Made by a program: the position numbers and the translations under genes. A DNA stretch of 64,000 nt, taken from contig VGKQ01000003.1 in NCBI GenBank assembly GCA_016866995.1, positions 118 through 64,117 of the forward strand, in the 5' to 3' direction. Positions 1-64,000 of this stretch are shown here, one piece after another. How positions within the stretch are numbered: the first letter of the stretch is position 1; every line of letters starts with the position of its first letter. The DNA comes from Candidatus Pacearchaeota archaeon. GTDB taxonomy: Archaea > Nanobdellota > Nanobdellia > Pacearchaeales > GW2011-AR1. The notes under the pieces are model-generated. The model did no database searches and was not told the origin of the DNA. It was given only the letters and a program-made list of their open reading frames with translations.

Positions 1-11
1 AGTTCATTTTT

Positions 12-344
12 CTAAATTGCTTTTGAATGTTCATCTATTTTTTTGAAGAAAATCTTTGGGATATAATCAATAATATTGAAGAATTTTATGCTGCCTATTG
101 CAATTGTAATTGCTGACAGGCCGAGAAGAGATGTTACAATAAGGTTTTGTGCATCATTAGTTATTATGCCTAAATTGAAGGCAAGCATTGTTAAAATCGA
201 GGCATGTACAAAAATTAGTCCGGTTAAGATTGTTTTAATACTTTGTTTTAATACTCTTGGCAGTTTAGATATAGTAAGATGCATATATATTATTGTTATA
301 AATCCAACAATTGCTGAAATTATTCCTGTTATTAGCTGCGCCAT
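12..344 (-). CDS. small integral membrane protein, function unknown
   Basis: 110-aa ORF with hydrophobic stretches consistent with about 3 TM helices. The overlapping + strand ORF 76-363 looks like an antisense shadow. Confidence 0.45.
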   Translation of the reverse strand: MAQLITGIISAIVGFITIIYMHLTISKLPRVLKQSIKTILTGLIFVHASILTMLAFNLGIITNDAQNLIVTSLLGLSAITIAIGSIKFFNIIDYIPKIFFKKIDEHSKAI

Positions 345-518
345 TTTTCCCTCTTTTTTATGAAATTAAATCTTTTGAGTTTATAAAGATAATTATGCTT
401 CGGCATTAGGCAGGATATTTTGATTTGACAAAGAAAAAAGCGAAAGGTTTATAAACTATTTAGTAGTAACATTTTCAATTAAACAAAAATATAAATACAA
501 GATTTAATTGTTACTAAT

Positions 519-1067
519 ATGATAAGACCAGGAGATATACCAATTGAAGAAAGAATTAATGAAGGGCAGTGTGACATATCCCATTTTTTTCCAGATAATC
601 CAGAAAGAGATTGCCATCTGGCAATTATGGGCTCACCGATGAGGGGGGCAGTTTATTTTAATTTAAAACAACCAAGAAGAGCAACACACCAGAGTACAAG
701 AAGAGACTTTGAATATGCACCAAGTGTAGAAACACCAGATTATGTTGTAAACGCAAGAATTTGCCTTGGAGATAGGGTTTGGAATTATCACACACCTACG
801 CAAAATGCTTCAGAAATCAGAAGAGTTTTTATTTTAAGAAACCAGGCACTAGAATTGGATATTGAGGAATCATTGATATGGATGTCTTGTCCTCAAGGGA
901 CATCAAGGCATGATGAAGCAAGAGTTCAATTGGAACAAGAAACTAGCGATGTTAATAATCAGGTAATTCTTCAGTTAATGTATGATAGAGTTCAGAAAGG
1001 ATTGCCTATGCTTGAGGTGAGTTCTAGAGTTCCTATACAAGAAGATAAATCTTTAGTATCTAGTTAA
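519..1067 (+). CDS. hypothetical protein, first gene of the AAA+/vWA operon
   Basis: 182-aa ORF on the same strand, ending a few nt before the AAA+ gene. No family recognised. Confidence 0.5.
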   Translation: MIRPGDIPIEERINEGQCDISHFFPDNPERDCHLAIMGSPMRGAVYFNLKQPRRATHQSTRRDFEYAPSVETPDYVVNARICLGDRVWNYHTPTQNASEIRRVFILRNQALELDIEESLIWMSCPQGTSRHDEARVQLEQETSDVNNQVILQLMYDRVQKGLPMLEVSSRVPIQEDKSLVSS

Positions 1068-1083
1068 ATAATTGTGTATTAAA

Positions 1084-1938
1084 ATGAATGGCGAAGGATA
1101 TGATTTAAGCAAGTATGTTGTTCAAAAGGAACCGTTTTATTTAGATATAGCCAGAGAAACGCAACTTTTTAAAGCTGCTTTTCAACAAAAACTTCCTGTT
1201 ATTTTGAAAGGTCCAACAGGATGCGGGAAGAGCAGGTTTATGGAAAGAATGGCTTGGGAAATAAACAGAGAACTTGCTGGACATGATTCTGGATTTCCTC
1301 TAGTGACTGTTCCGTGTCAAGAAGGTTTGACTGCAGACGATTTAATTGGAAGATATCTTATTGACGGAAAATGGATGGATGGTCCGGCGCTTGTTGCTGT
1401 GAGGCACGGAGGACTATTATATTTAGACGAAATTGTTGAAGCTAGAAGCGATACTACTGTTGTTATTCATCCCTTAACAGACCACAGAAGAATACTTCCA
1501 GTAGAGAAGCTCGGCAAAGTTTTTGAGGCTCCTGATAATTTTATGCTTGGGATGTCTTTTAATCCTGGATATCAGAGAAAAATAAAGGATTTAAAAATGA
1601 GCACAAAACAAAGGTTTGTAGCAATCAATTTTGATTATCCTCCTTCTGATACTGAAAGAGAAATTGTTGTGAAAGAGTCTGGCGTTGATGAGAAAACTGC
1701 AGGTGTTTTGGTTGAAATTGGGGGTAATTTTAGAAAAGCAAAAAAACAAGGCAAATTAGAAGAAGGAGCAAGTACAAGACTTTTGGTAAATGCAGCAAAA
1801 CTCATAACTGCGGGCGTAGAACCTTATAGAGCATGTGAAGTTGCTATACTTAATCCAATTACAGACGATGTTGATGTTCAAGAAGCCTTGAGGGGCGGAT
1901 TAGCTGATGTTATTAGAAACTACTTCCCCGGGAGATAA
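1084..1938 (+). CDS. CbbQ/NorQ/NirQ-family (MoxR-like) AAA+ ATPase
   Basis: Walker A LKGPTGCGKSRF and Walker B LLYLDEIVEA. Family-typical strings VTVPCQEGLTADDLIGRY, HPLTDHRRILP, SFNPGYQ and STKQRFVAINFDYP. ATG at 1084 preferred over the TTG at 1072 used by the ORF track. Confidence 0.85.
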   Translation: MNGEGYDLSKYVVQKEPFYLDIARETQLFKAAFQQKLPVILKGPTGCGKSRFMERMAWEINRELAGHDSGFPLVTVPCQEGLTADDLIGRYLIDGKWMDGPALVAVRHGGLLYLDEIVEARSDTTVVIHPLTDHRRILPVEKLGKVFEAPDNFMLGMSFNPGYQRKIKDLKMSTKQRFVAINFDYPPSDTEREIVVKESGVDEKTAGVLVEIGGNFRKAKKQGKLEEGASTRLLVNAAKLITAGVEPYRACEVAILNPITDDVDVQEALRGGLADVIRNYFPGR

Positions 1939-1958
1939 TTAAATTTGTTTTTTGAAGT

Positions 1959-3404
1959 ATGACTAAGTCTTTGGATACTCTTATAACGAGAATAGCTGGT
2001 TTTTACGCGGCTCGTCCAGATTTTACTCCAAAGAGAGCTAAAAGAGGAAGAACTATTGCTCAGAGATTTTCAAGAAGGTTTGCTCGTATCGCTCCTGAAG
2101 ATAGAGAGACTGCAAAAAAAATATTCTTGAGCTATATTTCAAAGGAGAGAGCTGAAAGAAAACCGAGTAAGGGTGTGAGAATAGAAAAACCCGCAAAAAA
2201 ATCTGATGAAAAAGTAAGAAGAGCAAGGACTGAAGAGGAACAATATGCAGAAAGAAGTTTCTATGATTTTTTTAAGAGTTATTTAGGATTTTATATTCAG
2301 GCATCTGAAGACAGGGAAAAATTAGGATTGTTCAATAGAGGTTTGTTGTATATCTTAGATGAAGTTTCAACAGATAGAACTGCAAGCAGTGTTTTGGCTA
2401 GATTTGGCAGTATATTAGAAATTCCTAATGATGCTATTTCTCTTTGGTTGCAGAGTTTGAGTCATCTTTCCAGGAGAGCTAAAGGAGGAGCCAGAACATA
2501 TGATGAAAAAATAGAGAGATACGCAGAAATTTCTACAAGACATCTTGTTGATTTTGAAGATTCTTATAGACACGTGCTTAGAGTTTTAGCTCAAGGTGAA
2601 CCTGTTTTTGGTGCTGAAGACTTTTTATTTAGATTTGCTGGAAATAAGAAGCGAGATGAAGCAGATGTTTTAGGGTGTTATAATACACTTAAAGAAGTTG
2701 ATTCAAGATTAAGGCCAGAAGTAGAGAGAGTCAGGGCGAAAGCTAGCAGAGTAAAAAATAATTCTGCTTTCTTGGCATCTGTTGACGAAAAAACTTACAG
2801 ATTAATCAAAGCAGGAAAAGGCAGAGAGTATCACCAATTAGCTACTTCTTTATTAAACCATCTTGTTGGTATGGCTTTTGGTCATAGAAGATTAGAGAGA
2901 GAACTTTCTTTATTAGAAGGAGTAGTTAATGCAAACCCAGAACTCATTGAAGATGTTTCTAGGAGACTTAAAACATTAGAATTTTCAGATTTGAATGTTC
3001 CTGCTTATCTTAAAGTTGTTACTCACTTGCAGGCGATGCAAGGCTTGACTCCTCAAGACAGAGAAAAATATATGGATATTTCAGTTGAATTATTCCAGGA
3101 TTATAATTATTGGAATAGGCAGTCAAATCCCCAGACAGTTAGAAGAAAGTGTCTTGGGGTGATTGATAAATTAAGTTCTTTGGAAGAAGATAAAAGAAAA
3201 ACTGCTCTTGATCTTGTTTATTCTTTAAAAGATAGAGTTAAAAGACACCCTAGATTAAGCCAACAACCTCCTCTTTATTTAGACAAAGCTATTGAAGTAA
3301 TAACTGAATCTGTTGCTGTTGATTCGTTCAAGGCTGTTGCATTTGTTAATCAAGTAATTAATTATCAGGATTCACCTAGAGGAGAAAAAGATGCAAAAGG
3401 TTAA
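1959..3404 (+). CDS. hypothetical helical protein inside the AAA+/vWA operon
   Basis: 481-aa ORF between the AAA+ and vWA genes. Its 3' end overlaps the next start by 14 nt. No family recognised. Confidence 0.55.
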   Translation: MTKSLDTLITRIAGFYAARPDFTPKRAKRGRTIAQRFSRRFARIAPEDRETAKKIFLSYISKERAERKPSKGVRIEKPAKKSDEKVRRARTEEEQYAERSFYDFFKSYLGFYIQASEDREKLGLFNRGLLYILDEVSTDRTASSVLARFGSILEIPNDAISLWLQSLSHLSRRAKGGARTYDEKIERYAEISTRHLVDFEDSYRHVLRVLAQGEPVFGAEDFLFRFAGNKKRDEADVLGCYNTLKEVDSRLRPEVERVRAKASRVKNNSAFLASVDEKTYRLIKAGKGREYHQLATSLLNHLVGMAFGHRRLERELSLLEGVVNANPELIEDVSRRLKTLEFSDLNVPAYLKVVTHLQAMQGLTPQDREKYMDISVELFQDYNYWNRQSNPQTVRRKCLGVIDKLSSLEEDKRKTALDLVYSLKDRVKRHPRLSQQPPLYLDKAIEVITESVAVDSFKAVAFVNQVINYQDSPRGEKDAKG

Positions 3405-5814
3405 AAAAGATAAAGATACTCCAAAAATTTCTTTGAAACCAGGAATTATTTGCAGTTATGCAAGTAAACTTTTGCCTTTTGTTCCTGATTTAGTTGGAAA
3501 AGTAAGTGCTGATGATTGGACACGGGCGCTGGATGTTGTTTATTTTAAGTATAAAGCAAATAAAACAGGGAGACATGATGTTAATAATTTTATAGATAGA
3601 CTTATGGGTTCTCTTAAGAGTATGCCCCCAAAAAGGATTCCTTATTGCTTAGGTGAATTAGAAAAGGTGAGAAGAGTAAGACTGGAGGATAGAAGAGATT
3701 CAGATTTAGAAGAAGTAATTCTTGATTCTGTTGAGAACAGGACAGGATTTTCAGAGCAAGAACTTTCACAGTTGCATAATGTTTTCTTAAACATGTATTC
3801 AGATGGTAACACTTGTTTTCCTTCAGCAATAGCTTTTTTTGATGAATTGGCTGAAGAAATGAGCAATGTGCCTGCTAAATTTAGAGGACAAGCAATTGAG
3901 TATGCTGGCAAGGTTGTATCCAAAGCTGTAGAAGAAGAAAGAGACCAGAGAGCCAGAGTAAGATTGCCATATGAACCTTTTGTTTATTTAAGACTAGCAA
4001 ACAAATTAGCTGTAAGTTATGCCCATGCAGCTAGAAAGAATATTCCTTCTTTAGGAGATGGATTTTCTGCTTGGATTGATAAAGCATTGAAAGAAAAATC
4101 TGCAAGAGAATTATTTGGTTATTTTGGAGATGAACACGATTATTTTGCAGCGGATTTAGAAGTTGCTGTTGGCGGATTAAGTTTTTCAAAAATAAACGAA
4201 AGACTTCTTACATATGTCCAGGCGCTTACAGGCAGGCATGTGAAAGTAAAAGATTCTGGCTCTCTTGAATTGAGATGTTCATTTGAAGGAGATACTTTTT
4301 TTCTTCCTAATGCAGTTAATGTTGCAGAAGATGAAGAAGGAAATTATAGTATTTACAAATCTCTGGCTTCTTATCAAGCAGGAGCATTTATGTTTGGAAC
4401 ATACAAGCCAGATTTAGAAAAGCTTGATGATGCAACTAGAATAAGAGTTGCAAATGGTTTGGGCGGATTTTTTGGGATATTTGAGAATCCTGATTTTGCA
4501 AGAGCCCTATTTGAGTTGCTTGAATTTACACGTATTGATTCAAGATTAGCTGATAAATTCCCAGGTCTTAGACAGGATTTAGATATTTTTAAAAAAACCC
4601 TTGTATCAAAGCCTCGTGAAAAAGGACAATTGATACTTGGAGGAATACTTGATTATGCATGCGGAGGAAAGCCAAAAAAATTAGAAGCACAAGTAACAGA
4701 AGCAGTTTCTTCATTGAGAAGCAAAGAAGCAGGTGTTGCTCAGACACTTAATGCAACAAATTTAATCTACACTATTTTGAGCAGGAGATTTAATTTAGCT
4801 AATCAAAGAGTTCCTGAAGATTTAATTGGTGTTGATTTAAAAGAAGTTATTGAAAAACTAGAAGAAGCTGAAAAAACATTTTTAGTTGCTAAGCCTTCTG
4901 CTGAAGAGCCTACAGGATACAGATTTAGATATGATGAGTGGGATTATGCTAAAAAGGAATATAAAAAAGGATTTGTGCAGGTTGTAGAAGTTCTGTATCC
5001 TTCTGCTGCTGATAATAGATATGTTGCAGAGGTTCTTCATAGTCATAGTAAAGTTATTCAAGCATTAAGAAGAGATTTTGAATCAATTGCCCCCCAAGAA
5101 TTTCAGAGAGTTAGAGGACAGGTTTCTGGAGATGTAGATTTTGATGCTTTAGTCAGGGCAAGAGCTGAGATGGCTGCTGGAGAAACCCCATCAGAAAAAG
5201 TTTATACTCGAAAGTTCAGAAATGATAGGTCTGTGACTTCTATGCTTGTATCAGATGGCAGCGGTTCATTAAGGTGGTTTATTGATACTGAAAATCCAAA
5301 TTTAAGGACAATAGACATTATCAAACAATCTTATATCTATTATGCAGAGGCATTAGGTATATTAGGAGATTCTTTTGCACTTGCAAATTTCTCAGGAGAG
5401 ACTGAAAAAAATGTTGAGTTTTATTTATTGAAAGATTTTGACCAGCCCTATGATTCTCCTGTTAGAATGGCAATTGGTTCTATAAAACCCTTAAAACAAA
5501 ATAGAGATGGTGCTGGTGTGCGACATGCTGCACATGTTCTTGCTGGGAGGCCTGAAAGAACAAAATTATTATTTTGTATGATGGAGGGGGTTCCCCATGA
5601 TTTTGGTTATGAAGGAAAGTATGCTGTTGAAGATACAAGAAAAGCACTAATTGAAGCTAAACATTTAGGATGTGTGCCTGTTGTTTTAGCTTTTGGACAT
5701 AAAATAGATGAAGGAGTAAGGTCTCTTTCAGAAAATGTTTTTTACAGAGAAGTCAGTGATTCTACTAGGCTTCCTTTGGTTGTTCCTGATTTGTATAGAA
5801 GAATGGCAATTTAG
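3391..5814 (+). CDS. CbbO/NorD-like protein with C-terminal von Willebrand factor A (vWA) domain
   Basis: 807 aa. The C-terminal ~200 aa has a MIDAS-like DxSxS (LVSDGSGS) and a vWA-like alternation of hydrophobic strands. Size and position next to a CbbQ/NorQ ATPase match Q/O or Q/D pairs. Confidence 0.7.
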   Translation: MQKVKKDKDTPKISLKPGIICSYASKLLPFVPDLVGKVSADDWTRALDVVYFKYKANKTGRHDVNNFIDRLMGSLKSMPPKRIPYCLGELEKVRRVRLEDRRDSDLEEVILDSVENRTGFSEQELSQLHNVFLNMYSDGNTCFPSAIAFFDELAEEMSNVPAKFRGQAIEYAGKVVSKAVEEERDQRARVRLPYEPFVYLRLANKLAVSYAHAARKNIPSLGDGFSAWIDKALKEKSARELFGYFGDEHDYFAADLEVAVGGLSFSKINERLLTYVQALTGRHVKVKDSGSLELRCSFEGDTFFLPNAVNVAEDEEGNYSIYKSLASYQAGAFMFGTYKPDLEKLDDATRIRVANGLGGFFGIFENPDFARALFELLEFTRIDSRLADKFPGLRQDLDIFKKTLVSKPREKGQLILGGILDYACGGKPKKLEAQVTEAVSSLRSKEAGVAQTLNATNLIYTILSRRFNLANQRVPEDLIGVDLKEVIEKLEEAEKTFLVAKPSAEEPTGYRFRYDEWDYAKKEYKKGFVQVVEVLYPSAADNRYVAEVLHSHSKVIQALRRDFESIAPQEFQRVRGQVSGDVDFDALVRARAEMAAGETPSEKVYTRKFRNDRSVTSMLVSDGSGSLRWFIDTENPNLRTIDIIKQSYIYYAEALGILGDSFALANFSGETEKNVEFYLLKDFDQPYDSPVRMAIGSIKPLKQNRDGAGVRHAAHVLAGRPERTKLLFCMMEGVPHDFGYEGKYAVEDTRKALIEAKHLGCVPVVLAFGHKIDEGVRSLSENVFYREVSDSTRLPLVVPDLYRRMAI

Positions 5815-5929
5815 ATTATTTTAATAATATGTACTGTTTTGTTGTATTGGCTTTTTCTTTTTTATTAAACTCTCTTGCTGTGGTGCTCTTCATCTAATTA
5901 TGGGCATCCTCAACTGCGGAGTTTGTAGA

Positions 5930-6000
5930 TGCGCCAGCCGGGAATTGAACCCGGTTCTAAAGCTTGGGAAGCTTTCATACTGCCGGTATACTACTAGCGC
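5930..6000 (-). tRNA. tRNA-Gly (anticodon CCC)
   Basis: Hand-folded cloverleaf on the minus strand. Acceptor GCGCTAG/CTGGCGC, anticodon stem AAAGC/GCTTT with loop TT-CCC-AA, T arm CCGGG-TTCAATT-CCCGG. 71 nt, CCA not encoded, no intron. Confidence 0.9.
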
Positions 6001-6109
6001 CTAAACTATCTTGAGATTAGAAATATTTAAATTCTATCCTTTCTTTCAGAGAAAGAAACAAAGCACGTCTATATTAATATAGAATAAAACTGAATTTACT
6101 TGTATAAAA

Positions 6110-6682
6110 ATGAAATGGAAAAGAGGACTTGGAATTATTTTAATTATAGCAAGCATCTTAATTTCGCTTTTTGACTTAACTTTGACTGGGGCTGTTGTGG
6201 GAGTTTCTGATGTTAATCTTGGCTTATTTTCTTTCGTGCTTTTTGTTGCTGGATTTATTTTATTAATAACAGAGACTATTGAAAGGAGAAAGCATGCAAG
6301 AGCTGAATTATCTGTCGAGCTTGGAGGAGTTACATATGAACCTCACGCTCTTGATAGAATGTCTAAGAGACATGTTTATCCTTCGATAGTTAGTGATGCA
6401 ATAAGAAATGGAGAGCACTATAGATTGACTCATGTTGTAAATTCTGATGAAACCAGGGGGGCGACAGATGCATATATCAGCAGAAACTGCGCAGATATTC
6501 TTTCTTCTGGCAGAGTTGGAGAGAGAATAATAAAAGTCGAGCCTGGCAGAAAAAGGGATTTCAAGAATTTACTTGTTTTGACTGATAAAGTAGGAGTTGT
6601 AAAAACTGTATATTTAAAAGAGGATTCAAGATTACACTCTTTTCTAGAAAGATATGTCAAGAGAAAAACAGCTGCTGCCTAG
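6110..6682 (+). CDS. membrane-anchored protein with DUF4258-like (RNase-toxin-like) C-terminal domain
   Basis: Two N-terminal TM helices. After them, YEPHALDRMSKRHVYPSIVSDAIRNGE resembles the H-A-x-x-R-M-x-x-R start of DUF4258. The domain call is from memory of the family pattern only. Confidence 0.4.
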   Translation: MKWKRGLGIILIIASILISLFDLTLTGAVVGVSDVNLGLFSFVLFVAGFILLITETIERRKHARAELSVELGGVTYEPHALDRMSKRHVYPSIVSDAIRNGEHYRLTHVVNSDETRGATDAYISRNCADILSSGRVGERIIKVEPGRKRDFKNLLVLTDKVGVVKTVYLKEDSRLHSFLERYVKRKTAAA

Positions 6683-7428
6683 CTTGCTTGTCTTATTCTT
6701 ACAAGAAAATTGTTTATTTTTTGAATATCTGGAGTTTCTGGCAGCCCTGATTTTTCTATTCCTGCAACCAGCCTGGCATCAAGATTTCTGATTAATTCAG
6801 CAAGTTTTTCTTGGTTTTCTGCTTGTGGTTTGCCTGTCTGCTTGGATTCTGCTATTTTTTTTGCTTCATCATAATCAAACATTGTGCTTAATTCTCTCAT
6901 ATCAAAAACAAGCCTTCCTGTTTCTGCAAGTGCTATCCCTGTTAGATAACCTCTGATAGTATGAAAATCTCTTTTTGTTGTTTCAATTGGCTTGTGCTGC
7001 TGGTTTCTTGAGAAATTAAGATAATAATTAATCAGTCTCCTGCTAACTCCTGCAGTATTAACAAGATTTTGTAAATTTTGATATTCATCTGAAGCAGATA
7101 TTAGTAGCGGGCTGTTTACCCATTCAAACCTGCTTCCGTTAGAGTGCGCAACAAGACTAAGAAAATGCCCAAGTTCATCAATTTCTAAATCAAGATTGCC
7201 TTTTCTCTGGCTTATTGTCGGCTCTTTTACTTTTTTTCTTAATCTCAGTAAATTTTCTGTTGGGGCAAGATAAACTCCTCTTACATCAATATCTGACTTT
7301 GCAGAAGGATAGCCAAAATAGTGGGAGCCGCAGACTGCGATGAAAAGCGGCTTGCCTTTTGCCGAGATTTTTCTATCTGCTTGATATTCATCCATTAATC
7401 TTTTTGCTTCTTCTGTTATATTTGTCAT
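6679..7428 (-). CDS. predicted nucleotidyltransferase (RlaP/PF10127-like)
   Basis: VCGSHYFGYPSAKSDIDVRGVY is a G-S ... D-x-D Pol-beta-type NTase signature. 249 aa. Confidence 0.6.
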   Translation of the reverse strand: MTNITEEAKRLMDEYQADRKISAKGKPLFIAVCGSHYFGYPSAKSDIDVRGVYLAPTENLLRLRKKVKEPTISQRKGNLDLEIDELGHFLSLVAHSNGSRFEWVNSPLLISASDEYQNLQNLVNTAGVSRRLINYYLNFSRNQQHKPIETTKRDFHTIRGYLTGIALAETGRLVFDMRELSTMFDYDEAKKIAESKQTGKPQAENQEKLAELIRNLDARLVAGIEKSGLPETPDIQKINNFLVRIRQAS

Positions 7429-7562
7429 TTTTCATCCTCGAGAAATTTATTTAGGGCAAACTCTATAACATGAGACTTGTTTCTGAACTTTCCGCTTTCA
7501 ACACACTCATCAAGTTTATCTATAGAATCTTCTTCTATGCTTATACTGATTTTCTGTTTCAT
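7425..7562 (-). CDS. ribbon-helix-helix (CopG-like) small protein
   Basis: 45-aa ORF absent from the track: MKQKISISIEEDSIDKLDECVESGKFRNKSHVIEFALNKFLEDEK. It has a beta-strand then two helices, as in RHH proteins. Its TGA overlaps the ATG of the downstream NTase (ATGA). Confidence 0.55.
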   Translation of the reverse strand: MKQKISISIEEDSIDKLDECVESGKFRNKSHVIEFALNKFLEDEK

Positions 7563-7667
7563 AGCAAGAAGTAGTAAAATTTGCCACTTTTAAATCTTTC
7601 TATATGTGACTATTTTAAAGTAACAATAAAATTTAAAAATAAATTAAAAAAAGAAAGAAGCGGAAAA

Positions 7668-8150
7668 TTATCCAACTAACACGCTTCTTTCTTCATCTTC
7701 TCTTGCTTTTCTTCTTGCAAGATTTCTTGAAACTTCCATTAATTCTGGATATAAATTTCTTGCAGTTGCTTCACTAAAACCTAAGCTCTGCATAACTCCA
7801 AGATAATCGTCTGCTGTTAATCTGCATCCTGCATTAACTCCAAAATACAAGTTAGTTTCTTTTGCTTGTCGAGTTTCCTCAATCAACCCATTAAGAATCT
7901 TGCCGTGTCTTGGATACTGTTCTGCAAACTGATCAATAGCTTGTCTCATTGTTCTTGCTTTCTCAGTTACATCATCTTGCTCGACTCGTGCATAAACTCT
8001 CTCCCCGTGAAATTCCTGTCTAGGCAACAAAATTGCCTGTGCAATTTTTGGTTTCTGCCTTTTCAGCTTTCCATCCATGCTTGAAATTGGTATGTGTATC
8101 CTGTCTGTAGCAATTAATTCTATTATTTGCCTTTCAAGTTGTTCTGTCAT
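7668..8150 (-). CDS. hypothetical protein
   Basis: 160-aa ORF that looks GC-richer than its neighbours. No family recognised. Confidence 0.5.
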   Translation of the reverse strand: MTEQLERQIIELIATDRIHIPISSMDGKLKRQKPKIAQAILLPRQEFHGERVYARVEQDDVTEKARTMRQAIDQFAEQYPRHGKILNGLIEETRQAKETNLYFGVNAGCRLTADDYLGVMQSLGFSEATARNLYPELMEVSRNLARRKAREDEERSVLVG

Positions 8151-8267
8151 TTTATCTCCTTGTTTAATTTAATTAATTTATTCAAGAGAAATCAGTAAAT
8201 TAATTTATGAGGTGATATTTGTCACCACAATAGAAAGATATAAAAATGCTGGAAAACTAGCAATAAT

Positions 8268-8969
8268 ATGAACCCACATGAATTGACAGGAGCAGGACTA
8301 ACTGAAAATGAGAGCAAAGTTTATCTTGCTCTTATTGAGCTTGGCCCAGCTTTAGCTGGAGGAATATCAAGAAAAACAGGAATGCACAGGAGAACAGTTT
8401 ACGATACTTGTGATATGCTGATTAAAAAAGGGCTTATTGGCTATATCCTAAAAAATAATCGCAGATTATTTCAAGCCTCAAATCCATCGAGAATACTTGA
8501 AATAATAAAAGAAAAAGAAAATTTACTTGAACCTCTAATTTCTGAATTAAACTTGAAATATGGAAAGACAAAAGAGAAAGAAGAAACAAATTTTTACAAG
8601 GGAAAAGAGGGATTAAAAACAGTTTTTGAAGAACAACTTCAAGCCAGAGAGATACTAATACTTGGTGCAAGCCCCAGAGCATATGAGATTTTGCAATTTT
8701 ATTTCAAGTGGTATGATAAAACTCGAAAAGAAAAGAGAATAAAAGCGAGAATAATTGCAAGCGATAGGAAAATCAAGAGAATTCCACTTGCAGAAATCAG
8801 ATACCTGCCTGAAAAATATTCCTCGCCTGTTTCTGTTAATATTTATCAGGACAAGGTTGCAATTATTTTATGGGCCTCAAGTCCGTATGCTATTGTAATA
8901 AAAAGTTCAGAAATTAGCAAAGGATACAGAAATTATTTTGAGTTAATGTGGAAGATGGCAAAGAAATAA
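8268..8969 (+). CDS. TrmB-family transcriptional regulator
   Basis: N-terminal wHTH LTENESKVYLALIELGPALAGGISRKTGMHRRTVYDTCDMLIKKGLI, typical of TrmB. Confidence 0.75.
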   Translation: MNPHELTGAGLTENESKVYLALIELGPALAGGISRKTGMHRRTVYDTCDMLIKKGLIGYILKNNRRLFQASNPSRILEIIKEKENLLEPLISELNLKYGKTKEKEETNFYKGKEGLKTVFEEQLQAREILILGASPRAYEILQFYFKWYDKTRKEKRIKARIIASDRKIKRIPLAEIRYLPEKYSSPVSVNIYQDKVAIILWASSPYAIVIKSSEISKGYRNYFELMWKMAKK

Positions 8970-9010
8970 GCTTAAAAATAATCAATTTCATTAATAATCA
9001 GGAGAAAAAC

Positions 9011-10816
9011 ATGACAAAGAAGAAAAAATTTTACATTACAACTGCAATTGATTATGTAAATGCAAGGCCTCATATTGGGCATGCATTTGAAAAAGTTTTA
9101 GCTGATGCTCTGTCCAAATGGCATAGATTAAGAGGAGAAAAAGTTTTCTTTTTGACAGGAGTTGATGAAAATGCCCAGAAAAATGTCGAGGCAGCTGAGA
9201 AAGCAGGAATTCCAATTAAGCAATTTGTTGACAAGAATACAGGATTTTTCATTGAACTTTGCAAAAAATTGAATATTTCTTATGATGATTTTATTAGAAC
9301 TAGTGCAAAAGAGCATGGAATTATTGTGCAGAAAATTGTCAGGAAAATTATTGATAACGGAGATATATACAAAGGAGAGTATAAGGGATTGTATTGCACT
9401 GGATGTGAGACATATTACACTGAAAAAGATTTGAAAGACGGGAAATGTCCGGAGCATAATAAAGAGCCTGAGGAGAGAACAGAAGAAGCTTATTTTTTCA
9501 GGTTATCAAAATATAAAAAACAATTATTAAAATTCATTCCAGAATATGTTGTTCCTGCTTCAAAAGCAAATGAAGTTATTTCGAGAATTAATGAAGAGTT
9601 GAATGATGTTTGTGTGAGCAGGAAGGGAGCTAAATGGGGGATTGATTTTCCTGCTGATAAAAACTACAAAATCTGGGTTTGGATTGATGCTTTGATAAAT
9701 TATGTTTCAGGGGCAGCGGGAAACTGGCCTGCTGATGTTCATGTGATTGGAAAGGGAATTAATTGGTTTCATTCTGTGATTTGGCCTGCAATTTTATTGT
9801 CTGCTGGATATAAACTTCCTAAGAAATTACTTGTGCATGGTTATCTTACACTTAGCGGAGGAAAAATTTCAAAATCACTTGGAAATGTTATTGATCCTCT
9901 TGAGCTTGTGGATAAGTATGGAGCCGAGGCTGTTAGATATTCTTTATTAAGATGTTCTGTATTTGAAGATTCTGACTACAGCGAAGAAATTTTAATTAAA
10001 AGGAATAATTCCGAACTTGCTGATAAATTAGGAAATTTAATTTTGAGAGTTTCAGCTTTGGCTGAGAAATTTGGAATCGAGAAAAATGAGAATAAACTTC
10101 TTGGGAAATTGAAACTTTCTAAGATAGAAAAATTAATTGAAAACTTCGAGCTTGACAAAGCACTCAATTTGATTTTTGAGTTTATTGATGTTTGTAATGA
10201 GTATGTACAGAGCAATAAGATTTGGGAGACTGGAGACAAGAAGAGATTATATGAGCTTTATGATTCAATCAAGGCAATTTCAATTTTACTTTATCCTTTT
10301 ATTCCTTCTAGTTGTGAAAAAATTGCAAAACAATTTAATTTTAAAATTAAATTTGATGAGATAGAAAAGCCATTAAAATTAAAAAAACTGAAAAAATCAG
10401 AAATCTTATTCAAGAAAATAGAAATAAAAGAAGAAAAAGTTAATAAAGCTGAGAATAATATAGAAGGAATAACAACAATGGCAGAAATAATCAAATTTGC
10501 TGAATGGGAAAAACTTGATTTGAGAGTAGCTCAAATCAAAAAAGTTGATGATATAGAGGGGGCTGACAAACTTTACAAGCTTGAGATTGATGTTGGCGAG
10601 TTAGGAAAAAGATTAATCTGTGCTGGTATTAAGAAATATTACAAGAAAGATGAATTGAAGGGAAAGAAAATAATAATTATAGCAAATTTAGAGCCAAGAA
10701 CAATGAAAGGAATTGAATCTTGTGGAATGCTTTTGGCTGCTGGCTCTCAGGAAAAAGATAAATGTGTTTTGCTCACTCCTGATTCTGATATTGAAAATGG
10801 AAGCAAGATAAGCTGA
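9011..10816 (+). CDS. metG: methionyl-tRNA synthetase with C-terminal tRNA-binding (EMAP/Trbp111-like) domain
   Basis: HIGH-type motif PHIGHAFE and KMSKS-type KISKSLGN. C-terminal DLRVAQIKKVDDIEGADKLYKLEIDVGE. ATG at 9011 after GGAG preferred over the track start at 8948. Confidence 0.9.
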   Translation: MTKKKKFYITTAIDYVNARPHIGHAFEKVLADALSKWHRLRGEKVFFLTGVDENAQKNVEAAEKAGIPIKQFVDKNTGFFIELCKKLNISYDDFIRTSAKEHGIIVQKIVRKIIDNGDIYKGEYKGLYCTGCETYYTEKDLKDGKCPEHNKEPEERTEEAYFFRLSKYKKQLLKFIPEYVVPASKANEVISRINEELNDVCVSRKGAKWGIDFPADKNYKIWVWIDALINYVSGAAGNWPADVHVIGKGINWFHSVIWPAILLSAGYKLPKKLLVHGYLTLSGGKISKSLGNVIDPLELVDKYGAEAVRYSLLRCSVFEDSDYSEEILIKRNNSELADKLGNLILRVSALAEKFGIEKNENKLLGKLKLSKIEKLIENFELDKALNLIFEFIDVCNEYVQSNKIWETGDKKRLYELYDSIKAISILLYPFIPSSCEKIAKQFNFKIKFDEIEKPLKLKKLKKSEILFKKIEIKEEKVNKAENNIEGITTMAEIIKFAEWEKLDLRVAQIKKVDDIEGADKLYKLEIDVGELGKRLICAGIKKYYKKDELKGKKIIIIANLEPRTMKGIESCGMLLAAGSQEKDKCVLLTPDSDIENGSKIS

Positions 10817-10883
10817 TTAGGAACCCATGTTCACTATTCACAATATTGAAAATATATAAAAACCATCTTTCAAGACTAGAAAT

Positions 10884-11336
10884 ATGGATAAGAAAGCTTT
10901 ATTAGAATTTCTTGAACGAGGAGCAAGATATTTTCCAGAAAAGTCAAGCCCGATTATGAAATGTTCTAAAGGAACAACAACTTGTTCCTTGAAGTTGGCT
11001 GCTGAAGTTCTAGAGTGTTCAGAGGTTTGGAATTATGCAGATTCTGATATGTATGATGATGTCGGTTCACGAGTTGCTCGGGTTAATAGAAGTGAATTTG
11101 AGAAATTTCTTGATGAGGCATTGCAACAAGATAGAGCAACCAAAACTTTTAGAGCATCTGTTCGAGAGGAGTACGGGACTCGAACTCCTGAGACAAGGCA
11201 GACATGGGACTCGAAAGATACAGGATTTTTAGATTCTGAGTGTAAATTTAATCTTGAGAAAGTTACTGCAAGCCATTATAGAGTTTCAGTTTCTTTCAGA
11301 AATTGTGGGATGCAGTTTGAATTTCAGGAAAAATAA
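10884..11336 (+). CDS. hypothetical protein
   Basis: 150-aa ORF, no family recognised. Confidence 0.5.
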   Translation: MDKKALLEFLERGARYFPEKSSPIMKCSKGTTTCSLKLAAEVLECSEVWNYADSDMYDDVGSRVARVNRSEFEKFLDEALQQDRATKTFRASVREEYGTRTPETRQTWDSKDTGFLDSECKFNLEKVTASHYRVSVSFRNCGMQFEFQEK

Positions 11337-11350
11337 GTTAAAATTGGAAA

Positions 11351-11422
11351 TGGGCCTGCAAGGAATTGAACCTTGGACCTCTTCTATGTGAAAGAAGCGT
11401 TCTACCACTGAACCACAAGCCC
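11351..11422 (-). tRNA. tRNA-Val (anticodon CAC)
   Basis: Hand-folded cloverleaf. Acceptor GGGCTTG/CAGGCCC, D arm GTTC-AGTGGTA-GAAC, anticodon stem CTTCT/AGAAG with loop TT-CAC-AT, T arm CAAGG-TTCAATT-CCTTG. 72 nt, no CCA. Confidence 0.9.
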
Positions 11423-11455
11423 GGTTAAATAATCAATTAATTGAGAATTATAAAT

Positions 11456-12220
11456 TTATCTCATGCCGAGTTTTCTCAGCATTTTTGAAAAAATGCTTTC
11501 TTTTTCAACATATGGCTTTCCTATCAGCTTGGCTGCAACTTCCCTGTATGCTCTAGACGCTTTTGATTTAGGATGAGTATGAACAACTGCATTTTTCATA
11601 ACATGAGATTTTCTCACTGATTTGTCTTCTGGAATTACTCCAAGAACAGGAACTTCAAGCATTTCTTTCAAATTTGAATAGGGCATATCCAACCCATCTT
11701 TCTTCACTCGCGTGACTATGACGCCTTTGACTTCTTTTCCCAGATTTTCAGCTATTTTAAGAGTCTTGAGGGCATCTGTCACAGAAGCAAGCTCTGGATT
11801 AGCAACAATAATAATCTCATCTCCTGCATCTATTGCTTTAACTGCCTCATCTCCCAAACCGGCTGATGAATCAAAAATAATATAATCTGCAATTTTTCTC
11901 AGCTTTTTGGCAACATCAACAAGCCTGTTAGGATTGACTTTTTCCATTTCCTTCACTGAAAGAGAACACGGAACTATCTTTGTTCCTGATTCGTGTTCGT
12001 AGACTGCTTCATTAATATCTGCTTTTCCCATTAAAACATGTGTCAAGGAAACAGGAACAATTGGAGCTCCAAGATAAACTCCGACATTTGGAGTTGTGAG
12101 ATTTGAGTCAACAAGAATAACATCTTCATTAAAAGAATTTATGGCTGCTGCAAGATTTATTGCTGTTGTTGTCTTTCCAACTCCGCCTTTTCCTGAAGTA
12201 ATGACAAATATCCTGCTCAT
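11456..12220 (-). CDS. minD: MinD/ParA-family P-loop ATPase
   Basis: Deviant Walker A SGKGGVGKTT near the N-terminus. Start moved to the ATG giving MSRIFVITSGKGG. Confidence 0.85.
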   Translation of the reverse strand: MSRIFVITSGKGGVGKTTTAINLAAAINSFNEDVILVDSNLTTPNVGVYLGAPIVPVSLTHVLMGKADINEAVYEHESGTKIVPCSLSVKEMEKVNPNRLVDVAKKLRKIADYIIFDSSAGLGDEAVKAIDAGDEIIIVANPELASVTDALKTLKIAENLGKEVKGVIVTRVKKDGLDMPYSNLKEMLEVPVLGVIPEDKSVRKSHVMKNAVVHTHPKSKASRAYREVAAKLIGKPYVEKESIFSKMLRKLGMR

Positions 12221-12250
12221 TTTCCCTCTTTTATATTTATTAAACAAATT

Positions 12251-12688
12251 TTATGAAAGAATTTGTTTAATTTGACTTATAAATCTTTCTAAAAGAGCAG
12301 AGTATTCTTTTAATTTATCCATATCAATATTTATCCATTCTCCTCTGTCAAGAACTTTTAGGGCGACATTTTTCCTGAATTCATTTTCTCGGATTTTTTC
12401 AAGATTGTCAATTCTCTTGAAAAACTCGTACAAGTCAATTGTTTCAATAATTTCCTTGTTTTTCTTGTATATTTGTCTTGCTGCATCTATTTTTTGCTTT
12501 GGGGCAGAAGGAATTGACTTGATTAGCTTTTTCTTTTTTGCCACCTCAAGAAGTCTTTCTATGCTGAAATCCATCATGCTTCTCCATCTTGCTATTAGGT
12601 TAAGAACTACATCACACGTTTTTGTGTACTTTAGGCTTACATAAAGAAGATGGTCCGCACTTATTTTTTCTTGTATAATTTTTTCCAT
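12251..12688 (-). CDS. hypothetical helical protein, paralog of 12755-13222
   Basis: 145 aa. Shares the N-terminal pattern ADH-x-x-Y-[VI]-[ST] and overall helical K/E-rich character with the upstream gene. Confidence 0.5.
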   Translation of the reverse strand: MEKIIQEKISADHLLYVSLKYTKTCDVVLNLIARWRSMMDFSIERLLEVAKKKKLIKSIPSAPKQKIDAARQIYKKNKEIIETIDLYEFFKRIDNLEKIRENEFRKNVALKVLDRGEWINIDMDKLKEYSALLERFISQIKQILS

Positions 12689-12754
12689 GTGGCTGGAAAC
12701 CTCTTTCGCTTTTTTGGGCGAAATTAACTAGTGCTTGAGAGTATAAATACCTTG

Positions 12755-13222
12755 CTATAATTGTTGCTTTATTTTTGAGCCTGCTTTTTTTATTAAATCC
12801 TTTGCTTCTATGATATAAACTTTTATTTTTTCTATTGTTATTGTGTAGCTTTTCATTCCATTTGCCATTATTACCACTTTATCATCTTTTACAAACTCAA
12901 ACGGGGATTTTTGGTGTTTTTCAGCTAATTGGATTATTTCTATAATTGTTTTCATTTGCTCTGGATTAATGTTGTAGCTTGAGGCAAGATGCTTGAATGT
13001 GAGAAAATTTTCCCTTGCATCCTTATAAAGCTGTATTCTTTTTTGCGAATATTCATATTGCAAAATCGCATTTATTATGCTTATTAATGAAGAGTTTAAC
13101 TCAGAAAGAATTTTGAGAAGAAGGCGTTTTTCTTTTACTAAAGGAAAGGTGATATATGCCATGTGGTCTGCAATTTGTATAGCTCTTGCTGCTGTTTCAA
13201 GACTTTCTTGATATTTTTCCAT
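12755..13222 (-). CDS. hypothetical helical protein, paralog of 12251-12688
   Basis: 155 aa. See the paralog entry. Confidence 0.5.
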   Translation of the reverse strand: MEKYQESLETAARAIQIADHMAYITFPLVKEKRLLLKILSELNSSLISIINAILQYEYSQKRIQLYKDARENFLTFKHLASSYNINPEQMKTIIEIIQLAEKHQKSPFEFVKDDKVVIMANGMKSYTITIEKIKVYIIEAKDLIKKAGSKIKQQL

Positions 13223-13320
13223 AAGAAATCAAGGCTGTTGAAATTAATATATCTTTCCTATCTAAAATATATATTTTTTACTGTCATAATATTTAAATAT
13301 AAAAACATATACTTAATTTT

Positions 13321-15807
13321 ATGAATTCCCAGACAAGATGCTTGTTCATGGGGGTGATTTTTTTAATTATTATGTTTTATGTTTCATTTGTTTCTGCACT
13401 AAGCATTTCTCCTATTATAAGAAATTTAACTATTTCTCCTATTGTGAAAAATATAACTCATGTTAATTTTTCTCAAGAAGATTTTCTTACAGGAAGTTTT
13501 ATTCCCGGAAATAATGTTAATACTAATGAAACTTTGGCTAGGGAAAATTCAGAATTAAATCTTGTTCATGGTCTTGCTACTGTTGCTTTAAGTTCTGAAG
13601 GGGAAACATGCATCTCTTGGAGCGGAAGTTATTCCTATGCAGAACTCTGCTACTCAGATATATTTTCTTCTGAGCAAGGAAATTATGTTGATTTAAGATG
13701 TGAGGAAGGAGATTTATATATAAATCCAGTACCTGCGTTTAGTGTACCTGGGGCAAGATGCTATGATGAATACGGGCAATTAAGTTTATGTCTTTGCAAC
13801 AATAATGGCTGTTCTGGCACACAGGTTTCTGGAACTTACAGATATTATTTTCCAAGTTCAAAAATTAAAACAATAGCTGCTCTCTGCTATGATAAACATA
13901 ATTTAGGTTATGGATATGATTGGGCTTACAGAGCTAAGGTATATTCAACTGGCTCTAAAATATCATTAGAACCGGATTATTATAATCTTGCCCAATATGA
14001 GCCGGGAGAAGAAGAGCCAAAACAAGTAAATTATAGCCAGGTTTTCCCGCCAAAATTCAATTGTACAATCCAGCTAGGAAATTATAATAATAAATATTTC
14101 TTTTTACAAGACCTGACCAGAAATCTTGGATTAAAATTCAAATTAACTAGATATGGAAGCACTTCTGAAGAAATTTACAGTGAAAATGTTCAATGTGCTG
14201 GGGAGTGTACTGTTTATCTTCCAGATGATGCTGCTGAAAAGATATTACCAAACGATTGGGTTACATGCACAGCAGACTATGCAGAGAATGACAATCTTTG
14301 TGGTTCTGCTGATAGGATAGTGCCTGGTTTCGACATGTTTCTTGCAGATTTTCATATTTTTAATGTAATCCCTTTTGATACTTACACTAATATTGGCATT
14401 GTTCCAACACTTATTCAGGGCAAGCCATTTATTGCAAGAATATTTCCAAGTTTTTCTTCTGATGTTATAAACTATATGGATAAACCCGTGGATATAACTT
14501 TAAAATTGAATAGTGGAGATTTTAAAATTACAAAGCCATATATAATTGGGAATAAGTATAATAATAAAGATTTTTACAGAAACAATTTACTGGCTGAATT
14601 AAACTCTGGAGCTGAGTCCAGCGGTAAAAAAGTAAATGAACTCACTTCTGAACTGAAAAAAATAAAAAAGGGCGGGGAAAGCCTGAACATTTTTTCAAGT
14701 GAAGTTGCTAGGGTGGCTGCCAGTGAGAAGATAGTAGACAGAGAAATTATCATTAATCCTGAAAATAAGATATCTGAAAGCAATAAGGATAATAATAAAG
14801 ATTTTGGGTATGTTCAGACAAATTCTGGGTCAAAAGAACTGTATCTTAGTTATTATGATGTGGTTGTCAAAAATTCCAAAGGAGAGACTCTGCCTTCAGA
14901 TTCCAGCTATAAAGATTCTGATGGAGGGGTTATTTCCATAATAACCAGTTATAAGCTTCTTAAAGGAAATCAAAATTTTGAGTTGGGTGTCGAGTTTTTG
15001 AAAAAGATTTTTCCTCTGCCAAAGGAAATGATTAATTTCAAGGGACCAAATAAAATAGAAAGAGTTTATGAATTTAATAAAACCAAATTAAATCCTCCTG
15101 GTTTTTTGTCTAGTTTAGACCAGCAAACTATTAATAATATGCATCAGGAAGCATATAATGAGATAGAACAGATTAGAAGACAAATTGTAGCAGATTTGGC
15201 TCAGGAGGCAGCACAAGGGGATAGAAATTTCAGGAGATATGTTGTTGTTGGTTTAGTTGATCCTACAATTTTGGGATATTTTAAACCCGGAAGCAGTTCA
15301 TTAAGTTTTGTAGCTGGAATGGCTTTTGTTAATGAAAAGGTTATTTTGATAAGCTACTCAGGTGATCCTTCTGTTCTTGCACATGAATTAGGGCATATAG
15401 AAGGGCTTTATCTTCAAGGAAATGAACTTTACAGAACTTATCCTCCATTTGGAGATATAGCAGATGATGGGTGGTGTCTTGAACAAAATTTAGAAATTGG
15501 AAAGAGTTGCATTTTTGGAGGGCCTAAAATAAATATCTGGACTGATAAAAATTACCAGAATACATACTCTGAAACAAAGGATATTTATGAAGGTTCTTTA
15601 TCTTTAAGCAATATTAATTTTGGGCAGAGATATTTTGATATCATGGGCTCTGCTTCAGCAGGTGAGCAGACTTGGGAGAAGATTCTTGTTAAAAGATTTG
15701 AAAAAGAGTATTCTGACTGGAGACCTGTTGATAAAAGCAATGAATGGATTCAACTTTATCAAACTTATAATAAATTATATGGGGCATACGTTATAACTCA
15801 GACTTGA
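13321..15807 (+). CDS. large secreted protein with HExxH zinc-metalloprotease motif
   Basis: N-terminal hydrophobic signal/anchor, many Cys and N-x-S/T sequons, and LAHELGHIEG near the C-terminus. Confidence 0.6.
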   Translation: MNSQTRCLFMGVIFLIIMFYVSFVSALSISPIIRNLTISPIVKNITHVNFSQEDFLTGSFIPGNNVNTNETLARENSELNLVHGLATVALSSEGETCISWSGSYSYAELCYSDIFSSEQGNYVDLRCEEGDLYINPVPAFSVPGARCYDEYGQLSLCLCNNNGCSGTQVSGTYRYYFPSSKIKTIAALCYDKHNLGYGYDWAYRAKVYSTGSKISLEPDYYNLAQYEPGEEEPKQVNYSQVFPPKFNCTIQLGNYNNKYFFLQDLTRNLGLKFKLTRYGSTSEEIYSENVQCAGECTVYLPDDAAEKILPNDWVTCTADYAENDNLCGSADRIVPGFDMFLADFHIFNVIPFDTYTNIGIVPTLIQGKPFIARIFPSFSSDVINYMDKPVDITLKLNSGDFKITKPYIIGNKYNNKDFYRNNLLAELNSGAESSGKKVNELTSELKKIKKGGESLNIFSSEVARVAASEKIVDREIIINPENKISESNKDNNKDFGYVQTNSGSKELYLSYYDVVVKNSKGETLPSDSSYKDSDGGVISIITSYKLLKGNQNFELGVEFLKKIFPLPKEMINFKGPNKIERVYEFNKTKLNPPGFLSSLDQQTINNMHQEAYNEIEQIRRQIVADLAQEAAQGDRNFRRYVVVGLVDPTILGYFKPGSSSLSFVAGMAFVNEKVILISYSGDPSVLAHELGHIEGLYLQGNELYRTYPPFGDIADDGWCLEQNLEIGKSCIFGGPKINIWTDKNYQNTYSETKDIYEGSLSLSNINFGQRYFDIMGSASAGEQTWEKILVKRFEKEYSDWRPVDKSNEWIQLYQTYNKLYGAYVITQT

Positions 15808-16574
15808 AAATGGATAGAAGAAATTTCATAAAAAAAGGACTGGCAGCTGGAATACTTTATGCTTTATCTTCATTTGGAGGCTCGGATAATTTTGCTCAGC
15901 CGGCTGTTAACCAAGTTTCTCCAGCCCAGACTGAAAAGAAAGAAGAAAGAGTTATTATAAAGTATGCTGGAGAGAAAAAAGTTAAGAGTGTTCAAGATCC
16001 TGCAGAAATAAGGATAAGCAAGCGGGGAGAGCTTGAGAAATCAGTTGAAAAGAAAGGCGGAAGAGACAGCTTAGAAAGAGCAACTGGATATAAACTTATG
16101 CTGCCTCTTGACTCATTTCAGGATTACCTTCTTGGAAGATTTCACAATGAAGGCAGCCAGGGAGATTTATGGATTTATGGAGAAAAACCAGTTAGATTAA
16201 CCTCAAGCGAAGATGTAAGAGAATTTGCTTGCATTGTTCCCGGAGAGAAAGATAATTTTAGTGTTTATTGGATGGAAGATAGTTCTGGGCCAGCTTTAAG
16301 CAATCCTGACAATCACAAACAAGTTTATTGCGAGAGTTTTAAAATAAAAGAGGGTAAACCAGAGAGAACTGGAAGAAAAGTATATGTTCTTCCTGAAAGT
16401 ATGAAAGGCTGTGATATTGCTTATGATTCTGGGAGAAAGGAGCTTGTTCTTTATTTGGGAAGTGATGGAAATACAGGAGTGTATGTTGTTCCATTATCTG
16501 AACTCTCAAAAGAGAATCCAAAAATGTATCAGCCTATACAAACAGCAGAAGAAAATACAGGAGTGAAAAAATGA
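15804..16574 (+). CDS. Tat-signal exported protein, function unknown
   Basis: The N-terminus MKMDRRNFIKKGLAAG matches the twin-arginine motif. Start overlaps the upstream stop by 4 nt. Confidence 0.6.
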   Translation: MKMDRRNFIKKGLAAGILYALSSFGGSDNFAQPAVNQVSPAQTEKKEERVIIKYAGEKKVKSVQDPAEIRISKRGELEKSVEKKGGRDSLERATGYKLMLPLDSFQDYLLGRFHNEGSQGDLWIYGEKPVRLTSSEDVREFACIVPGEKDNFSVYWMEDSSGPALSNPDNHKQVYCESFKIKEGKPERTGRKVYVLPESMKGCDIAYDSGRKELVLYLGSDGNTGVYVVPLSELSKENPKMYQPIQTAEENTGVKK

Positions 16575-18787
16575 AGCTTGTGATATTTGTTTTATTAATT
16601 TTATTTATGACAGGATTGGTCTCTGCTGCAGAGAATATCTATCATTTTTCAGGATTTGTAAATCAGGGTGAGATTTCTAATTTAAATATTAATTATATTG
16701 GAGAGCATGATGAGAGTATTCAGGAATCTTATTTATATTATGCTGATTTTTTTGATTCTTCCGAGGCAGTTTTAAAATCATTTAACTTTGAAGTATATAA
16801 TTTCCCGTATTCTGAAGTACAAAGATTTAATTTTTATGCTGATGTCCCTCTGGATACAAGAAAGATTGTATTTTATAATCAGGGTTTGATTGTTAAGGAG
16901 GTTTTTATTTCTGATAATCCTCCCCAGGCAGATAATATTCGCGTTAATAACTTGGGAAATAATTCTTATAATGTTTCGTGGGAAGCTTCTGACACTGACA
17001 GTAATTTTCTTTCGTTTAGATTGTTTATAAGCAATGGGACAGGAAATGAAGTGCTGAGTGAAAGAATAAATCAAACTTCTTATTTATTTGACACAAGCTT
17101 TCTGAAGAGCGGAGATTACAAAATAATTGTTGAAGCATTTGACGGCTTTAATTTTGCTGAGTATGAATCTTATAGTTTTTTTGTTTCTGACAAAAAACCT
17201 GTTGCCAAGATTTATGGCTTGATTAATGGTTCTGTTTTTATAGCAGGAGAAGATATTTTTGCTGGAGGATACTGCTTTGATTCAGAGGGGGTATGTTCTG
17301 TTTTATGGAAGCTTAATTCTCAGGAAGCAGGAAATGAAAGCGAGATTGTTCTTGAGAACTTATCTTTAGGAAGCTATCTTCTTGAGTTAGAAGCTCAAGA
17401 TGATGATAAGAATCTTGTTCGAGATAGCGTGAATTTTTTGGTAGATAGTATATCAGAACCAGATGTTTCAGTTGAAAATATTTATATTTTTGGAGATAGG
17501 AAAATGAATCAAACTCATTATATTATTTCAGGATTTTTTAATATAAGGAATAATGCTTTTTGCAATATTTCTGTTTATGATAATGAAAGTTTAATTTACG
17601 AGGAAGAAGCAGAAATTCCTGCAAACAGCTATTATGGGGTTTATGCTCAATGGCTTCCTCAGCAACTTAATAATACAATCAGGATTGGGGCAAGGTGCAT
17701 GAATGAGAGCAGTATTGAGAATAATAATAAAATTATAAGCTTTCAAATTGAAGACCCTTTCAAGGCAGAGATAAATGATTGTATGAGCCTGAATGAAAGC
17801 AAAAAGACTTACTTCTTGAATTCAAGCATAGTTAATAATACTGCCAGGAGCAATTGTATAAATATTGCTGCTGAAAATATAACTCTCGACTGCCAGGGGA
17901 ATATGATTTCAAGCAGCAGCATTAGTGTAGGAATTTACTCTAATAAACGAGGGACAAGCATAAAAAATTGCAGTATAAGCCTTAACTTAAGCTATTCAAC
18001 TGGAATTAAATTAGAAAGAGCAGATAATTCTAAGATTTTTGGTAATATTTTAAAGAGTCGGGGCTATGGACTATATTTAGCCTATACTTCAAATTCAACA
18101 ATCGAGAATAATACTATAAATTATGGCAGTAATGGCATATATGTATATTCAGGGGCAGGTAATATTCTTCTGGGAAATAATTTAACCAATAATAGAGATA
18201 GAGGAATCTGGATTTACTTTAGTCCAAATAGCCTGCTTGCAAATAATATGGTTGCTAATTCTTCATACGGAATCTGGAATTATAATAGCCGAAATAGTTC
18301 AATAATAAACAACACCGCAAGCAAATCTATATATGGAATCTGGAATTATTTTAGTCCAAATAATATAATTATAAATAATTTAGCAAATAATAATAAAAAT
18401 TCAGGAATCTGGAATTATTACAGCCCCAATAGCTTAATTGCAAATAATCTAGCAAAAAACAATACATATGGAATCTGGAATTATTTTAGTCAAAACAGCT
18501 CAATAATAAACAACACCGCAAGCAATTCTATATATGGAATCTGGAATTATTTTAGTCAAAACAGCTCAATAATAAACAACACCGCAAGCAATTCTATATA
18601 TGGAATTTATTTCTTTGATTTTTATACTAATTCTATAAATAATGTTTCCAATAACATTGCCTGCAATAATACTTATAGAGATATATATTGTTATTATTCA
18701 AATATAACCGGAACAGGGAACAGGTTTGGGAGAGGAAAAGTTTATTGCTCTTCTCTAATTTACCCATTTAATTATAATTATTGTTAA
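16571..18787 (+). CDS. secreted surface protein with C-terminal right-handed beta-helix (NosD/PbH1-like) repeats
   Basis: Signal peptide MKLVIFVLLILFMTGLVSA. About ten 22-aa repeats of the type N-x-x-YGIWNYFS-x-N-S-x-I-x-NN. Start overlaps the upstream stop. Confidence 0.65.
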   Translation: MKLVIFVLLILFMTGLVSAAENIYHFSGFVNQGEISNLNINYIGEHDESIQESYLYYADFFDSSEAVLKSFNFEVYNFPYSEVQRFNFYADVPLDTRKIVFYNQGLIVKEVFISDNPPQADNIRVNNLGNNSYNVSWEASDTDSNFLSFRLFISNGTGNEVLSERINQTSYLFDTSFLKSGDYKIIVEAFDGFNFAEYESYSFFVSDKKPVAKIYGLINGSVFIAGEDIFAGGYCFDSEGVCSVLWKLNSQEAGNESEIVLENLSLGSYLLELEAQDDDKNLVRDSVNFLVDSISEPDVSVENIYIFGDRKMNQTHYIISGFFNIRNNAFCNISVYDNESLIYEEEAEIPANSYYGVYAQWLPQQLNNTIRIGARCMNESSIENNNKIISFQIEDPFKAEINDCMSLNESKKTYFLNSSIVNNTARSNCINIAAENITLDCQGNMISSSSISVGIYSNKRGTSIKNCSISLNLSYSTGIKLERADNSKIFGNILKSRGYGLYLAYTSNSTIENNTINYGSNGIYVYSGAGNILLGNNLTNNRDRGIWIYFSPNSLLANNMVANSSYGIWNYNSRNSSIINNTASKSIYGIWNYFSPNNIIINNLANNNKNSGIWNYYSPNSLIANNLAKNNTYGIWNYFSQNSSIINNTASNSIYGIWNYFSQNSSIINNTASNSIYGIYFFDFYTNSINNVSNNIACNNTYRDIYCYYSNITGTGNRFGRGKVYCSSLIYPFNYNYC
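18467..18598 (+). repeat. perfect 2 x 66-bp tandem duplication inside the beta-helix gene
   Basis: tatggaatctggaattattttagtcaaaacagctcaataataaacaacaccgcaagcaattctata occurs twice back to back (18467-18532 and 18533-18598). This equals two identical 22-aa repeat units. Confidence 0.9.
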
Positions 18788-18936
18788 CTTAATGAAAGAA
18801 TAGCTTCTGCCAAATCACCATTTGCTTTTTTTAATGCTTCTTCTGCTTCTTTTCTTGAACTTGATGTTTTTTCCATAACTTGTTTTATATCTTTGACTAT
18901 AATAATCTTTATAATATCTTAGAAACAACTGATTTT

Positions 18937-19302
18937 ATGATTGGAGATTATGGTAAGGCAGCGGAAATAGTTGAAATGATTCAAGGAAGAGTGAACACAA
19001 GTGCTCTTGAGGAAATTAAATTATCTTTAAGTTCTGGTACTAACATGACACGACTACGGAGACTATTTACAACAGAGCTTCCAAGGGGTATTTTTTATAG
19101 TTATACCACCAAATCTGGGGAAAGCAGAAGAGGCGAGTGGATTGAATGTGAATCTCTTCTTGGTCCATTATCTGTTAATGCATGGGAAAGGGCAACAAGA
19201 GTTGCAAGATTAGTTGCATTACATTATGCCTCAGAAAGAGTTTGGGTATTGCTAGAGAATATACCTTCTCCTGTTGCTGAGTATCTTGAACCTAGAAAAT
19301 AA
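18937..19302 (+). CDS. hypothetical protein
   Basis: ORF 18880-19302. The ATG giving MIGDYGKAAE is preferred. No family recognised. Confidence 0.45.
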   Translation: MIGDYGKAAEIVEMIQGRVNTSALEEIKLSLSSGTNMTRLRRLFTTELPRGIFYSYTTKSGESRRGEWIECESLLGPLSVNAWERATRVARLVALHYASERVWVLLENIPSPVAEYLEPRK

Positions 19303-19304
19303 AC

Positions 19305-19634
19305 TCAGCTTAAATCAAGAATTGTCTGAGCAATATCTCCATTATTTTCTTTTAATTTTTGAATTATCTTGTTTTTGTCTTTTATGCCTGTTTTTTCCTG
19401 TATCATTTTTATGTCATCTTCTTTTATTTTTTCTTCTCTGCTTTCTTCTTTTATATCTCCTGAAATCTGAAATTGCTCCTGTCCCTGCATATTTACTTTT
19501 ATTATGCTTGGGTTTTCTATTATTATGTTTTTTTCTTCTTGCTCAATTATAACTCTTTCTGCTGGAATATTTTCCTGCTTTATTCCCATCTGCTTCATCA
19601 TGCTTTGTATTTTCTTTGGGTCTAGGTTGAACAT
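19305..19634 (-). CDS. nac: nascent polypeptide-associated complex protein (archaeal NAC) with C-terminal UBA
   Basis: MFNLDPKKIQSMMKQMGIKQENIPAERVII ... NAC domain, and C-terminal UBA-like IIQKLKENNGDIAQTILDL. Confidence 0.85.
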   Translation of the reverse strand: MFNLDPKKIQSMMKQMGIKQENIPAERVIIEQEEKNIIIENPSIIKVNMQGQEQFQISGDIKEESREEKIKEDDIKMIQEKTGIKDKNKIIQKLKENNGDIAQTILDLS

Positions 19635-19843
19635 ATTTTTCCAAGTTTTGATTGGTTTAAATATTTTCTGTTATTAATGCTTATTCTACCATGAGAATGC
19701 TTAAATTGTTTTTAAGATTAATGATTTGTATTAATAATATATCAAAGAATAAGCTAAGTACTGTTATTAATTTATAAAAATTTATTATTATAATTTACTT
19801 GTTTAATTATTTGCAACAATATTAAGATTAAGTTGTAAGTTAA

Positions 19844-20257
19844 TTAAGAGTAAACTGCTTTGGGCATTTGTCTGCAACCCATTCTTCTAAGAAGATAATT
19901 TATATTAGTATTGTTTTCTTCATTAAATCCTCTATCATAAGAAAATTGAGTTAATCTTTGAGCTAATTCTCTTAGGTTAGGCACTAGTTTCTTAGCAAGA
20001 GCTTCAATTGCTCTTTCATAATCTCTTTTTTGCATCATTCTACTTGCTGGCGCATCTGCATCCATGTGTTTTATGTTAATACCTGCCTCAAAACTTGCTT
20101 TCATCATTAAAGCAACTAATCTCTTTGATTTTGTATCAAGAGGAGTATTTCTTACTTTATCTGATAAATCTTCTTTTTTGTCTGCGCTAAAAAATGAGAT
20201 ATATGACATAAAAGTGTCTGGGATTTGGGGTTTATAAGGATTATTGTGATTATTCAA
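19844..20257 (-). CDS. hypothetical protein
   Basis: 137-aa ORF, no family recognised. Confidence 0.45.
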   Translation of the reverse strand: MNNHNNPYKPQIPDTFMSYISFFSADKKEDLSDKVRNTPLDTKSKRLVALMMKASFEAGINIKHMDADAPASRMMQKRDYERAIEALAKKLVPNLRELAQRLTQFSYDRGFNEENNTNINYLLRRMGCRQMPKAVYS

Positions 20258-20299
20258 GCAGTAACTTTAACAGGGAAAAAGATATTCAGAATTAAACAA

Positions 20300-20473
20300 T
20301 CAGCCTGTTGCAACGGGCCAGAAGATTTTAAGTGTAATAACAAAAATTATAATTAGAATTATGAATATAATTATATGGGTGGGCTTGAATTTTATCCTGC
20401 TGTCATATTCTTCATTATATCTCATCAGCCCGCCAAAACCCGCGGGCATGTTTATTCCTGTGTCTTTTGCCAT
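20300..20473 (-). CDS. secG: preprotein translocase subunit Sec61beta (archaeal SecG)
   Basis: 57-aa ORF below the track cutoff: MAKDTGINMPAGFGGLMRYNEEYDSRIKFKPTHIIIFIILIIIFVITLKIFWPVATG. It has the conserved G-G-L-M-R-Y motif followed by a single C-terminal TM helix. Confidence 0.75.
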   Translation of the reverse strand: MAKDTGINMPAGFGGLMRYNEEYDSRIKFKPTHIIIFIILIIIFVITLKIFWPVATG

Positions 20474-20480
20474 GATTTTC

Positions 20481-21059
20481 TTAATTAATTTGCTTATTTA
20501 AATTTTGTGATGACTCTATTTTGCATTTATCAATTAATTCTTGTGTTATCTCATGAAGCTCATCAACTTCATCTAATATCTCATTATGAACTGATGAAGG
20601 ATGATAATACAAATGCGTAATTATCCCATAATCTTTTGCCTTTTTTATTGCTGGAATAAAATCAGAATCCCCTGCTATTATTATTGCATGCTGAATTTGA
20701 TTTTCATAAGACATTGTTGCAATATCAAGAGACATAAGAACATCAATCATTTTTTGCTTGAATTGATTTCCTATTATCTGCAATTTACCAAGCTTTATTT
20801 CAAACCTGGGCAATCTCTTTAGCTTCGAGAGAAATTTTTGCACTCTTGCTTTCCTCTCTATGTCTTTTGGATTATTATTTTTAACAATTGGAAGGCATGT
20901 ATAAACATAAGTTCTTAATCTATTCAATTTTAAATCAGAGCAAATATTATCGCATAGTTTGAGATAATCAATCGTGGGATTATTAAATTGAGTTTTTGTT
21001 ATCTCTCCAAGATATCCTCTATCTATAAAAATTGCGCATTTTTCAGAAACATCACTCAT
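20481..21059 (-). CDS. NYN/LabA-like (PIN-related) domain protein, copy 1
   Basis: CAIFIDRGYL at the N-terminus and IIIAGDSDFIPAIKKAKDYG, the acidic signature of NYN/LabA nucleases. Confidence 0.7.
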   Translation of the reverse strand: MSDVSEKCAIFIDRGYLGEITKTQFNNPTIDYLKLCDNICSDLKLNRLRTYVYTCLPIVKNNNPKDIERKARVQKFLSKLKRLPRFEIKLGKLQIIGNQFKQKMIDVLMSLDIATMSYENQIQHAIIIAGDSDFIPAIKKAKDYGIITHLYYHPSSVHNEILDEVDELHEITQELIDKCKIESSQNLNKQIN

Positions 21060-21070
21060 TTTAAAAAGTT

Positions 21071-21100
21071 CCCGTTGTTCGGCTTGCGCTGATCAACGGG
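21071..21100 (-). promoter_or_regulatory. GC-rich palindrome/hairpin between a TATA-like box and the NYN copy 1 start
   Basis: cccgttgttcggc-ttgc-gctgatcaacggg. By hand this pairs as a 13-position stem with 1 mismatch and 1 G-T pair. It ends 11 nt upstream of the ATG. Confidence 0.5.
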
Positions 21101-21143
21101 GAATATAGTGAATATATTAAAATAAAGAAGTATTTAAGCTTTC

Positions 21144-21764
21144 CTATATTATCTCTTCTTGTCTTAATTTCTCTATCTGCTTTTTCCTTGTTTTATGTAT
21201 TCTTCCAAATCTCACGAGAATATAATTAAGTCTTCTCCAATAAATTTTTGGGAATAATTTTTGCAAATCTGCTTCTATTTTATGCGGGTTTTTATTTTTT
21301 GTCCATTTTAGAATTTGGGATAAGAATGCGAGATGAGTATCTACACCTATTGCAGGATGATTGTGAACTGCAAGAAAAACATTTGCTGTTTTTCTTCCTA
21401 CTCCGGGCAACTCGAGAAGTTTGTCAATATTATGGGGAATTTTGCCTCTGTATTTATTTTTTATTATTTTTGCTGTTTTTATTATGTTTTTTGATTTTGT
21501 CTTGTGGTAATTAACTTGATGAATAATTTTTCTTACATCTTTTAGCTTGGCTTTTACTAACTTGTTTAATGTTGGATATTTCTTGTACAAATTGCGAGAT
21601 ACTTGTATTGTTGTCTCATCTTTTGTCTGTGCTGAGAGAATTGTTGAGATTAAAACCTGCCATTCTTCTGTCCAGTCTGCTGCCAATAACATTGATTTAT
21701 CTGTGAGTTTTTCTATTGCTTTTAATTGTTTTATGGCTTTTCTTGTTTTTTGTTTCTGGTTCAT
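21144..21764 (-). CDS. nth: HhH-GPD DNA glycosylase (endonuclease III-like, no C-terminal Cys cluster visible)
   Basis: Helix-hairpin-helix LLELPGVGRKTANVFL followed by GVDTH. The C-terminus lacks the 4-Cys FeS loop. Confidence 0.7.
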   Translation of the reverse strand: MNQKQKTRKAIKQLKAIEKLTDKSMLLAADWTEEWQVLISTILSAQTKDETTIQVSRNLYKKYPTLNKLVKAKLKDVRKIIHQVNYHKTKSKNIIKTAKIIKNKYRGKIPHNIDKLLELPGVGRKTANVFLAVHNHPAIGVDTHLAFLSQILKWTKNKNPHKIEADLQKLFPKIYWRRLNYILVRFGRIHKTRKKQIEKLRQEEII

Positions 21765-22246
21765 CCTACTTCCTCAATTATTGCTTTAATTAAGGAGATA
21801 AATTCACGGGCATTGCTTAATGATTCTTGAGCATAAGGAAGATTGGCATTTGCATTTATATCATAAGTAAATCTCCCTCTTTTGCTTTTTTCTCCATAGA
21901 ATATTTTCAGCAAATAGTCTGCTTTTTCTGTTTCCTTGTCGTAAATTTCCAGAAGCTGTTTGCTTAAAATTCCAGAATCAACAAATTTCTTGAATTCTAG
22001 ATATGTTTTCTTATGCTCTTCTGGAGGGAAAGTTTCTATATATTTAAGAAGAAGATATGCTTTTGCTGTATAAAAAATTGAGTAATAGCATTGGGAGATT
22101 ACATTATTAAAGAATGTTCTTTCTGTTGGCAGTTTGAGAATTTTTTTAATCTCGTTGCTTGTTGAGATTTCAAAATTTGTTTTTGCAAGCAAGAGTTCAT
22201 TTTCTGCCCTTTCTAAATAAGACTTAATTCTGAAATCCATTTTCAA
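21761..22246 (-). CDS. HEPN domain protein
   Basis: Helical 161-aa protein with the SQCYYSIFYTAKAYLL ... EEHKKTY and KRGRFTYD pattern of PF05168-type HEPN. It overlaps both neighbours. Confidence 0.6.
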   Translation of the reverse strand: MKMDFRIKSYLERAENELLLAKTNFEISTSNEIKKILKLPTERTFFNNVISQCYYSIFYTAKAYLLLKYIETFPPEEHKKTYLEFKKFVDSGILSKQLLEIYDKETEKADYLLKIFYGEKSKRGRFTYDINANANLPYAQESLSNAREFISLIKAIIEEVG

Positions 22247-22832
22247 CTGCCTCTTTTAAAATTTCATAGTAGACATAAGCGTTTTTCAAAATTATATGAT
22301 TCTTGAATATTTCTTTTCCGTAATTTTCTTTTTTTTCAAGAAGCATTTCAAGAACATCCTTGTTGTTGAACACGAAGAGATGAACTTTTGGATGGAAGGT
22401 TAGAGTGAGATTTTCAATCAGCCTTTGAATTTCAATTGCTTTTTCAGTGTTTGGAATAACTATTATCAAGTCTAAATCAGAGGATTTTGTCTGTTTTGCT
22501 TTTGCATAACTTCCTGCAACTAAAATTAGATATTGGGAAATTTCTTTAATCTCCATTAGCTTGTTAAAATTCGGAAGATTTGAGTTTATTGCTTCCTGCT
22601 CGTCAATTAAAGAAAGATAGAGGATTGATTCCCTTGACAAAATGAGAGAGATGAGGTTTGTATTTCCAAGCTTTTCAATTTTCAGAATTTTTCTTTTTTC
22701 AAGCTTTTTGACTGATTCATACATTCTCTGATAAGATTTTTTAAGTTTTTTGGCTAGCTGGAGAATGCTAATTTTAAGAAAAATATTTCTTCTAAATAAA
22801 TTCAATATCTCGGTTTGGTTTTTTGTCAGCAT
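22224..22832 (-). CDS. minimal nucleotidyltransferase (MNT) with N-terminal wHTH
   Basis: LVAGSYAKAKQTKSSDLDLIIV is a G-S-x(n)-D-x-D signature. It lies upstream of and overlaps the HEPN gene. Confidence 0.65.
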   Translation of the reverse strand: MLTKNQTEILNLFRRNIFLKISILQLAKKLKKSYQRMYESVKKLEKRKILKIEKLGNTNLISLILSRESILYLSLIDEQEAINSNLPNFNKLMEIKEISQYLILVAGSYAKAKQTKSSDLDLIIVIPNTEKAIEIQRLIENLTLTFHPKVHLFVFNNKDVLEMLLEKKENYGKEIFKNHIILKNAYVYYEILKEAVENGFQN

Positions 22833-22980
22833 TTTATATTATCTCGTTAGTGAGATAATATTATCTCTATTTTGAGATATTTAAGGTTTTCGGTTTTTGT
22901 GGCTTTTATTTTTTAACTGGGAGATTGCGAGTTTTGATGTTTGTTTTAAGCTCATGAATTAAAAAAGAAAAATAAATATA

Positions 22981-24051
22981 TTAATCTTGCTTTCTTAACT
23001 TCCTTAATCTATCATGCCATTTTCTAATAATTTTTTCTGTTGCTTCCCAGCCAATACAAGCATCTGTTACTGAAACTCCATATTTAAGATTTTTTCTATC
23101 TTCTTCTGTTTCTGGGAATTTTTGTTTTCCTTCTTTTAAATTTGATTCAAGCATTATACCCATTATATCATCATTTCCAGAAAGAATTTGCTCAAGAACA
23201 TTATTAGAAACTTCTTCTTGTTTTTTATAATCTTTGCAAGAATTTCCATGGCTGCAATCAATAATAATGTTTTTTGGAATTTCTCTTGGTATTAATTTCA
23301 AGGCTTCTGTAACTTTTTCTTGTGTATAATTTGGAGTTCCATTTCCTCCTCTTAAAATTAGATGAGAGTATGGATTACTTTTTGTAACAATTTTGCTGGC
23401 TATTCCTTCTAAATTTATGCCGGGAAATACATTAGGGTTTCTTGCCACTTTTATTGCGCTAATTGCTGTTTGAATATCTCCCGCAGTTGTATTTTTAATT
23501 CCAACAGGCATTGATAATCCAGAAGCCATTTTTCTGTGATATTGAGCTTCAACTGTTCTTGCCCCTATTGCTGCCCAGCAAATAAAATCAGCTATGTATT
23601 GAGGAAAATCCAAGCTTACAAATTCTGCTGAAGTTGGAATTCCTATGTTTAAAACATCAAATAAGAATTTTCTTGATGTTTTTATTCCTTTTTCTATGTC
23701 ACAAGAATTATCTAAATCAGGGTCAATTATTAATCCGCCCCAACCAAACTCTGTTCTGGGTTTTTCTACATAAGTTCTCATAACTAAAAAAAGATTGTCT
23801 TTTGTTTCATCTGCTAATTTTCTTAATCTTGAAGCATATTCTAATCCTGCGTTTGTATCATGAATTGAGCAGGGTCCTGCTATAATTATTTTTCTTCTAT
23901 CTTTTCTATCTAAAATATCTTTTATGCTCTCTCTTGCTCTGATTAAGATTTCTCTGCTAAAATATTGATGGGGAATTTCTCCTATCATTTTTTTTGGTGA
24001 TGGAAGTTCAAAATATCTTTCAATATTTTCATCATAAATTTTTGCTGTCAT
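22981..24051 (-). CDS. aroG: 3-deoxy-7-phosphoheptulonate (DAHP) synthase, type I-alpha (AroG/F/H-like)
   Basis: Colinear with E. coli AroG as recalled: IIAGPCSIHD, EKPRTEFGWGGLIIDP, WAAIGARTVEAQYHRKMASGLSMPVGIKN, ILRGG, IIDCSHGNS. Confidence 0.85.
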   Translation of the reverse strand: MTAKIYDENIERYFELPSPKKMIGEIPHQYFSREILIRARESIKDILDRKDRRKIIIAGPCSIHDTNAGLEYASRLRKLADETKDNLFLVMRTYVEKPRTEFGWGGLIIDPDLDNSCDIEKGIKTSRKFLFDVLNIGIPTSAEFVSLDFPQYIADFICWAAIGARTVEAQYHRKMASGLSMPVGIKNTTAGDIQTAISAIKVARNPNVFPGINLEGIASKIVTKSNPYSHLILRGGNGTPNYTQEKVTEALKLIPREIPKNIIIDCSHGNSCKDYKKQEEVSNNVLEQILSGNDDIMGIMLESNLKEGKQKFPETEEDRKNLKYGVSVTDACIGWEATEKIIRKWHDRLRKLRKQD

Positions 24052-24392
24052 TTTTCATTGGGTAGGATAGGCTGCCTTAACTCTGCATCATATATCACAA
24101 CACCTTTAACAAATCTGCAATCTTTTATTTCGTCATAGAACTTTTCTTTTATATGCACTCTTAAATGAAGCAAGCCCTTAGTTGTAACTAATTCGGGTCT
24201 TAGATACCCAATTACATCATATAAATTTCCGCCTGCCCATTCCCAGTCAAGGTTTCTCTGATAAATATTTCCTGTTACTTTATCAGCAACTATTAATTGA
24301 AACTCACTTTTAGCCAGAGAGTTTACTCTATGAACTAAGCCAAGCTCGCCTGCTGATATTTCAATTTCTTTTCCTTCTAATGTTATTTTCAT
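24048..24392 (-). CDS. hypothetical protein translationally coupled to DAHP synthase
   Basis: Stop overlaps the aroG-like ATG. Start moved to the ATG giving MKITLEGKEIE. The N-terminal 31 aa of the track ORF look like AT-rich promoter sequence. Confidence 0.45.
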   Translation of the reverse strand: MKITLEGKEIEISAGELGLVHRVNSLAKSEFQLIVADKVTGNIYQRNLDWEWAGGNLYDVIGYLRPELVTTKGLLHLRVHIKEKFYDEIKDCRFVKGVVIYDAELRQPILPNEK

Positions 24393-24496
24393 TGTGAAAC
24401 TTAAAAGATGCTCACCTATATATTTATTATTGAATATTATACGAATAATAAGCAAAAAGTTTATAAATAGTTGAATATTATACAAAATATACTAAA

Positions 24497-24949
24497 ATGA
24501 AAGATATACAGCCAAAACTGATAAATTTGTTCAAGGAAGGATACTGCACTCCACAGATAGCAAGAATTGCAAAGAAGATTAAGGAGCCAAGCACAACAAT
24601 TCACTATAACATAAAAAAATTAGAGCAGGAAGGAAAAATTAAGACATACAAGGCTGTTTTTGACTATAAAAAAATTAATGAGGGGCATTGCACGTATATT
24701 TTTGTCAATCTAAGCAAGAAAAATTATGCAGAACCTGAAAAAATTGCTTCTGAAATTGCGAAAGACGAGAGAGTTGAGAGCATTGATGTTGTTACTGGAG
24801 ACTATGAATTGCTTATTAAATTAAGAACAAAAGATATTGATGAATATTATTCATTAATTAAAGAGTGGATAAAGAAATATGATTTTGAGAAAACAATTTC
24901 AACTACTTCATTAAAACAAATTAAATCAGAATTTGTTAATTTAGATTAA
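24497..24949 (+). CDS. Lrp/AsnC-family transcriptional regulator
   Basis: N-terminal HTH plus a C-terminal RAM-like domain (VESIDVVTGDYELLIKL). Confidence 0.7.
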   Translation: MKDIQPKLINLFKEGYCTPQIARIAKKIKEPSTTIHYNIKKLEQEGKIKTYKAVFDYKKINEGHCTYIFVNLSKKNYAEPEKIASEIAKDERVESIDVVTGDYELLIKLRTKDIDEYYSLIKEWIKKYDFEKTISTTSLKQIKSEFVNLD

Positions 24950-24979
24950 ATTTAAAAAGCAAAAACGCAAAAGAAAAAC

Positions 24980-27373
24980 ATGGCAGAACAAAAAGAAGAG
25001 AAGAAAGAACAGCAAAATGATGAATATAATTTTCATGAAGCAGAGCCCAGAATTCTCAAATTCTGGGAAAAAGAGAAAATCTATAAGTTTGACAGGGAAA
25101 AAGCCAAGAAAAAGGGAAAGATATATGCAATAGATACTCCTCCACCAACTGTTTCTGGGAAGATGCACATCGGACATGCATGTTCGTATTCTCAGCAGGA
25201 TTTTATTGCCAGATATCATAGGATGAAAGGAAACTCGGTTTTCTATCCATTTGGAACAGATGATAATGGACTGCCGACTGAGAGATTAGTTGAAAAATCT
25301 TACAAGATTAAAGCTAAAGATATGTCACGAGAAGAATTTATTAAATTATGCACTGATTTTTTGAAAAAAGAACTTCCAAAATTTATACAGGACTGGAAAA
25401 ATATAGGAATAAGCTGCGACTATGATATTTATTATTCAACTATTAATGAGCATTCAAGAAAAATTTCGCAGTGGAGTTTTTTAGACTTGTATAAGAAAGG
25501 GAGAGCTGAGAGAAGAGATGCGCCTGCAATGTGGTGTCCTGAATGTCAGACAGGTGTTTCGCAGGTAGAGATTAAGGATAAGGAACTTGAATCTGAATTT
25601 ATTTATCTTAAATTTTTTGTTGATAACAAGGAACTTGAAATTGCAACAACACGCCCGGAATTGCTGCCAGCTTGTGTTGCTGTTTTTTATCATCCTGGTG
25701 ACAAAAGATTTTCTAAATTAAAAAATAAGAAAGCAAAAGTTCCATTGTTTAATTTTTCTGTTCCGATTTTAGAGGATATCAGAGCAGACATGGAAAAAGG
25801 CACTGGCATTGTAATGTGCTGCACTTTTGGAGACCAGGTTGATATGGAGTGGCAGAAAGCTCACAACCTTGAAATTAAAGAGGCAATTTCAAGAGATGGG
25901 AAGATGACTGGCTTGGCTGGAAAGTATGCTGAAATTGGGATTAAAGAAGCGAGAAAAAAAATAATTTGTGATTTGGAAAAAGAAAATTTGATTGTTAAGA
26001 GAGAAAAGATAAAGCATTTTGTTAATGTGCACGAGAGATGCGACACTGAGATTGAATTTGTGAAGAGCAGGCAGTGGTTTATTCGCTATCTTGATTTGAG
26101 AGAGAAAATGCTGGAATGGGGCTCAAGTTTAAATTGGCATCCTTGTCATATGAAGCATAGGTATGGTAATTGGGTTAGGGGATTGCAGTGGGACTGGCTG
26201 ATTTCAAACCAGAGGCATTTTGGTGTTCCATTTCCTGTCTGGTATTGCAAAAAATGTTCTAAACTAATATTGGCAGATGAAAAAGATTTGCCTGTAAATC
26301 CATTGAAAGACAAGCCAAGAAAAAAATGTTCATGCGGTTCTGAAGAATTTATTCCAGAAAAAGATATTCTGAATACATGGTTCACAAGTTCCATGACGCC
26401 GCAGCTTTCAACATGGCTTGTTCCTGAGCTTAAGAATAAGTTATTTCCGATGTCTCTTCGCCCGCAGGCTCATGAGATTATTACATTCTGGCTTTTTAAC
26501 ACTGTTTTCAAGAGCAATATTCATTTTAACAAAAATCCGTGGAAAGATGTTATTATTTCTGGATTTGTGACATTAGAAGGAGAAAAAATGGCAAAATCAA
26601 AGGGAAATGTTATTGAACCACAACCTGTTCTTGAAAAATATGGTGCAGATGCTTTAAGATACTGGGCTTCTTCAAGCAAGCTTGGAGAGGATATGGATTA
26701 TCAGGAGAAAGAGCTTGTTGCAGGAAAAAAGTTTGTTACAAAAATCTGGAATGCTGCAAAATTCATTTCACAAAATCTTGATAACAAGAAACCAAAGAAA
26801 CTTGAAGAGACAGACAGATTATTCCTGGCAAGGTTAAACAAAACAATTGAACAAGCAACAGAAAGTTTTGAAAATTATGAATACTCAAGAGCCAGGCAAG
26901 AAACAATTGATTTTTTCTGGCATGTTTTCTGCGATAATTATCTTGAGATTGTGAAAAATAGAGTTTACCAAGGAACTCGGGAAGAAAAAGAGAGTGCATT
27001 TTTTACACTTTATTATTCTCTTCTTTCTGTATTAAAGATGACGGCTCCTTTTACTCCTTTTATCACAGAGGAAATTTATCAGAAATATTTCAAGAAATAT
27101 GAGAAAGATAAAAGCATACACTTGTCTTCCTGGGCTGAGAAAATGAAGATAAAAGAAAACAAGAATGATTCTGAAATTCTTGAGAATTTAATTTCTGTTC
27201 TTGGAAATGTGAGAATGGCAAAGAGCAGGGCTCAGAAATCAATGAAAGCTGAGATAATTTTAACTCTGGAGAAAGAGAAATTTGACAAATTAAAAAATTT
27301 GCTTTGGGATTTTAAATCTGTAGTTAATGCTCGCGAGATTAAGATTGGAAAATTTGATGTGAAGTTTATCTAA
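24980..27373 (+). CDS. valS: valyl-tRNA synthetase
   Basis: IDTPPPTVSGKMHIGHA (HIGH) and KMAKSKGN (KMSKS). Class Ia editing-type architecture, 797 aa. Confidence 0.85.
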   Translation: MAEQKEEKKEQQNDEYNFHEAEPRILKFWEKEKIYKFDREKAKKKGKIYAIDTPPPTVSGKMHIGHACSYSQQDFIARYHRMKGNSVFYPFGTDDNGLPTERLVEKSYKIKAKDMSREEFIKLCTDFLKKELPKFIQDWKNIGISCDYDIYYSTINEHSRKISQWSFLDLYKKGRAERRDAPAMWCPECQTGVSQVEIKDKELESEFIYLKFFVDNKELEIATTRPELLPACVAVFYHPGDKRFSKLKNKKAKVPLFNFSVPILEDIRADMEKGTGIVMCCTFGDQVDMEWQKAHNLEIKEAISRDGKMTGLAGKYAEIGIKEARKKIICDLEKENLIVKREKIKHFVNVHERCDTEIEFVKSRQWFIRYLDLREKMLEWGSSLNWHPCHMKHRYGNWVRGLQWDWLISNQRHFGVPFPVWYCKKCSKLILADEKDLPVNPLKDKPRKKCSCGSEEFIPEKDILNTWFTSSMTPQLSTWLVPELKNKLFPMSLRPQAHEIITFWLFNTVFKSNIHFNKNPWKDVIISGFVTLEGEKMAKSKGNVIEPQPVLEKYGADALRYWASSSKLGEDMDYQEKELVAGKKFVTKIWNAAKFISQNLDNKKPKKLEETDRLFLARLNKTIEQATESFENYEYSRARQETIDFFWHVFCDNYLEIVKNRVYQGTREEKESAFFTLYYSLLSVLKMTAPFTPFITEEIYQKYFKKYEKDKSIHLSSWAEKMKIKENKNDSEILENLISVLGNVRMAKSRAQKSMKAEIILTLEKEKFDKLKNLLWDFKSVVNAREIKIGKFDVKFI

Positions 27374-27377
27374 ATTC

Positions 27378-27842
27378 TTATAATCTTATTATTGGCTTGT
27401 ATAGAACATCTTCTGCCATTCTTCTTGCTCTTATGCTTATTTTTCCTTTTCCTGAATTTCTTTGCGCATCTGCCTGGTAACACGGCTTTCTTGTGCCATC
27501 ATGTTTTGATTTTATCTTGAAATCAGATATTCTCATTTGTTGATATTTTTCTATTTCTTCTTTCATTCTGTTAAAATACCATAAGCCGCATTCTAAAGTT
27601 AGAGAAGCTGGAATCCCTAAAACTAATCTTCCATATTTTGGGCTTGATTCGTGATGAGGCCAGGGTAATCCAATTAAGTATAATTTTTTCTTTCCATCAT
27701 GTTTTGCAAGATACTCAAGAACTTGCTTATGAGCTCCTGAGAATAATTCTGGCTTAGCTATTTTAAGAAGAAATTCATCCAAGGAAATCATGCATTCAGC
27801 ACAGTCAAGAACATGTTCTCTTGCTGCTTTTATTCTTTCCAA
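27378..27842 (-). CDS. hypothetical protein
   Basis: 154-aa ORF, no family recognised. Confidence 0.45.
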   Translation of the reverse strand: MERIKAAREHVLDCAECMISLDEFLLKIAKPELFSGAHKQVLEYLAKHDGKKKLYLIGLPWPHHESSPKYGRLVLGIPASLTLECGLWYFNRMKEEIEKYQQMRISDFKIKSKHDGTRKPCYQADAQRNSGKGKISIRARRMAEDVLYKPIIRL

Positions 27843-28339
27843 TTCATTTAATTTATGAATATATTCTGCTTAATTTTGAGTTTCTGGAATAGCTAAGTCT
27901 CTTTCCTCAAGGTTTATGTGTCTGCGCGGCATTTTACAATTTGCTATTTCTTAATTTACATTTTGAATTGTGAAATGTCATTGGCATTTTCTCTCTTTTT
28001 TTATTTAGAATTATAATCCTCTTTCTAATTGAGCTTGTGTTTTGAAACTTGATAAAATAGAAGAGATATGTTCAAGCCCTAATCTTTTTAGTTCGCTAGC
28101 TACATATTCTCTGCTTCTTGTTTCATGCAGTTCTCTTCCATTTGTTACATTTCTGCTTATATCCCAATCATATTTTGGTATCATTTTTTGATAAAATTCC
28201 AGAAATCCTACTCAAATTGGCTGGATTCTTTTTATTTTCTATAATTCTGCTTGTTTTGATGGTTTAAAAAGCTTTTGATTTTTTATTCGTTTTTTTAGAA
28301 AACGAAAGATTTAAATATTCGTTTTTTTATAATACTAAT

Positions 28340-29593
28340 ATGAATATACAAGAATTAAATCACTGGTGGACTGAAAATATGGTTAAAGAAGAATTTGTTC
28401 CGAAAACCTACAGAGAGTTGTTTGCCTCACTAAAAGAAGATTTTGGAAGAAAACAGATTCAGATTTTGATAGGATTAAGGAGAACAGGAAAGTCAACAAT
28501 TATATTCCAAATTATTGATAGATTAATAAAAGAAAATATTCCTCCATCAAATATTATTTATTGTAGTTTTGACGAGCCTGAACTGCAGAATAAAAGCTTT
28601 GATGACATTTTAAAGGATTTTTCAGGAATAATGAACATTAATTATAAGAAAGAGAAAATATACTTATTTATTGATGAAGTGCAAAAATCAAAGAATTGGG
28701 CAGATAATATCAAGCTGATTTATGATAACTTGAAAAATATAAAAATATTCTTATCTGGCTCAGCATCTTTGAATATCCTTTCTGACGCAAAAAAAAGCCT
28801 TGCTGGAAGAAGCATTTATTACGAGCTGAAGCCTCTTAATTTTAAAGAGTTTCTTAGCATTAAAGGAGTTAAAGTAGACATATCTAAGTTATTATTATAT
28901 AAAGAGGTTTTGGAAAAAGAATTTAAGGATTTTATTTTCAGGCCATTTCCTGAGTTAGTTAATGAGAAAGATATTAATTTTATCAAGAATTATATAAGAA
29001 GCGCGGTTATTGAGCCAATTATTTTAAAAGATATTCCAAAAGAGTTTAATGAAGCAGATATTTTGCTTCTTGAGAGAATTGTTGAGATATTTTTATCAAA
29101 TCCCGGGCAGTATCTAAATATGGATGGGCTTGCAAAAGATTTGAAAAGAACAAAGGCAACACTTTACAAGGCATTATTCTATCTTGAGTTTTCATTTATT
29201 ATAAGAAGAATTTTAAATTTCAGGCCTTCAATGAAGATTGCTTCAAGGAAGATGTCTAGAATCTATGCTTATCATCCATGCCTGTGCCTTCCATTTAATA
29301 TTTCTCAGGAGAAATATTCAGAAAATCTTGTTTTTTCTGAAATTGAAACAAAATTCTACTGGAGAGACAAGGAAAAAGAAATAGATTTTCTAAAAGATTT
29401 TAAGCCTGTTGAAGTTAAATATAAATCTCAAATTGAAAAACAAGACACTAAATGGATTGATTATTTTCTGGAGAAATATGGAAAAAAACTTAGTATAAAC
29501 CAGGCATATGTTATAACAAAAGATTTAGAAGAAAAAAGGGAAAATATTAAATTAATACCTTTATGGAAATTCTGCCTCTTTGGATTAAAGTAA
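28340..29593 (+). CDS. AAA-superfamily ATPase with DUF4143-like C-terminus
   Basis: Walker A GLRRTGKST and Walker B YLFIDEVQ. Length and layout are typical of the PF13173/DUF4143 family. Confidence 0.65.
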   Translation: MNIQELNHWWTENMVKEEFVPKTYRELFASLKEDFGRKQIQILIGLRRTGKSTIIFQIIDRLIKENIPPSNIIYCSFDEPELQNKSFDDILKDFSGIMNINYKKEKIYLFIDEVQKSKNWADNIKLIYDNLKNIKIFLSGSASLNILSDAKKSLAGRSIYYELKPLNFKEFLSIKGVKVDISKLLLYKEVLEKEFKDFIFRPFPELVNEKDINFIKNYIRSAVIEPIILKDIPKEFNEADILLLERIVEIFLSNPGQYLNMDGLAKDLKRTKATLYKALFYLEFSFIIRRILNFRPSMKIASRKMSRIYAYHPCLCLPFNISQEKYSENLVFSEIETKFYWRDKEKEIDFLKDFKPVEVKYKSQIEKQDTKWIDYFLEKYGKKLSINQAYVITKDLEEKRENIKLIPLWKFCLFGLK

Positions 29594-29608
29594 TTATTTT
29601 TTGAGTTT

Positions 29609-30607
29609 TCAGAACAAGTTTTTCGGAAAATAAACATACTTATATTCTTCATAAGCTATTAAATTTTCATAGTGATTGATTTCTTTTGGAAATAAAGCTC
29701 TAAGCTTGAGAAGGGTTTCCTGCAGTTCATTTATATCCTTGACAAGAAGATAAATTAAAACATTGAATCTTCCTATTGTTTTTACTGCCCATAATGTATT
29801 TTTGTCAGAAGTGAGAAAATCCTTCAGGATTTTCTCTTTTTTCTTATCAAGCGCAGAAATATTCAATAATATTGTATAAAGATTATAGTCAAGAGAAGTG
29901 TAATTTATTACAGGAATGAATTTTATTATTGTGCTTGAATTAATCATATTTTTAATCCTGTAGGCAACAGCATCTGCTGATAATTTTACTTTTCCTCCAA
30001 TTTCATACAAAGGAAGCTGGGCATTTTCCCCTATTATCTTTAAAATTTCTATGTCTTTTTTATCTATATTAGTTTCCCTTTTTTCAATTTTTCTTTCAAT
30101 TTTGAAATCTGAAAAATTCGGAGGGAATGTTTCTGCTGCATAGGTTTTTGTTATTGTTAAAATTTCGTAATCATGCATGTATCCAAAGCAGTCAGAGATT
30201 ATTTTTGTTATAAGACTATCAAGCTCTTCTATATTTTTAGCAATTAAAGCAATTTCAAAATCAAAGTTTCCAGAGAATTTTATAATTGCTCGGATATTTG
30301 GGTATTTCTCAAGCTTTTTTATTATTTTTTGCTCTATTTCTTGAGATGGATTATTTAGCTTGAGGAAAAGGTGATAATTATTATATCCAAATTTGGAAAT
30401 ATCAACCATTGTTCTGTATCCCTGTATTAATCCATCTTTCTCGTAATTTTTTATCCTATAATTAACTGCATCACGAGAAAGTGCAACTTGTTTTGCTAGT
30501 TTTGTTAAGGGTATTCGGGCATTTTGGGAAAGAAGAGCAAGAATTTTTCTGTCTTTTGCATCAGTTTTTACTTTTTTAGTCTCTTTAGTTTGCTGTAGGT
30601 ATCTCAT
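29609..30607 (-). CDS. tandem Lrp/AsnC-like regulator (two HTH-RAM units)
   Basis: Two copies of the D-x-x-D-x-x-IL-x-x-L-x-x-NA-R HTH pattern (DAKDRKILALLSQNARIPL and DKKDIEILKIIGENAQLPL). Confidence 0.6.
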   Translation of the reverse strand: MRYLQQTKETKKVKTDAKDRKILALLSQNARIPLTKLAKQVALSRDAVNYRIKNYEKDGLIQGYRTMVDISKFGYNNYHLFLKLNNPSQEIEQKIIKKLEKYPNIRAIIKFSGNFDFEIALIAKNIEELDSLITKIISDCFGYMHDYEILTITKTYAAETFPPNFSDFKIERKIEKRETNIDKKDIEILKIIGENAQLPLYEIGGKVKLSADAVAYRIKNMINSSTIIKFIPVINYTSLDYNLYTILLNISALDKKKEKILKDFLTSDKNTLWAVKTIGRFNVLIYLLVKDINELQETLLKLRALFPKEINHYENLIAYEEYKYVYFPKNLF

Positions 30608-30731
30608 TTTCTTTCATTGTGATAAGCCTAAATTAGTTTATAAATATTTCGGAAAATACGTATTTTTTGTTAAAATATTTCTTATATTTCTGAATACTAT
30701 AGATATTGTCCAGATTGGACGGAGAAAGAAA

Positions 30732-31349
30732 ATGGAAACACAATTTGTTGTTGATGAAGAAAACAAAGAAGCAGAGGATTACAGAGCAAGTTATGCACGA
30801 AGAATAGAGCAAGCAGCCTATGTTGCCTGGAGGCTTTCTTCAAAACTTCCTTATCATAATTTTAGGCATGCTGTTGATGTTTATTCTGCTGCAAATGTTC
30901 TCGCGCATATGGAAAATGTTTCTGGGGAGGACAGATTCCTGTTAAAAACTGCATCATTATTTCATGATGTTTTGTTTCAGCCAGGCTATGCTTATAATGA
31001 GGAACTAAGTGCAAAATGGGCTGGAAAATGCCTGCCTCATTTAGGATATTCTCCTAAACAAGTTGAGAAAGTAAAAAAATTAGTTCTTGCAACAAAATTG
31101 CCAACCCACCCAGAAAATTTACTTGAAAGAATAATGTGTGATGCTGATTTGGATAATCTTGGAAGAGATGACTTTTTTGACAGGGGAGAAGCATTAAGAC
31201 AGGAATGTGGATGGGCTTTAAACAACGGATTTTATGAAAATCAGAAAAAGTTTTTGCAATTTCATCAATACTACACTCAATCAGCAAGAAATTTAAGAGA
31301 TGAAGGCAAGAGAAGAAACCTTGAAGAGCTTGAAAGGAGATTAAAATGA
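30732..31349 (+). CDS. HD-domain phosphohydrolase
   Basis: H...HD...D pattern: FRHAVDV, SLFHDV, CDADLDNLG. Confidence 0.65.
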   Translation: METQFVVDEENKEAEDYRASYARRIEQAAYVAWRLSSKLPYHNFRHAVDVYSAANVLAHMENVSGEDRFLLKTASLFHDVLFQPGYAYNEELSAKWAGKCLPHLGYSPKQVEKVKKLVLATKLPTHPENLLERIMCDADLDNLGRDDFFDRGEALRQECGWALNNGFYENQKKFLQFHQYYTQSARNLRDEGKRRNLEELERRLK

Positions 31350-32407
31350 TTGTTGCGGGTTGGTCATTTACAAATGCCTGCAATCTCAGATGCAAACACT
31401 GCTATAATGCTTCTGGCATGAGAAGGGAAGATGAATTAACATTTGAAGAAAGCTTAAGGGTTGCAGATAAATTAAAAAAAGCCAGAGTCGCTGCTGTAAA
31501 TTTTGGAGGAGGAGAGTGTGCCCTTCGTCCTGATTTTATTGATTTATGCAAGTATCTTCATAAAATTGGGATTAAAATTTCTTATACTACAAATGGAACA
31601 ACTTTTAATCTGATTAAAGATAATCTTGATTTGTTTAGTGATATTGGAGTGAGTATTGATTTTGCTGACAAAAAGAAGCATGATGAATTCCGCGGAGTTA
31701 ATGGAGTTTATGACAACGCAATTGAAACTATAAAGGAACTTGTTAAAGCTGGAGTTGATACAGAAATTATTACTTGTCTAACTAAACTAAACTGTTCTGA
31801 TGAAGAGTTAGAAAAGCTGTATAATTTAGCAAGAAAATTAAAAGTTAATTATTGGAGGCTTAACAGGTTCAGAGCAAATGGAAGAGGGATAGAAAACAAA
31901 ATTAATTTAGAATTATCAAATGAAGAATTAAGAAAAGCTTATGAATTTCTTAGCAGATATGTGAAAGGAAATGTTTCTGAGCCAATTTTCAGAGCCGTAT
32001 TTGGAGGGAATTATTATATTCCTGGAGATCCATCTGGAAATACTGCTTTTAGGATCCAGGTTAATGGAGAAGTTTCTCCTTCTGTTTTTCTTTCTGAGTC
32101 TGGAGGGAATATAAAAAATAAAAGTGTTGAGAAAATTTTTGATTCCAGTATTTTTAGAAAAATAAGAAACAGAAAGCCAAGAGGAAAATGCAAGCATTGT
32201 CCTGCTTATTTTCATTGTAAGGGAGGAGATGCTGGTGCTTCTTATCTGCAATATGGGCATTTTGACGGCCCTGATCCACTTTGTTGGATTAATCCCAAAA
32301 AAGCAAAAAAAGCCACCAAAACACAGCCAAAAAACTGGAATGTGCACGAATTTTATTTGTGTACCCTATACGTTCCAATAAACAATTGGGGGAAAAATGG
32401 AAAATAA
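31346..32407 (+). CDS. radical SAM enzyme with SPASM/twitch-like C-terminal Cys cluster (1 of 2)
   Basis: CNLRCKHC is a CxxxCxxC motif near the N-terminus. GGGE motif present. C-terminal CKHCPAYFHCKGG ... CW. Start overlaps the HD gene stop (ATGA). Confidence 0.75.
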   Translation: MIVAGWSFTNACNLRCKHCYNASGMRREDELTFEESLRVADKLKKARVAAVNFGGGECALRPDFIDLCKYLHKIGIKISYTTNGTTFNLIKDNLDLFSDIGVSIDFADKKKHDEFRGVNGVYDNAIETIKELVKAGVDTEIITCLTKLNCSDEELEKLYNLARKLKVNYWRLNRFRANGRGIENKINLELSNEELRKAYEFLSRYVKGNVSEPIFRAVFGGNYYIPGDPSGNTAFRIQVNGEVSPSVFLSESGGNIKNKSVEKIFDSSIFRKIRNRKPRGKCKHCPAYFHCKGGDAGASYLQYGHFDGPDPLCWINPKKAKKATKTQPKNWNVHEFYLCTLYVPINNWGKNGK

Positions 32408-33404
32408 AATTATACTCCCAAAACTTGATTTAAATGTAACTAATAGATGCAATTTTCGATGCGTGCATTGTGCTTTTGATTCTGGAATTGTCAGCATGGG
32501 GGAGTTAACTCTTGGTGAATTGGAAAAAATTTTGAGTGATACAAGAAAGCTTGGTGGGAGAAGAATTGACATTACAGGTGGAGAGCCATTGTTAAGAGGA
32601 GATGTTGAAGATATTATTTCCATAGCAAAAAAACTTGGGTATAAAGTAGAGCTTGTAACTAATGCCTCGCTTTTGACTGAAGAAAAACTCAGCAAATTTA
32701 GGGGATTAGGATTAGATGGGATTGCAATAAGTTTGGACGGAGCAAGTGCTGAAACTTACAACAGAATAAGAAGAAGAGACAAGAAAACATTTGCGAAAGT
32801 GCTTGAAAATATACAAAAATCAGTTGAACTTGGTTTTTATACAAAAGTAAATACTGTGATATTTGACTTTAATCTTGAGGAAATTCCAAAAATTGTAGAA
32901 TTGTGTTTGAAACTAGGAGTTCAGGAAAATGGTATTTATTATTTTACCCCTATTGGAAGAGGAAATAGAAGCACTGAACTTGCCATAGAGCCTCTAAAAT
33001 GGCTGAAATTTATAAGAGAAAGACTGATGAAGTACACAAATTCTGGGATGAAAATCTCTCTTGAGGTTCCATTAATAGAAAGAAAATATTGGAATCGTGG
33101 ATTGGGATGCATTGCAAATACCGAGAAAAATCATCTACAGATACTTCCGGATGGGAATGTTTATCCGTGTGCAATTCTTGCTTCTTACAATAAGCCTGTT
33201 GCAAACCTGAAGCAATGTTCTGTTAAAAATATCTGGAATAATAAAAAACTCTGGAGAGATTATTGGAAAGATATTTCCAGGGTTTTTCCGTGTAAGTCCT
33301 GTGTTGATTTCAAGTCTGCTTTTAGTATGAAAAATTATGATTTTAGAAAATACAGATTTGTATGCCCTTTGAGAAAGTTTAAACTTGAGGAGTTGGAAAA
33401 ATGA
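32397..33404 (+). CDS. radical SAM enzyme with SPASM-like C-terminal Cys cluster (2 of 2)
   Basis: CNFRCVHC motif and ITGGEPLL. C-terminal GC ... YPC ... PCKSC ... VCP. Overlaps the upstream gene by 11 nt. Confidence 0.75.
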   Translation: MENKIILPKLDLNVTNRCNFRCVHCAFDSGIVSMGELTLGELEKILSDTRKLGGRRIDITGGEPLLRGDVEDIISIAKKLGYKVELVTNASLLTEEKLSKFRGLGLDGIAISLDGASAETYNRIRRRDKKTFAKVLENIQKSVELGFYTKVNTVIFDFNLEEIPKIVELCLKLGVQENGIYYFTPIGRGNRSTELAIEPLKWLKFIRERLMKYTNSGMKISLEVPLIERKYWNRGLGCIANTEKNHLQILPDGNVYPCAILASYNKPVANLKQCSVKNIWNNKKLWRDYWKDISRVFPCKSCVDFKSAFSMKNYDFRKYRFVCPLRKFKLEELEK

Positions 33405-33970
33405 GAGGTTTATTTGTTGTTTGTGAGGGGCTTGATGCGAGCGGAAAAACAACTACAATTAAGAAAGCTCTGGAATTATTGGGAAATGAATTTTTATACA
33501 GCAAGGGGCTGAAAACAGGAACAATTGCAGGCAAGTTATCAAGTTTATTTCCCTCAACTTTCACACTTTTGCTTGAAATTATATACCATGACTGGTTTTT
33601 TGTAAGAAAGAATCTTAAAAATGGAAAAACCATATTACAAGATAGATGGCATTACACTGTTCTTTCTCATAATCCTAAGAACTGGAAGGATGAATTACTT
33701 GAAAGGTTGTGTGTTCCTTATATTTCCGAGCCAGATATCTATGTTTATTTTAAAGTGTCTGATGAAAAAAGGCTTGAAAGGCTTGCTGCAAGGGAAAATG
33801 CAAAGGAGCATGAGTTTTTGATTAATGATTCTGAAAGAAGAAAAGAAATGGAAGAGAGATTTTTTAGGAAATACAGAGATTTTCCTGGAGAAAAACATAT
33901 CATTGATACTTCAAATCTCTCAGTAGAAGAATGTGCTGAGAGATTATATAAGATAGTTAGCAGAAAATAG
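33401..33970 (+). CDS. thymidylate-kinase-like P-loop nucleotide kinase
   Basis: FVVCEGLDASGKTT P-loop in Tmk-type context, and a DRWHYT region matching the DR-x motif position. Start overlaps the upstream stop. Confidence 0.6.
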   Translation: MRGLFVVCEGLDASGKTTTIKKALELLGNEFLYSKGLKTGTIAGKLSSLFPSTFTLLLEIIYHDWFFVRKNLKNGKTILQDRWHYTVLSHNPKNWKDELLERLCVPYISEPDIYVYFKVSDEKRLERLAARENAKEHEFLINDSERRKEMEERFFRKYRDFPGEKHIIDTSNLSVEECAERLYKIVSRK

Positions 33971-34019
33971 ATTTTGAATTTTCAATTAGTTTTTTAAACT
34001 CTGTATATCTAATAAAAAC

Positions 34020-35501
34020 ATGATAACAAATGATGAACTTGACGAGCTTCTTGAGAAGCTTGGGAAAATCAGGGGCAGGCATACTGAACTTGTAACTGTG
34101 CTGATTCCAGCTGGAGCTAATATCTACACAATTGCAGACCAGATTGCAGCAGAACAATCAACAGCAGACAATATCAAGTCAAAAACAGTGAGAAAAAACG
34201 TAATGGACGCACTGGAGATGATTTCCCGTGAGTTGAAGAAATACAAAAAAACCCCTGATAATGGCATGGCAATTTTCTGCGGTAATGTTTCTGAAAAAGA
34301 AGGGCAGAATGACATTCAGCTTTGGATTATTGAGCCCCCCCAACCCCTTAAAACAAGATTATACAGATGCGACCAGGTTTTTGTTATTTCTCCATTGCAG
34401 GAAATGAGGGAAGTGCAGGAAGTTTATGGCTTGCTTGTAATGGACAGGAGAGAGGCAACAATTGGATTGCTTGAAGGAAAGAATATTAAAGTTATAAGAA
34501 AAATGTCTTCTGGTGTTCCTGGAAAAATTCGGGCAGGAGGGCAATGTCTATCTCCTGATACTTTAATAGAAACAAAAAATGGAAATATAAAAATAAAAGA
34601 CGTTAAAATAGGCGATGAGATTAAATCCTTAAACATAGAAAACAATAAAATTATATTTTCCAAATGCCTAAATAAATGGACAAAAAATAAAAGCGAATAT
34701 CTTCAAATAATAACTAAAAATAACTCAATTATCTCTTCAGCAGAACATTTATTTTTTTTATGGGATAATAATAGTTTAATTGAAGTTCAAGCTGATTGGA
34801 TTAAGAAGAATGCTATATTGTTAAATAATAATTTAGAAGCTGAAAAAGTAAAAAAGATTATCAACAAGAAGCAGGAAATAGAATTAATAGATATCGAAAC
34901 AGAAGCTGAAAATTTCTTTGCTAATGGAATTCTTGTGCATAATTCATCGCAGAGATTCGAGAGGATTACAGAAGGATTGGCAAAAGAATTTTTTAAACGT
35001 GTGGCAGACAGCATGAAGGAAATTTTTTTTGACATGCCAAAATTAAAAGGAATACTTGTTGGAGGACCCATTCCGACAAAAGAGGAATTTCTGCAGAAAG
35101 GAGAGCTTGTGACAAAACTGAAAGACATGGTTATTGGAATAAAAAATCTTGGAAATACAGACGAGTCTGGACTTGAGGAATTAGTTGAATTAAGCCATGA
35201 TATTCTTTCTCAGCAAGAAATTATCAAGGAGAAAAAAATTCTTGAGAAATTTTTTGAAACATTAGGAAAAAATCCTGACAAGGCAGTTTACAAGATTGAT
35301 GATGTAAAAAAAGCCCTAAAGTATGGGGCTGTTTCTCTCTTGATTTTAAGCAAGAAGCTTGACAAGAAAACCGCAAGAGAACTAAGAAATGAGGCTGAAA
35401 ATATCTCATCTGAGGTTGAAATGATTTCCACAGAGACAGAAGAAGGAGAGCAGTTCTGGAATTTGGGAGGAATTGGAGCTTTGTTGAGGTTTAAAGTTTA
35501 A
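34020..35501 (+). CDS. prf1: peptide chain release factor aRF1, interrupted by a mini-intein
   Basis: NIKS motif (ADNIKSKT). The GGQ motif is followed immediately by the intein. Extein resumes SSQRFERITE. C-terminal domain present. Confidence 0.9.
   Translation: MITNDELDELLEKLGKIRGRHTELVTVLIPAGANIYTIADQIAAEQSTADNIKSKTVRKNVMDALEMISRELKKYKKTPDNGMAIFCGNVSEKEGQNDIQLWIIEPPQPLKTRLYRCDQVFVISPLQEMREVQEVYGLLVMDRREATIGLLEGKNIKVIRKMSSGVPGKIRAGGQCLSPDTLIETKNGNIKIKDVKIGDEIKSLNIENNKIIFSKCLNKWTKNKSEYLQIITKNNSIISSAEHLFFLWDNNSLIEVQADWIKKNAILLNNNLEAEKVKKIINKKQEIELIDIETEAENFFANGILVHNSSQRFERITEGLAKEFFKRVADSMKEIFFDMPKLKGILVGGPIPTKEEFLQKGELVTKLKDMVIGIKNLGNTDESGLEELVELSHDILSQQEIIKEKKILEKFFETLGKNPDKAVYKIDDVKKALKYGAVSLLILSKKLDKKTARELRNEAENISSEVEMISTETEEGEQFWNLGGIGALLRFKV
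34545..34943 (+). mobile_element. 133-aa mini-intein (no homing endonuclease domain) inserted directly after GGQ of aRF1
   Basis: Starts with Cys (CLSPDTLIETKNG, block A). Has an SAEH block-B-like T-x-x-H. Ends with GILVHN followed by the +1 Ser. The in-frame insertion splits RAGGQ|SSQRFERI. Confidence 0.85.
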
Positions 35502-35517
35502 ATTTTTTGTTAATAGT

Positions 35518-35829
35518 TTAGGCTCTTAGTATAACTTCTATTTTTGGCTCTTTGCCAAAAAACTTTCTTGCTTTTCTTGCAGCATCAATAAATCTTTGAA
35601 AAATGTGAGGCAGGGACACTGCCATTTTTTGCTGTTCATATCTGTCTTCATATAAATTCTTTCCATCATAAGCTTCTTGCTTCAATATTCTGATTGTATC
35701 TGTATGCATAACTGATGTTCTTGAGTCTGCCGCCACCCCAACCAGTTTATAAAGAAATCTATCTTCAATATACAAACCAAATTCAATTTCAGGAGTTTTT
35801 GGCATATCTGGCATGAATAATGCAATCAT
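35518..35829 (-). CDS. hypothetical protein
   Basis: 103-aa ORF, no family recognised. Confidence 0.45.
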   Translation of the reverse strand: MIALFMPDMPKTPEIEFGLYIEDRFLYKLVGVAADSRTSVMHTDTIRILKQEAYDGKNLYEDRYEQQKMAVSLPHIFQRFIDAARKARKFFGKEPKIEVILRA

Positions 35830-35893
35830 TTAGTATTTAAATTAATTATTGTTTTATAATAACATATTTAAATAAGTTAATTTTAGGCTCAAG

Positions 35894-36508
35894 ATGGGAG
35901 AAAAAAGCATTTTTGACATTATGGAAAATATAGAACAAGAAAAAAAGGAGAAAAATCCAAGCGAGAAAGCAGCGAAAGAAATGAAAGTATCAAGAGAAAC
36001 TATCTTTGAAATAGACTCTGCCCGCGAAACAGAAAATCTCAAGAAAATTGAGGCTGCTTTTTTCATTGCAGGAAGATGGCTTTCTATGCAGGATTTGATT
36101 ACTCTAACTGATTTAAATCCCATACTTCTCAGGCAACTTATTGAAAAATTAAAAGAAAGCTATGGAGAAGATTCTGGCATTCAGATTATTGAGAAAGATA
36201 ATGCATGGAAAATGGATGTCAAGCCGGATTATGTTAATATGATTAACAAGCTGGCTACTGGCTCAAGTGAATTCACAAAAGCAGAACAGGAAACTCTGGC
36301 TGTCATTGCTTACAAACAGCCTGTAAAGCAGAGTGTTATTGTCAAAATCCGCGGGAATAAGGCTTACGAGCATGTTAAAAATTTTATTTCTCTTGGACTT
36401 GTTAAAGCCAAGAGAGCAGGACATACTCTTGAGCTTGAGTTGTCAGAGGAATTTCACGATTATTTTCATATAGGACAAGAAAACATAGCAGATAATAAAC
36501 CACAATAA
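35894..36508 (+). CDS. scpB: segregation and condensation protein B
   Basis: IEAAFFIAGRWLSMQDL ... AEQETLAVIAYKQPVKQSVIVKIRG ... wHTH repeats typical of ScpB. Confidence 0.75.
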   Translation: MGEKSIFDIMENIEQEKKEKNPSEKAAKEMKVSRETIFEIDSARETENLKKIEAAFFIAGRWLSMQDLITLTDLNPILLRQLIEKLKESYGEDSGIQIIEKDNAWKMDVKPDYVNMINKLATGSSEFTKAEQETLAVIAYKQPVKQSVIVKIRGNKAYEHVKNFISLGLVKAKRAGHTLELELSEEFHDYFHIGQENIADNKPQ

Positions 36509-36549
36509 TGCTTATATAACAATATTCTTTTGCAAAATAATAAAAGAAA

Positions 36550-37803
36550 ATGAAAATACTTCCAATTATTTATCTTGCATATATGTTTATAGCATTGTAC
36601 ATGTTTTTCTTCTTTCTTCTTCTTTACCTCAGAAACAGGAAACACTTGTTTGAGTACCCAAAAACAAAAAAAATTTATTCTTTAAGCATAATTATTCCGT
36701 GCTATAATGAAGAAAAAGGAATTAGAGGAACAATAGAATCTGTTCTTAAGACAGATTATCGCGGATTGAAAAAAGTCATTGTTGTGGATGACTGCTCAAC
36801 AGATAATTCTTTTCAGATTATAAGGGAAATTGCGAAGAAAAATAAAAAGGTTATTGCTGTTCAGACTCCAAAAAATACAGGAAATGCAGCAGGAGCCAAG
36901 AATTATGGAATAAAATTTGCAAATACAGAGTTAATAGGATTTAGTGATGCTGATTCTTTTATTCAAAGAGACGCAATTTCAAAAATGACAGGGTTTTTTG
37001 ATGATAAAGAAACCGGGGCTGTAACCTGCGCGGTTCTTGTCAAGGAAACAGACAATTTTATAAGAAAATTGCAGGCATTTGAATATTCAATGATTGCATG
37101 GACTAGAAAGTTGCTGGAATATATTGAAGGAATTTGGGCAACTCCCGGGCCCCTGGCAATATACAGAGCCAGCATAATCAGGAAGATAGGAGGATATGAT
37201 TCCAAAAATTTAACAGAAGATATTGAGATTGTCTGGAGGATTGTCAAAAATGGCTGGAAAGTTAAAATGTGCCTTGCTGCAAGAGTTTACAGCACTGCGC
37301 CTAAAAAATTTTCTTACTGGTTTAAGCAGAGAGTCAGATGGGATGTTGGCGGATTGCAGTGCATTAACAAGTATAAATCATTATTTATGAAAAAAGGCAT
37401 GTTAGGATTTTTTATTATTCCTTTTTTTACACTTTCTCTTATGCTTGGATTAATTGGAATGGGGGTATTTTTTTATGTAGCAGGAACAAATATTATCCAG
37501 AATTTTTTATTTGTTGATTACACAGCCAGAGCAGGAACGCATCTTCTTGCACTTGAAGAAATAAATCTTACTCCAACAATCCTGAATTTTTTTGGCATAG
37601 TGTTGTTTTTGCTTGGATTGTTTTTTACTCTGGCAGGATTGGGGGTAATGGGCGAGAAAAGAGGAGGGATAAGAAATATTTTTAACCTGCTGTTTTATAT
37701 GATAATTTATCTTACAGTATATCCTTCAATAATGATTTTTGCAATAGGAAAAATACTTAAATACAGAATTCAGGGGAAAAGAATAGGGTGGCTGACAAAA
37801 TGA
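36550..37803 (+). CDS. membrane-embedded family-2 glycosyltransferase of the processive type (NodC/chitin- or cellulose-synthase-like)
   Basis: IIIPCYNEE, VVDDCSTDNS, DADS, TEDIE and the Q-x-x-R-W motif (KQRVRWDVG), flanked by multiple TM helices. Confidence 0.75.
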   Translation: MKILPIIYLAYMFIALYMFFFFLLLYLRNRKHLFEYPKTKKIYSLSIIIPCYNEEKGIRGTIESVLKTDYRGLKKVIVVDDCSTDNSFQIIREIAKKNKKVIAVQTPKNTGNAAGAKNYGIKFANTELIGFSDADSFIQRDAISKMTGFFDDKETGAVTCAVLVKETDNFIRKLQAFEYSMIAWTRKLLEYIEGIWATPGPLAIYRASIIRKIGGYDSKNLTEDIEIVWRIVKNGWKVKMCLAARVYSTAPKKFSYWFKQRVRWDVGGLQCINKYKSLFMKKGMLGFFIIPFFTLSLMLGLIGMGVFFYVAGTNIIQNFLFVDYTARAGTHLLALEEINLTPTILNFFGIVLFLLGLFFTLAGLGVMGEKRGGIRNIFNLLFYMIIYLTVYPSIMIFAIGKILKYRIQGKRIGWLTK

Positions 37804-38477
37804 ACAAGAAAAGATTATTTGAATCTCAGAAACATGTATTTTGGACTGCCTTAATTTTGAGCATATTTGTTTTTGCGGGCGGGATATTTCTTGGATTCCT
37901 GCTTGAAAATTACAGGACAGGCAAGCTGGATGTTGTTCTTGCTCAGTCTGAACTTGATTTGCTTGATGTAAAAATTCAGAATGATTTGTATTCTTTTTCT
38001 GATATTAACTGTTCAAATGTTATACAAGAAAATATAAATTTTGCAGACAGAATTTATGAAGAAGCCAAGATGCTTGACAAATATGAGCAGGCTTCAAGAC
38101 TTTCAGGCACTATTATACTCCAGCATAAAAAATATGACTTGTTGAGAACTTTGTTTTGGATAAATGCCATCAAGCTGAAGCAAAGATGCAATGCTTCTTA
38201 TCATAATGTTGTTTATATTTATGATTATAATAACCCAAGGCTTGATATTAAGGCAAAACAGATAGTTTTTTCAAGAATTCTCTCTGAGATTAAGCAGGAA
38301 AAAGGGAAAAGCGTTATGCTTATTCCCATTGCAGGAGATAATAATATATATTCTGTTAATATTCTGATGAATTCTTTCAATATTTCAGAACAAGAACTGC
38401 CTGTAATATTAATTGACGAGAAAATCAAAATAAAAGAAGTAGAAAACAAGGAAGAAATAAAAAAATTTCTTGATTAA
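37800..38477 (+). CDS. single-pass membrane protein coupled to the GT2 gene
   Basis: The ATG overlaps the GT2 stop (ATGA). One N-terminal TM helix. No family recognised. Confidence 0.5.
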   Translation: MNKKRLFESQKHVFWTALILSIFVFAGGIFLGFLLENYRTGKLDVVLAQSELDLLDVKIQNDLYSFSDINCSNVIQENINFADRIYEEAKMLDKYEQASRLSGTIILQHKKYDLLRTLFWINAIKLKQRCNASYHNVVYIYDYNNPRLDIKAKQIVFSRILSEIKQEKGKSVMLIPIAGDNNIYSVNILMNSFNISEQELPVILIDEKIKIKEVENKEEIKKFLD

Positions 38478-38541
38478 TTTAATATTATATTTGAGTATAG
38501 AAATTAATATAAATAACTAAAATAGCAAAGATAGGATAAAA

Positions 38542-39435
38542 ATGGAAATCTGCTCGAGGTGCTTAAGAAGTGAAAAAGAAGTCAAATTGCTTGATGCAGT
38601 CAGCGGCAACGACATAATCAAGATTTGCGAGGAGTGCAGCTTTCTAGAAAATATCCCAATAATAAGAAAGCCAACAAGCTTTCAGCTGAAAGCTGCTGAA
38701 AAACCATATACTGTCTATGAGAGGCTGGCAAGAATGTCCGGAGTTAAAAGAGAAAAAAATCAGCAAAGGCAGCAGTTTCATGAAGCCAAGCCCTCTTTAA
38801 CATTAGATAATATTAGAAAGCCAAAGGATTATTCTCAGATTTTACAGGGAAAGTTTGATGAGGCAAGAAAGGCAAACATTCCCATTGACTTGATAGATAA
38901 TTTTAATTGGCATATCAAAATGGCGAGGAGAAACTCCAAGATTTCTCTAATTCAGCTTGCCATGAAAATAGGAGAGGATGAATCTGTTTTAAGGAGAATT
39001 GAAGACGGATTTGTTCCTGATGATGCTTCAAGGATAATAGGGAAAATTGAGCAGTTTTTTGGATTAAGATTAAAAAAATCCAGCATTGAAGCAGAAAAAA
39101 CAAGCATTGAAAAAGCAAGGCAGCCCGCGAGGATTCTCAGCTTCAAGCCAGAAAGCATGAAAAATTTAACAATTTCTGATTTGAGAATAATGAAGCAGGA
39201 AAAAGAAAAAATTGAAGAAGAAGAAAGGGACAAGGAAATGGCAGAAAAAATAATTTGGAGAGGAAAAAGCAAGAAAGAGAGAGAAGAAGAAAGGAAAATA
39301 ATAGAAGCAGAACAAAAAGCAGAACAGGAAAGTCCTGAAGAAAAAAAATCGAGAAAATCATTTTGGGATATATTCAAGAAAAATACAGAAAGTGATGAAG
39401 ATAAGGAAATTGATTTGAAAAATGATGAAGAATAA
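38542..39435 (+). CDS. zinc-ribbon plus XRE-type HTH protein with K/E-rich tail (MBF1-like layout)
   Basis: CSRC ... CEEC zinc ribbon, then the HTH segment ISLIQLAMKIGEDESVLRRIEDG, then a low-complexity E/K tail. Confidence 0.45.
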   Translation: MEICSRCLRSEKEVKLLDAVSGNDIIKICEECSFLENIPIIRKPTSFQLKAAEKPYTVYERLARMSGVKREKNQQRQQFHEAKPSLTLDNIRKPKDYSQILQGKFDEARKANIPIDLIDNFNWHIKMARRNSKISLIQLAMKIGEDESVLRRIEDGFVPDDASRIIGKIEQFFGLRLKKSSIEAEKTSIEKARQPARILSFKPESMKNLTISDLRIMKQEKEKIEEEERDKEMAEKIIWRGKSKKEREEERKIIEAEQKAEQESPEEKKSRKSFWDIFKKNTESDEDKEIDLKNDEE

Positions 39436-39473
39436 ACAACAAGCTTTTTAAACTGCTTTTTTCTCACTAATTT

Positions 39474-39743
39474 ATGAAAGTTGAATATATTAAGGATGAA
39501 AAGAATGAAGCCGAGATAGAAATTGATAATTTGACAATTGCTGAATTATTGAGAGCTTATCTTGCCAAAGATGAAAATGTTAGTTTTGTAGCATGGAAAA
39601 AAGAGCATCCAAGCAAGAATCCTGTTCTAAAAATAAAGACTAAAGGAAAAACAGTAAGAAAAGCTGTTTCTGATGCAATTTCTGAAATAGAAAAAGAAGC
39701 TGACAAGCTTGTTGCTGAATTTAAGACCTCAAAAATTAAGTAA
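39474..39743 (+). CDS. rpoL: DNA-directed RNA polymerase subunit L (Rpo11)
   Basis: 89 aa. EIEIDNLTIAELLRAYL ... VSFVAWKKEHPSKNPVLKIKT matches the Rpo11/RpoL pattern. Confidence 0.8.
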   Translation: MKVEYIKDEKNEAEIEIDNLTIAELLRAYLAKDENVSFVAWKKEHPSKNPVLKIKTKGKTVRKAVSDAISEIEKEADKLVAEFKTSKIK

Positions 39744-40000
39744 TTTTTGATGGCATTCAGAAATCTAAAGATTTCTGATGAAGCTAAATAAAATTTAATT
39801 TATATCTATTGGTATCTGCAATAATAAAGTTATATTAATTTAGTTATAATATTTTGTTGATATAAATAATGCATAATGTGACATTTAATACTTAATTTAT
39901 ATTAATTAATTCTATCTTGCTATTTAGCTAATTTTACAATTTATATGCTGATTAAGGTTAATTTTGAAATATTTATAAAGTATATTTGGTGTTGTTTATT

Positions 40001-41041
40001 ATGAAAATATTATTTGGGGTGTTTGACTGGGGGCAGGGGCATGCTACTCGAGACTTGCCTCTTATTTCTGAACTTGTGAAGAAAAATGAAGTTGATATTA
40101 TTTCTACTGGAAGGGCTCTTGCAATTCTCAAAAATAGATTTGGGAAAAAATGCAGATATTTTGATGTTCCTTCTGTTTATCCTCCATATCCAAAATCAAG
40201 CCTTTTTGTTTTGAAATTTTCAGTTTCTATTCCCAGAATGCTTTCTGACTTGAAGAAAGCAAGAAAGATATCTGAAAAAATAATTGCTTCTGGCTATGAT
40301 ATAATTATATCTGACTGCAGGTATGATGTTTATGACAAGAAAGAGAATTCATTTTTAATAAATCACCAGTTAAAATTCAAGTCTCCTGCATTTGAATTTG
40401 TTGCTGAAAATTTTCTTGCTTCTGTTATGAGCAAGTATGGGGCTGTTATTGTTCCTGATTTTCCTGGCAGAGAACTTACAGGAGAATTAAGCATGAATCC
40501 GAGGTTTAATGGAATAGTTGAATATCCTGGAATTCTGTCTCAGCTGAAAAAAAGAAACTTGAAAAAGGATATTGATTATTTTTTCTCAATATCTGGGCCA
40601 GAGCCGCAGAGGACAATTTTCGAGGAGAAAATTCTCGGGCAGATTGAAAATTTGAGTGGAAAAATTGTTGTTGCAGGAGGAAATCCTGATGCGACAAAAA
40701 AACAGGAAAGAAAAAACATAAAATTTTTCAGCTTTCTTGATTCAAAAAAGCAGGAGGAAATGATGAACAGAGCAAAGTTTATTGTAACCCGCTCTGGATA
40801 TACTACTATTTTAGAGCTTTCAGAACTTGAAAAGAAAAACGTGCTTCTTGTGCCAACTCCCGGAATGACAGAACAGGAGTATATTGCTGATTTGTATGAA
40901 AAAAAGAAATTCTGGCACCATGTTCACCAAGATAAATTAAACTTGGAAAAAGATATACAAGATGCAAGAGGATTTTCAGGATTCAAGCCAAGATGGAAGA
41001 CAAAAGAATCTATAAAAAAGATTTTGAAAATTATTTTTTAG
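40001..41041 (+). CDS. GT-B fold glycosyltransferase (MGT/MurG-like)
   Basis: N-terminal GQGHATR and a C-terminal SGYTT ... E motif region. ATG at 40001 preferred. Confidence 0.55.
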   Translation: MKILFGVFDWGQGHATRDLPLISELVKKNEVDIISTGRALAILKNRFGKKCRYFDVPSVYPPYPKSSLFVLKFSVSIPRMLSDLKKARKISEKIIASGYDIIISDCRYDVYDKKENSFLINHQLKFKSPAFEFVAENFLASVMSKYGAVIVPDFPGRELTGELSMNPRFNGIVEYPGILSQLKKRNLKKDIDYFFSISGPEPQRTIFEEKILGQIENLSGKIVVAGGNPDATKKQERKNIKFFSFLDSKKQEEMMNRAKFIVTRSGYTTILELSELEKKNVLLVPTPGMTEQEYIADLYEKKKFWHHVHQDKLNLEKDIQDARGFSGFKPRWKTKESIKKILKIIF

Positions 41042-41702
41042 TATTTTCCAATTCTTTTCCGTTGAATATTCTATTTCCTATCTTATAAATTCCATAAGTT
41101 ATAAAGAAAGCTGCAAGAACATCAATTGAATAATGCTGGTGAAGCAAGAGGACAGTTATTCCCGTTATTATTGATGCAACAAGAAACAAGAAACTTAAAG
41201 ATTTATTTTCTTTTCTGAATATTAAATAGCCAAGAAAAGGAAGCCCCGTGTGCCCTGAGAAAAACAAGTCATTTTGAAAATAAAAACTTTTTATGAGCCA
41301 TGGAAAATTAATAATTATAGCGTCTGCTGGAGTTTTTAAATGAGTCATAATTATAAAAATTGCCCGTATGAAAACCCATAAACTAATTAATCCAAGAAAA
41401 TAGTGTATTTTTTTAGGATTGAAAATAAATGGATAGACATATAAAAAAGTTGTTATTATTGTAAATACCCAGACATAAATAAATATCAAGACAGAACTGT
41501 CAATAGCAGGAACGTGGCTGAGAATCAAGTCAGGAACTTCTATAACTTCTGCATCTGTTGTTGTATATGAGCCCGCTAAATAATAAATAAAAGAAGTAAT
41601 AACAATAAAAAACAAAGCAAGAAGTATCTTATTTCTATGTTCTATGATTTCATCTTTCCACTCTTTCAATCTTTTTCTAAATTTTGTCATTTTATTATTC
41701 AT
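41031..41702 (-). CDS. PAP2_C / sphingomyelin-synthase-like membrane lipid phosphotransferase
   Basis: Six TM helices with SGHTG and HYSIDV motifs, matching the S-G-H-T and H-Y-x-x-D-V motifs of the SMS/PAP2_C family. Confidence 0.55.
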   Translation of the reverse strand: MNNKMTKFRKRLKEWKDEIIEHRNKILLALFFIVITSFIYYLAGSYTTTDAEVIEVPDLILSHVPAIDSSVLIFIYVWVFTIITTFLYVYPFIFNPKKIHYFLGLISLWVFIRAIFIIMTHLKTPADAIIINFPWLIKSFYFQNDLFFSGHTGLPFLGYLIFRKENKSLSFLFLVASIITGITVLLLHQHYSIDVLAAFFITYGIYKIGNRIFNGKELENTKK

Positions 41703-41871
41703 ATCTTTGCAGGTTTAAAAATGTTCATTTTTGATAATTAATAAATAATCTATATAATTAACCCAATTTTGTAATTTATTATTATTTAATTTTTTGAATA
41801 GTTTTATGATAATGTTTTTAGAAAAGAGACAAAATAGGTAAATATAAAAAAGCAGAAGCTTTTATTGAAAA

Positions 41872-42414
41872 ATGGTTGGAGAATACTCGCAGGAAGAGGG
41901 AGCAAGATTGTTAAAATTAGCGAGAGACAGCATAAATGAGGAATTTTCTGGAGAAAAAGTTAAATTTCCAGAAGGAAAGAAATTTATGCAGGCGAGAGGG
42001 GTTTTTGTTACTTTAACTAAAAATAGTGAATTAAGAGGATGTGTTGGGTTTCCGTATCCAATTAAGTCTGTTTCAGAGGCTGCTTATGAAGCTGCCAAAT
42101 CATCTGCTTTTTCTGATTTCAGATTTTTAAAACTTGATAAATCTGAATTAGAGAAGATAAAAATTGAGATTTCTATACTTTCTATGCCTCAGGAGACAAA
42201 ACCAGAAGATATCAAGATTGGAAGAGATGGATTGATGTGCAGTTATGTTGGGTATTCTGGCTTGCTTCTTCCGCAGGTTGCTGTTGAGTGGAAAATGTCA
42301 AGACTTGAATTTTTAGAGGCAGTGTGCCAGAAAGCAGGATTGCCTAAAGACAGCTGGCAGAAAAAGGGGTTTTCCCTGAAAAGATTTTCTTGCCAGATAT
42401 TTAAGGAGCAGTAA
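41872..42414 (+). CDS. AMMECR1 domain protein
   Basis: RGVFVTL ... LRGCVGF signature. Confidence 0.8.
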   Translation: MVGEYSQEEGARLLKLARDSINEEFSGEKVKFPEGKKFMQARGVFVTLTKNSELRGCVGFPYPIKSVSEAAYEAAKSSAFSDFRFLKLDKSELEKIKIEISILSMPQETKPEDIKIGRDGLMCSYVGYSGLLLPQVAVEWKMSRLEFLEAVCQKAGLPKDSWQKKGFSLKRFSCQIFKEQ

Positions 42415-43009
42415 AATTATTTCTTTAATCTAAATTAGCCGAGCATAACCTTAAATTAGTTAATTAAAATTTTGTGGGTTTTTATTCAATATTTTATGTT
42501 TTTGGCTTTTTGAAAAGATTTAAAAATGCTGAATTTGTATATTTTTTTATGAGTGGAAATCCAGCCACAAGACAAGCAGATGTTGCTTTTAGGGAACAAG
42601 TAATAAAATATACTCTTGGAGATACAGCAAGCATATGTCCTATTTATCTTTCTTTTGAAGCAGGCAGAAAAGTTCCAAATCAATGCAGAAGTTGTAATGG
42701 GACAAGAGAAACCTGCCAAACTTTTCAGTTATACTTGGATGTGAGAAGAACTGTTCAATAAATTAACTTAATTTTTATCAAATATTTTTTAATTTAATTC
42801 TCTAATTGTTATTAATCATTATTCTACAGCTTGATGCAGAAAAAGCCAAGGAAAAATCCACTATTATCACAAGAATTATATAAATTAAAGCTTGTTGTGT
42901 GGAGACATACTTATTTGTTATTTATTTAATTCTGGAAAATTATCACAATAATCCTTATTAATCTCTTTCTCTTTAAAAGAGAAACAAAATAGGTTTATAT
43001 AAATATAAA

Positions 43010-43753
43010 ATGGAAATAGAGAAAGAAAGGAAGATATCAGCTGGAAGCTATGATTTGAACAGGTTTTTGTATGGGGGATATGAGAAAGACATTATTACAA
43101 CTATTTATGGAGCAGCTGGGACAGGAAAAACTAATTTTTGTTTGCTCACAAGTGTCTCTCTTGCCAAGAAAAACAAGAAAGTCATGTTTATTGATACAGA
43201 GGGGGGTTTTAGTGTTGAAAGAGTTAAACAATTATCTGGAGAAGAATATGAAAAAGTTTTAGGAAATATAATCTTGCTGAAGCCAGTGAGCTTTGATGAG
43301 CAGGAAGAGGCTTTTTCAAAATTGCTGAGAGAAATCAAGAAAGATGAGATTGGATTAATTGTTGTTGATGGCATGACTATGTTGTATAGATTAGAATTAG
43401 CAGAGGCAATAAAAGAGAAAAGTGAGAGCAGGATTAGAGAAATTAATTCTAAACTTGCAAAACAATTAAGAACTCTTGCAGAAATTGCAAGAACAAGAAA
43501 TATTCCTGTTATTGTAACTAATCAGGTTTATTCTGAATTTTTAAGCGAGGAAGATTTTAAAGCAGGAAAGCAGAGAGAAATTCATATGGTTGGAGGAGAC
43601 TTGTTAAAATACTGGAGCAAATGTCTTCTCGAGTTAAAAAATGAGAAAGGAAAAAGAAAATTAATTTTGAGAAAACACCGCTCGCTTCCTGAAAAATCTC
43701 TTGAATTTGAGATAATTAGTTCTGGAGTGAGAAAGAGGGGCTGGTTAGCTTAA
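43010..43753 (+). CDS. radB: RadB (RecA-superfamily) recombination protein
   Basis: Walker A GAAGTGKTNF, Walker B LIVVDG, short archaeal RadB length. Confidence 0.8.
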   Translation: MEIEKERKISAGSYDLNRFLYGGYEKDIITTIYGAAGTGKTNFCLLTSVSLAKKNKKVMFIDTEGGFSVERVKQLSGEEYEKVLGNIILLKPVSFDEQEEAFSKLLREIKKDEIGLIVVDGMTMLYRLELAEAIKEKSESRIREINSKLAKQLRTLAEIARTRNIPVIVTNQVYSEFLSEEDFKAGKQREIHMVGGDLLKYWSKCLLELKNEKGKRKLILRKHRSLPEKSLEFEIISSGVRKRGWLA

Positions 43754-45184
43754 TTGAGAAGTATGTTCTAGAGCCGCAGCTTTTATATCTGTTGCCTGAT
43801 AAATTCCTCTGCCGACAATAGCATGCCAGGAATTTCCTGCTACTTTTGCTGCATCTTCAATCTTTCCTCCTTGGGCAACAAAGCCTGGAGCATAGAAAAT
43901 TGGAGTGACACCTTCTGCTTCTATTACTTCTTTAATTTGTTTTATAATTTCTGGCTTATTTCCTGGAACAACAAAATTATTTACTCCTTCCTGTGCCGCA
44001 ATTCTATATATTTCAAGAGCACCCTCGTCTGTTATAAATCCGCCCTCGCTTACAGCATATGCAGGATGAGTCATTCTTCCACCCACAATAACCTTTAATC
44101 CTTTATCAATGGCATGATAAATCCATGCTCTTTCTGTTTCTGGACCAGATTGGGGGAAGAAAATAACTGCATCAACACCTGCTTCTTTACAAACTTCTGC
44201 AAAATTTTTTCCTGTATCAGGAATATCTGTCCCTGCTTTTTGATGATCATATATTATTGGCTTTTTAGTATATTTTCTAGCAGTTTCAACAATTTTTCCT
44301 AGTCCGTATTTTAGACTTAACTGAAAACCTATTTTATACCCTCCAATTTCTTTTATTTTTGCAGTTTCTTTTACTATTTTTTCAAATTCTTCTATTGTTG
44401 GAACATCACATGCCGGAATAATACTTCTTTCTGTTTCAATAATCTTTTGCTCTGTTTTTCTTAACATCTTTTTCACGCTTTTAGTCCCGTAGGTTCTTAG
44501 ATAATTCATCATTCTCTCAATATCTTCCTTTTTTATCTCTCCGTTTGGAGTTTTTAGTGGTATATTTTCTATTAGAAAATCTAAAACATCAAGGGCATTT
44601 ACAATAGAAACAACCCGTGTTCCGGTTTTTGCTTCGTATTCTTCTATTGCACTTTTTCCATCCACTCCAACCTCTTGCCTGTCAACAGCAATTGCCAGTA
44701 GAGGAAGATTAAAATCACCAATACTTTGCAAAACCTCTCTTGCCTGATATTTTGCATCTCCTGCTGTGAAAACATCATCTAGTTGTATAACAGACTGATT
44801 GTTTTTAGGAGCCATTCCAACAACTAAAGCTTTAATTCTTTCTGCCTGGCTTAAATTTGTTGCCTCTCCATATTCTTTAGCAACTTTTCTTGTGAAAAAC
44901 CAGCCAGTATTCTTCCCTTTTTTTGCCATTGCTATTGCAGTCGCAACTGCAAGTGCGTTTCCTTTTTCAGGAATGCCATATAACAAATCAAAACTGACAC
45001 CAGAATTTAATATTGAGTCTGCATAAAATTCTCCCAATACCTTTGTTGATTCGCCTTCATTAAAATCCCCTACATTAACAAACCACGGAGAAATCCTCTT
45101 GCTTTTTAAAGAAAAATCCCCTCCTATTTTTAATGCTCCAGTTTTAAGCAAAAACATAATAAATTCTTTTTTGTATTGTTGCAT
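43745..45184 (-). CDS. pyrE-pyrF: bifunctional orotate phosphoribosyltransferase / OMP decarboxylase (PyrE-PyrF fusion)
   Basis: The N-terminal half has OPRT features (FSLKSKRISPWFVN, PRPP loop VIQLDDVFTAGD). The C-terminal half has OMPDC features (CDV ..., YDHQKAGTDIPDT, VGRGIY). Confidence 0.8.
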   Translation of the reverse strand: MQQYKKEFIMFLLKTGALKIGGDFSLKSKRISPWFVNVGDFNEGESTKVLGEFYADSILNSGVSFDLLYGIPEKGNALAVATAIAMAKKGKNTGWFFTRKVAKEYGEATNLSQAERIKALVVGMAPKNNQSVIQLDDVFTAGDAKYQAREVLQSIGDFNLPLLAIAVDRQEVGVDGKSAIEEYEAKTGTRVVSIVNALDVLDFLIENIPLKTPNGEIKKEDIERMMNYLRTYGTKSVKKMLRKTEQKIIETERSIIPACDVPTIEEFEKIVKETAKIKEIGGYKIGFQLSLKYGLGKIVETARKYTKKPIIYDHQKAGTDIPDTGKNFAEVCKEAGVDAVIFFPQSGPETERAWIYHAIDKGLKVIVGGRMTHPAYAVSEGGFITDEGALEIYRIAAQEGVNNFVVPGNKPEIIKQIKEVIEAEGVTPIFYAPGFVAQGGKIEDAAKVAGNSWHAIVGRGIYQATDIKAAALEHTSQLS

Positions 45185-45294
45185 TGTCTTTCGTGAACTA
45201 AGAAGTATTTAAACCTTTTTTATAAAAATTCATCAAAGAAGAGTAATAAAATTTTTCAAGATAATTTTAAATAATCTTGTTTTAATCTTAAAAT

Positions 45295-46359
45295 ATGTAT
45301 TTTGATATGCATGTTCATGACAGGGGAGGCAAGGAAGCTTACAAGGGAGAGGATGAGCAACATGCTCTCATTGTTGCAGAAAAAGCTGGCGTGGATGGGA
45401 TTGTAGTTATGCCCAATCTTAATCCGCCTGTAACAACCCGAGAGCTGGTTGAGGAAAAACTTGCCAGAGCAGATAAAGTAGGTTCAAAAGTTTTTTATGG
45501 AGTTTATATTGGATTGACTTCTGATTTGAAACAGATTGATGAAGCAATAAAAGTTTGCAGAGATTTATTTCCAAGAGTGCCTGGAATGAAAATATATCTG
45601 GGGAGATCAGTAAGTGATTTGGCTGTAACAACTGAGAGTAAACAGAGAAGGGTTTTTGGCCGTTTAGGTTACGGAAATTACAAAGGAGTATTAATTGTTC
45701 ATGCAGAAGAAGAATTGCTTTTAAGGCCGGATTTATGGGACCCTGAAAATCCTATTAGTCATTGCAGAGCCAGACCTCCAGAAGCTGAGCTTGAATCAAT
45801 TAAAAAAGCAGTTTTATATGCTCTTGAGAGTGAATTTATAGGATGGCTTCATATTACACATGTTTCAACACCAGAAGCTGTTAAATATATTAATTCTATC
45901 AAGAGAAATTTGCTAAGAACAGAGCATTGTGCGTTTAGAGGAATTTCGTGTGATGCTACACCCCACCATTTATTTATGTATGATGAAATGATGAATTTGC
46001 CTGGGGGAATTGTGCTTAAGGTAAATCCTGCTTTAAGAACTATAGAGCAGCAACAGGGTTTATTGCAGTGTTTGAAAGATGGAATGATTGATTGTATTGC
46101 AACAGATAGTGCTCCACACAGCTTGCAGGAGAAATTGCAGCCCCCGTATTTGTCTGGGTATCCAGGATTAGACAAGTGGCCACGAATAGTTAGAAAATTG
46201 AGAGAACAAGAATTATCACAGGAGCTTATAGATAATTTAACATTTAATAATCCTGTTGGAATTCTTGGATTAGGAGGTTGTGTTAAGAAAACCGAGAATC
46301 CAGGAGATTTAAATTTGAATGAGTATACTTATGGAAATGAATTCTGGGCAAGAATATAG
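45295..46359 (+). CDS. pyrC: dihydroorotase-like amidohydrolase
   Basis: DMHVH metal site at the N-terminus and CIATDSAPH near the C-terminus. Confidence 0.7.
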   Translation: MYFDMHVHDRGGKEAYKGEDEQHALIVAEKAGVDGIVVMPNLNPPVTTRELVEEKLARADKVGSKVFYGVYIGLTSDLKQIDEAIKVCRDLFPRVPGMKIYLGRSVSDLAVTTESKQRRVFGRLGYGNYKGVLIVHAEEELLLRPDLWDPENPISHCRARPPEAELESIKKAVLYALESEFIGWLHITHVSTPEAVKYINSIKRNLLRTEHCAFRGISCDATPHHLFMYDEMMNLPGGIVLKVNPALRTIEQQQGLLQCLKDGMIDCIATDSAPHSLQEKLQPPYLSGYPGLDKWPRIVRKLREQELSQELIDNLTFNNPVGILGLGGCVKKTENPGDLNLNEYTYGNEFWARI

Positions 46360-46389
46360 TCCAATAAAAATAAATTTTAAACTGTTAAA

Positions 46390-48006
46390 ATGATAGAAAA
46401 AAAGCAAATTGGAGCAAAAATAGTATGGCCTTTTACAATTCCTTCCGGAATTATTACGACTCAGGTTTCTTGCATAAATAAGATTGCCAAAGAAATAGAA
46501 GAGATAGGAATATTAACAACTAAAAGTATTGGACCAGAAAAAAGGGAAGGAAATAAAGAACCTATTTTAACACAATATATGCCTGGATGTTTTCTGAATG
46601 CAGTTGGATTAACTAACCCCGGGGCAGAGGAATTTGCAAAACATCTTTCTTCTATTAAGATGCCAGAAGATAAATTTTTGCTTGTATCCATTTTTGGCAA
46701 AAATGCAGATGAATTTGTTTTTGTTGCCAAAAAATTAGAGAATTTTGTTGATGGATTTGAATTAAATCTCTCGTGTCCGCATGCAAAAGGATATGGTATG
46801 CAACTTGGGCAAGACCCAGAAGTAGTTGAGCAAATTACAAGAGCTGTTATAATTGCGACAAAAAAACCTGTTTTTGCTAAATTAACTCCAAATGTAAGTA
46901 ATATTGGAGACATTGCCCGTGCTGCAATTAAAGCTGGAGCTTTAGGATTGGTTGCTATTAATACAGTAGGTCCGGGATGTCATATTATAGACGGAAATCC
47001 GGTTTTAACAAATAAGAATGGGGGAGTTTCTGGAAAGTGCATAATGCCGATAGGTGTTAAAGTTGTTAAGGAAATCAGGGATGCTGTCGGTCCTGAGCCC
47101 ATAATAATTGGAATGGGTGGAATTTCGACAGCGAGAGATATTGAAGCTTATGAAAAAGCAGGAGCTAATTTCTTTGGAATTGGCAGCTCGTTGGCTGGAA
47201 TGAAAGATATTGAAATTAAAAATTATTTCTCTGCGCTTGTTTCTGACTTAAATACAAGAAGAAATAATGCAGCAGCATTGCTTAAGGATGTTGATATGAA
47301 CTATAAAAAAGTTAAAGTTACTGGTAAACTTGAGCAGTGTTCTGATTTTAAATTAATTAAAACAGAGGAGAAAATTGAAGCTTCTCCAGGGCAGTTTGTT
47401 TTTGCTTGGATTCCTGGAGTTGGAGAAAAGCCATTTTCTGTAATGGATGATGATCCTTTAATTTTAGGAGTTTTAGAGAGGGGGCAATTCACTCGAGCAA
47501 TTAATTCTTTGAAAGCAGGAGATAGTTTTTACATTAGGGGGCCGTATGGAAAACCAATTTTTATCCGGGATAATAGTGCTATTGTTTTAATTGGCGGAGG
47601 CTGCGGAGTCGCAGGATTGTTTTTGCTTGCCAAAAAATTCTCAAGCACAAATAAAATAATTATTCTTCTTGGAGCCAAAGATAAAAAGCATCTTTTTCAT
47701 TTAGATGAATTTAGAAAATATGGAAAAGTTTATGTTGCAACTGAAGATGGAAGTTCAGGAGAGAAAGGGTTAGTTACAGATTTATTAAAGAAAATTGTAC
47801 TTGAACCAAATAGTTATTTTTTTAATTGCGGGCCGAGGGCAATGATTGATGCTGTTCTGCCTTTGGAGCTTGCTATTTCTCCGCCAGACAGGGTTTATTC
47901 ATCTGCAGATTATATGACTTCATGCGGAGTTGGAATTTGCGGAAAGTGTGCAGATGAAAGAGGAAGAAGAACCTGTGTTGAAGGGCCTTTTATGGTTGCT
48001 TGCTAA
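46390..48006 (+). CDS. pyrD-pyrK: dihydroorotate dehydrogenase 1B catalytic subunit fused to the PyrK electron-transfer subunit
   Basis: The N-terminal ~300 aa is PyrD-like (NAVGLTNPG, LNLSCPH, GGVSG). The C-terminal ~235 aa is a PyrK-like FNR fold ending with the 2Fe-2S motif CGVGICGKC ... C. Confidence 0.8.
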   Translation: MIEKKQIGAKIVWPFTIPSGIITTQVSCINKIAKEIEEIGILTTKSIGPEKREGNKEPILTQYMPGCFLNAVGLTNPGAEEFAKHLSSIKMPEDKFLLVSIFGKNADEFVFVAKKLENFVDGFELNLSCPHAKGYGMQLGQDPEVVEQITRAVIIATKKPVFAKLTPNVSNIGDIARAAIKAGALGLVAINTVGPGCHIIDGNPVLTNKNGGVSGKCIMPIGVKVVKEIRDAVGPEPIIIGMGGISTARDIEAYEKAGANFFGIGSSLAGMKDIEIKNYFSALVSDLNTRRNNAAALLKDVDMNYKKVKVTGKLEQCSDFKLIKTEEKIEASPGQFVFAWIPGVGEKPFSVMDDDPLILGVLERGQFTRAINSLKAGDSFYIRGPYGKPIFIRDNSAIVLIGGGCGVAGLFLLAKKFSSTNKIIILLGAKDKKHLFHLDEFRKYGKVYVATEDGSSGEKGLVTDLLKKIVLEPNSYFFNCGPRAMIDAVLPLELAISPPDRVYSSADYMTSCGVGICGKCADERGRRTCVEGPFMVAC

Positions 48007-48059
48007 TTGTTATTTTAGAGTATAATTTAATTTAAAAATACTAAAAAACTTAAAAAAAT

Positions 48060-49067
48060 ATGGGAAAACCATATATTGCAATTGCGGGTTTGCCTGGAAA
48101 AATGGCAACTGTTTTTGCTGAAACTATGCTTCTAAAGCATTTAGATGATTTTATTGTGTTTGCTCAATCACTGACAGGAGAGAGCCAGCCAAGAGAAATA
48201 TCTCTTGGAAGAAATTTTAGTTTTTACTTAGTTCCTCCTGAAAAACATGAAGAGCATTTGAAAGGAATGACTGGAAATGAAACTTACAAGCCAGTTATTG
48301 CAGTTGATTTTACCCAGCCAGATGCTGTAAATAGAAATGCTGAATTATACTGCAAATATGGAATTCCGTTTGTAATGGGAACAACTGGAGGAGACAGGAA
48401 AGCTCTCGAGCAGGCTGTTATTGATTCTGGAAATATTGCTGTAATTGCTCCTAATATGGCTCTTCCTATTGTTGCTCTTCAGGCTTTTATGGATGATTTT
48501 TCAAGAAGGTATAAAGGAGAATTTAAGGGCTATGAACTTAGTGTAAGAGAAAGCCATCAAGCAGGAAAAAAAGATACAAGCGGGACTGCAAAAGCAATGA
48601 TTTCTTATTTTCAGAGAATGGGGATTGTGTTTGCTCCTGAGCAAATAGAAATGATTAGAAATCAAGAAGAACAGAGGGCAATGGGTGTTCCAGAAGAACA
48701 TTTAGGAGGACACGGCTGGCATACTTATACTTTAACTACTCCTGAAAGAGCAACCATATTTCCCTTTGCTACATTAAGAAGTACATTTAGAGATTTCTTA
48801 GAGGGCAAGGTTTTTGCAGATTATTCTGATGTCTCTGGTCCTCCTTACTGGAAGAGAGTATCACCAGATGGAAATGTTGTTGTAGGAATACAAGATCTTG
48901 GAGATAAGGCTGTTGAACTATTTCACAACATTAACGGCAGACAGGTTTATGCTGATGGAGGAATTCAATTAGTTGGATTTTTAGCAAGAAGAATTGAAGC
49001 AGGAGAGAGGGGAAAAGTTTACACTGCTGTTGATGCTCTAAGGGAAATGGAGGTAAGTAAATCCTAG
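48060..49067 (+). CDS. dapB: 4-hydroxy-tetrahydrodipicolinate reductase, long form
   Basis: AVDFTQPDAV, MGTTG and ESHQAGKKDTSGTAKA, corresponding to the E-x-H-H-x-x-K-x-D-x-P-S-G-T-A region of DapB. Confidence 0.7.
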   Translation: MGKPYIAIAGLPGKMATVFAETMLLKHLDDFIVFAQSLTGESQPREISLGRNFSFYLVPPEKHEEHLKGMTGNETYKPVIAVDFTQPDAVNRNAELYCKYGIPFVMGTTGGDRKALEQAVIDSGNIAVIAPNMALPIVALQAFMDDFSRRYKGEFKGYELSVRESHQAGKKDTSGTAKAMISYFQRMGIVFAPEQIEMIRNQEEQRAMGVPEEHLGGHGWHTYTLTTPERATIFPFATLRSTFRDFLEGKVFADYSDVSGPPYWKRVSPDGNVVVGIQDLGDKAVELFHNINGRQVYADGGIQLVGFLARRIEAGERGKVYTAVDALREMEVSKS

Positions 49068-49071
49068 AAAA

Positions 49072-50088
49072 ATGCCAGAACCAAGGAAACTGAAGACGAA
49101 GATAGCAATTGTAGGATGGGGAAATGTTGGGAGAGGGGTTTATCAGGCTATACAGAAAAATCCTGACATGGAATTAATAGGAATAATCTCCAGGACTCCT
49201 AAACGAGTTAATGATGAATTTGGAAATAAACCTGATGCCCCATTAATCTATGCTTTAGGAACAGTTGACGATAATTTATGGAAAAGAATGGAAGCGGATG
49301 TTGCTGTATTATGCGGGGGAAGCGCGACTGACTTGCCTGAACAAGGTCCGTATTTTGCACAGTTTTTTAACACAGTTGATAGTTTTGACACTCACGCAAA
49401 AATTCCAGAGTATTTTGATAAAATGAATAGAGTGGCTAAAGGGAATAATCATGTTGCGGTTATATCTGCTGGATGGGATCCTGGAATATTTTCAGTTGAG
49501 AGAGTTTTAGGAAATGCTTTTCTTCCTGGCTCAAGAGCTTACACTTTCTGGGGAAGAGGAGTCAGCCAGGGACATTCTGATGCATTAAGAAGAGTTCCAG
49601 GAGTGTTGGACGCAATTCAGTACACTGTTCCTGTTCAAGAGGCTTTGAGTTCAGTAAGAAGTGGAGTTAATCCTGAGCTAACAACAAGGCAGAAACATAT
49701 GAGAGAGTGCTTTGTTGCTTTAAAACCCAGAGCAAATCCAGATGAAGTTAGAAAGGCAATTGTTACAATGCCAAATTATTTTGCAGATTATAATACTAGT
49801 GTTGTGTTTGAGACTCCTGAGCAGGTAGCTAAGAGAAAAAAGGAGATGCCTCATGCTGGATTTGTGCTTACATCTGGAAAAACTGGAAATGGAAATAAAG
49901 CGGTTGTAGAATATTCTAATACTTGGAAGAGTAATCCTGAAGCAACTGGAAGTATTTTAGTTGCTTGTGCGAGAGCGTGTCATAGACTTTCTCTTGAGGG
50001 CAGGGCAGGAGCATTTACAATGCTTGATATTCCTCCTGCAATGCTTTCTCCGCTTTCTCAGGAAGAACTTTTAAGAAGTTGGATGTAA
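49072..50088 (+). CDS. ddh: meso-diaminopimelate D-dehydrogenase
   Basis: Colinear with Corynebacterium Ddh as recalled: IAIVGWGNVGRGV, GSATDLPEQ, SAGWDPGIFS, FWGRGVSQGHSDALRRVPGV. Confidence 0.85.
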   Translation: MPEPRKLKTKIAIVGWGNVGRGVYQAIQKNPDMELIGIISRTPKRVNDEFGNKPDAPLIYALGTVDDNLWKRMEADVAVLCGGSATDLPEQGPYFAQFFNTVDSFDTHAKIPEYFDKMNRVAKGNNHVAVISAGWDPGIFSVERVLGNAFLPGSRAYTFWGRGVSQGHSDALRRVPGVLDAIQYTVPVQEALSSVRSGVNPELTTRQKHMRECFVALKPRANPDEVRKAIVTMPNYFADYNTSVVFETPEQVAKRKKEMPHAGFVLTSGKTGNGNKAVVEYSNTWKSNPEATGSILVACARACHRLSLEGRAGAFTMLDIPPAMLSPLSQEELLRSWM

Positions 50089-50089
50089 A

Positions 50090-51379
50090 ATGGCGAGTAA
50101 AACAAAACCTGAACCATTAAGTCCGGTTGTGTCTCCTGATGAAGTGAGAGAAATTGCGAATAGGTTTGGAACTCCTGTTTATGTTTATTCTCAGAGAATT
50201 CTTGAACAACAAGCAGATAGTGCACTTGCTTTTCCGAATGCATACGGATTGACAGTGAGATATGCTATGAAAGCAAATCCGAATATGAATATTGCCAGGC
50301 TTTTTCGTAAAAGAGGAATATTGTTAGATGTTTCTTCTGGATTTGAAGCTGAGAGAGCGCGTATGAAAGCTGAAATTCCGTACGAAGATATGCTAATGAC
50401 AAGCCAGGAAATTCCAGAAAATCTTTTTGGATTAGTTGAATTTGGGCTTGACTATAATGCATGTTCTCAACATCAGCTTGAGAACTTTGGCATCTTTTTC
50501 CCAGGCAAAGAGGTTTCTGTTAGAATTAACCCAGGAGCGGGAAGTGGAGGAACAAACAGAACTAATACTGGTGGAGAGAGTGCGAGTTTTGGAATCTGGC
50601 ATGAGCAACTTGATGATGTTTTTAGATTAGCTAGAAAGTATGAGTTAAATGTAAAAAGAGTGCATACTCATATTGGTTCGGGCTCTGACCCTGCTGTCTG
50701 GCAGAGAGTTGCCGGCATGTCTCTTGATATTGTTGCAAGATTCCTGGAACAAGGGCATGATGTTAGAACTCTTAATCTTGGCGGGGGATATAAAGTTGCA
50801 AGAATGAGTTATGAAAAGGCAACTGATTTGCAGGAATGTGGAAAACCTGTTAAAGAAGCATTTAAAGAATTTGCAAGAGACAAAGGAGTTAAGCTCGGGC
50901 TTGAGATTGAGCCCGGAACTTTTCTTGTTGCAAATGCCGGATGTATTATTGCGAAAGTGATAGACTTGAAAAGAACTGCAAAATATAAATTTTTAATTAC
51001 TGACACTGGAATGCCTGAAGTAACTAGGCCGAGTTTATATGGAGCACAGCATCCGATTGCAGTTGTTCATAGAAGTCCCAGTGATGGAGAAAGAGAACCA
51101 GAGAGAGTTATTGTTTCTGGGCATTGCTGCGAATCAGGAGATATTTTAACTCCTGCTCCCGGAGATTCTGAAAAATTGAAACCAAGATGGGTGGAAGGAA
51201 TGAGCAGAGGAGATTTTGTTGTTATTGGAGGAACAGGAGCGTATTGTGCTGGAATGTCTACTATTAATTATAACTCTTATCCACAATCTCCAGAGGTTCT
51301 GATTACTGGAAGAGGAATTGAATTGATAAGAAAAAGGCAGACACTAGAGCAGATGACTCGGAATGAACTGGTTATTTAA
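50090..51379 (+). CDS. lysA: diaminopimelate decarboxylase
   Basis: Fold-III PLP decarboxylase pattern (YAMKANPN, HTHIGSG, GGGY, CESGD). Confidence 0.85.
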   Translation: MASKTKPEPLSPVVSPDEVREIANRFGTPVYVYSQRILEQQADSALAFPNAYGLTVRYAMKANPNMNIARLFRKRGILLDVSSGFEAERARMKAEIPYEDMLMTSQEIPENLFGLVEFGLDYNACSQHQLENFGIFFPGKEVSVRINPGAGSGGTNRTNTGGESASFGIWHEQLDDVFRLARKYELNVKRVHTHIGSGSDPAVWQRVAGMSLDIVARFLEQGHDVRTLNLGGGYKVARMSYEKATDLQECGKPVKEAFKEFARDKGVKLGLEIEPGTFLVANAGCIIAKVIDLKRTAKYKFLITDTGMPEVTRPSLYGAQHPIAVVHRSPSDGEREPERVIVSGHCCESGDILTPAPGDSEKLKPRWVEGMSRGDFVVIGGTGAYCAGMSTINYNSYPQSPEVLITGRGIELIRKRQTLEQMTRNELVI

Positions 51380-53649
51380 CTTCCTTGATTTTCTTCCTTT
51401 TTCTTCTGATACTCTAGTCTTGTTGGGCAATCCGGATTGAAGCAGAATTTCCAGGGTTTTCTTGATTTTTTTATTGACAATAATAACGGGAACTGGCATT
51501 CTGGGCAGAATTCCTGCTTTCCTTCTTTATCTTTGCTTGGCTTAATCAGAGCATTCGGAGGCAAACTAAATGTGGTTTTGCATTCAGGATAGCCTGAACA
51601 TGCAACAAAATATCTTCTCGAGTTTCTGTTAAATAGAATTCTCAGCTTACTTTTTTTGCACAGAGGGCATATAATTAATTCATTTTCTTTCCTTTCTTCT
51701 TCTCTTAAGTCATTTCCTGCTTTTACAAGCTCTTCACCTATTTTCTTCTCATGCTTCTTAAAATCTTCTGAAATTTTGATTATTGAGTTTTTCGCGTCTT
51801 TTATTATTTTTTCCTGCTTTTCCTTCAAATTTTTCTTTGCCTGCTCGATAAGCTCCATTTCCTTCTCAAAATTTCTTGTTAATTTTTCATCAATTATAAT
51901 TGGAGAGTGCTTCTTCAAGCTTGAAATTAAAGAGATGCCGAGAGGTGTTGCTTTTATTGACTGTTCTTTTATATATCCTCTTGTGTATAATGTTTCAACT
52001 ATGCTCGCCCGTGTTGCTTTTGTTCCGAGATTTCTTTTTGCAAGCTCTGAAACCAGAGATGCAGGAGAGTATCTTCTTTGGGGCTGTGTCATTTTTTCCT
52101 CTATTCTTGAATCTTCTATAATTCTTTTTCCATTTATGTCTGGCAACTCTTTTTCATCAAGCTTTATCTTATAAACTTCCATCCATGCTTTCTTTTTTAT
52201 TTCCAATCCTCTTGCAATAAACCTGTAATTTTCGTATAATGCTGTTATTATCTTGTTTTCAACTTCTGCATCCTCACAGAAGCAGGCGAGAAATCTTCTT
52301 ACAATCAAATCATAAATTTTTTTGTCTTCTCCTGCCAAGCTTGAGAATTCTCCTGTTGGATAAATTGAAGGATGAGCAGGGTCTGACTTGCTTCCTTCTA
52401 CTGCTTTTTCTCGTGAACATAATTTTGTATCATAAACTTTTCCAAGTTTCTTGATAATTGCTTTTGGATTTATAGATTCTGGAATTTTCTGGCTTGATGT
52501 TCTAGGATAACTTATCAAGCCAGCAAGATAGAGATTTTGAGCTATTTGAAGTGTTCTTCCCGGGTTTATTGAGAAAAATTTGTATGCTTCTGTCTGCAAA
52601 CTAGTTAAGTCAAAAGGGGCAGGGGGCTTTATTTTTTGAAGAGATTTTTCTGTTTTTAACTCTGATGTTTTCCCTTTTAGATTTTTGAATGGAATTAATT
52701 CAGATTTTTTTGTTATATCTTTATTATACTTGAGTTCGATGCCATCAATTATAATATAAACCTGCCAGTAGGGAGATGGCTTGAAATTTGATATCTGAAG
52801 CTCTTTTTCTACAATTATATTTAAAGCAGGGCCTTGAACTCTGCCTATACTTAAAATTTTAAAGCTTCCTGCAAGTTTTATTGCTTCCATTAAGGCTCTG
52901 GATAGATTTATGCCGTAAAACCAGTCTAAATAATGTCTTGTCTCTCCTGCTATTCCCTGCCCCCAGTTTAAAGTTGGAGAAATATTCTTATATGCTTCTT
53001 CTAATTCTGGCTTTGTCAAACTTGAGAATTTCATTCTTTTAGCATCTTGCTGTTTTGCAATAAACTTAATAATATTCAATCCGATAACTTCTCCTTCTAT
53101 GTCATAATCTGTCGCCACAATATAATCAGAAGCATTCTTGCACAATTTCACAAGAAGAGAATAATATTTTTTTGCCCATAAGTTTTTTTTGAATTCTGCT
53201 TTCCACTCAATATTGAAAACAGGCCAGCCTTTTTCACCTTTTTTTGCTGTAAGTCCCAGCAAGTGCCCAACTGCACAGGCTACAATTATTTTTTTATTTT
53301 CTCGCTCAAATTCGTAATAAGGGGCTCCCTGTTCTGAGTATTTTCTTGCATTTCCAAGAGAGCTTGCAATTTTTAATGCTGCTTGTGGCTTTTCTGTTAT
53401 AATTAATGTGTATCCTCTGCTTATTTTTCTTTTGCTTTCTTTTTTCTCTATTTTTTCTGTTTCTTCGCTTATGTTTCGTGTTTTAAGCCTGCCAATTTTT
53501 GTTTTTTTCCCTTGCTCTATTTTTATTATATTTTTTTCCTCTGGCTGCTTTACTGGAACTTCCACAACCTGCTTGACATTTGCAGGATTAAAGGGAATAT
53601 ATGCTTCCCTTTCTTTTTCCTGTTTTTCAATTTCTTTTTTTCTGCTCAT
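51376..53649 (-). CDS. topA: DNA topoisomerase I (type IA) with K/E-rich N-terminal extension and C-terminal zinc ribbons
   Basis: Toprim LIITEKP and DYDIEGE. Active-site ISYPRTSSQ. C-terminal CPLC ... C-x-GYPEC and CPEC ... C motifs. Confidence 0.9.
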   Translation of the reverse strand: MSRKKEIEKQEKEREAYIPFNPANVKQVVEVPVKQPEEKNIIKIEQGKKTKIGRLKTRNISEETEKIEKKESKRKISRGYTLIITEKPQAALKIASSLGNARKYSEQGAPYYEFERENKKIIVACAVGHLLGLTAKKGEKGWPVFNIEWKAEFKKNLWAKKYYSLLVKLCKNASDYIVATDYDIEGEVIGLNIIKFIAKQQDAKRMKFSSLTKPELEEAYKNISPTLNWGQGIAGETRHYLDWFYGINLSRALMEAIKLAGSFKILSIGRVQGPALNIIVEKELQISNFKPSPYWQVYIIIDGIELKYNKDITKKSELIPFKNLKGKTSELKTEKSLQKIKPPAPFDLTSLQTEAYKFFSINPGRTLQIAQNLYLAGLISYPRTSSQKIPESINPKAIIKKLGKVYDTKLCSREKAVEGSKSDPAHPSIYPTGEFSSLAGEDKKIYDLIVRRFLACFCEDAEVENKIITALYENYRFIARGLEIKKKAWMEVYKIKLDEKELPDINGKRIIEDSRIEEKMTQPQRRYSPASLVSELAKRNLGTKATRASIVETLYTRGYIKEQSIKATPLGISLISSLKKHSPIIIDEKLTRNFEKEMELIEQAKKNLKEKQEKIIKDAKNSIIKISEDFKKHEKKIGEELVKAGNDLREEERKENELIICPLCKKSKLRILFNRNSRRYFVACSGYPECKTTFSLPPNALIKPSKDKEGKQEFCPECQFPLLLSIKKSRKPWKFCFNPDCPTRLEYQKKKEENQGS

Positions 53650-53660
53650 GTTTTTTATTT

Positions 53661-54497
53661 TTATTTTAGCTTTTTCAGCTCTTGAATTCTTTTTCTCGCA
53701 TCAATTGATTGCGAGAAAAGCTTCCAGAAAATTCTGGATAGCCATTCTGTCCAGTCCTTATCTTTGATTGTATAGAATATAAAAATCTTTTTATCAAGCT
53801 CGTGAAGCTTTCCTGTCGGCTCTTTTATCTCTTTTATCCTAAAAAGCTTGTTGTCAAAGATAAATGCCCTAATTGGATGCTCTCTATGTCTGATTTCTAT
53901 ACATTCTCTTCCATATTTGAAATTTAATGAAAGAACACGCTCTATATTATTTATTCCTGCAAGGTCTATTCTGCATAATATCTTTATTGTAACCCCTTTT
54001 TTCACAAGATCCTCTAGAATTTTGAATACATCAATTGTTTTATTTTTTAGATTTATAAAAGAAAGATTTCCAGAAAGAATTGTAAGCTGTTTCTCTGTTT
54101 TTTTAAATAATTCTCCCAGTTCCTTAAGATTGTCTCCTGATTCATCAATCGCTTTTTCTACTATTGCTTTTTTGTTTTTATCTTGAACATGCTGGAATAT
54201 GTCAAATGCTGAAAAGTCTTCTTTTTTCCTTGCTCTTAGTATTTCTTGTTCAAGCTGCTCTTGGAATACTGAACTTGAGGCTTTTTCTATACTGCTCCAG
54301 AAAACTATTTTTAATGCTCCTCTTGTTCCTTCTCTGAATACTCGGGTTGACAATGTTCCAAAATTCTTTTCTATATCTTGTATATATCTGTCTGCTGTTC
54401 TCCAGTTTTTTCCTGTATGTTCTGCTATTTCCTGTATGCTTCTCGGCTTCAGGTAGACAAAATCTTCTATTTTCTTTGTTATGGCACTATCTAACAT
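53661..54497 (-). CDS. wHTH regulator with TrmB-C/PLD-like C-terminal domain
   Basis: N-terminal wHTH (RSIQEIAEHTGKNWRTADRYIQDIE). The C-terminal beta-rich domain resembles the TrmB sensor half. Confidence 0.45.
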   Translation of the reverse strand: MLDSAITKKIEDFVYLKPRSIQEIAEHTGKNWRTADRYIQDIEKNFGTLSTRVFREGTRGALKIVFWSSIEKASSSVFQEQLEQEILRARKKEDFSAFDIFQHVQDKNKKAIVEKAIDESGDNLKELGELFKKTEKQLTILSGNLSFINLKNKTIDVFKILEDLVKKGVTIKILCRIDLAGINNIERVLSLNFKYGRECIEIRHREHPIRAFIFDNKLFRIKEIKEPTGKLHELDKKIFIFYTIKDKDWTEWLSRIFWKLFSQSIDARKRIQELKKLK

Positions 54498-54594
54498 GAT
54501 AGATAATAGATCTTAGGGTATAAAAGCTTTATGCAACACTGCAGACAATTTATGTACAAAAATATGTATATAGTTTGCATGTCTATGATTTGAT

Positions 54595-55227
54595 ATGGAA
54601 AATAAAATAATTTTAATTGGAGGAGTTCCGGGAACAGGGAAAAGCACATTAGCAACTGAATTAGCAAAAAGTTTTGGAATAGAGCATGTAATTCATACAG
54701 ACATAATAAGAGATGTTATGAGGAGTTATGAAGATAAAACTAAAAATCCTCTTTTATTTGATGTTTCCCACAAGTGCTGGAAATATTTTGGAGAATTAAA
54801 TAATTGTAATGTTATTAAAGGATTTTTTGAACATACTTTTTTGATGAAAAGCATAATAAAGAAATTAATATTTAATAATATAAAGGCAGGAACAAGTGCA
54901 GTCATAGAAGGAGTTCATATAACACCATTTCTCGCTCTTGAAATTCCCAAAAATATACCTATTTTTATTCTTTCTATAAACAATAAAAATGAGCATTTTA
55001 AGATGTTTGATAATAAGAATAATAGAAGAACAATCAAAAATGAGGAATGGTATGAAAATTACAATAATATTTCTTTAATCCAAGATAAAATCTCTTTATT
55101 GGCTGAAAAATTATCCCCAAATTTTAATGTACATTTAATAGAGAATAAGTCTTTTGATAAAACTCTTGATGAAATAAATTTTATATTAAAAAATGGAAGA
55201 CTTGAGAGAATGCGACTATGTTGTTGA
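54595..55227 (+). CDS. 2-phosphoglycerate-kinase-like P-loop kinase
   Basis: ILIGGVPGTGKSTLATELAKSFGIEHVIHTDIIRDVMR matches the 2PGK family N-terminus. Confidence 0.6.
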   Translation: MENKIILIGGVPGTGKSTLATELAKSFGIEHVIHTDIIRDVMRSYEDKTKNPLLFDVSHKCWKYFGELNNCNVIKGFFEHTFLMKSIIKKLIFNNIKAGTSAVIEGVHITPFLALEIPKNIPIFILSINNKNEHFKMFDNKNNRRTIKNEEWYENYNNISLIQDKISLLAEKLSPNFNVHLIENKSFDKTLDEINFILKNGRLERMRLCC

Positions 55228-56065
55228 TAAAAATTACAGAATTTATATTGTAAGAGGATATAAAAACAAAAATAAAATTTTAGCTAATTTAGTATTTGAG
55301 CCCTCTAGTAAAGGAAGATATAATATTTTATTCAAAAAAAATTATCAGAAAGTAATAGATAATAATATTATGCCCTGTTTTTTAAAAAGAAAGAACATCA
55401 AATTTATTTTCAAGCCAAATAAGGAATTCTCTAAAATTTATAATAAGATAAAAGAAAGCAAATGGGAAGAGATTGCTGATTTTATTATGCGTCTTGGCGT
55501 CAAAAAAGATGATATTGGAATATTTGGCTCTGCATTGCTTGGTTTTGACATAGAAAAAGATGTTGATTTTGTAGTTTATGGAATTAAAAATTATAATAAA
55601 ATTAAAAATAATATTAAAAAATTAAAAAATAAGCTTGTGATTGGGAATATAAACAAAAATCATATATCTTATCAAATAAAAAAACATGGAAGTAAATTTT
55701 CAAAAAAGAACAGTTTTAGCTTGATGCTGAGAAATAAATGGGCATCTATGCAGATAAACAAGAAAATTCTTAGCACAATACGGTTTGTTTATGATAAAAA
55801 CGAAGTTCCTGAAGATATTCAGATTAAAAAAGGCAAAAAAATAATTATTTCTGGCAAAACATTTGGCTGCTGGAGGACTAACTTTAGCCCAAGAATTTTT
55901 AAGATAATAACAAGCAAAAGAGAATACAGAGTTTTAACTTATTTTTGGATATATCAGTCTTGTGTCAGAGACGGGCAGAAAGTAAGGATAAAGGGCGAGC
56001 TTAATAAAAAGAATAATACAATTTATTTGTCTAAATTTCAGCACTGGATTAAAATTTTAAAATGA
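55193..56065 (+). CDS. Pol-beta-superfamily nucleotidyltransferase with C-terminal OB-like region
   Basis: GIFGSALLGFDIEKDVDFVV is a G-S-x(n)-D-x-D signature. The rest is not recognised. Confidence 0.4.
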   Translation: MEDLRECDYVVDKNYRIYIVRGYKNKNKILANLVFEPSSKGRYNILFKKNYQKVIDNNIMPCFLKRKNIKFIFKPNKEFSKIYNKIKESKWEEIADFIMRLGVKKDDIGIFGSALLGFDIEKDVDFVVYGIKNYNKIKNNIKKLKNKLVIGNINKNHISYQIKKHGSKFSKKNSFSLMLRNKWASMQINKKILSTIRFVYDKNEVPEDIQIKKGKKIIISGKTFGCWRTNFSPRIFKIITSKREYRVLTYFWIYQSCVRDGQKVRIKGELNKKNNTIYLSKFQHWIKILK

Positions 56066-56670
56066 AGTATGATTCCAAAAATGCAGAGAGAATATATAAT
56101 AAATATTGCAAAAAATATGAAAAAAGAACAATAAAATATGCAAAAAAATTCTTATCTTTTGATATTAATTTGTTTCTTGGGAATTTGCCTGGGAAAAATA
56201 TACTTGATTTAGGAAGTGGGCCCGGGAGAGACAGCTTATTATTTAAAAAAAGAGGATTTAATCCACTTTGCCTTGATATTTCGGAAGGAATGCTTAATCT
56301 ATGCAAAAATAAAGGATTAAAAACAATAAAAATGAATTTTGAGAATATAGATTTAAATAAGAATTTTGATGGGATTTGGTCTTATACTTCTTTAACTACA
56401 ATTCCTAAAAAATTAGCAGAACAAGTTATAAGAAAGGTGTATTCTTTGTTAAATGATAATGGGATATTTTACTTAGGAATTATAGAGGGAAATTTTGAAG
56501 GCTGGAAAGAGCCTGATAAAAAATATAAGCTGAAAAGATTTGTGTCAAGATATAATTTTAATGAGATTTTGAATATGTGCAAAAATTTTGAATTATTATA
56601 TTTCAAAAAAATATCTAATAAAGAAACAGGTAGAAATACTTATCTTAATTTTATGTTTAGGAAAATCTAA
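56062..56670 (+). CDS. class I SAM-dependent methyltransferase
   Basis: Motif I ILDLGSGPGRD. Overlaps the upstream stop. Confidence 0.7.
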   Translation: MKYDSKNAERIYNKYCKKYEKRTIKYAKKFLSFDINLFLGNLPGKNILDLGSGPGRDSLLFKKRGFNPLCLDISEGMLNLCKNKGLKTIKMNFENIDLNKNFDGIWSYTSLTTIPKKLAEQVIRKVYSLLNDNGIFYLGIIEGNFEGWKEPDKKYKLKRFVSRYNFNEILNMCKNFELLYFKKISNKETGRNTYLNFMFRKI

Positions 56671-56700
56671 ATTTCAATAATCCTGCCTTTTCTTAATGAT

Positions 56701-57222
56701 TTATCTGTGAATTCTGTCTTCTTCTTGGGATTCACTTGGAATCATAAGATCTTTAGGATAATTATCAGGATAGCCATCTACTGTTTTTATAAGATTATTA
56801 TCCTTATCATAAATTTTAGTTTCAGAACTTGCTTTTCCATCTCTGTCATTATCTCTCATTCTTAAAACAAATTTTCCAATATATACTCCTGCTCTAAATA
56901 ATTCAATAGTCTGCTCTCCTTCTTTAATGCCTGGCTTCCACTGGGTTTTTTTATAAAATCCCTTTGCCCTGTATTCTACTCTATTTATGGAATTTTTATC
57001 AACTACTCCCTGTGCTTCAAATCTCTGGACAAATTCTCCCTTTTCATTATAAAAAGTAGTCTTTCCAATAACTTCTCTTTTATCATTAATAAACTTATAT
57101 TCTTTTCCAGGAATAACTATCTTTGTTCCTGGAGCTAATCTTTCGAGTATAGTTTGACATCCGCAAGTTATTCCGGTAGCTAGAACTATAGCAACTAATC
57201 CTGCTCTTAGCAATTTTTTCAT
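56701..57222 (-). CDS. putative lipoprotein / exported protein
   Basis: Signal peptide followed by Cys residues (LATGITCGC). Confidence 0.5.
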   Translation of the reverse strand: MKKLLRAGLVAIVLATGITCGCQTILERLAPGTKIVIPGKEYKFINDKREVIGKTTFYNEKGEFVQRFEAQGVVDKNSINRVEYRAKGFYKKTQWKPGIKEGEQTIELFRAGVYIGKFVLRMRDNDRDGKASSETKIYDKDNNLIKTVDGYPDNYPKDLMIPSESQEEDRIHR

Positions 57223-57311
57223 ATTTTTATAATAAATTTATTATTCTTAAATATTTATATACTAAGATAACATACTAAAATGTTGTTTTAGATTTCTATT
57301 ACCCCTCTTAA

Positions 57312-57330
57312 TCTCCCCTTAGAGGGGAGA
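57312..57330 (-). terminator. perfect 8-bp hairpin 26 nt downstream of the metallophosphoesterase gene
   Basis: tctcccct-tag-aggggaga. No obvious oligo-T run follows, so the terminator role is uncertain. Confidence 0.3.
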
Positions 57331-57355
57331 ATTATAGGAATAATCTATGATTATT

Positions 57356-57991
57356 CTAGATTTCTATGATTTTTCCCTTTCTTCCAACATTTATTATTCT
57401 GGTTTTTCCTATTTTTTCCTCAATTCCTTCAAGTTCATGAATATGCCCTGAAATGAACAAGTCGGGCTGGAATTTTTCTATTGCTTTTCTTATTCCGCTT
57501 GAACCTGGGAAGCCAGAAAGCTCAGAGCGAGTTCCTTCTGCATGCATATGTGTTACTAAAATTTTCTTTTCGAGATTTTTTATTTTTTCAAAATTCTTTT
57601 TTAACTGCTCAAATGCTTCTTTTTCATTTAATTGCAGAGTGCCTGGATTTCCCAAGCCAAAAATTCCTATGTTTCCATACTTGGCATGATATTCATGCAG
57701 ATTTTTTATTCCATACATTCTTGATAAAAAATCTGCTGTGTCTGGGGAGTCCCAGTTTCCTGGCACAAAGAGAACTTTTTCCTTTCTGCTTGTGAATGGC
57801 TTGATTAAATTTTCTGTTTCTATTAATCCAACTATATCTCCTGTTAATATAACCAAATCTACTTTTTCCCTTTCTGCTTTTTTTGCAAGTTCGAGAGCAA
57901 GTTTCGTATCTCCATGTATGTCTCCTGCTGCGAGAATTTTGAATTTCTTCTCTTGTTTTTCTTCTTTCTTTGTTTTTTTTGATTCTATCAT
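57356..57991 (-). CDS. calcineurin-like metallophosphoesterase
   Basis: GDIHGD, GDIVG, GNWD and GHIH motifs. Confidence 0.8.
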   Translation of the reverse strand: MIESKKTKKEEKQEKKFKILAAGDIHGDTKLALELAKKAEREKVDLVILTGDIVGLIETENLIKPFTSRKEKVLFVPGNWDSPDTADFLSRMYGIKNLHEYHAKYGNIGIFGLGNPGTLQLNEKEAFEQLKKNFEKIKNLEKKILVTHMHAEGTRSELSGFPGSSGIRKAIEKFQPDLFISGHIHELEGIEEKIGKTRIINVGRKGKIIEI

Positions 57992-58173
57992 ATTCTTATT
58001 AGTTTATTATTGTTTAAAAATGTTCTTTATTAACTCGCTATTTAAGATTTAATTGTTTATTATTAATAATTGTTTCTTGGATTTATTTTTACACTTTACT
58101 TTTAGAAAATATAGAAGAAATAAGAGAAAAACGAAAGTTTTATAAGGATAATCAGTATATAATAATTATATAC

Positions 58174-58202
58174 GCTCACCATTGCTTATGCAATGGGTGA
58201 GC
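58174..58202 (+). promoter_or_regulatory. perfect 12-bp-stem palindrome/hairpin just upstream of NYN copy 2
   Basis: gctcaccattgc-ttat-gcaatgggtgagc. It ends 7 nt before the ATG at 58210 and sits just downstream of the AT-rich TATA-like run 58155-58171. Confidence 0.55.
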
Positions 58203-58209
58203 ACCTAAA

Positions 58210-58809
58210 ATGAAGGTTTCTGTATTTATAGACGGAAATAATTTTTATCATGGTTTGAGATATATTTATGGCAAAGAAGCAAGATTAAAAATGTTTGATT
58301 ATAAGGGGTTTATAGATTATCTCTTAAAAGACAGAGAGGTTTCAGAAATTTTTTATTATAATGCTGAGCTTGACAAATCAAAAAATCAAGAAAAATTTAA
58401 AAGTCAGAAAGAATTTTTTAATAATCTAAAGAAAATACCCAAATTTAATTTAATATTATGCAAGTTATTAAAAAGAAAAATAAAAGGAACAAACAAATTT
58501 TATTATGTCCTTAAAGAGGATGATATACATATGGCTGTTGATATAGTAGAAGGAGCTTGCGAAGATAATTTTGATGTTGCTATTCTTGTATCAGGAGATG
58601 GTGATTTTGTTCCTGCTGTGAGGGCTGTTCAGAAGAGAAGCAAGATTGTGGAAAATATTTATTTCAAAAAAAGCTCATCCAGAAACTTAAAACAACATTG
58701 CAACAAATCTTTAGAGCTAACAAAAGAAATTTTAGACAATTTTTCCAGTCATTATCAAAAAACAAACCCGTTAGGGCTTATTAGCAGAAAATCTAATGAT
58801 TTTCGCTAA
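58210..58809 (+). CDS. NYN/LabA-like (PIN-related) domain protein, copy 2
   Basis: VSVFIDGNNFYH and AILVSGDGDFVPAVRAVQ signatures. The stop codon lies inside the first dif-like site. Confidence 0.7.
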   Translation: MKVSVFIDGNNFYHGLRYIYGKEARLKMFDYKGFIDYLLKDREVSEIFYYNAELDKSKNQEKFKSQKEFFNNLKKIPKFNLILCKLLKRKIKGTNKFYYVLKEDDIHMAVDIVEGACEDNFDVAILVSGDGDFVPAVRAVQKRSKIVENIYFKKSSSRNLKQHCNKSLELTKEILDNFSSHYQKTNPLGLISRKSNDFR

Positions 58810-58827
58810 AAGTCTGTTATATTCAAT
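58800..58827 (+). repeat. dif-like site J0 (array boundary, degenerate left arm overlapping the NYN stop codon)
   Basis: TTTTCGCTAAA-AGTCTG-TTATATTCAAT. The right arm is identical to J3, J5 and J10. Confidence 0.45.
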
Positions 58828-58982
58828 TCTGGGTTTGCCTTACAGGCACGCTTCGCTACCGAAAATTCTAATGTTGTTATCTTCGTTAAAATCATAAAGA
58901 AAACTCTCACAAAATTGCTACGCAACTTTGCCTAACAAAATTTTAACGAAATTGTTGAAAAAAACCTCCACCAAAAGCACAC
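58827..58982 (+). repeat. left arm of the segmented inverted repeat bracketing ORF 59022-59426
   Basis: Blocks ttctgggtttgcc, ccgaaaattc, gttgttat, ttgttgaaaaa and aaaagcac(ac) are each the reverse complement of a block in 59427-59489. The left arm carries extra inserted segments. Confidence 0.8.
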
Positions 58983-58992
58983 AAACGATAGA

Positions 58993-59000
58993 TTTAAATA
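58993..59000 (+). promoter_or_regulatory. TATA box of module ORF 59022-59426
   Basis: tttaaata is centred about 26 nt upstream of the ATG, the spacing expected for a leaderless archaeal mRNA. Confidence 0.5.
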
Positions 59001-59021
59001 ATTCTTAATTTAAATAAATAT

Positions 59022-59426
59022 ATGATGCCAAAAAATAACAAACCAGATGGTGTTTCAAATGCTTTAATCCTACTTTGGATAAGTCTTGGAGTAGGAGTTC
59101 TAAACAGCATAATTAATTTTTCAAATTCTGTTGATTTGGCACAAGGATATGGTTCTGGATTTGTTATTTTTGTAACTCTTTTCACATTGGTGTTTATGGC
59201 TTTCTTTATCTATATGATAGGGCAAGGAAAGAATTGGGCAAGAATCACTTTTTTGGTTCTATTCATAATTGGAATTCCTTTTTCCGTATTGCCTGCAATA
59301 GTCTTGCTTGTAACAAACCCAATCTCTGCAATGTTTTCAGCAGGCATAACTATATTGCAATTAATCGCACTAATTTTCTTATTCCAAAAAAGTTCTTCTG
59401 ATTGGTTTCATTCTATGAAAAAATAG
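59022..59426 (+). CDS. small membrane protein (module J0-J1)
   Basis: 134 aa, about 4 hydrophobic helices, own TATA box. Confidence 0.6.
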   Translation: MMPKNNKPDGVSNALILLWISLGVGVLNSIINFSNSVDLAQGYGSGFVIFVTLFTLVFMAFFIYMIGQGKNWARITFLVLFIIGIPFSVLPAIVLLVTNPISAMFSAGITILQLIALIFLFQKSSSDWFHSMKK

Positions 59427-59489
59427 TGTGCTTTCCAAAAATAATTTTTCAACAACTACAATAACAACGAATTTTCGGCAAACCCAGAA
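59427..59489 (+). repeat. right arm of the segmented inverted repeat bracketing ORF 59022-59426
   Basis: gtgtgcttt, tttttcaacaa, ataacaac, gaattttcgg and (gg)caaacccagaa. About 51 matched nt in five colinear blocks. Confidence 0.8.
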
Positions 59490-59491
59490 CT

Positions 59492-59530
59492 CGAGATTTT
59501 TCCCTTCGGGAACATTGCATTAAAATCTCG
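59492..59530 (+). other. module-terminal stem-loop preceding J1
   Basis: cgagatttt ... aaaatctcg (9 bp) enclosing the inner hairpin ttccc-ttc-gggaa. It ends 14 nt before the J1 left arm. Confidence 0.6.
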
Positions 59531-59544
59531 TCCTCATTTCATTC

Positions 59545-59572
59545 GGAGAAACTAACAGGGCTTATACGCGAT
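59545..59572 (+). repeat. dif-like site J1
   Basis: GGAGAAACTAA-CAGGGC-TTATACGCGAT. Confidence 0.55.
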
Positions 59573-59723
59573 AGCTCTTCTGAAGAAGACTACCTCTGCG
59601 GGGAAATTTATATTATCATCAGCAAGAATTTTTTAAAGTTAGCCCCTTGACCACGCAACAAGTTGCTCTCGCTTCATTATAAATCCATTTCATTCCTTTA
59701 TACATTCAGCTCGGGGGACTTAA
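59562..59723 (+). repeat. noncoding module R-div (diverged relative of module R) between J1 and J2
   Basis: About 160 bp with no ORF. It shares with R the 3' end ATTCAGCTCG..GGGA.T.TAA and an internal AGCCCC..ACCAC...TTGCTC.CGC block. Confidence 0.5.
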
Positions 59724-59740
59724 CACTAATTAGTTTCAAT
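59713..59740 (+). repeat. dif-like site J2
   Basis: GGGGGACTTAA-CACTAA-TTAGTTTCAAT. Confidence 0.55.
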
Positions 59741-59806
59741 AAGCGGGCGAGCTAAAAGTTAGTCAAAATTTTCAATTTTGAAGAAATAAATAAAATAGGG
59801 CAAGTC

Positions 59807-60049
59807 TTACTTCTTTTGTCTGTTGATTAATTCAGGTTCGCCAAAATTTCCATTACCATCATTTTTTGCAACAAATGTATCATAATCAGCAAAATCCCAA
59901 TGAGATTCACCATAATTTCCTGCGACAACTTCTTGTTTTTTATCATTATTCAAATCAACATAAGCATTATAATTTCTTGGTTGGTTGTCGCAACCAGCTA
60001 AAGCTAAAACCAATGCTCCAATTCCCAGTGCTTTTCTCATAAATCTCAT
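59807..60049 (-). CDS. small lipoprotein with FG-GAP-like motif (module J2-J3)
   Basis: Lipobox LALAGC. DLNNDKKQEVV and NDGNGNFG resemble FG-GAP/VCBS repeat cores. Confidence 0.6.
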   Translation of the reverse strand: MRFMRKALGIGALVLALAGCDNQPRNYNAYVDLNNDKKQEVVAGNYGESHWDFADYDTFVAKNDGNGNFGEPELINRQKK

Positions 60050-60071
60050 AGTTGATTGTAATTGACTTATC

Positions 60072-60079
60072 TTTATAAA
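60072..60079 (-). promoter_or_regulatory. TATA box of module ORF 59807-60049
   Basis: tttataaa is centred about 26 nt upstream of the minus-strand ATG at 60049. Confidence 0.5.
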
Positions 60080-60136
60080 TCTTTTGGTTAATTTACTACT
60101 TTATAGTTAATATTGATAACGCCGAATTCTGAACTC

Positions 60137-60153
60137 AAAATCCTTCGGATTTT
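60137..60153 (+). other. module-terminal hairpin preceding J3
   Basis: aaaatcc-ttc-ggatttt, a perfect 7-bp stem ending 2 nt before the J3 left arm. An outer bulged pairing CGCCGAA (60120-60126) with TTCGG-gt-CG reaches into the arm. Confidence 0.6.
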
Positions 60154-60155
60154 TC

Positions 60156-60183
60156 GGGTCGGATAACACAGCTTATATTCAAT
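60156..60183 (+). repeat. dif-like site J3
   Basis: GGGTCGGATAA-CACAGC-TTATATTCAAT. Confidence 0.65.
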
Positions 60184-60323
60184 TTCTTCACAATATTCTT
60201 TGTTCAGAAACTTTGGGCTCGATATACTAATCCCAAGAAACCACCAAAGCCCCACCACCCTTAATTGCTCGCCCAACCTTCCAGAGGAATTATTAACATA
60301 ATTCAGCTCGTCAGGGAATATAA
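60173..60323 (+). repeat. noncoding module R copy 1 (J3 to J4)
   Basis: 151 bp. Identical to copy 2 except for one C in a C-run (tcccaag versus tccccaag). Starts TTATATTC and ends GAATATAA (8-bp terminal inverted repeat). Confidence 0.9.
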
Positions 60324-60340
60324 CAGCGATTATGCACAAT
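60313..60340 (+). repeat. dif-like site J4
   Basis: AGGGAATATAA-CAGCGA-TTATGCACAAT. Confidence 0.65.
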
Positions 60341-60434
60341 AAATTTTTGGGCTCGGGCAGAATATAGTCTCGCAAATTTTCAATTTGCTTGTTATTTAGA
60401 ATAAGGGGCTTTGGCTAAAAGAAAAAAACTCTGC

Positions 60435-60884
60435 TTATCGTCTTCCGAAGCTTAATTCTCTAGTCCTTTCTGCATATGCTTTTCCATCGTTATGATCCTC
60501 CCCTATTCTTAATCTTCCGTTCTCATCGCGATTTGGAAAGAAATGAGGATTATAAAATGGATGAACAAGTTCATTATCATAAAGAACACTTCCATCTTTT
60601 GCATGAATAGACATGATTGCATCGGGTAATCCCAAAAATGGAATTCCAGTTGTACTTTTCATAATTTTTCTTCCTTGAAAAATATCCATATCTTGTATTT
60701 CTTCAGGAACTCTTTCTAAATGGGTTACAACCACATTAGAGTAGGGCGTTACTTCTTTTAATTTTCCCCTAATACATTTTCGTTTATTAAATTGATTAAC
60801 AAAAATAACACTTACAAATTCTCCAAGATGTTCAGGAAGTCTTTCCATTGCTTCAATTCTTTCAGCTTGATTCATCATTTTCAT
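60435..60884 (-). CDS. hypothetical protein (module J4-J5)
   Basis: 149-aa ORF, no family recognised. Confidence 0.55.
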   Translation of the reverse strand: MKMMNQAERIEAMERLPEHLGEFVSVIFVNQFNKRKCIRGKLKEVTPYSNVVVTHLERVPEEIQDMDIFQGRKIMKSTTGIPFLGLPDAIMSIHAKDGSVLYDNELVHPFYNPHFFPNRDENGRLRIGEDHNDGKAYAERTRELSFGRR

Positions 60885-61038
60885 TTACCTTATAAATAGA
60901 ATAAACAGCCCCTATTTAAACCTTTCGATTTTAACTACTTAGAAAAGACAACATAAAAGCCAAAGCCCCTAAAAACGAGCCCTCGCCCAAAAATTTACTT
61001 TCTCAGAAAACTTCGTTTTCTTCGAACTTTTTCACTCT

Positions 61039-61083
61039 GAAATTTCCAGCCTCTTTTCGCTTTCGCTCAAAGGGGGAAATTTC
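61039..61083 (+). other. module-terminal stem-loop preceding J5
   Basis: gaaatttcc ... ggaaatttc (9 bp), ending 7 nt before the J5 left arm. Confidence 0.55.
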
Positions 61084-61090
61084 GAGGAAA

Positions 61091-61118
61091 AAGGAAACTA
61101 ACACCAATTATATTCAAT
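61091..61118 (+). repeat. dif-like site J5
   Basis: AAGGAAACTAA-CACCAA-TTATATTCAAT. Confidence 0.65.
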
Positions 61119-61259
61119 TTCTTCACAATATTCTTTGTTCAGAAACTTTGGGCTCGATATACTAATCCCCAAGAAACCACCAAAGCCCCACCACCCTTAA
61201 TTGCTCGCCCAACCTTCCAGAGGAATTATTAACATAATTCAGCTCGTCAGGGAATATAA
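61108..61259 (+). repeat. noncoding module R copy 2 (J5 to J6)
   Basis: 152 bp. See copy 1. Confidence 0.9.
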
Positions 61260-61276
61260 CACCAATTAGCCAAAAT
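61249..61276 (+). repeat. dif-like site J6
   Basis: AGGGAATATAA-CACCAA-TTAGCCAAAAT. Confidence 0.6.
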
Positions 61277-61330
61277 TTTTTCCTGCTGGAAAAAACTCGA
61301 GTGAAATTAATCAATTGACCGCCCCCGCCC

Positions 61331-61343
61331 GATGGACAAGCGC
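61331..61343 (+). repeat. left copy of the 13-bp perfect inverted repeat bracketing ORF 61422-61868
   Basis: gatggacaagcgc, preceded by ccccgccc and followed by TAAC. Confidence 0.85.
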
Positions 61344-61363
61344 TAACGATAATTATTTAAAGC
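61336..61363 (+). repeat. possible dif-like site J6a (weak arms, overlaps the TATA region of the downstream ORF)
   Basis: ACAAGCGCTAA-CGATAA-TTATTTAAAGC. Confidence 0.35.
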
Positions 61364-61421
61364 ATACTTCCTTACAGATTCTAACCGAAAGGGCGAAAGA
61401 GTTCTGTGATAAAATTTGAAA

Positions 61422-61868
61422 ATGGACAATACAATTCAACCAGAATTAAGCAGATTTGCTAAATTTGTAGTTGGCGCCGTAGGTTCTGCCGTTGTTGCAC
61501 TTTGCACCTATCTTCCGATAATGAGCTTTACTGAAAAATATAATTCTTCATATCCTGAAATACAATCTAAGCTAAATTCTTGGGTGCAAAGTTCTCCAAG
61601 AAATGAAGTACAAGAAAGAAAAGATAGATTGCGCCAACTTGAAAGACAAGTTTTAGAAAAGGCTCAAATGTTTGATGGAAAACTGGGTCTGTCTTTCGAA
61701 GACCAAGCAAATCTGGCTAGAGAGTTGGGATATAAGGGAACTCTTTCGCAAGGAAGAAGATTCTATTTTGGGCAAGATATAAGAGGATTTCCAGAATCTC
61801 AACTTATTATTGGAAATGAATCTTTAGAAGTTAGTGAAGAAACTGCCCAAAATTACTTGAAAAAATAA
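61422..61868 (+). CDS. hypothetical protein with one N-terminal TM helix (module J6-J7)
   Basis: 148 aa from the ATG at 61422 (the track uses the TTG at 61416). The stop TAA lies inside an ATAAC half-site. Confidence 0.55.
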   Translation: MDNTIQPELSRFAKFVVGAVGSAVVALCTYLPIMSFTEKYNSSYPEIQSKLNSWVQSSPRNEVQERKDRLRQLERQVLEKAQMFDGKLGLSFEDQANLARELGYKGTLSQGRRFYFGQDIRGFPESQLIIGNESLEVSEETAQNYLKK

Positions 61869-61869
61869 C

Positions 61870-61882
61870 GCGCTTGTCCATC
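61870..61882 (+). repeat. right copy of the 13-bp perfect inverted repeat bracketing ORF 61422-61868
   Basis: gcgcttgtccatc, preceded by ATAAC and followed by ccccgccc-TAAC. Confidence 0.85.
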
Positions 61883-61911
61883 CCCCGCCCTAACAATAGT
61901 CTAATTTTACT

Positions 61912-61985
61912 CGCCCTATCAGGAGTATTCGCCTCAGCTCTGAAAAAGCTCCACTTTTTGCGGGTCGCTCACGAGGATAGGGTCG
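61912..61985 (+). other. module-terminal stem-loop whose 3' strand runs into the J7 left arm
   Basis: cgcCCTATC ... GATAGGGtcg, 9 positions with one mismatch. An inner aaaaag-ctcca-cttttt hairpin is present. Confidence 0.5.
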
Positions 61986-62007
61986 GATAACACCAATTAT
62001 GTCTAAT
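61980..62007 (+). repeat. dif-like site J7 (best match to bacterial dif)
   Basis: GGGTCGGATAA-CACCAA-TTATGTCTAAT versus E. coli dif GGTGCGCATAA-TGTATA-TTATGTTAAAT. 17 of 22 arm positions are identical by hand count. Confidence 0.7.
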
Positions 62008-62088
62008 TGTTCGAAGGCACTAAACTTAGAAATTAAAAGAGAGTTAAAGATGGCACTTCAATGCCCCCGACCACCTACCCTCAAATTC

Positions 62089-62361
62089 TCAATTCTTGTA
62101 AATCTTATCGTGATGATCAAAATCCGAGAAAAAGATAAAATTATTCATTTTGTCAAATTTGAATACAAGAACAAAATGCCCAACATGAGCTCTCTTAAAT
62201 TCTTTCATGTCATATCTTAAATTTTTATAATGCTCGATGTCAGGGCTATTTAAGACTTCATTCATCTTATTAAGAAGATTTTCGTAAAGTTGCTTGTCTT
62301 TTTTCTCAAGTTTAGCAAGAATTCTATCAAACTCTTTACTAGTCTTATATTGCCTCGGCAT
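62089..62361 (-). CDS. relE: RelE/ParE-family toxin (module J7-J8)
   Basis: 90 aa. The KLEKKDKQLYENLLNKMNEVL ... KNLRYDMKEFKRAHVGHFVLVFKFD ... FDHHDKIY pattern is typical of RelE/StbE toxins. Confidence 0.7.
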   Translation of the reverse strand: MPRQYKTSKEFDRILAKLEKKDKQLYENLLNKMNEVLNSPDIEHYKNLRYDMKEFKRAHVGHFVLVFKFDKMNNFIFFSDFDHHDKIYKN

Positions 62362-62362
62362 T

Positions 62363-62608
62363 TTACCTCTTTTCTATCTTCTTTCTTAATTGTTTGATAG
62401 AATTAAGGGTTTCGCCATAACCTTCTTCTTCAATTTTTCTTAATTTTTCTAAGTATTCAGGCCTTAATTCAGGTTCTATAATATTTGCTCCACATTCTAT
62501 AACAATTTTGGCAATAGCTTCACTTTTAGTCTTTAGATTATATCTAGCTTTAACTATATTCAAAATTTGATTAGCTTCATTAGGAATTTCAATCATTGCT
62601 TGAACCAT
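62363..62608 (-). CDS. putative antitoxin (DUF2683-like) of the RelE module
   Basis: 81 aa, ending 1 nt before the toxin start. The N-terminus IEIPNEANQILNIVKARYNLKTKSEAIAKIV resembles archaeal RelE-partner antitoxins. Confidence 0.55.
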   Translation of the reverse strand: MVQAMIEIPNEANQILNIVKARYNLKTKSEAIAKIVIECGANIIEPELRPEYLEKLRKIEEEGYGETLNSIKQLRKKIEKR

Positions 62609-62820
62609 TTTTACGATTTTATATATTTAGTATAAATATCTTATATATATGAAGTATATAAACCTTTCGTTTTTGAAAAAATTTACAAACAGCCAACCAA
62701 AATTTCTTCTTTTTCAAAAAAAGAAGCAAAAACCGCGCGCGTGCCCCAAAACGAAAACTATACTGCCGACGACTTTTGATTTTTTGCCTTCGCCGAACGT
62801 TGCGCTCTCGCCTTTGGCTC

Positions 62821-62848
62821 GGGGCGTATAACACAGCTTATAAGAAAT
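62821..62848 (+). repeat. dif-like site J8
   Basis: GGGGCGTATAA-CACAGC-TTATAAGAAAT. Confidence 0.65.
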
Positions 62849-62853
62849 ATTAC

Positions 62854-63201
62854 TCACGATTTTTGGGCTTTATTAAAACCTGGGACACCATAGAAATTAA
62901 CAGTATAAAGTCTGACAGATTTTGTGCCTAAAACACGCTGGTCTTCAAAGTTTCCAGGATACCCAAAATCTACTCTCATTAATCCTGCTTTTTCATCTTT
63001 AAGAACTAGAAAATATTCCAAGCCATTTGCTTCCGCAAGCATTCTCGCATCATCAATAACTCCTTGACTTTCTCGCCTAACATAAGTCTTTGTCAAAGCT
63101 AAACATACACTAGCAAGATTAAATGGTTTATTATCTGGTCCAACTATTGTTCCATTGCGTCCTTGAGTAAGCTGTTGCACCATGTTTTGAAGAAGTAACA
63201 T
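62854..63201 (-). CDS. hypothetical protein (module J8-J9)
   Basis: 115-aa ORF. A TATA-like tttaaaaata lies very close to the first ATG, so the internal ATG at 63183 (MVQQL) may be the real start. Confidence 0.5.
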   Translation of the reverse strand: MLLLQNMVQQLTQGRNGTIVGPDNKPFNLASVCLALTKTYVRRESQGVIDDARMLAEANGLEYFLVLKDEKAGLMRVDFGYPGNFEDQRVLGTKSVRLYTVNFYGVPGFNKAQKS

Positions 63202-63362
63202 AATATTTTTAAATCTTTTCTATTTGTGACTACCCTTGAGTTTTAATTGTAATTTTTAATAGCCCAAAAATCGTTCCGTCATAACTCAAAAAATTTATTG
63301 TCTCGTGGCGTTCCGCTCCACTCCACTACTCAACATAAATTTTTTGGTTTTTTCTGCGAAAA

Positions 63363-63390
63363 AACGAATATAACACCAATTATAATCAAT
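63363..63390 (+). repeat. dif-like site J9
   Basis: AACGAATATAA-CACCAA-TTATAATCAAT. Confidence 0.65.
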
Positions 63391-63529
63391 TTCTTCACAA
63401 TATTCTTTGTTCAGAAACTTTGGGCTCAATATACTAATCCCCAAGAAACCACCAAAGCCCCACCACCCTTAATTGCTCGCCCAACCTTCCAGAGGAATTA
63501 TTAACATAATTGGAAGTCAGGGAATATAA
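63380..63529 (+). repeat. noncoding module R copy 3 (J9 to J10)
   Basis: 150 bp. Differs from copies 1 and 2 at ttataatc versus ttatattc, gctcaat versus gctcgat, and a replaced patch cataattggaagtcaggg versus cataattcagctcgtcaggg. Confidence 0.9.
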
Positions 63530-63546
63530 CAGGCGTTATATTCAAT
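63519..63546 (+). repeat. dif-like site J10 (internally palindromic)
   Basis: AGGGAATATAA-CAGGCG-TTATATTCAAT. GAATATAAC-AGGC-GTTATATTC is a perfect 9-bp inverted repeat. Confidence 0.7.
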
Positions 63547-63583
63547 TTGCCCTACGGCGACTTAGAAGTAGAAAAATTGGGCT

Positions 63584-64000
63584 TTATTTACTAAAATATT
63601 GCAATATCATACTTGTTAAACCATACGCTGCTGCTCCAGATGCAAGTACTAAACCGGTTGTTAGCAATAGATGTTCTTTTAATAGAAATCTGTGGTGGAG
63701 CATAATTTCATCAGCAGCCTCCCCCATTTCAGAATCCACTCTTCCAGCGCATACATCATTTAAATATCTACGACCTTGTGGGCCTGATTTTAGAATTTTC
63801 CTTATTCTGTCCTTCGTATCAGGACAATTATTAAGTGCATATAGGGCCCAATCCAAAAATCTAAAAAATAAATTACTTGCATCGCCTGACCCTCTATCAT
63901 TATATATGCTCAACAACCTTGAAGCTGCAACAGAAGGCAATTTTCTTGCATCCTCATGAAGTATAGATTCAAAAAATGCTTCAACCTCGTCAATTGATGG
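63584..64000 (-). CDS. hypothetical protein with C-terminal TM helix, 5' end outside the window (module after J10)
   Basis: The frame stays open from the TTG at 63940 to the window edge (PSIDEVEAFFESILHEDARK ...), so the gene is truncated by the window. Confidence 0.5.
   Translation of the reverse strand, partial: PSIDEVEAFFESILHEDARKLPSVAASRLLSIYNDRGSGDASNLFFRFLDWALYALNNCPDTKDRIRKILKSGPQGRRYLNDVCAGRVDSEMGEAADEIMLHHRFLLKEHLLLTTGLVLASGAAAYGLTSMILQYFSK

What the first reader, a model, noticed from the sequence alone, without database searches (positions are those of the whole stretch)
58800..64000. Tandem array of 12 directly oriented dif-like (ATAA-N6-TTAT) sites that partitions 5 kb into discrete gene modules: candidate archaeal Xer-type cassette array or stacked IMEX elements
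Seen directly:
- Twelve + strand sites share the layout [11-nt G-rich arm ending xTAA]-[6 nt beginning with C]-[arm TTA(T/G)nnn(C/A)AAT].
- Examples: J3 GGGTCGGATAA-CACAGC-TTATATTCAAT, J7 GGGTCGGATAA-CACCAA-TTATGTCTAAT, J8 GGGGCGTATAA-CACAGC-TTATAAGAAAT, J10 AGGGAATATAA-CAGGCG-TTATATTCAAT. The full list is in the features.
- All sites point the same way, and they sit at every boundary between segments.
- Each segment holds one small ORF with its own TATA box (genes on either strand), one RelE/antitoxin pair, or a noncoding 150-bp element.
- The intervening DNA has GC-rich patches (for example ccgcccccgcccgatggacaagcgc) that stand out from the AT-rich core genome.

Established knowledge:
- The 11-6-11 geometry with ATAA-N6-TTAT at the core is the design of Xer recombinase dif sites.
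- J7 matches E. coli dif (GGTGCGCATAA-TGTATA-TTATGTTAAAT) at 17 of 22 arm positions by my hand count.
- Archaea have a Xer/dif system (XerA).
- IMEX elements integrate at dif and can stack in tandem.
- Acinetobacter plasmids carry pdif-bounded modules that often hold TA genes.

Inference:
- This locus is a recombinase-built array of exchangeable modules.
- It resembles an integron in function, but uses compact double-strand dif-like sites instead of attC hairpins, has no common promoter and has mixed gene orientation.
- I am not aware of such an array being described for archaea.

Limits: no recombinase gene is present in the window, and the array continues past position 64000.
Basis: partly seen in the sequence, partly recalled or inferred. 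Interest (0 to 1): 0.9.

Follow-up and report, generated by a model that had tools for sequence, protein, structure and literature searches.

The report
Archaeal Xer-linked gene cassette array
A DPANN archaeon (Pacearchaeota) keeps about a dozen small gene modules between short dif-like recombination sites; in related genomes the same kind of array sits next to a XerA recombinase gene, so this looks like an integron-style gene-capture system run by a Xer enzyme.

Summary
Ten 28-bp sites ([..TAA]-[CANNNN]-[TTAnnnnnAAT]) lie on the + strand between 59545 and 63546, plus a half-site at 58812. A weight matrix built from them scores nowhere else in the 64 kb. They bound single-ORF modules, a ParE/DUF2683 pair, and four ORF-less modules; three of these are 97-100% identical copies whose homology stops at the sites.

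No recombinase lies in the window or in 9 kb beyond it. Related Nanoarchaeota/Pacearchaeota loci carry homologous arrays with the same conserved hairpin module 5' of each site. In 12 of 12 such loci that hold a tyrosine recombinase, the gene lies upstream of the array and divergent from it. A G|TTATATTCAAT-type site sits about 77 nt before its start codon.

The enzyme is XerA-like: 267-270 aa, best match P. abyssi XerA, and the region where the IntI-specific domain would lie is absent. It neighbours housekeeping genes. The conserved site arm matches the P. abyssi dif arm at 10 of 11 positions.

Most relatives have attC-like hairpin sites. The window has only compact simple sites.

Verdict: a Xer-type, integron-like cassette array; a new variant of a known kind; the mechanism is inferred, not shown.

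The parts
58210..58809 (+). NYN-domain gene that flanks the array. Its stop codon abuts the first site, and its C-terminus is about 19 aa longer than in homologues.
   Evidence: PF01936. 100% identical to a protein NCBI names from 'Candidatus Pacearchaeota archaeon'. C-termini of homologues compared.
58812..58827 (+). First, attI-like half-site GTCTG|TTATATTCAAT. It has the right arm only, with no ..TAAC left arm.
   Evidence: The right half is identical to the site found about 77 nt upstream of the recombinase start codon in L189, L156 and L185.
59022..59426 (+). Cassette 1 ORF (134 aa, membrane-like). It is bracketed by the inverted repeat 58827-58839 / 59477-59489.
59492..59544 (+). Conserved structured module ('R-flank') 5' of the site. 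Stem 1 is CGAGATTTT/AAAATCTCG around the loop CCCTTCGGGAACATTGCATT, followed by a second hairpin.
   Evidence: Aligns with 45 metagenome copies. 9 of 12 base pairs show compensatory changes.
59545..59572 (+). Site GGAGAAACTAA-CAGGGC-TTATACGCGAT.
   Evidence: (28.6 bits).
59562..59723 (+). ORF-less 162-bp module ('B').
59713..59740 (+). Site GGGGGACTTAA-CACTAA-TTAGTTTCAAT.
59807..60049 (-). Cassette ORF (80 aa, lipoprotein-like).
60137..60153 (+). R-flank hairpin AAAATCC-TTCG-GATTTT. It is 100% identical over 22 nt to the one before the first site of L130.
60156..60183 (+). Site GGGTCGGATAA-CACAGC-TTATATTCAAT.
60173..60323 (+). ORF-less module E, copy 1 (ends TTATATTC...GAATATAA).
   Evidence: It does not fold better than shuffles (z = -0.85).
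60313..60340 (+). Site AGGGAATATAA-CAGCGA-TTATGCACAAT.
   Evidence: (37.0 bits).
60435..60884 (-). Cassette ORF (149 aa). Bracketed by the inverted repeat 60340-60352 / 60985-60997.
   Evidence: (I9).
61091..61118 (+). Site AAGGAAACTAA-CACCAA-TTATATTCAAT.
61108..61259 (+). ORF-less module E, copy 2.
61249..61276 (+). Site AGGGAATATAA-CACCAA-TTAGCCAAAAT.
61416..61868 (+). Cassette ORF (150 aa). Bracketed by the inverted repeat 61331-61343 / 61870-61882.
61980..62007 (+). Site GGGTCGGATAA-CACCAA-TTATGTCTAAT.
62089..62608 (-). Toxin-antitoxin cassette: ParE/RelE-family toxin at 62089-62361 and DUF2683 antitoxin at 62363-62608.
62786..62822 (+). R-flank of the toxin-antitoxin cassette (GCCTTCGCC..CGTTGCGCT..CTCGG).
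62821..62848 (+). Site GGGGCGTATAA-CACAGC-TTATAAGAAAT.
62854..63201 (-). Cassette ORF (115 aa). Bracketed by the inverted repeat 62856-62869 / 63261-63274.
63363..63390 (+). Site AACGAATATAA-CACCAA-TTATAATCAAT.
63380..63529 (+). ORF-less module E, copy 3.
63519..63546 (+). Site AGGGAATATAA-CAGGCG-TTATATTCAAT (perfect 8-bp inverted arms).
63584..64000 (-). 3' part of the next cassette ORF (226 aa in L003 15375-16055). The array runs on to about L003 17425.

Best explanation
The locus is a chromosomal cassette array of a Pacearchaeota (DPANN) archaeon. It was assembled by a XerA-family tyrosine recombinase encoded elsewhere in the genome.

Each module starts with a canonical archaeal dif-type arm (TTAT..CAAT). 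It ends with a conserved two-hairpin module followed by a weaker arm (..TAA). The two arms and a 6-bp central region (CANNNN) make up a 28-bp dif-like core at every junction.

Recombination between two directly repeated cores would excise a module as a circle. Recombination of such a circle with any core, especially the first attI-like one, would insert it. That would explain three features: three near-identical copies of module E at three junctions, mixed gene orientation, and cargo typical of integron cassettes.

In related genomes the same system forms an integron-like platform: xerA, then a site about 77 nt upstream of it, then the cassettes. There most sites are attC-like imperfect palindromes. 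This array has only simple cores, so double-strand, dif-like recombination is the most likely mode here.

Shown: the sites, their confinement to this locus, the module boundaries, homology to arrays linked to XerA, and the nature of that enzyme.
Inferred: that XerA acts on these sites, the circle intermediates, and double-strand rather than folded single-strand substrates.
For: - Sites are real and confined to the locus.
- Module E occurs three times at 97-100% identity. Homology starts exactly at TTAT and ends at ..TATAACA, while the 4-5 nt between differ.
- The array is bounded by housekeeping genes and has 12 modules.
- Homologous arrays exist in other Nanoarchaeota contigs (L130, L119) and in about 115 metagenome loci.
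- Left and right halves of the units recombine freely around the invariant core.
- All 12 of those loci that contain a tyrosine recombinase have it upstream of, and divergent from, the units. Eight of 10 have G|TTAT.T..AAT about 77 nt before its start codon.
- Enzyme identity: NF040815 recomb_XerA_Arch scores 198-232 bits. The integron-integrase model matches only in two stretches, leaving unmatched the region where the IntI additional domain would lie. Best solved structure is P. abyssi XerA 4a8e, E=8e-45. All catalytic residues are present.
- Four homologues chosen without regard to arrays lie next to topA, SMC or RNase H genes. Three have the site about 76 nt upstream of the start codon. 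The three with enough upstream sequence carry cassettes with the same architecture as the window.
- Arm ATTGAATATAA (reverse complement of TTATATTCAAT) matches P. abyssi dif arm ATTGGATATAA at 10 of 11 positions.
Against: - There is no recombinase in the window or in L003 (73 kb in all), and the organism's xerA was not seen.
- All population contigs (L001-L009) show the same module order, so no ongoing rearrangement is visible.
- None of the cargo proteins recurs in the other arrays held.
- The left arms are poorly conserved.
- The distance between TAA and TTA is 6 nt here, 7 nt at xerA-proximal sites and 8 nt in the second half of attC-like sites. That is unusual for one enzyme acting on duplex DNA.
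- The covarying hairpins 5' of each site and the inverted repeats bracketing the ORFs point to single-stranded folding that the simple double-strand model does not use.
Confidence: 0.75

Rival explanations
1. It is an ordinary integron cassette cluster without an integrase (a CALIN), like those already reported in Archaea. It would be served by a canonical IntI carrying the IntI-specific domain, acting on folded attC sites. The window's 28-bp sites would be decayed attCs.
For: Relatives have attC-like sites with R''/L''/L'/R' boxes, AAC...GTT triplets, a 2-nt bulge and strong single-strand folding (z = -7.4, -5.4 and -2.8). Pacearchaeales and Woesearchaeales MAGs with attC clusters and no IntI are listed in PMC9668308.
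Against: Every recombinase found next to these arrays is 267-292 aa, and the integron-integrase model leaves unmatched the region where the IntI additional domain would lie. The window sites have no L''...L' part, and the E junction does not fold better than shuffles. Even so, the E module has been copied three times exactly at such sites.
Confidence: 0.1
2. The array was built by the Xer-type system but is now a fixed relic. It was separated from its platform, its sites were reduced to simple cores, and it is no longer recombined.
For: No adjacent recombinase. The array abuts an NYN gene instead of xerA. Module order is identical in all contigs from several samples. The last site is degenerate.
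Against: The three E copies are 97-100% identical, which argues for recent duplication by site-specific events. All ten cores keep the conserved positions. CALIN-type arrays elsewhere are recombined in trans (PMC9668308).
Confidence: 0.25
3. The segments are stacked integrated mobile elements (IMEX-like plasmids or viruses). Each would have integrated at a dif site independently.
For: Dif-like sites in direct repeat are what tandem IMEX integration leaves behind. This rests on established knowledge of CTX/TLC-type elements, not on a test made here.
Against: Modules are 0.15-1.2 kb with one small gene or none, and carry no replication, capsid or integrase genes. Three pattern scans of IMG/VR gave only chance matches.
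Confidence: 0.03
4. The repeats are a family of structured RNAs or regulatory elements unrelated to recombination.
For: The hairpins 5' of the sites covary.
Against: All units lie on one strand regardless of gene orientation. Left and right halves are shuffled at an invariant core. There is a fixed geometric link to a recombinase gene. No Rfam family matches, even at E<=1.
Confidence: 0.03

Closest known systems
Integrons (bacterial; archaeal integrons/CALINs of Ghaly et al. 2022, PMC9668308)
   Same: - Platform logic in relatives: a tyrosine recombinase gene, an adjacent primary site, then a tandem array of promoter-poor small cassettes in direct orientation.
- Cargo is rich in toxin-antitoxin genes, methyltransferases and unknowns.
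- Relatives have attC-like imperfect palindromes with AAC/GTT triplets and extrahelical bases.
- Arrays without a neighbouring integrase exist.
   Different: - The recombinase is XerA-like, and the region where the IntI-specific additional domain would lie is absent.
- The window's sites are 28-bp simple cores, not hairpins.
- Genes lie on both strands and appear to have their own promoters.
- A conserved two-hairpin module precedes every site.
- ORFs are bracketed by cassette-specific inverted repeats.
Xer/dif chromosome-dimer resolution (archaeal XerA/dif, Cortez et al. 2010) and elements that exploit it (IMEX)
   Same: - 11-6-11 core geometry with ATAA-N6-TTAT.
- The conserved arm is nearly identical to the P. 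abyssi dif arm.
- The linked enzyme's best match is XerA.
- The enzyme gene sits among housekeeping genes.
   Different: - Dif is normally a single site per chromosome; here there are 10 or more in tandem, bounding genes.
- The modules are not autonomous elements.
- It is not known that the xerA-proximal site is the real dif.
XerS/difSL and XerH/difH single-recombinase systems
   Same: One Xer-type recombinase with its cognate site immediately next to its own gene.
   Different: Those are bacterial. No cassette arrays are known to accumulate at those sites.
Acinetobacter pdif modules
   Same: Small gene modules, often toxin-antitoxin, bounded by Xer-type sites and moved between replicons.
   Different: pdif modules are flanked by inversely oriented XerC/XerD sites on plasmids. 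Here all sites are direct, chromosomal, and served by a single XerA-type enzyme.

Membership tests
Integron | Integrase IntI: a tyrosine recombinase with the IntI-specific additional domain near patch III. | tested here: not met
   There is no recombinase in the window. Recombinases next to homologous arrays are 267-292 aa. TIGR02249 is matched only at model positions 1-178 and 236-305, at 172-220 bits against a cutoff of 265. The alignment shows no insertion before HxLRH.
Integron | attC: a 57-141-nt imperfect palindrome R''-L''...L'-R' with AAC/GTT triplets and extrahelical bases, which folds as a single strand. | tested here: not met
   The window sites are R''-like arm + 5-6 nt + R'-like arm, with no L''...L' part. 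The junction with module E folds no better than shuffles (z = -0.85). In relatives the feature IS met: L''/L' covary, a 2-nt bulge is present, and z reaches -7.4. Whether IntegronFinder's attC model would call them could not be run.
Integron | A primary site (attI) adjacent to the integrase gene, with cassettes all in one orientation of their sites. | tested here: inconclusive
   In relatives, G|TTAT.T..AAT lies about 77 nt upstream of the recombinase start, and all units point away from the gene. In the window the first site has the same right half, but an NYN gene stands where the recombinase would be.
Integron | A common promoter Pc and co-oriented, promoterless cassettes. | tested here: not met
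   Seven of the ten ORFs in the twelve modules (two of them the toxin-antitoxin pair) are on the - strand and three on the + strand. That each has its own promoter is read from TATA-like boxes only.
Xer/dif-type site | A 28-bp core: two roughly 11-bp arms in inverted orientation around a 6-bp central region, similar to known dif. | tested here: met
   All ten sites have this geometry. Site 63519 has perfect 8-bp inverted arms. It matches 16 of 22 arm positions of P. abyssi dif, and the conserved arm matches at 10 of 11 (sequence from PMC2958812). The weight matrix also picks up a dif-like site in a Photobacterium genome.
Xer/dif-type system | Cognate XerA-family recombinase. | tested here: inconclusive
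   It is linked to homologous arrays in 12 of 12 loci. NF040815 scores are 198-232 bits against a cutoff of 220. Best solved structure is XerA 4a8e. It was not found for this organism: only 73 kb of its genome was seen.
Xer/dif-type system | The site is used for chromosome-dimer resolution at the replication terminus. | not testable with these tools
   This needs a closed genome and skew analysis, or genetics.
IMEX (elements integrated at dif) | An autonomous element (phage, plasmid or island) carrying a dif-like attP and integrated at the chromosomal dif. | tested here: not met
   The modules have no replication, structural or transfer genes. No matches on IMG/VR contigs beyond chance.
pdif modules | Modules flanked by inversely oriented Xer sites (C/D then D/C). 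| tested here: not met
   All ten sites are in the same orientation on the + strand.

The most novel reading that the evidence does not exclude
In Pacearchaeota and related DPANN archaea, the housekeeping XerA may double as an integron integrase. Cassettes would pile up at the enzyme's own site next to xerA. Plain 28-bp dif-like cores (as in this window) would suffice for capture and excision, while attC-like hairpins would be an elaboration of the same core. That would make this a living 'proto-integron' that links Xer/dif to the origin of integrons.
Probability: 0.4. Interest if true: 0.9.

Novelty: new variant of a known kind. Interest (0 to 1): 0.78.

Why it matters
Integron integrases are thought to descend from Xer-type recombinases. 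The step from a single chromosome-resolution site to a gene-capture platform has no known living intermediate.

Here a XerA-like enzyme, with the region where the IntI-specific domain would lie absent, is consistently linked to cassette arrays. Their cores are dif-like, and they range from plain 28-bp sites (this window) to full attC-like hairpins (relatives).

If the link is functional, three things follow.
- It gives a testable model for how integrons arose.
- It shows that integron finders keyed on IntI and attC hairpins miss a large cassette reservoir in DPANN archaea.
- It offers compact 28-bp sites with a small single recombinase as a possible tool.

Tried and rejected
- **Site-plus-TGGGCT pattern scan of genome contigs.** Only L119 and L130 were real.
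- **Two-site pattern on viral contigs, and two further viral scans.** Only chance matches, lying inside coding sequence.
- **The NYN gene as an array-associated enzyme.** Contexts of three close homologues (L145-L151) have no sites. It is a conserved lineage gene, not a partner of the array.
- **Reading the window sites or module E as canonical attC.** No GTT partner lies at 50-140 nt. The second spacer is not complementary to the first, and there is no significant fold.
- **IS200/IS605-type single-strand transposons, bridge-RNA (IS110) elements, MITEs.** Considered because of the hairpins and inverted repeats. Dropped because the inverted repeats are cassette-specific, no transposase is near, and the units are linked to a tyrosine recombinase.
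- **RNAduplex energies for left-flank/right-flank pairing.** Confounded by length. Replaced by an ungapped complementarity matrix.
- **The 278-aa ORF next to topA (53661-54497), which sits where xerA sits in L273.** It has no recombinase motifs and no Pfam hit.
- **Search for the window's cargo proteins in all other loci.** None found.
- **Rfam.** No family matches, even at E<=1.
- **Literature.** No description was found of Xer-linked cassette arrays in Archaea. The library lacks most subscription journals.

Full report
**1. Observation**

The last 5 kb of the window contain ten 28-bp sites, all on the + strand, with the layout [G-rich arm ending TAA]-[CANNNN]-[TTA(T/G)nnn(C/A)AAT]. They start at 59545, 59713, 60156, 60313, 61091, 61249, 61980, 62821, 63363 and 63519. 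A right-arm-only site, GTCTG|TTATATTCAAT, lies at 58812-58827.

The core ATAAC-N5-TTA occurs 15 times in the window against 3.5 expected, and 0 of 100 shuffles reach 15. A weight matrix built from the sites scores >=12 bits only at these ten positions in 64 kb on both strands. So the motif is real and confined to this locus.

**2. Anatomy of the array**

- The sites bound modules with one ORF on either strand.
- One module holds a ParE-family toxin plus a DUF2683 antitoxin.
- Four modules have no ORF: one of 162 bp, and three copies of a roughly 151-bp element E.
- The three E copies are 97-100% identical. In a flanked alignment the homology begins exactly at TTAT and ends at ..GGGAATATAACA. 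The 4-5 nt in between and everything outside differ. This is the signature of site-specific duplication at these cores.

- In 6 of 8 ORF modules, a cassette-specific perfect inverted repeat of 13-16 bp brackets promoter plus ORF. Non-cognate flank pairs mostly score 6-11, with three higher cross-matches of 12-13.
- Each site is preceded by a structured module containing CTTCGG and TTGCA motifs.

**3. Extent and host**

The protein 5' of the array is an NYN-domain protein. It is 100% identical to one NCBI names from Candidatus Pacearchaeota.

A 36-kb contig of the same population (L003; window coordinate = L003 + 48209) extends the array by 3.4 kb to 12 modules. The array ends before polyprenyl synthase and seryl-tRNA synthetase genes.

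No tyrosine recombinase is present in the window or in L003 (tblastn; Pfam). Contigs from several samples (L001-L009) all show the same module order.

Close NYN homologues in other Pacearchaeota have no sites nearby and end about 19 aa earlier. So the array abuts, and has probably remodelled, the 3' end of this gene.

**4. Relatives**

Two contigs from other MAGs have the same kind of array: L130 (Nanoarchaeota) and L119. They have 4-5 co-oriented sites and different cargo (kinase, SET-domain, methyltransferases, FAD oxidoreductase). They share with the window and with each other only short stretches of the pre-site module and core.

It returned 120 loci, of which about 115 are clearly the same element.

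An alignment of 47 copies, including window 59492-59566, gives two hairpins. Nine of 12 pairs carry compensatory changes, and the loop (G)CCTTCGG.A.CGTTGCACTAAA is invariant.

The same left parts occur with different right parts, and vice versa. The junction always falls at the invariant core, as expected if the core is a crossover site.

**5. Two forms of site**

In most metagenome copies the core is the first half of an attC-like imperfect palindrome: R''(ATATAAC)-AGCGA-L''(TTAAGAG)-[60-125 nt with internal hairpins]-L'(CTCTTAA)-TCGCGAT-R'(G|TTAnnnnnAAT).

- L'' and L' covary: TTAAGAG/CTCTTAA, TTAAGCG/CGCTTAA, TTATATG/CATATAA, TTATCTG/CAGATAA.
- As single-stranded DNA these fold into a 16-17-bp closing stem with a 2-nt bulge, with z = -7.4, -5.4 and -2.8.
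- About 12% of the copies, and all sites in the window, L130 and L119, are 'simple': the R''-type arm and spacer are joined directly to TTAnnnnnAAT.
- The window junction that contains E does not fold better than shuffles (z = -0.85).

So the window carries the compact form of a family whose common form looks like an integron attC.

**6. The recombinase**

A Xer-like protein from L149 was used as a tblastn probe. It found a tyrosine recombinase in 12 of the element-bearing loci. In all 12 the gene lies upstream of the units and on the opposite strand. This is the integron platform layout.

In 8 of 10 full-length cases, a site G|TTAT(A/C/T)T(T/G)(C/T)AAT lies about 77 nt before the start codon. 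In three cases it reads GTTATATTCAAT, identical to the window's first site.

Properties of the proteins:

- Most are 267-270 aa (two are 286 and 292 aa), and all catalytic residues are present.
- They fall into at least three clades, 35-50% identical to each other, and all are array-linked.
- They score 198-232 bits on NF040815 recomb_XerA_Arch (cutoff 220).
- They match the integron-integrase model TIGR02249 only in two stretches (1-178 and 236-305 of 315). That leaves unmatched the region where the IntI-specific domain would lie.
- The best solved structure is P. abyssi XerA (4a8e, E=8e-45), ahead of VchIntIA.

The family is very large and conserved in Pacearchaeota/Nanoarchaeota. The top 120 clusters are 70-78% identical.

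Four members were chosen only for long contigs. They lie next to topA, SMC, an RNA methyltransferase or RNase H genes.

- Three have the site about 76 nt upstream of the start codon, preceded by the inverted repeat GATTATCAATA..TATTGATAATC.
- L273 has an array of at least 8 kb with a DpnII-type restriction-modification system.
- L274 has cassettes with exactly the window's architecture: right arm, inverted repeat, ORF, inverted repeat, hairpin module..CTAAC-AGGGC-TTA.

The conserved arm, read as ATTGAATATAA, matches the P. abyssi dif arm ATTGGATATAA at 10 of 11 positions. Site 63519 matches that dif at 16 of 22 arm positions (dif sequence from PMC2958812).

**7. Mechanism, and how far it is shown**

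Shown:

- The sites exist, are specific to this locus, and coincide with module boundaries.
- One module has been copied three times at them.
- The array belongs to a family whose members sit in a fixed geometry next to a XerA-type recombinase gene with a matching primary site.

Inferred:

- XerA, acting in trans here, excises modules as circles by recombination between direct cores and inserts them at cores.
- The compact cores are used as duplex DNA in the manner of dif. The hairpin sites of relatives may be used as folded strands in the manner of attC.

I put 0.75 on the first inference and about 0.6 on the double-strand mode for this array.

**8. Comparison with known systems**

The array works like an integron, but it fails the membership tests for IntI, for attC (in this window) and for co-oriented promoterless cassettes. 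It meets the sequence definition of a Xer/dif-type core. It is not a stack of IMEX elements: the modules carry no autonomous functions, and the sites do not occur on viral contigs beyond chance. It is not pdif-like, because all its sites are in direct orientation.

Archaeal integrons were reported by Ghaly et al. 2022. They found 6 IntIs that carry the additional domain and 539 attCs, mostly in clusters without an integrase. Pacearchaeales and Woesearchaeales MAGs with 3-4 attCs and no IntI are listed. The hairpin-type relatives found here are probably part of what that survey counted. I found no paper that describes the link to a XerA-type enzyme, the primary site about 77 nt upstream of the recombinase start codon, the 5' hairpin module, or arrays made only of 28-bp cores. 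The searched library is incomplete.

**9. Unexplained**

- The role of the conserved two-hairpin module is unknown.
- It is unknown why ORFs are bracketed by covarying inverted repeats. The left copy often contains TGGG(C/T)T, and in the hairpin sites that motif sits in a loop.
- The TAA-to-TTA spacing varies: 6, 7 or 8 nt in different site types.
- It is unknown how this array came to lie at the NYN gene instead of at xerA.

These features hint at single-strand folding, and they keep the exact mechanism open.

**10. Verdict**

The finding is real. Its central interpretation is supported. It leads to a widespread, apparently undescribed Xer-linked, integron-like system in DPANN archaea, of which this window holds a compact-site variant. 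It is a new variant of a known kind, of high interest to people who work on integrons, Xer recombination and DPANN genome plasticity.

Noticed in passing
L149 10546-14720 (also L150, L151): A different Xer-like recombinase (279 aa, 35-39% identical to the array-linked ones) and a run of small co-oriented ORFs lie directly 3' of the NYN homologue. This may be an integrated element that uses the NYN 3' end as its attachment site.
   Followed up: partly
L273, about 790 nt upstream of xerA (flipped coordinates 782-826): A symmetric site, ATTGAATATAAC-ATGAT-GTTAGTTTCAAT, has canonical arms on both sides. A unit in inverted orientation lies between it and xerA. The array of at least 8 kb beyond it carries two methyltransferases, a DpnII-type endonuclease and an acetyltransferase.
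   Followed up: partly
window 58172-58203: A strong hairpin, CGCTCACCATTGC-TTAT-GCAATGGGTGAGC, lies immediately before the NYN start codon.
   Followed up: no
L130 1100-2520: In this Nanoarchaeota MAG the NYN homologue (41% identical) lies inside the first cassette. It is followed by a right-arm-only junction, GGGACAG|TTATTAATATT, like the one after the window's NYN gene.
   Followed up: partly
L003 17531-17556 and 18088-18113 (beyond the window's end): A roughly 26-nt direct repeat, TTTATTGTTATTAATTTTGGAATTAT, brackets the 101-aa ORF distal to the last dif-like site. It may be a boundary of another kind.
   Followed up: no
window 53661-54497 (-): A 278-aa ORF with no family match occupies the position next to topA where xerA lies in L273.
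   Followed up: partly
L094 about 7776-7803 (Photobacterium arenosum): The weight matrix built from the archaeal sites scores 20 bits on AGTGCGCATAACATAGATTATGTTAAAT, which looks like a genuine bacterial dif. This is an independent sign that the motif is dif-like.
   Followed up: no
L213 7144-8759: A second ORF of 270 aa overlaps the end of the array-linked recombinase gene on the same strand. It was not characterised and could be a second recombinase or a partner protein.
   Followed up: no

What the first reader, a model, noticed from the sequence alone, without database searches (positions are those of the whole stretch)
58827..59489. Whole gene plus promoter enclosed by a long segmented inverted repeat (about 51 matched nt in five colinear blocks)
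Seen directly:
- Upstream of ORF 59022-59426 lie the blocks ttctgggtttgcc / ccgaaaattc / gttgttat / ttgttgaaaaa / aaaagcac.
- They reappear as exact or near-exact reverse complements in reverse order immediately after the stop codon (gtgtgcttt / tttttcaacaa / ataacaac / gaattttcgg / ggcaaacccagaa).
- The left arm is interrupted by three extra segments of roughly 19, 4 and 72 nt. The right arm is almost contiguous.
- The TATA box and ORF therefore sit in the loop of a potential long stem.

Inference, alternatives:
- The gene was inserted into the apex of a pre-existing palindromic element.
- The single-stranded form of the module folds into a stem that juxtaposes its ends.
- At the RNA level, 5'/3' pairing encloses the mRNA in the way archaeal rRNA processing stems enclose rRNAs. 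The predicted leaderless start argues against the upstream arm being transcribed with the ORF.
Basis: seen in the sequence. Interest (0 to 1): 0.6.

Follow-up and report, generated by a model that had tools for sequence, protein, structure and literature searches.

The report
Palindromic shell framing an archaeal gene cassette
The inverted repeat around this small membrane-protein gene is real: it is the two halves of a conserved, base-pair-covarying DNA "shell" that related tiny (DPANN) archaea reuse to carry many unrelated genes as mobile cassettes between Xer/dif-like recombination sites.

Summary
All five colinear inverted blocks exist as described. The colinear chain covers 48 nt, against 9.6 ± 7.3 (max 38) in 600 genomic control pairs.

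- **Context.** The gene sits in a 739-bp cassette (58817-59555), the first unit of a cassette array (58.8 kb to the contig end). The units are separated by dif-like sites [..ATAA][CAnnnn][TTAT..]. A second array on contig C4 lies beside a XerA-type recombinase.
- **The design is general.** In 18 cassettes of this genome, left and right flanks pair within a cassette far better than between cassettes (0/20,000 permutations).
- **The arms are not gene-specific.** At least 17 cassettes in other DPANN genomes carry the same arms at 80-97% identity, and these 17 plus ours hold at least 14 unrelated ORF families.
- **The arms covary.** 93.6% of cells pair. 15 of 51 pairs show compensatory changes, against 3-6 in slid controls. 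Block 1 has at least six mutually complementary haplotypes.
- **Folding.** As single-stranded DNA the cassette folds with z = -6.7, and all blocks are in the MFE structure.

Best reading: a long DNA-level stem of the cassette framework. In the excised circle it closes the recombination module. In the array it encloses the cargo. Block 4 doubles as outward-facing T5 terminators. RNA 5'/3' pairing is unlikely. The recombination role is inferred, not shown.

The parts
58817..59555 (+). Whole cassette: from TTATATTCAAT (right arm of the left boundary site) to ..GGAGAAACTAA (left arm of the next site)
   Evidence: Site list. Boundaries of the repeated 157-nt cassette. Conserved start TTAnnnTCAAT in 18 shells.
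58807..58827 (+). Left boundary site, degenerate on its left half (TAA AAGTCTG|TTATATTCAAT). It overlaps the stop codon of the NYN-domain gene and marks the end of the array.
   Evidence: NYN domain.
58827..58839 (+). B1 left arm TTCTGGGTTTGCC
   Evidence: 8 of 11 pairs show compensatory changes.
58840..58858 (+). 19-nt unpaired insert of the left arm. It is haplotype-linked to B1 and always lies on the left strand.
   Evidence: Alignment A2
58859..58868 (+). B2 left arm CCGAAAATTC
58869..58872 (+). Conserved 4-nt bulge (TAAT) between B2 and B3, left strand only
58873..58880 (+). B3 left arm GTTGTTAT
   Evidence: compensatory GTTGTTATC->TTTGATATC with GATAACAAC->GATATCAAA
58882..58950 (+). Side hairpin within the left arm (stem TTCGTTAAAAT / ATTTTAACGAA). 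Other genomes have a second version (TTCGTTTAA..TTAAACGAA).
   Evidence: I13; helix 4
58952..58962 (+). B4 left arm TTGTTGAAAAA. It reads T5 on the minus strand. Conservation with other genomes ends exactly here.
58974..58982 (+). B5 left arm AAAGCACAC. This innermost pair is specific to this cargo.
58985..59000 (+). BRE/TATA-like promoter (AACGATAGATTTAAATA). It occupies the same position as the AACGAAAGATTTAT element of the other shells.
   Evidence: Function inferred.
59022..59426 (+). Cargo ORF: 134 aa, hydrophobic, about four predicted membrane spans read by eye. No Pfam family above cut-off.
   Evidence: Homologues in 13 of 401 genomes of the order, including this genome's own copy; best other is 85% identical.
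59426..59434 (+). B5' GTGTGCTTT
59445..59455 (+). B4' TTTTTCAACAA (T5 on the + strand, just after the stop codon). Conservation with other genomes resumes at 59444.
59461..59468 (+). B3' ATAACAAC
59469..59478 (+). B2' GAATTTTCGG
59477..59489 (+). B1' GGCAAACCCAGAA
59490..59544 (+). Accessory module between the right arm and the site. It holds a hairpin (CGAGATTTT..AAAATCTCG) with the conserved ACATTGCAYT motif (59512-59521).
59545..59572 (+). Right boundary dif-like site GGAGAAACTAA / CAGGGC / TTATACGCGAT
59556..59723 (+). Separate 168-bp ORF-less cassette. It is not part of the palindrome.

Best explanation
**What it is.**
- The two arms are the two strands of a long, imperfect stem of about 50 bp in five blocks.
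- The left strand also carries a conserved bulge, an unpaired insert and a side hairpin.
- This stem is the non-cargo framework ("shell") of a mobile gene cassette.
- Cassettes of this kind lie head to tail between dif-like core sites in arrays of Pacearchaeota/Woesearchaeota genomes.
- One array in this genome is next to a XerA-family tyrosine recombinase.

**Layout of the shell.** site right arm (TTAnnnTCAAT) - B1 - insert - B2 - bulge - B3 - side hairpin - B4 - [promoter, cargo] - B4' - B3' - B2' - B1' - accessory module (hairpin + ACATTGCAYT) - site left arm.

**Why the gene appears to be in the loop.**
- The crossover site lies outside the stem.
- Integration therefore leaves the two halves of the stem on opposite sides of the cargo.
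- In the excised circle the same stem closes a loop of roughly 95-130 nt that holds the accessory module and the core site.

**Shown here.**
- The arms are real.
- The design holds for most gene-bearing cassettes of this genome.
- The same arms carry unrelated cargo in other genomes.
- Complementarity is maintained by compensatory changes.
- The fold is thermodynamically strong as single-stranded DNA.

**Inferred.**
- The pairing happens in single-stranded DNA.
- It serves recombination, either by presenting or insulating the recombination module, or by bringing the two boundary sites of one cassette together. This would be analogous to folded attC sites and the CTX-phage attP hairpin.
- B4/B4' additionally act as oligo-T terminators for transcripts leaving the cargo in either direction.
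For: **Reality of the arms.**

**Array context.**
- Dif-like sites occur at every junction.
- A 157-nt cassette is present three times and is bounded at the sites.
- A XerA-family recombinase (NF040815, 236.6 bits, cut-off 220) lies next to a second array on C4.

**Generality within this genome.**
- Across 18 cassettes the within-cassette left versus reverse-complement-right score averages 23.4.
- Permuted pairings average 18.3 ± 0.73, and 0 of 20,000 permutations reach the observed value.
- The arms are cassette-specific, for example GATGGACAAGCGC, AGAAAAATTGGGCTTT and TTCAAAAATCGTGC.

**Shell shared across genomes.**
- The left arm (58815-58962) and the right arm plus module (59444-59568) are 80-97% identical (mostly 85-97%) in other genera.
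- Different sequence lies between them.
- 18 shells, ours included, carry at least 14 unrelated ORF families of 74-284 aa.
- 26 exact matches to B3'+B2' were found among species-representative genomes, mostly Woese-, Pace- and Nanoarchaeota MAGs.

**Covariation on alignment A2.**
- 93.6% of cells pair, against 33-58% in slid controls.
- 15 pairs have changes on both sides, against 3-6 in slid controls and 6.3 ± 1.7 in shuffles (0/500).
- B1 has at least six complementary haplotypes: TTCTGGGTTTGCC, TTCTGGGCTTGCC, TTCGGGGCTCGCC, TTTCCAATCTCC, TATTTCCACTTTC and TTTTTTTACTGCC.
- The innermost promoter-like repeat also co-varies on both sides.

**Folding as single-stranded DNA.**
- The minimum free energy is -103.6 kcal/mol, against -65.5 ± 5.7 for shuffles (z = -6.7).
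- B1-B5 appear in both the MFE and the centroid structure.

**Evidence that folding matters in this system.**
- Some junctions on C4 and in relatives are long palindromes, for example TAACAGCGATTAAG ... CTTAATCGC-ATA-TGTTAG.
- When folded, these rebuild a double-stranded core site.
Against: - No experiment or read data are available.
- About one third of shells are hybrids whose B1 halves do not match. B1 pairing is therefore dispensable, or those cassettes are inactive.
- Xer-type recombinases normally act on double-stranded core sites. Most junctions in this array are plain double-stranded-type sites that need no folding.
- Complementarity could be kept by concerted evolution (templated repair between arms) rather than by selection for a function.
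- The 18 shells are related, so compensatory events are fewer than compensatory cells.
- The ORF-less cassettes of this array have only weak arms (z = -2.1).
- No recombinase gene lies next to the array that holds this cassette. The array runs off the contig end.
Confidence: 0.6

Rival explanations
1. Symmetric expression insulator. The arms are inverted copies of the same regulatory signals (outward T-tract terminators, inward BRE/TATA-like elements), so that cargo in either orientation is expressed and shielded from neighbours. Complementarity is a by-product, kept by gene conversion, and no pairing is needed.
For: - B4 and B4' each read as a T5 tract on the strand leaving the cargo.
- In the other shells the left side reads T5-A-T5 right after the stop codon.
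- The innermost repeat is a BRE/TATA-like motif on both sides.
- Cargo occurs in both orientations in this genome's array.
- The promoter lies inside the arms.
Against: - B1, B2 and B3 carry no recognisable promoter or terminator signal in most haplotypes, yet they covary strongly.
- The B1 haplotypes have unrelated sequences but are always complementary.
- The positions of bulges and the side hairpin are conserved on one strand only. That matters for a fold, not for paired signals.
Confidence: 0.2
2. RNA-level stem. A transcript spanning both arms pairs 5' and 3' of the mRNA, for processing, circularisation or stability, like archaeal rRNA processing stems.
For: - The long-range complementarity and covariation would equally fit an RNA helix.
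Against: - The TATA-like box lies inside the left arm, and the start looks leaderless.
- A T5 tract precedes the far arm in both reading directions.
- G.T cells (14) do not exceed A.C cells (23), so there is no strand-specific wobble tolerance.
- No Rfam family matches.
- No bulge-helix-bulge motif is seen in the helix.
Confidence: 0.05
3. Terminal inverted repeats of a non-autonomous transposon (MITE-like element) carrying a passenger gene.
For: - A perfect 13-bp terminal inverted repeat bounds a 663-bp unit.
- The same ends occur with different passengers in many genomes.
Against: - There is no target-site duplication at 58826/59490.
- The arms always abut a dif-like site on the left and the accessory module plus site on the right. 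They are never found in other contexts among the loci examined.
- The pair is unique in this genome.
- No transposase is associated.
- The terminal sequences vary by covariation, whereas transposase-recognised ends are conserved in sequence.
Confidence: 0.05

Closest known systems
Integron gene cassettes and attC sites (IntI/attI/attC), including the archaeal integrons of Ghaly et al. 2022 (PMC9668308)
   Same: - Tandem array of small, mostly single-gene cassettes bounded by recombination sites.
- Site structure is conserved by complementarity rather than by sequence.
- The crossover lies at N|TTA, similar to G|TTRRRY.
- A short core/inverse-core repeat flanks each integrated cassette.
- Some junctions are attC-like long palindromes.
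- ORF-less and repeated cassettes occur, as does a toxin-antitoxin cassette.
   Different: - The recombinase next to the sister array is XerA-type and lacks the IntI-specific domain. It matches TIGR02249 only at positions 1-180 and 236-315, at 210 bits against a cut-off of 265.
- Most junctions are plain dif-like double-stranded-type core sites.
- The palindrome is about 50 bp plus branches and lies outside the crossover site. Its halves therefore end up on both sides of the cargo rather than both at its 3' end.
- Cassettes carry their own promoter and occur in both orientations. Ghaly et al. describe same-orientation ORFs and IntI with the additional domain.
Acinetobacter plasmid pdif (dif) modules (Xer-site-flanked gene modules; from my own knowledge, not checked here)
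   Same: - Discrete gene modules are bounded by Xer/dif-like sites.
- They are found in different contexts with different neighbours.
   Different: - pdif sites flanking a module are in inverted orientation, whereas the sites here are directly repeated.
- No long module-internal palindrome or shared promoter/terminator shell is described for pdif modules.
- They are bacterial XerC/XerD plasmid systems.
CTX-phage type IMEX elements (single-stranded attP hairpin used by XerCD; from my own knowledge)
   Same: A Xer-family recombinase uses a recombination substrate made by intrastrand folding of inverted sequences in single-stranded DNA.
   Different: - In CTX the fold itself builds the core site from two inverted half-regions about 90 nt apart.
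- Here the stem lies beside the core site and spans the whole cargo in the integrated state.
- No phage functions are present.
Vibrio chromosomal-integron repeats (VCR-type species-specific attC; from my own knowledge)
   Same: A highly conserved non-coding element accompanies many unrelated cargo genes within a lineage.
   Different: - VCRs are single attC units of about 125 nt at one end of each cassette.
- Here the conserved element is split into two complementary halves around the cargo, and it includes expression signals.

Membership tests
Integron (IntI/attC) cassette | Integrase of the IntI family with the IntI-specific additional domain | tested here: not met
   - Only two tyrosine recombinases are in the assembly, and both are XerA family (NF040815).
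- Their TIGR02249 score is 210 bits against a cut-off of 265.
- The model region of about 180-236 is missing.
- None lies next to this array. The assembly is 85% complete.
Integron (IntI/attC) cassette | attC at the 3' end of the cassette: R''-L''...L'-R' imperfect palindrome of 57-141 nt with the crossover in R' (G|TTRRRY) | tested here: inconclusive
   - The right end of this cassette has a plain site, GGAGAAACTAA/CAGGGC/TTATACGCGAT, without an L'-R' partner.
- attC-like double sites exist at other junctions of the same system.
- Cassette starts share N|TTAnnnTCAAT.
- HattCI and IntegronFinder were not available.
Integron (IntI/attC) cassette | Promoterless cassettes in one orientation, expressed from Pc | tested here: not met
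   - The cassette has its own BRE/TATA-like box.
- Genes in the array lie on both strands.
Xer/dif-type site-specific recombination site | Two inverted arms of about 11 bp around a 6-bp central region, with a XerA-family recombinase in the genome | tested here: met
   - The consensus is [GGGAATATAA][CAnnnn][TTATATTCAAT], found at 11 junctions of this array and 7 on C4.
- XerA paralogues are present.
- Recombination activity was not tested.
Structured RNA (Rfam families) | Match to a curated covariance model | tested here: not met
   Only two tRNAs were found in the window at gathering thresholds.
MITE / TIR transposon | Terminal inverted repeats with target-site duplication and multiple dispersed copies | tested here: not met
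   - There is no duplication at the ends.
- The arms are unique in the genome.
- Copies in other genomes always lie between dif-like sites.

The most novel reading that the evidence does not exclude
The shell is a cargo-capture vehicle.
- It would be a preformed palindromic hairpin whose apex is a palindromic BRE-TATA-BRE promoter (AACGAAAGATTTAT|ATAAATCTTTCGTT).
- New coding regions would be inserted into it with boundaries at about the transcription start and exactly at the stop codon.
- The Xer-type system would then mobilise the loaded shell.
- This would give a concrete, testable route for making new gene cassettes, which is the unsolved step in integron biology.
Probability: 0.15. Interest if true: 0.85.

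Novelty: new variant of a known kind. Interest (0 to 1): 0.7.

Why it matters
**What would be new.**
- Integrons are the textbook gene-capture system. Their sites work as folded single strands, and how cassettes are made is unknown.
- This lineage of very small archaea appears to run a comparable system with a Xer-type enzyme.
- Each cassette is built as a standard palindromic shell with covarying stems, its own promoter and terminators, and exchangeable cargo.
- I found no description of this in the searched literature.

**What it would offer if the stem is needed for recombination.**
- A second, independent case of structure-specific DNA recombination.
- A handle on how cargo is loaded.

**Practical use.** The conserved arms are a search key for finding such cassettes and their cargo in metagenomes. 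The cargo is largely small membrane and lipoproteins of host-dependent archaea.

Tried and rejected
- **attC reading of the junction core.** I first read it as the R''-L'' half of an attC and looked for an L'-R' partner in this array. None exists. The dif-like reading fits better.
- **Arms flanking the site in G144.** I took the G144 locus as evidence that the arms flank the site in linear DNA. I rejected this: the downstream arm there belongs to a neighbouring cassette of the same shell family.
- **Very cheap gap extension.** This scoring inflated the null (z 1.9), so I replaced it with chain statistics and stricter scoring.
- **ORF-less shell.** An exact B4...B4' pattern with a 0-200 nt loop gave 0 hits in 391 genomes of the family. 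The search was for exact matches only, so diverged copies would be missed.
- **Palindromic promoter apex.** CGAAAGATTTATAAATCTTTCG with up to 3 mismatches is absent from this genome. The fetched loci gave only three hits, all the same single-sided promoter sequence with no palindromic right half.
- **Strand bias of wobble pairs.** None was found.
- **Pfam for the cargo protein.** Only a sub-threshold AmiS/UreI hit.
- **Broad DNA searches.** Two searches at E <= 1 returned mostly noise below about 1e-10. Only the strong hits were used.

Full report
**1. Observation**

| Block | Left | Right |
|---|---|---|
| B1 | 58827-58839 | 59477-59489 |
| B2 | 58859-58868 | 59469-59478 |
| B3 | 58873-58880 | 59461-59468 |
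| B4 | 58952-58962 | 59445-59455 |
| B5 | 58974-58982 | 59426-59434 |

- The left arm has extra segments of 19, 4 and about 71 nt.
- The 71-nt segment is itself a hairpin: 58882-58892 pairs with 58940-58950.
- The best colinear chain of exact inverted matches of at least 8 nt is 48 nt. In 600 pairs of genomic segments with the same geometry the mean is 9.6 ± 7.3 and the maximum 38.
- Gapped alignment is exceeded by 0-4 of 1500 controls when long gaps are affordable. An almost gap-free-cost scheme is uninformative.
- B1 and B2 occur nowhere else in the 1.06-Mb assembly.

**2. Context**

The window is contig C3 of a 70-contig, 33% G+C, 85%-complete genome. Both of its tyrosine recombinases fall in the archaeal XerA family. 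Earlier notes of this scan call the genome Pacearchaeota. Records with the same arms are labelled Woese-, Pace- or Nanoarchaeota.

From 58.8 kb to the contig end the sequence is cut into units by a recurrent site, [..GAATATAA][CAnnnn][TTATATTCAAT]. This has two inverted arms around six bases, like a dif site.
- A 157-nt ORF-less unit occurs three times and is bounded at these sites.
- A ParE/antitoxin pair occupies one unit.
- The finding's gene therefore lies in a 739-bp cassette, 58817-59555.
- The stretch 59556-59723 is a separate 168-bp unit.

Contig C4 carries a second array that starts beside a XerA-type recombinase lacking the IntI-specific region. Some of its junctions are long attC-like palindromes, for example TAACAGCGATTAAG...CTTAATCGC-ATA-TGTTAGG. 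When folded, these rebuild a double-stranded core site.

**3. The gene-in-loop design is general**

I compared the first 200 nt of each of 18 cassettes (11 on C3, 7 on C4) with the reverse complement of the last 260 nt of every cassette.
- Within-cassette scores average 23.4, against 18.3 ± 0.73 for permuted pairings. None of 20,000 permutations reaches the observed mean.
- The left arm starts 12-110 nt after the site. The right arm ends 60-110 nt before the next site.
- Arm sequences differ from cassette to cassette:
  - TAAATTTTTGGGCTCGGGC
  - GATGGACAAGCGC
  - ACGATTTTTGGGCTTTATTAAAA
  - AGAAAAATTGGGCTTT
  - TTCAAAAATCGTGC
- Between the right arm and the site lies a module with a T-rich hairpin and a conserved ACATTGCAYT motif.

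**4. The arms do not belong to the gene**

The ORF has homologues in 13 of 401 genomes of the order, including this genome's own copy. The best outside match is 85% identical, and several others about 50%. It is a real, patchily distributed gene.

DNA searches show that the arms are far more widespread than the gene.
- The left arm (58815-58962) and the right arm with module (59444-59568) recur at 80-97% identity (mostly 85-97%) in many genera. They lie on the same contigs, 315-1056 nt apart.
- Similarity to our cassette stops exactly at the inner edges of B4 and B4'.
- Between them each genome has a different ORF.
- Across 18 shells there are at least 14 unrelated cargo families of 74-284 aa. 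All but ours are on the opposite strand.
- In those shells the palindrome continues to the ORF boundaries as AGAACGAAAGATTTAT / ATAAATCTTTCGTTCT. The right copy is the BRE/TATA promoter. The left copy overlaps the stop codon.
- Our cassette has B5 in that position instead.
- In our cassette a promoter-like AACGATAGATTTAAATA sits where the other shells have their left copy.

**5. Covariation**

I aligned the left and right arms of 18 shells (A2) and counted pairs against the five helices plus the side hairpin.

| Measure | Observed | Slid controls | Shuffles |
|---|---|---|---|
| Cells forming standard pairs | 93.6% | 33-58% | 89.1 ± 0.5% (0/500) |
| Pairs (of 51) changed on both sides | 15 | 3-6 | 6.3 ± 1.7 (0/500) |

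- B1 alone has 8 of 11 compensatory pairs.
- B1 has at least six haplotypes that are unrelated in sequence yet complementary.
- B2 and B3 also show matched double changes.
- The inner promoter-like repeat changes on both sides together in two shells.
- The unpaired features (the 16-19 nt insert, the 4-nt bulge and the side hairpin) always sit on the left strand.
- About a third of shells are hybrids with mismatched B1 halves.
- G.T cells number 14 and A.C cells 23, so neither strand is favoured.

**6. Folding**

As single-stranded DNA the cassette (58811-59560) folds at -103.6 kcal/mol, against -65.5 ± 5.7 for shuffles (z = -6.7). B1-B5 and the side hairpin appear in both the MFE and the centroid structure.
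- The circle-junction sequence (right arm, module, site, left arm) forms the same stem and closes the module and site in a loop.
- At the base of the stem, CTGTTA of the left boundary pairs with TAACAG of the right boundary. The two crossover positions therefore face each other.
- The 157-nt empty cassette has the same topology but is weak (z = -2.1).

**7. Interpretation**

*Shown:* the repeat is the split stem of a reusable cassette framework, and its complementarity is maintained in evolution.

*Inferred:*
- The stem forms in single-stranded DNA and serves recombination.
- It would do so either by closing and insulating the recombination module in the circle, or by bringing together the two sites that bound one cassette.
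- B4/B4' double as outward oligo-T terminators.

*Arguments for a DNA-level fold:*
- attC-like folded sites exist in the same system.
- The bulges are strand-asymmetric but conserved.
- Elements with different functions on the two sides (promoter versus 3' end) covary.
- There is no RNA-type wobble bias.
- The promoter and the T5 tracts lie inside the arms.

*Arguments against, or open points:*
- Hybrid shells exist.
- Most junctions are ordinary double-stranded-type sites.
- There are no in vivo data.

**8. Comparison with known systems**

The closest system is the integron.
- Ghaly et al. 2022 describe archaeal integrons with IntI carrying the additional domain, classical attC sites and same-orientation ORFs. 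None of those three features holds here.
- Literature searches for Xer-type cassette arrays in DPANN archaea found nothing.
- pdif modules, the CTX attP hairpin and VCR repeats each share one aspect. These comparisons rest on my own knowledge.
- Notes from other agents of this scan on other genomes reached similar readings. I treated them as leads. The tests above were run independently on this locus.

Noticed in passing
L022, L023, L024, L025, L026, L028, L030, L045 (cargo boundaries); compare window 58963-59443: In shells with minus-strand cargo, conservation runs from the TATA box to about the transcription start. Leaderless cargos begin at ATG, and others bring their own GGAG leader. On the other side conservation resumes exactly at a fixed TAA stop embedded in GATTTAT. 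Cargo exchange is therefore nearly ORF-precise. No mechanism is known to me.
   Followed up: partly
window 58807-58830: The leftmost site of the array is degenerate on its left half, overlaps the stop codon of the NYN-domain gene, and scores better as a site on the minus strand (AATTGAATATAA/CAGACT/TTTAGCGAAAA). It may be a hybrid or an inverted terminal site marking the array end.
   Followed up: partly
window 59512-59521; C4 about 45020, 45665, 47375, 49685; C3 64508 (contig coordinates): A conserved motif, ACATTGCAYT or ACGTTGCACT, lies about 35-40 nt upstream of nearly every site. It resembles an extra recombinase half-site (ATTGAATATAA) and could be an accessory binding arm.
   Followed up: no
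C4:44100-49800 (contig coordinates, same genome): A second, complete array beside a XerA-type recombinase mixes attC-like double (folded-type) junctions with plain single dif-like junctions. This suggests both substrate forms are used by one system.
   Followed up: partly
window 58840-58858 and 59490-59544: The B1 haplotype is linked to the sequence of the adjacent left-strand insert and to the type of the right-hand module. These parts are contiguous only in the circular form of the cassette.
   Followed up: partly
L071, L081, L082: The 19-nt B3'+B2' word also occurs once each in a Bacteroidetes MAG and two Clostridia MAGs, without the rest of the shell. This is probably chance, but it was not examined.
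   Followed up: no
window 62089-62608: A ParE-like toxin gene and a DUF2683 gene, both on the minus strand, occupy one cassette of the array, as is common in chromosomal integrons.
   Followed up: no

What the first reader, a model, noticed from the sequence alone, without database searches (positions are those of the whole stretch)
60173..63529. A 150-bp noncoding module in three near-identical copies (plus one diverged copy), each precisely bounded by dif-like sites
Seen directly:
- 60173-60323 and 61108-61259 are identical except for a single C in a C-run.
- 63380-63529 differs at two substitutions and one short replaced patch.
- 59562-59723 is a diverged relative of the same length class. 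It shares its 3' end (ATTCAGCTCG..GGGA.T.TAA) and an internal AGCCCC..ACCAC..TTGCTC.CGC block.
- Every copy starts at the TTAT of one site and ends at the ATAA of the next, so its own termini (TTATATTC ... GAATATAA) form an 8-bp terminal inverted repeat.
- No reading frame is conserved between copies. The 95-aa and 68-aa track ORFs that cross copies 1 and 3 lie on different strands, and copy 2 has no such ORF.
- The + strand is strikingly C-rich in its centre (ccccaagaaaccaccaaagccccaccaccc) and contains a 7-bp hairpin gaattat-taac-ataattc.

Inference: R is either an ORF-less cassette that has been recruited repeatedly, the functional accessory sequence of the recombination system, or a small RNA gene or regulatory element carried as a module. 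It alternates with ORF modules in the order ORF, R-div, ORF, R, ORF, R, ORF, TA, ORF, R, ORF.
Basis: partly seen in the sequence, partly recalled or inferred. Interest (0 to 1): 0.7.

Follow-up and report, generated by a model that had tools for sequence, protein, structure and literature searches.

The report
Empty cassette in archaeal Xer array
The 150-bp repeat is a gene-less "empty cassette" sitting three times in a chromosomal array of small gene cassettes that are separated by Xer/dif-type recombination sites in a tiny (Pacearchaeota) archaeon; it matters mainly because the array looks like an undescribed, Xer-based counterpart of bacterial integrons.

Summary
R occurs three times (60173-60323, 61108-61259, 63380-63529; 95-99% identical), only inside an array of 28-bp dif-like sites, and identity stops at the inner edges of the flanking sites.

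R has no ORF, no Rfam match and no unusually stable fold. It contains the same non-coding landmarks that flank the ORF cassettes of the array: a right arm, a 5' hairpin, a C-rich box, a 3' hairpin and GTCAGGG plus the left arm.

Similar arrays occur in other DPANN archaea. In three of them a 274-aa XerA-family recombinase gene lies at the array head. The same recombinase gene sits next to different cassette sets in different samples. Cassette 3' ends show strong base-pair covariation. Short ORF-less modules are common there and often multi-copy.

"R-div" belongs to one such family, shared with other arrays (E 6e-10). Its similarity to R itself is weak.

Best reading: R is a cargo-less cassette spread by site-specific recombination. 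Its own two arms are the best-matched pair in the array. The sRNA, promoter and accessory-element readings are weaker but not excluded.

I found no paper describing such arrays. No recombinase gene lies near this array, and no R insertion polymorphism was seen.

The parts
58800..64000 (+). Cassette array, running off the window end. In L036 it continues about 1.75 kb further, giving 12 modules in all. S0 to S10 are all in the same orientation. S0 (58800-58827) has a degenerate left arm and overlaps the stop codon of the NYN gene.
60156..60183 (+). Site S3 (GGGTCGGATAA CACAGC TTATATTCAAT), the upstream boundary of R1.
60173..60323 (+). R copy 1 (module M4 = 60173-60329 including the downstream spacer). 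Hairpin A 60183-60210; TTGGGC/GCCCAA stem 60213-60218 and 60271-60276; C-box 60240-60260; CCTTCCA 60277-60283; hairpin C core 60287-60303; GTCAGGG 60310-60316.
60313..60340 (+). Site S4 (AGGGAATATAA CAGCGA TTATGCACAAT), the downstream boundary of R1.
61091..61118 (+). Site S5 (AAGGAAACTAA CACCAA TTATATTCAAT), the upstream boundary of R2.
61108..61259 (+). R copy 2 (module M6 = 61108-61265). Same internal landmarks as R1; C-box 61176-61196; hairpin C core 61223-61239.
61249..61276 (+). Site S6 (AGGGAATATAA CACCAA TTAGCCAAAAT), the downstream boundary of R2.
63363..63390 (+). Site S9 (AACGAATATAA CACCAA TTATAATCAAT), the upstream boundary of R3.
63380..63529 (+). R copy 3 (module M10 = 63380-63535). 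Two substitutions, plus a patch that removes the outer pairs of hairpin C.
63519..63546 (+). Site S10 (AGGGAATATAA CAGGCG TTATATTCAAT). This is the only site whose two arms are a perfect palindrome.
59562..59729 (+). R-div (module M2). An ORF-less module of a different family (RdivFam), with the core CTGCGGGG..loop..CCCCTTGACCACGCAACAAGTTGCTCTCGC. It lies between S1 (59545-59572) and S2 (59713-59740).
60997..61107 (+). 3' element ("tail") of ORF cassette M5. It is homologous to a cassette tail and to a 157-bp ORF-less module of another array, and it contains hairpin C (DNA fold z = -4.75).
62064..62075 (+). C-box (CCCCCGACCACC) in the TA cassette M8. This is the same strand-specific, array-only motif as in the centre of R.

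Best explanation
R is a cargo-less (ORF-less) cassette. It sits in a chromosomal gene-cassette array of a Pacearchaeota (DPANN) archaeon whose modules are delimited by 28-bp Xer/dif-type core sites.

**What R is made of**
- R consists only of the non-coding parts that every cassette of this array type carries.
- In order these are: an 11-bp right arm; a 5' hairpin; a short stem (TTGGGC/GCCCAA) enclosing a C-rich box; the linker CCTTCCA; a 3' hairpin; and GTCAGGG plus the left arm.

**Proposed mechanism (inferred)**
- A XerA-family tyrosine recombinase recombines two directly repeated sites.
- This releases a module as a circle, or exchanges it between sister chromosomes, and re-inserts it at any other site of the array.
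- In this genome the recombinase would be encoded elsewhere. In related arrays it is encoded at the array head.
- R1 and R2 have own-arm pairs that are perfect palindromic partners (GAATATAA/TTATATTC), the best-matched in the array. R3 has 7 of 8. If arm symmetry favours recombination, R would be the preferred substrate, and that would explain three copies.
- On this reading R behaves like a non-autonomous minimal element of the cassette system and adds extra recombination sites to the array.

**Shown versus inferred**
- Shown: the boundaries, the lack of coding or RNA signal, the shared landmarks, the existence of related arrays with a recombinase gene and variable content, and the folded nature of cassette 3' elements in one related array.
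- Inferred: the recombinase acting here, excision and re-insertion as the copying route, and the absence of any further function.
For: **R itself**
- Identity between copies begins and ends exactly at the inner edges of the flanking core sites. The outer arms and spacers differ.
- R occurs only in the array: 3 of 3 hits in the window and 3 in the whole array. A metagenome scan with its core found it only in the same lake population.
- There is no conserved ORF. There is no Rfam hit at gathering threshold or at E <= 1. Fold z-scores are -0.9 to -1.5.
- The own arms of R1 and R2 match 8 of 8 and R3 7 of 8, against 2 to 7 of 8 for the other modules.
- R shares 8-mers with the non-coding flanks of ORF cassettes M5 and M12 far above shuffles (8 and 7 shared; 0 of 500 shuffles reached this).
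- The C-box occurs only in arrays and only on the array strand.
- The 3' hairpin plus GTCAGGG architecture is shared with the tails of M5, M1 and M11 and with ORF-less modules of L030/L031 and L035.

**Related arrays**
- Related arrays (L025, L030/L031, L035) have a 274-aa recombinase at their head. It scores 216 to 236 bits against NF040815 recomb_XerA_Arch (cut-off 220).
- An identical recombinase gene with the same HisRS flank sits next to different cassette sets in L030 and L031.
- A homologous TA cassette occurs in the window and in L025.
- Short ORF-less modules are frequent and multi-copy in those arrays. RdivFam has 4 copies in L031 and 2 in L030. A roughly 45-nt unit occurs twice in full and once with a variant 5' end in L022.
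- The cassette 3' elements of L025 have 18 of 44 pairs with compensatory changes. 95% of cells are paired, against about 40% in slid controls.
Against: - No tyrosine recombinase gene lies in the 64 kb window or at either end of the array.
- All contigs available from this population show the same arrangement, so no R presence/absence polymorphism was seen.
- A double-stranded circle of about 157 bp is sterically demanding.
- The spacers differ between sites apart from the leading CA. Classical two-strand-exchange Xer recombination would tolerate that poorly.
- Arm symmetry as a determinant of efficiency is an assumption.
- The conserved strand-specific C-box and hairpins could reflect a function I cannot see.
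- R has no detectable close homologue outside this population. The family assignment rests on architecture and short motifs, not on a significant alignment: the profile of the other ORF-less modules hits the M5 tail and not R.
Confidence: 0.6

Rival explanations
1. R is not an independent cassette. It is a cis-acting recombination element, either an attC-like junction or an accessory sequence, that belongs to the cassette upstream of it. Together with its two flanking simple sites it would form a composite site, like the near-identical VCR repeats that follow different ORFs in the Vibrio superintegron.
For: - ORF modules and short modules largely alternate: 4 of 7 ORF-ORF junctions carry a short module.
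- R is built of the same hairpin and motif elements as cassette tails.
- Tails in L025 are demonstrably structured.
- R plus its two sites has the overall palindromic layout of two simple sites around a central region.
- In L031 a short module sits directly next to the recombinase-proximal site, and two short modules there are locked to the preceding cassette by 5-nt-spacer sites.
Against: - Conservation among R copies excludes the outer arms and both spacers, so both flanking sites behave as crossover points.
- Three ORF-ORF junctions (S7, S8, S11) have a single site and no R.
- Each ORF cassette already has its own tail.
- The covariance model of the L025 element gives only marginal hits on R (E = 0.04 and 2.8, driven by the site).
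Confidence: 0.15
2. R is a functional non-coding cassette carried as cargo: a small RNA gene, or a promoter, terminator or insulator that acts on neighbouring cassettes.
For: - ORF-less integron cassettes with promoter activity are known (PMC6557892, seen).
- R has three hairpins and a strand-specific C-rich box (G-rich on the other strand) that is conserved between arrays.
- R is maintained at 95-99% identity.
Against: - The fold is not more stable than shuffles (z -0.9 to -1.5).
- There is no Rfam match.
- Promoter-like and terminator-like scans of the region are at shuffle level, although that scan uses a bacterial consensus.
- The ORFs after R1, R2 and R3 are on the -, + and - strands, so there is no consistent orientation.
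- The R3 patch destroys the outer part of hairpin C.
- The conserved pieces are the ones shared with ordinary cassette tails.
Confidence: 0.12
3. R is the decayed remnant of an ORF cassette (M5-like) that lost its cargo. It was then copied by homologous or unequal recombination, or by replication slippage, rather than by site-specific recombination.
For: - R shares TTTGGGCTCG, CCAAAGCCCC and CTCGCCCAA, in the same order, with the two flanks of M5.
- ORF-less modules with a cargo-type inverted repeat but almost nothing between the repeats exist in L025 and L015.
Against: - Copy boundaries coincide with the core sites to the base in all three copies.
- No flanking sequence was co-duplicated.
- Deletion between inverted repeats is not a simple recombination product.
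- Origin by cargo loss is compatible with later site-specific spread, so this is a rival only for the copying step.
Confidence: 0.08
4. R is an ordinary MITE mobilised by a transposase.
For: It is short, non-coding and multi-copy, with 8-bp terminal inverted repeats.
Against: - The terminal repeats are simply the inner halves of the palindromic core sites.
- There are no target-site duplications.
- There are no copies outside the array in 64 kb, and none elsewhere in the metagenome scan.
Confidence: 0.02

Closest known systems
ORF-less gene cassettes and repeated cassettes of chromosomal integrons (IntI/attC systems, including the archaeal integrons of Ghaly et al. 2022, PMC9668308)
   Same: - A tandem array of small, mostly single-gene modules in one site orientation.
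- Toxin-antitoxin cassettes.
- A recombinase gene at the array head, divergently oriented, next to a first site with a degenerate outer arm (in related arrays).
- Variable cassette content beside a fixed platform.
- Cassette 3' elements conserved in structure rather than sequence.
- Modules without any ORF.
   Different: - The sites are compact 28-bp 11-6-11 palindromes, not 57-141-nt RYYYAAC...GTTRRRY hairpins. GTTRRRY is absent at all 12 boundaries.
- The recombinase is 274 aa and XerA-type. It falls below the integron-integrase cut-off and lacks the IntI insertion.
- The array in the window has no adjacent recombinase.
- The cargo is flanked by perfect 13-16-bp inverted repeats.
- ORF-less modules make up a quarter to a half of all modules.
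Acinetobacter pdif (dif) modules moved by XerC/XerD (e.g. PMC11705084, PMC12907356)
   Same: - Small modules (resistance genes, TA systems, unknown ORFs) bounded by 28-bp dif-like sites.
- Several modules can lie side by side.
- A host Xer recombinase encoded elsewhere is thought to act in trans.
   Different: - In pdif modules the flanking sites are in inverted (C/D against D/C) orientation, from my knowledge of that literature. Here all sites are direct.
- pdif modules are bacterial and mostly plasmid-borne, with a two-recombinase system. Here the host is archaeal, the array is chromosomal and the recombinase is presumably a single XerA.
- No structured 3' element or cargo-flanking inverted repeats are described there.
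IMEX elements (integrative mobile elements exploiting Xer, e.g. CTX/TLC) and the archaeal XerA/dif dimer-resolution system (PMC2958812, PMC8371274)
   Same: - The core-site architecture is 11-6-11 with ATAA/TTAT inner arms.
- Integration at a dif-like site creates two flanking sites, and tandem accumulation is possible.
- Folded single-stranded DNA can serve as a Xer substrate (CTX).
- XerA acts without FtsK in vitro and binds stem-loops.
   Different: - Archaeal dif is described as a single-copy site. Here there are 12 or more sites in 7 kb.
- IMEX elements are kb-sized phages or islands, not 150-bp non-coding units.
- It is not known whether any of these sites is the chromosome's dif.
MITEs
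   Same: Short, non-coding, multi-copy and non-autonomous, depending on an enzyme encoded elsewhere.
   Different: Confined to one array. The ends are halves of recombination sites. There are no target duplications, and mobility would be by conservative site-specific recombination.

Membership tests
Integron (IntI + attC cassette array) | Cassettes end in an attC site: RYYYAAC ... GTTRRRY imperfect hairpin of about 57-141 nt, with the crossover at G|TT. | tested here: not met
   GTTRRRY is absent at all 12 module boundaries. The boundaries are 28-bp 11-6-11 sites. The published archaeal attCs look different.
Integron (IntI + attC cassette array) | An integron integrase with the IntI-specific additional domain, adjacent to the array. 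| tested here: not met
   No tyrosine recombinase lies in the window or at either array end. Recombinases at related arrays are 274 aa. Against TIGR02249 they score 194-232 bits (cut-off 265), split in two stretches, and their best match is XerA.
Integron (IntI + attC cassette array) | Recombination element conserved in secondary structure with variable sequence. | tested here: inconclusive
   Met for the 3' elements of the related array L025 (18 of 44 pairs compensatory). For R itself the fold z is only -1 to -1.5, and there are too few homologues for covariation.
ORF-less cassette (functional class within cassette arrays) | A module bounded by two recombination sites of the array, with no conserved ORF. 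| tested here: met
Xer/dif-type core site | Two 11-bp inverted arms, a 6-bp spacer and conserved inner ATAA/TTAT. | tested here: met
   11 sites in the window. The architecture matches that described for archaeal and bacterial dif.
Xer/dif-type core site | Bound and recombined by the host XerA; single copy at the terminus. | not testable with these tools
   The host xerA was not found in the window. The sites are multi-copy by definition here. The negative GC skew is confined to the array, so it does not mark a terminus.
Acinetobacter-type pdif module | Module flanked by dif-like sites in inverted orientation (XerC/D against XerD/C). | tested here: not met
   All 11 sites have the same polarity, with the spacer starting CA next to the left arm.
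MITE | Dispersed copies with target-site duplications. | tested here: not met
   Copies occur only in the array. The flanks are site halves and spacers, not duplications.
Known RNA family (Rfam 15) | A covariance-model match. | tested here: not met
   No hit at gathering threshold over the window, and none at E <= 1 over 58700-64000.

The most novel reading that the evidence does not exclude
R and the other short modules are the minimal mobile unit, possibly the empty "chassis", of an undescribed archaeal gene-cassette system. Its components would be:
- a XerA-family recombinase;
- a 28-bp dif-like core;
- an adjacent folded cassette-3' element (an attC analogue);
- perfect cargo-flanking inverted repeats.

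This would be an independent, Xer-based counterpart of integrons that shapes accessory gene content in DPANN archaea. It would probably use a single-strand or folded-DNA step.
Probability: 0.4. Interest if true: 0.85.

Novelty: new variant of a known kind. Interest (0 to 1): 0.65.

Why it matters
**If the reading is right**
- DPANN archaea carry integron-like platforms built on the chromosome-dimer-resolution type of recombinase and site, rather than on IntI/attC. These organisms have tiny genomes and depend on hosts.
- That would give a concrete mechanism for their strain-level accessory gene flux.
- It would provide a natural example of what the Xer-to-integron transition may have looked like.
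- It would offer a simple 28-bp-site cassette system for experiments.

**What R contributes**
- R-type empty cassettes are the cleanest substrates for defining the minimal cis requirements.
- Their multiplicity explains why assemblies of these regions break. The contigs L001, L002 and L027 all end inside R.

Tried and rejected
- **GTDB genome scan with the R core 23-mer:** no hit.
- **Metagenome scan with a 20-mer of the core:** only the same Lake Tanganyika population, plus two unrelated chance hits. No diverged R homologues could therefore be collected for covariation.
- **Termini-plus-gap pattern in viral contigs:** 11 chance hits and no R. A site pattern there gave none.
- **Search for a recombinase in the window:** Pfam on 53 + 20 ORFs and tblastn with the L025 recombinase found none.
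- **Array at a conserved locus after the NYN gene:** rejected. The closest relative with a long contig (L041) has no array there.
- **Terminus/dif location inferred from cumulative GC skew:** rejected. The negative skew is confined to the array and reverts after it.
- **L025-type covariance model on the window:** only marginal hits.
- **Profile of the 157-bp ORF-less modules (L030 + L035):** it hits the M5 tail, not R. I therefore claim R's kinship with those modules from architecture and motifs only.
- **Further recombinase homologues (L044, L047):** no arrays.
- **Exact look-ups of the M5 and M7 proteins:** failed because my start codons differ from the called genes.
- **attC reading of the sites and of R:** considered and rejected.
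- **MAFFT alignment of seven tails:** it misaligned three of them, so hairpin C conservation is reported from individual folds and not as a formal covariation count.

Full report
**1. Observation**

The region was read directly and the repeats re-derived.
- R1 (60173-60323) and R2 (61108-61259) differ by one C in a C-run.
- R3 (63380-63529) has two substitutions and one replaced patch.
- A BLASTN search with the R interior and an nhmmer profile of the three copies find nothing else in the 64 kb window.
- Identity between copies starts at TTAT and ends at ATAA. The upstream left arms, the 6-bp spacers and the downstream right arms all differ.

The flanking sites form a series of eleven 28-bp elements, GGnnnnATAA CAnnnn TTATnnnnAAT, all on the + strand between 58800 and 63546.
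- A relaxed core pattern gives 36 matches against 13.5 +/- 4 in shuffles.
- Every exact + strand match but one (20337) lies in this stretch.
- The 11-6-11 layout with inner ATAA/TTAT is the one described for bacterial and archaeal dif.

The modules between the sites are:

| Module | Content |
|---|---|
| M1 | ORF, 134 aa |
| M2 | R-div |
| M3 | ORF, 80 aa |
| M4 | R1 |
| M5 | ORF, 149 aa |
| M6 | R2 |
| M7 | ORF, 150 aa |
| M8 | DUF2683/ParE toxin-antitoxin pair |
| M9 | ORF, 115 aa |
| M10 | R3 |
| M11 | ORF |

The same arrangement is present in independent assemblies of other samples (L001, L002, L027, L036), so it is not an assembly artefact.

**2. Organism and extent**

- The window encodes archaeal housekeeping genes: eRF1, RadA, AMMECR1, aminoacyl-tRNA synthetases and a topoisomerase.
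- The NYN-domain protein just upstream of the array is identical to an NCBI protein of "Candidatus Pacearchaeota archaeon" on a 67.9-kb contig.
- L036, from a second Lake Tanganyika sample, matches window 48210-64000 at 99.96% and continues beyond the window.
- The whole array has 12 modules over about 7 kb and contains R exactly three times.
- It ends in a degenerate site and is followed by ordinary genes (polyprenyl synthase, SerRS).
- No tyrosine recombinase gene lies in the window or at either end of the array.
- The first site, S0, has a degenerate left arm and overlaps the stop codon of the NYN gene. That gene's last ~20 residues are not conserved in homologues.

**3. R as a sequence**

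- No ORF is shared between copies.
- No Rfam family matches, either at gathering thresholds over the window or at E <= 1 over the array.
- As DNA or RNA, on either strand, R folds no better than dinucleotide shuffles (z -0.9 to -1.5).

The predicted fold has these parts, with coordinates:
- a terminal stem made by the two arms;
- a 5' hairpin, TTTCT-TC-ACAA...TTGT-TC-AGAAA;
- a 6-bp stem, TTGGGC/GCCCAA, around the C-rich centre;

**4. Related arrays**

A two-site pattern (two well-formed sites 122-152 nt apart) scanned over one genome per GTDB species gave 13 hits. Three of them are archaeal arrays of the same kind: two Woesearchaeota MAGs (L015, L022) and an unclassified archaeon (L025). The rest are unrelated tandem repeats.

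*Recombinase.* In L025 the array starts next to a divergently oriented tyrosine recombinase gene.
- The full protein (P0001, 274 aa) and a 45%-identical relative (P0004) score best against NCBIfam NF040815 recomb_XerA_Arch, at 216 and 236 bits (cut-off 220).
- They match the integron-integrase model only below its cut-off and in two stretches, so they lack the IntI insertion.

*Variable content.* P0004 is encoded on many contigs.
- In L030 and L031 the identical gene and the same HisRS flank sit next to arrays of dif-like sites with different cassette sets.
- This is direct evidence that such arrays gain and lose modules.
- L035 shows a third recombinase-linked array.
- A DUF2683/ParE cassette homologous to M8 is in L025 (37% and 45% identity).

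**5. Grammar of the cassettes**

Across these arrays an ORF module reads: right arm; a module-specific inverted-repeat copy; cargo; the second inverted-repeat copy; a 60-140-nt 3' element ("tail"); left arm.

*Cargo-flanking inverted repeats.*
- They are perfect and 13-16 bp long in at least 13 of 20 ORF modules. Shuffles give a mean of 7.5 and a maximum of 11-14.
- The 5' copy often starts directly after the arm.

*Tails are structured.* The six tails of L025 align to a two-helix structure next to the core site.
- 18 of the 44 predicted pairs show compensatory changes.
- 95% of cells are paired, against about 40% when partners are slid.
- None of 500 shuffles reach the observed covariation.

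*Tails in the window.* They are heterogeneous but share pieces with tails elsewhere.
- The M5 tail is homologous to the tail of a 2',5'-RNA-ligase cassette in L030/L031. The stem GAAATTTCC/GGAAATTTC becomes GAAAACTCC/GGAGTTTTC.
- A hairpin directly 5' of the left arm ("hairpin C") is predicted in the tails of M5, M1 and M11, in that L031 tail, in two ORF-less modules, and in R.
- Its fold z-score reaches -4.75 for M5.

**6. Short ORF-less modules are a regular component**

| Array | ORF-less modules |
|---|---|
| L030/L031 | A 157-bp module, and a 127-bp module present in 2 and 4 copies; one of the 127-bp copies lies directly next to the recombinase-proximal site |
| L022 | Three short modules sharing a ~45-nt unit (identical in two, variant 5' end in the third) |
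| L025, L015 | One 166-bp module each: a cargo-type inverted repeat with almost nothing between its copies, plus a tail |
| L035 | A 156-bp module at the distal end |

*R-div.* A profile of the 127-bp family built without the window sequence hits R-div at E = 5.8e-10. R-div is therefore a member of that family. Its resemblance to R is limited to tail-type motifs (alignment z about 3.3).

*The 157/156-bp modules.* Their profile hits the M5 tail (E = 0.003) rather than R. This shows that ORF-less modules are essentially bare tails.

**7. What R is made of**

- R shares TTTGGGCTCG, CCAAAGCCCC and CTCGCCCAA, in order, with the two non-coding flanks of M5, and further words with M12. It shares 8 and 7 8-mers respectively, and 0 of 500 shuffles reach that.
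- Its TTGGGC/GCCCAA stem has the same core as the cargo-flanking repeats of M5, M9 and M11.
- Its centre carries a C-box, CCCC(CG)ACCACC. In about 377 kb of fetched DNA this box occurs only inside arrays and only on the array strand. The occurrences are R x3, M8, M12, L030 and L035, leaving aside the two loci fetched on that very pattern.
- Its 3' end (CCTTCCA, hairpin, GTCAGGG, arm) matches the layout of the 157/156-bp modules.
- R thus has every non-coding landmark of a cassette and no cargo.
- The own arms of R1 and R2 are perfectly complementary (8 of 8) and R3's match 7 of 8. The other modules reach 2 to 7 of 8.

**8. Mechanism**

*Shown:*
- the boundaries are precise;
- R is confined to the array;
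- R is composed of shared cassette landmarks;
- related arrays are dynamic and linked to a recombinase gene;
- cassette tails are folded in one relative.

*Inferred:*
- A XerA-type enzyme recombines the direct sites, moving modules by excision and re-insertion or by sister-chromatid exchange.
- R, as the smallest unit with the most symmetric arms, was copied this way.
- Only the first two spacer bases (CA) are conserved. Together with the structured tails, this hints at a single-strand-exchange or folded-DNA step, as in integrons or CTX. This is speculation.

*Points against:*
- no recombinase gene lies nearby;
- no polymorphism for R was seen in the available contigs;
- a 157-bp double-stranded circle is small;
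- no alignable R homologues exist outside this population.

**9. Rivals**

- *Cis-acting junction or accessory element.* The partial alternation of ORF modules and short modules fits this. However, conservation excludes the outer arms and spacers, and three ORF-ORF junctions lack R.
- *RNA or regulatory cassette.* There is no positive evidence and no consistent orientation relative to neighbouring ORFs.
- *Decayed cassette copied by non-site-specific means.* The base-exact boundaries contradict this.
- *MITE.* The distribution contradicts this.

**10. Comparison and novelty**

- *Classical integrons, including the archaeal ones of Ghaly et al.* These use RYYYAAC...GTTRRRY hairpins and IntI with its extra domain. 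Both features were tested here and not met.
- *Acinetobacter pdif modules.* They share the 28-bp sites and the in-trans Xer idea. They are bacterial, and from my own knowledge of that literature their flanking sites are inverted.
- *Archaeal dif.* It is described as single copy.
- *Literature.* Five full-text searches found no description of Xer/dif-type cassette arrays in archaea. That is an absence in the held library, not proof.

I rate R itself as a new variant of a known kind, an ORF-less cassette in a Xer-based array. The array system behind it is the more interesting object.

Noticed in passing
window 58817-64000 (ORF modules M1, M5, M7, M9, M11); L036 16231-17535; L031, L035, L025: Each ORF cassette carries a perfect 13-16-bp inverted repeat flanking its cargo. 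Examples are M1 TTCTGGGTTTGCC at 58827/59477 and M5 TAAATTTTTGGGC at 60340/60985. The 5' copy usually lies directly after the right arm, and the 3' copy 60-140 nt before the next site. The sequences differ between cassettes. At least 13 of 20 modules are far above shuffles. The meaning is unknown; possibilities are synapsis of flanking sites in single-stranded DNA, or a trace of how cargo is loaded.
   Followed up: partly
L025 2464-6704 (minus strand): Six cassette 3' elements next to the dif-like core fold into two helices with a conserved loop, AGATTACCTA. 18 of 44 pairs have compensatory changes, and 0 of 500 shuffles reach the observed covariation. This is an attC-like hallmark attached to a Xer-type core site.
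   Followed up: yes
L030 6700-9990 vs L031 1-4300: An identical XerA-like recombinase gene and HisRS flank sit next to different cassette sets in two samples. The contigs L032 and L034 break in the first short module.
   Followed up: partly
window 58210-58827: The first array site overlaps the stop codon of the NYN-domain gene. This protein is 199 aa, whereas hundreds of 65-76% identical homologues are about 181 aa and do not cover its last ~20 residues. The array may therefore have been inserted into, or replaced, the gene's 3' end. A relative (L041) has no array there.
   Followed up: partly
L036 10500-16500 (= window 58700-64000 and beyond): The array has a negative GC skew (-0.13 to -0.18, C-rich on the site strand) whatever the gene orientation. 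The flanks are neutral or positive. A strand-specific C-box, CCCC(CG)ACCACC (G-rich on the opposite strand), occurs only in arrays.
   Followed up: partly
L031 ~3210 and L030 ~7781 (minus strand): Two sites have a 5-nt instead of a 6-nt spacer (GGAAACATAA CATCG TTAT; GAGAAACTAA CATAA TTAT). Each lies between an ORF cassette and a 127-bp short module, possibly locking the two together.
   Followed up: no
L022 6211-6282: A tRNA-Tyr gene lies inside a module of the Woesearchaeota array, between two dif-like sites.
   Followed up: no
L027 416-543 vs window 59879-59922: A contig from another Lake Tanganyika sample carries about 128 extra nt inside the 80-aa ORF of M3 (weak FG-GAP-like match). This is a repeat-number variant within the same population.
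   Followed up: no
L036 17535-17560 and 18093-18118: A 26-bp direct repeat, TTTATTGTTATTAATTTTGGAATTAT, brackets a 101-aa ORF at the distal end of the array, just after the last degenerate site.
   Followed up: no
window arms of S1, S2, S5, S8: Arms fall into palindromic partner families that are now split between different sites. GAAACTAA (left arms of S1 and S5) pairs with TTAGTTTC (right arm of S2). GCGTATAA (left arm of S8) pairs with TTATACGC (right arm of S1). This is as expected if sites were once symmetric and modules were shuffled at the spacer.
   Followed up: partly
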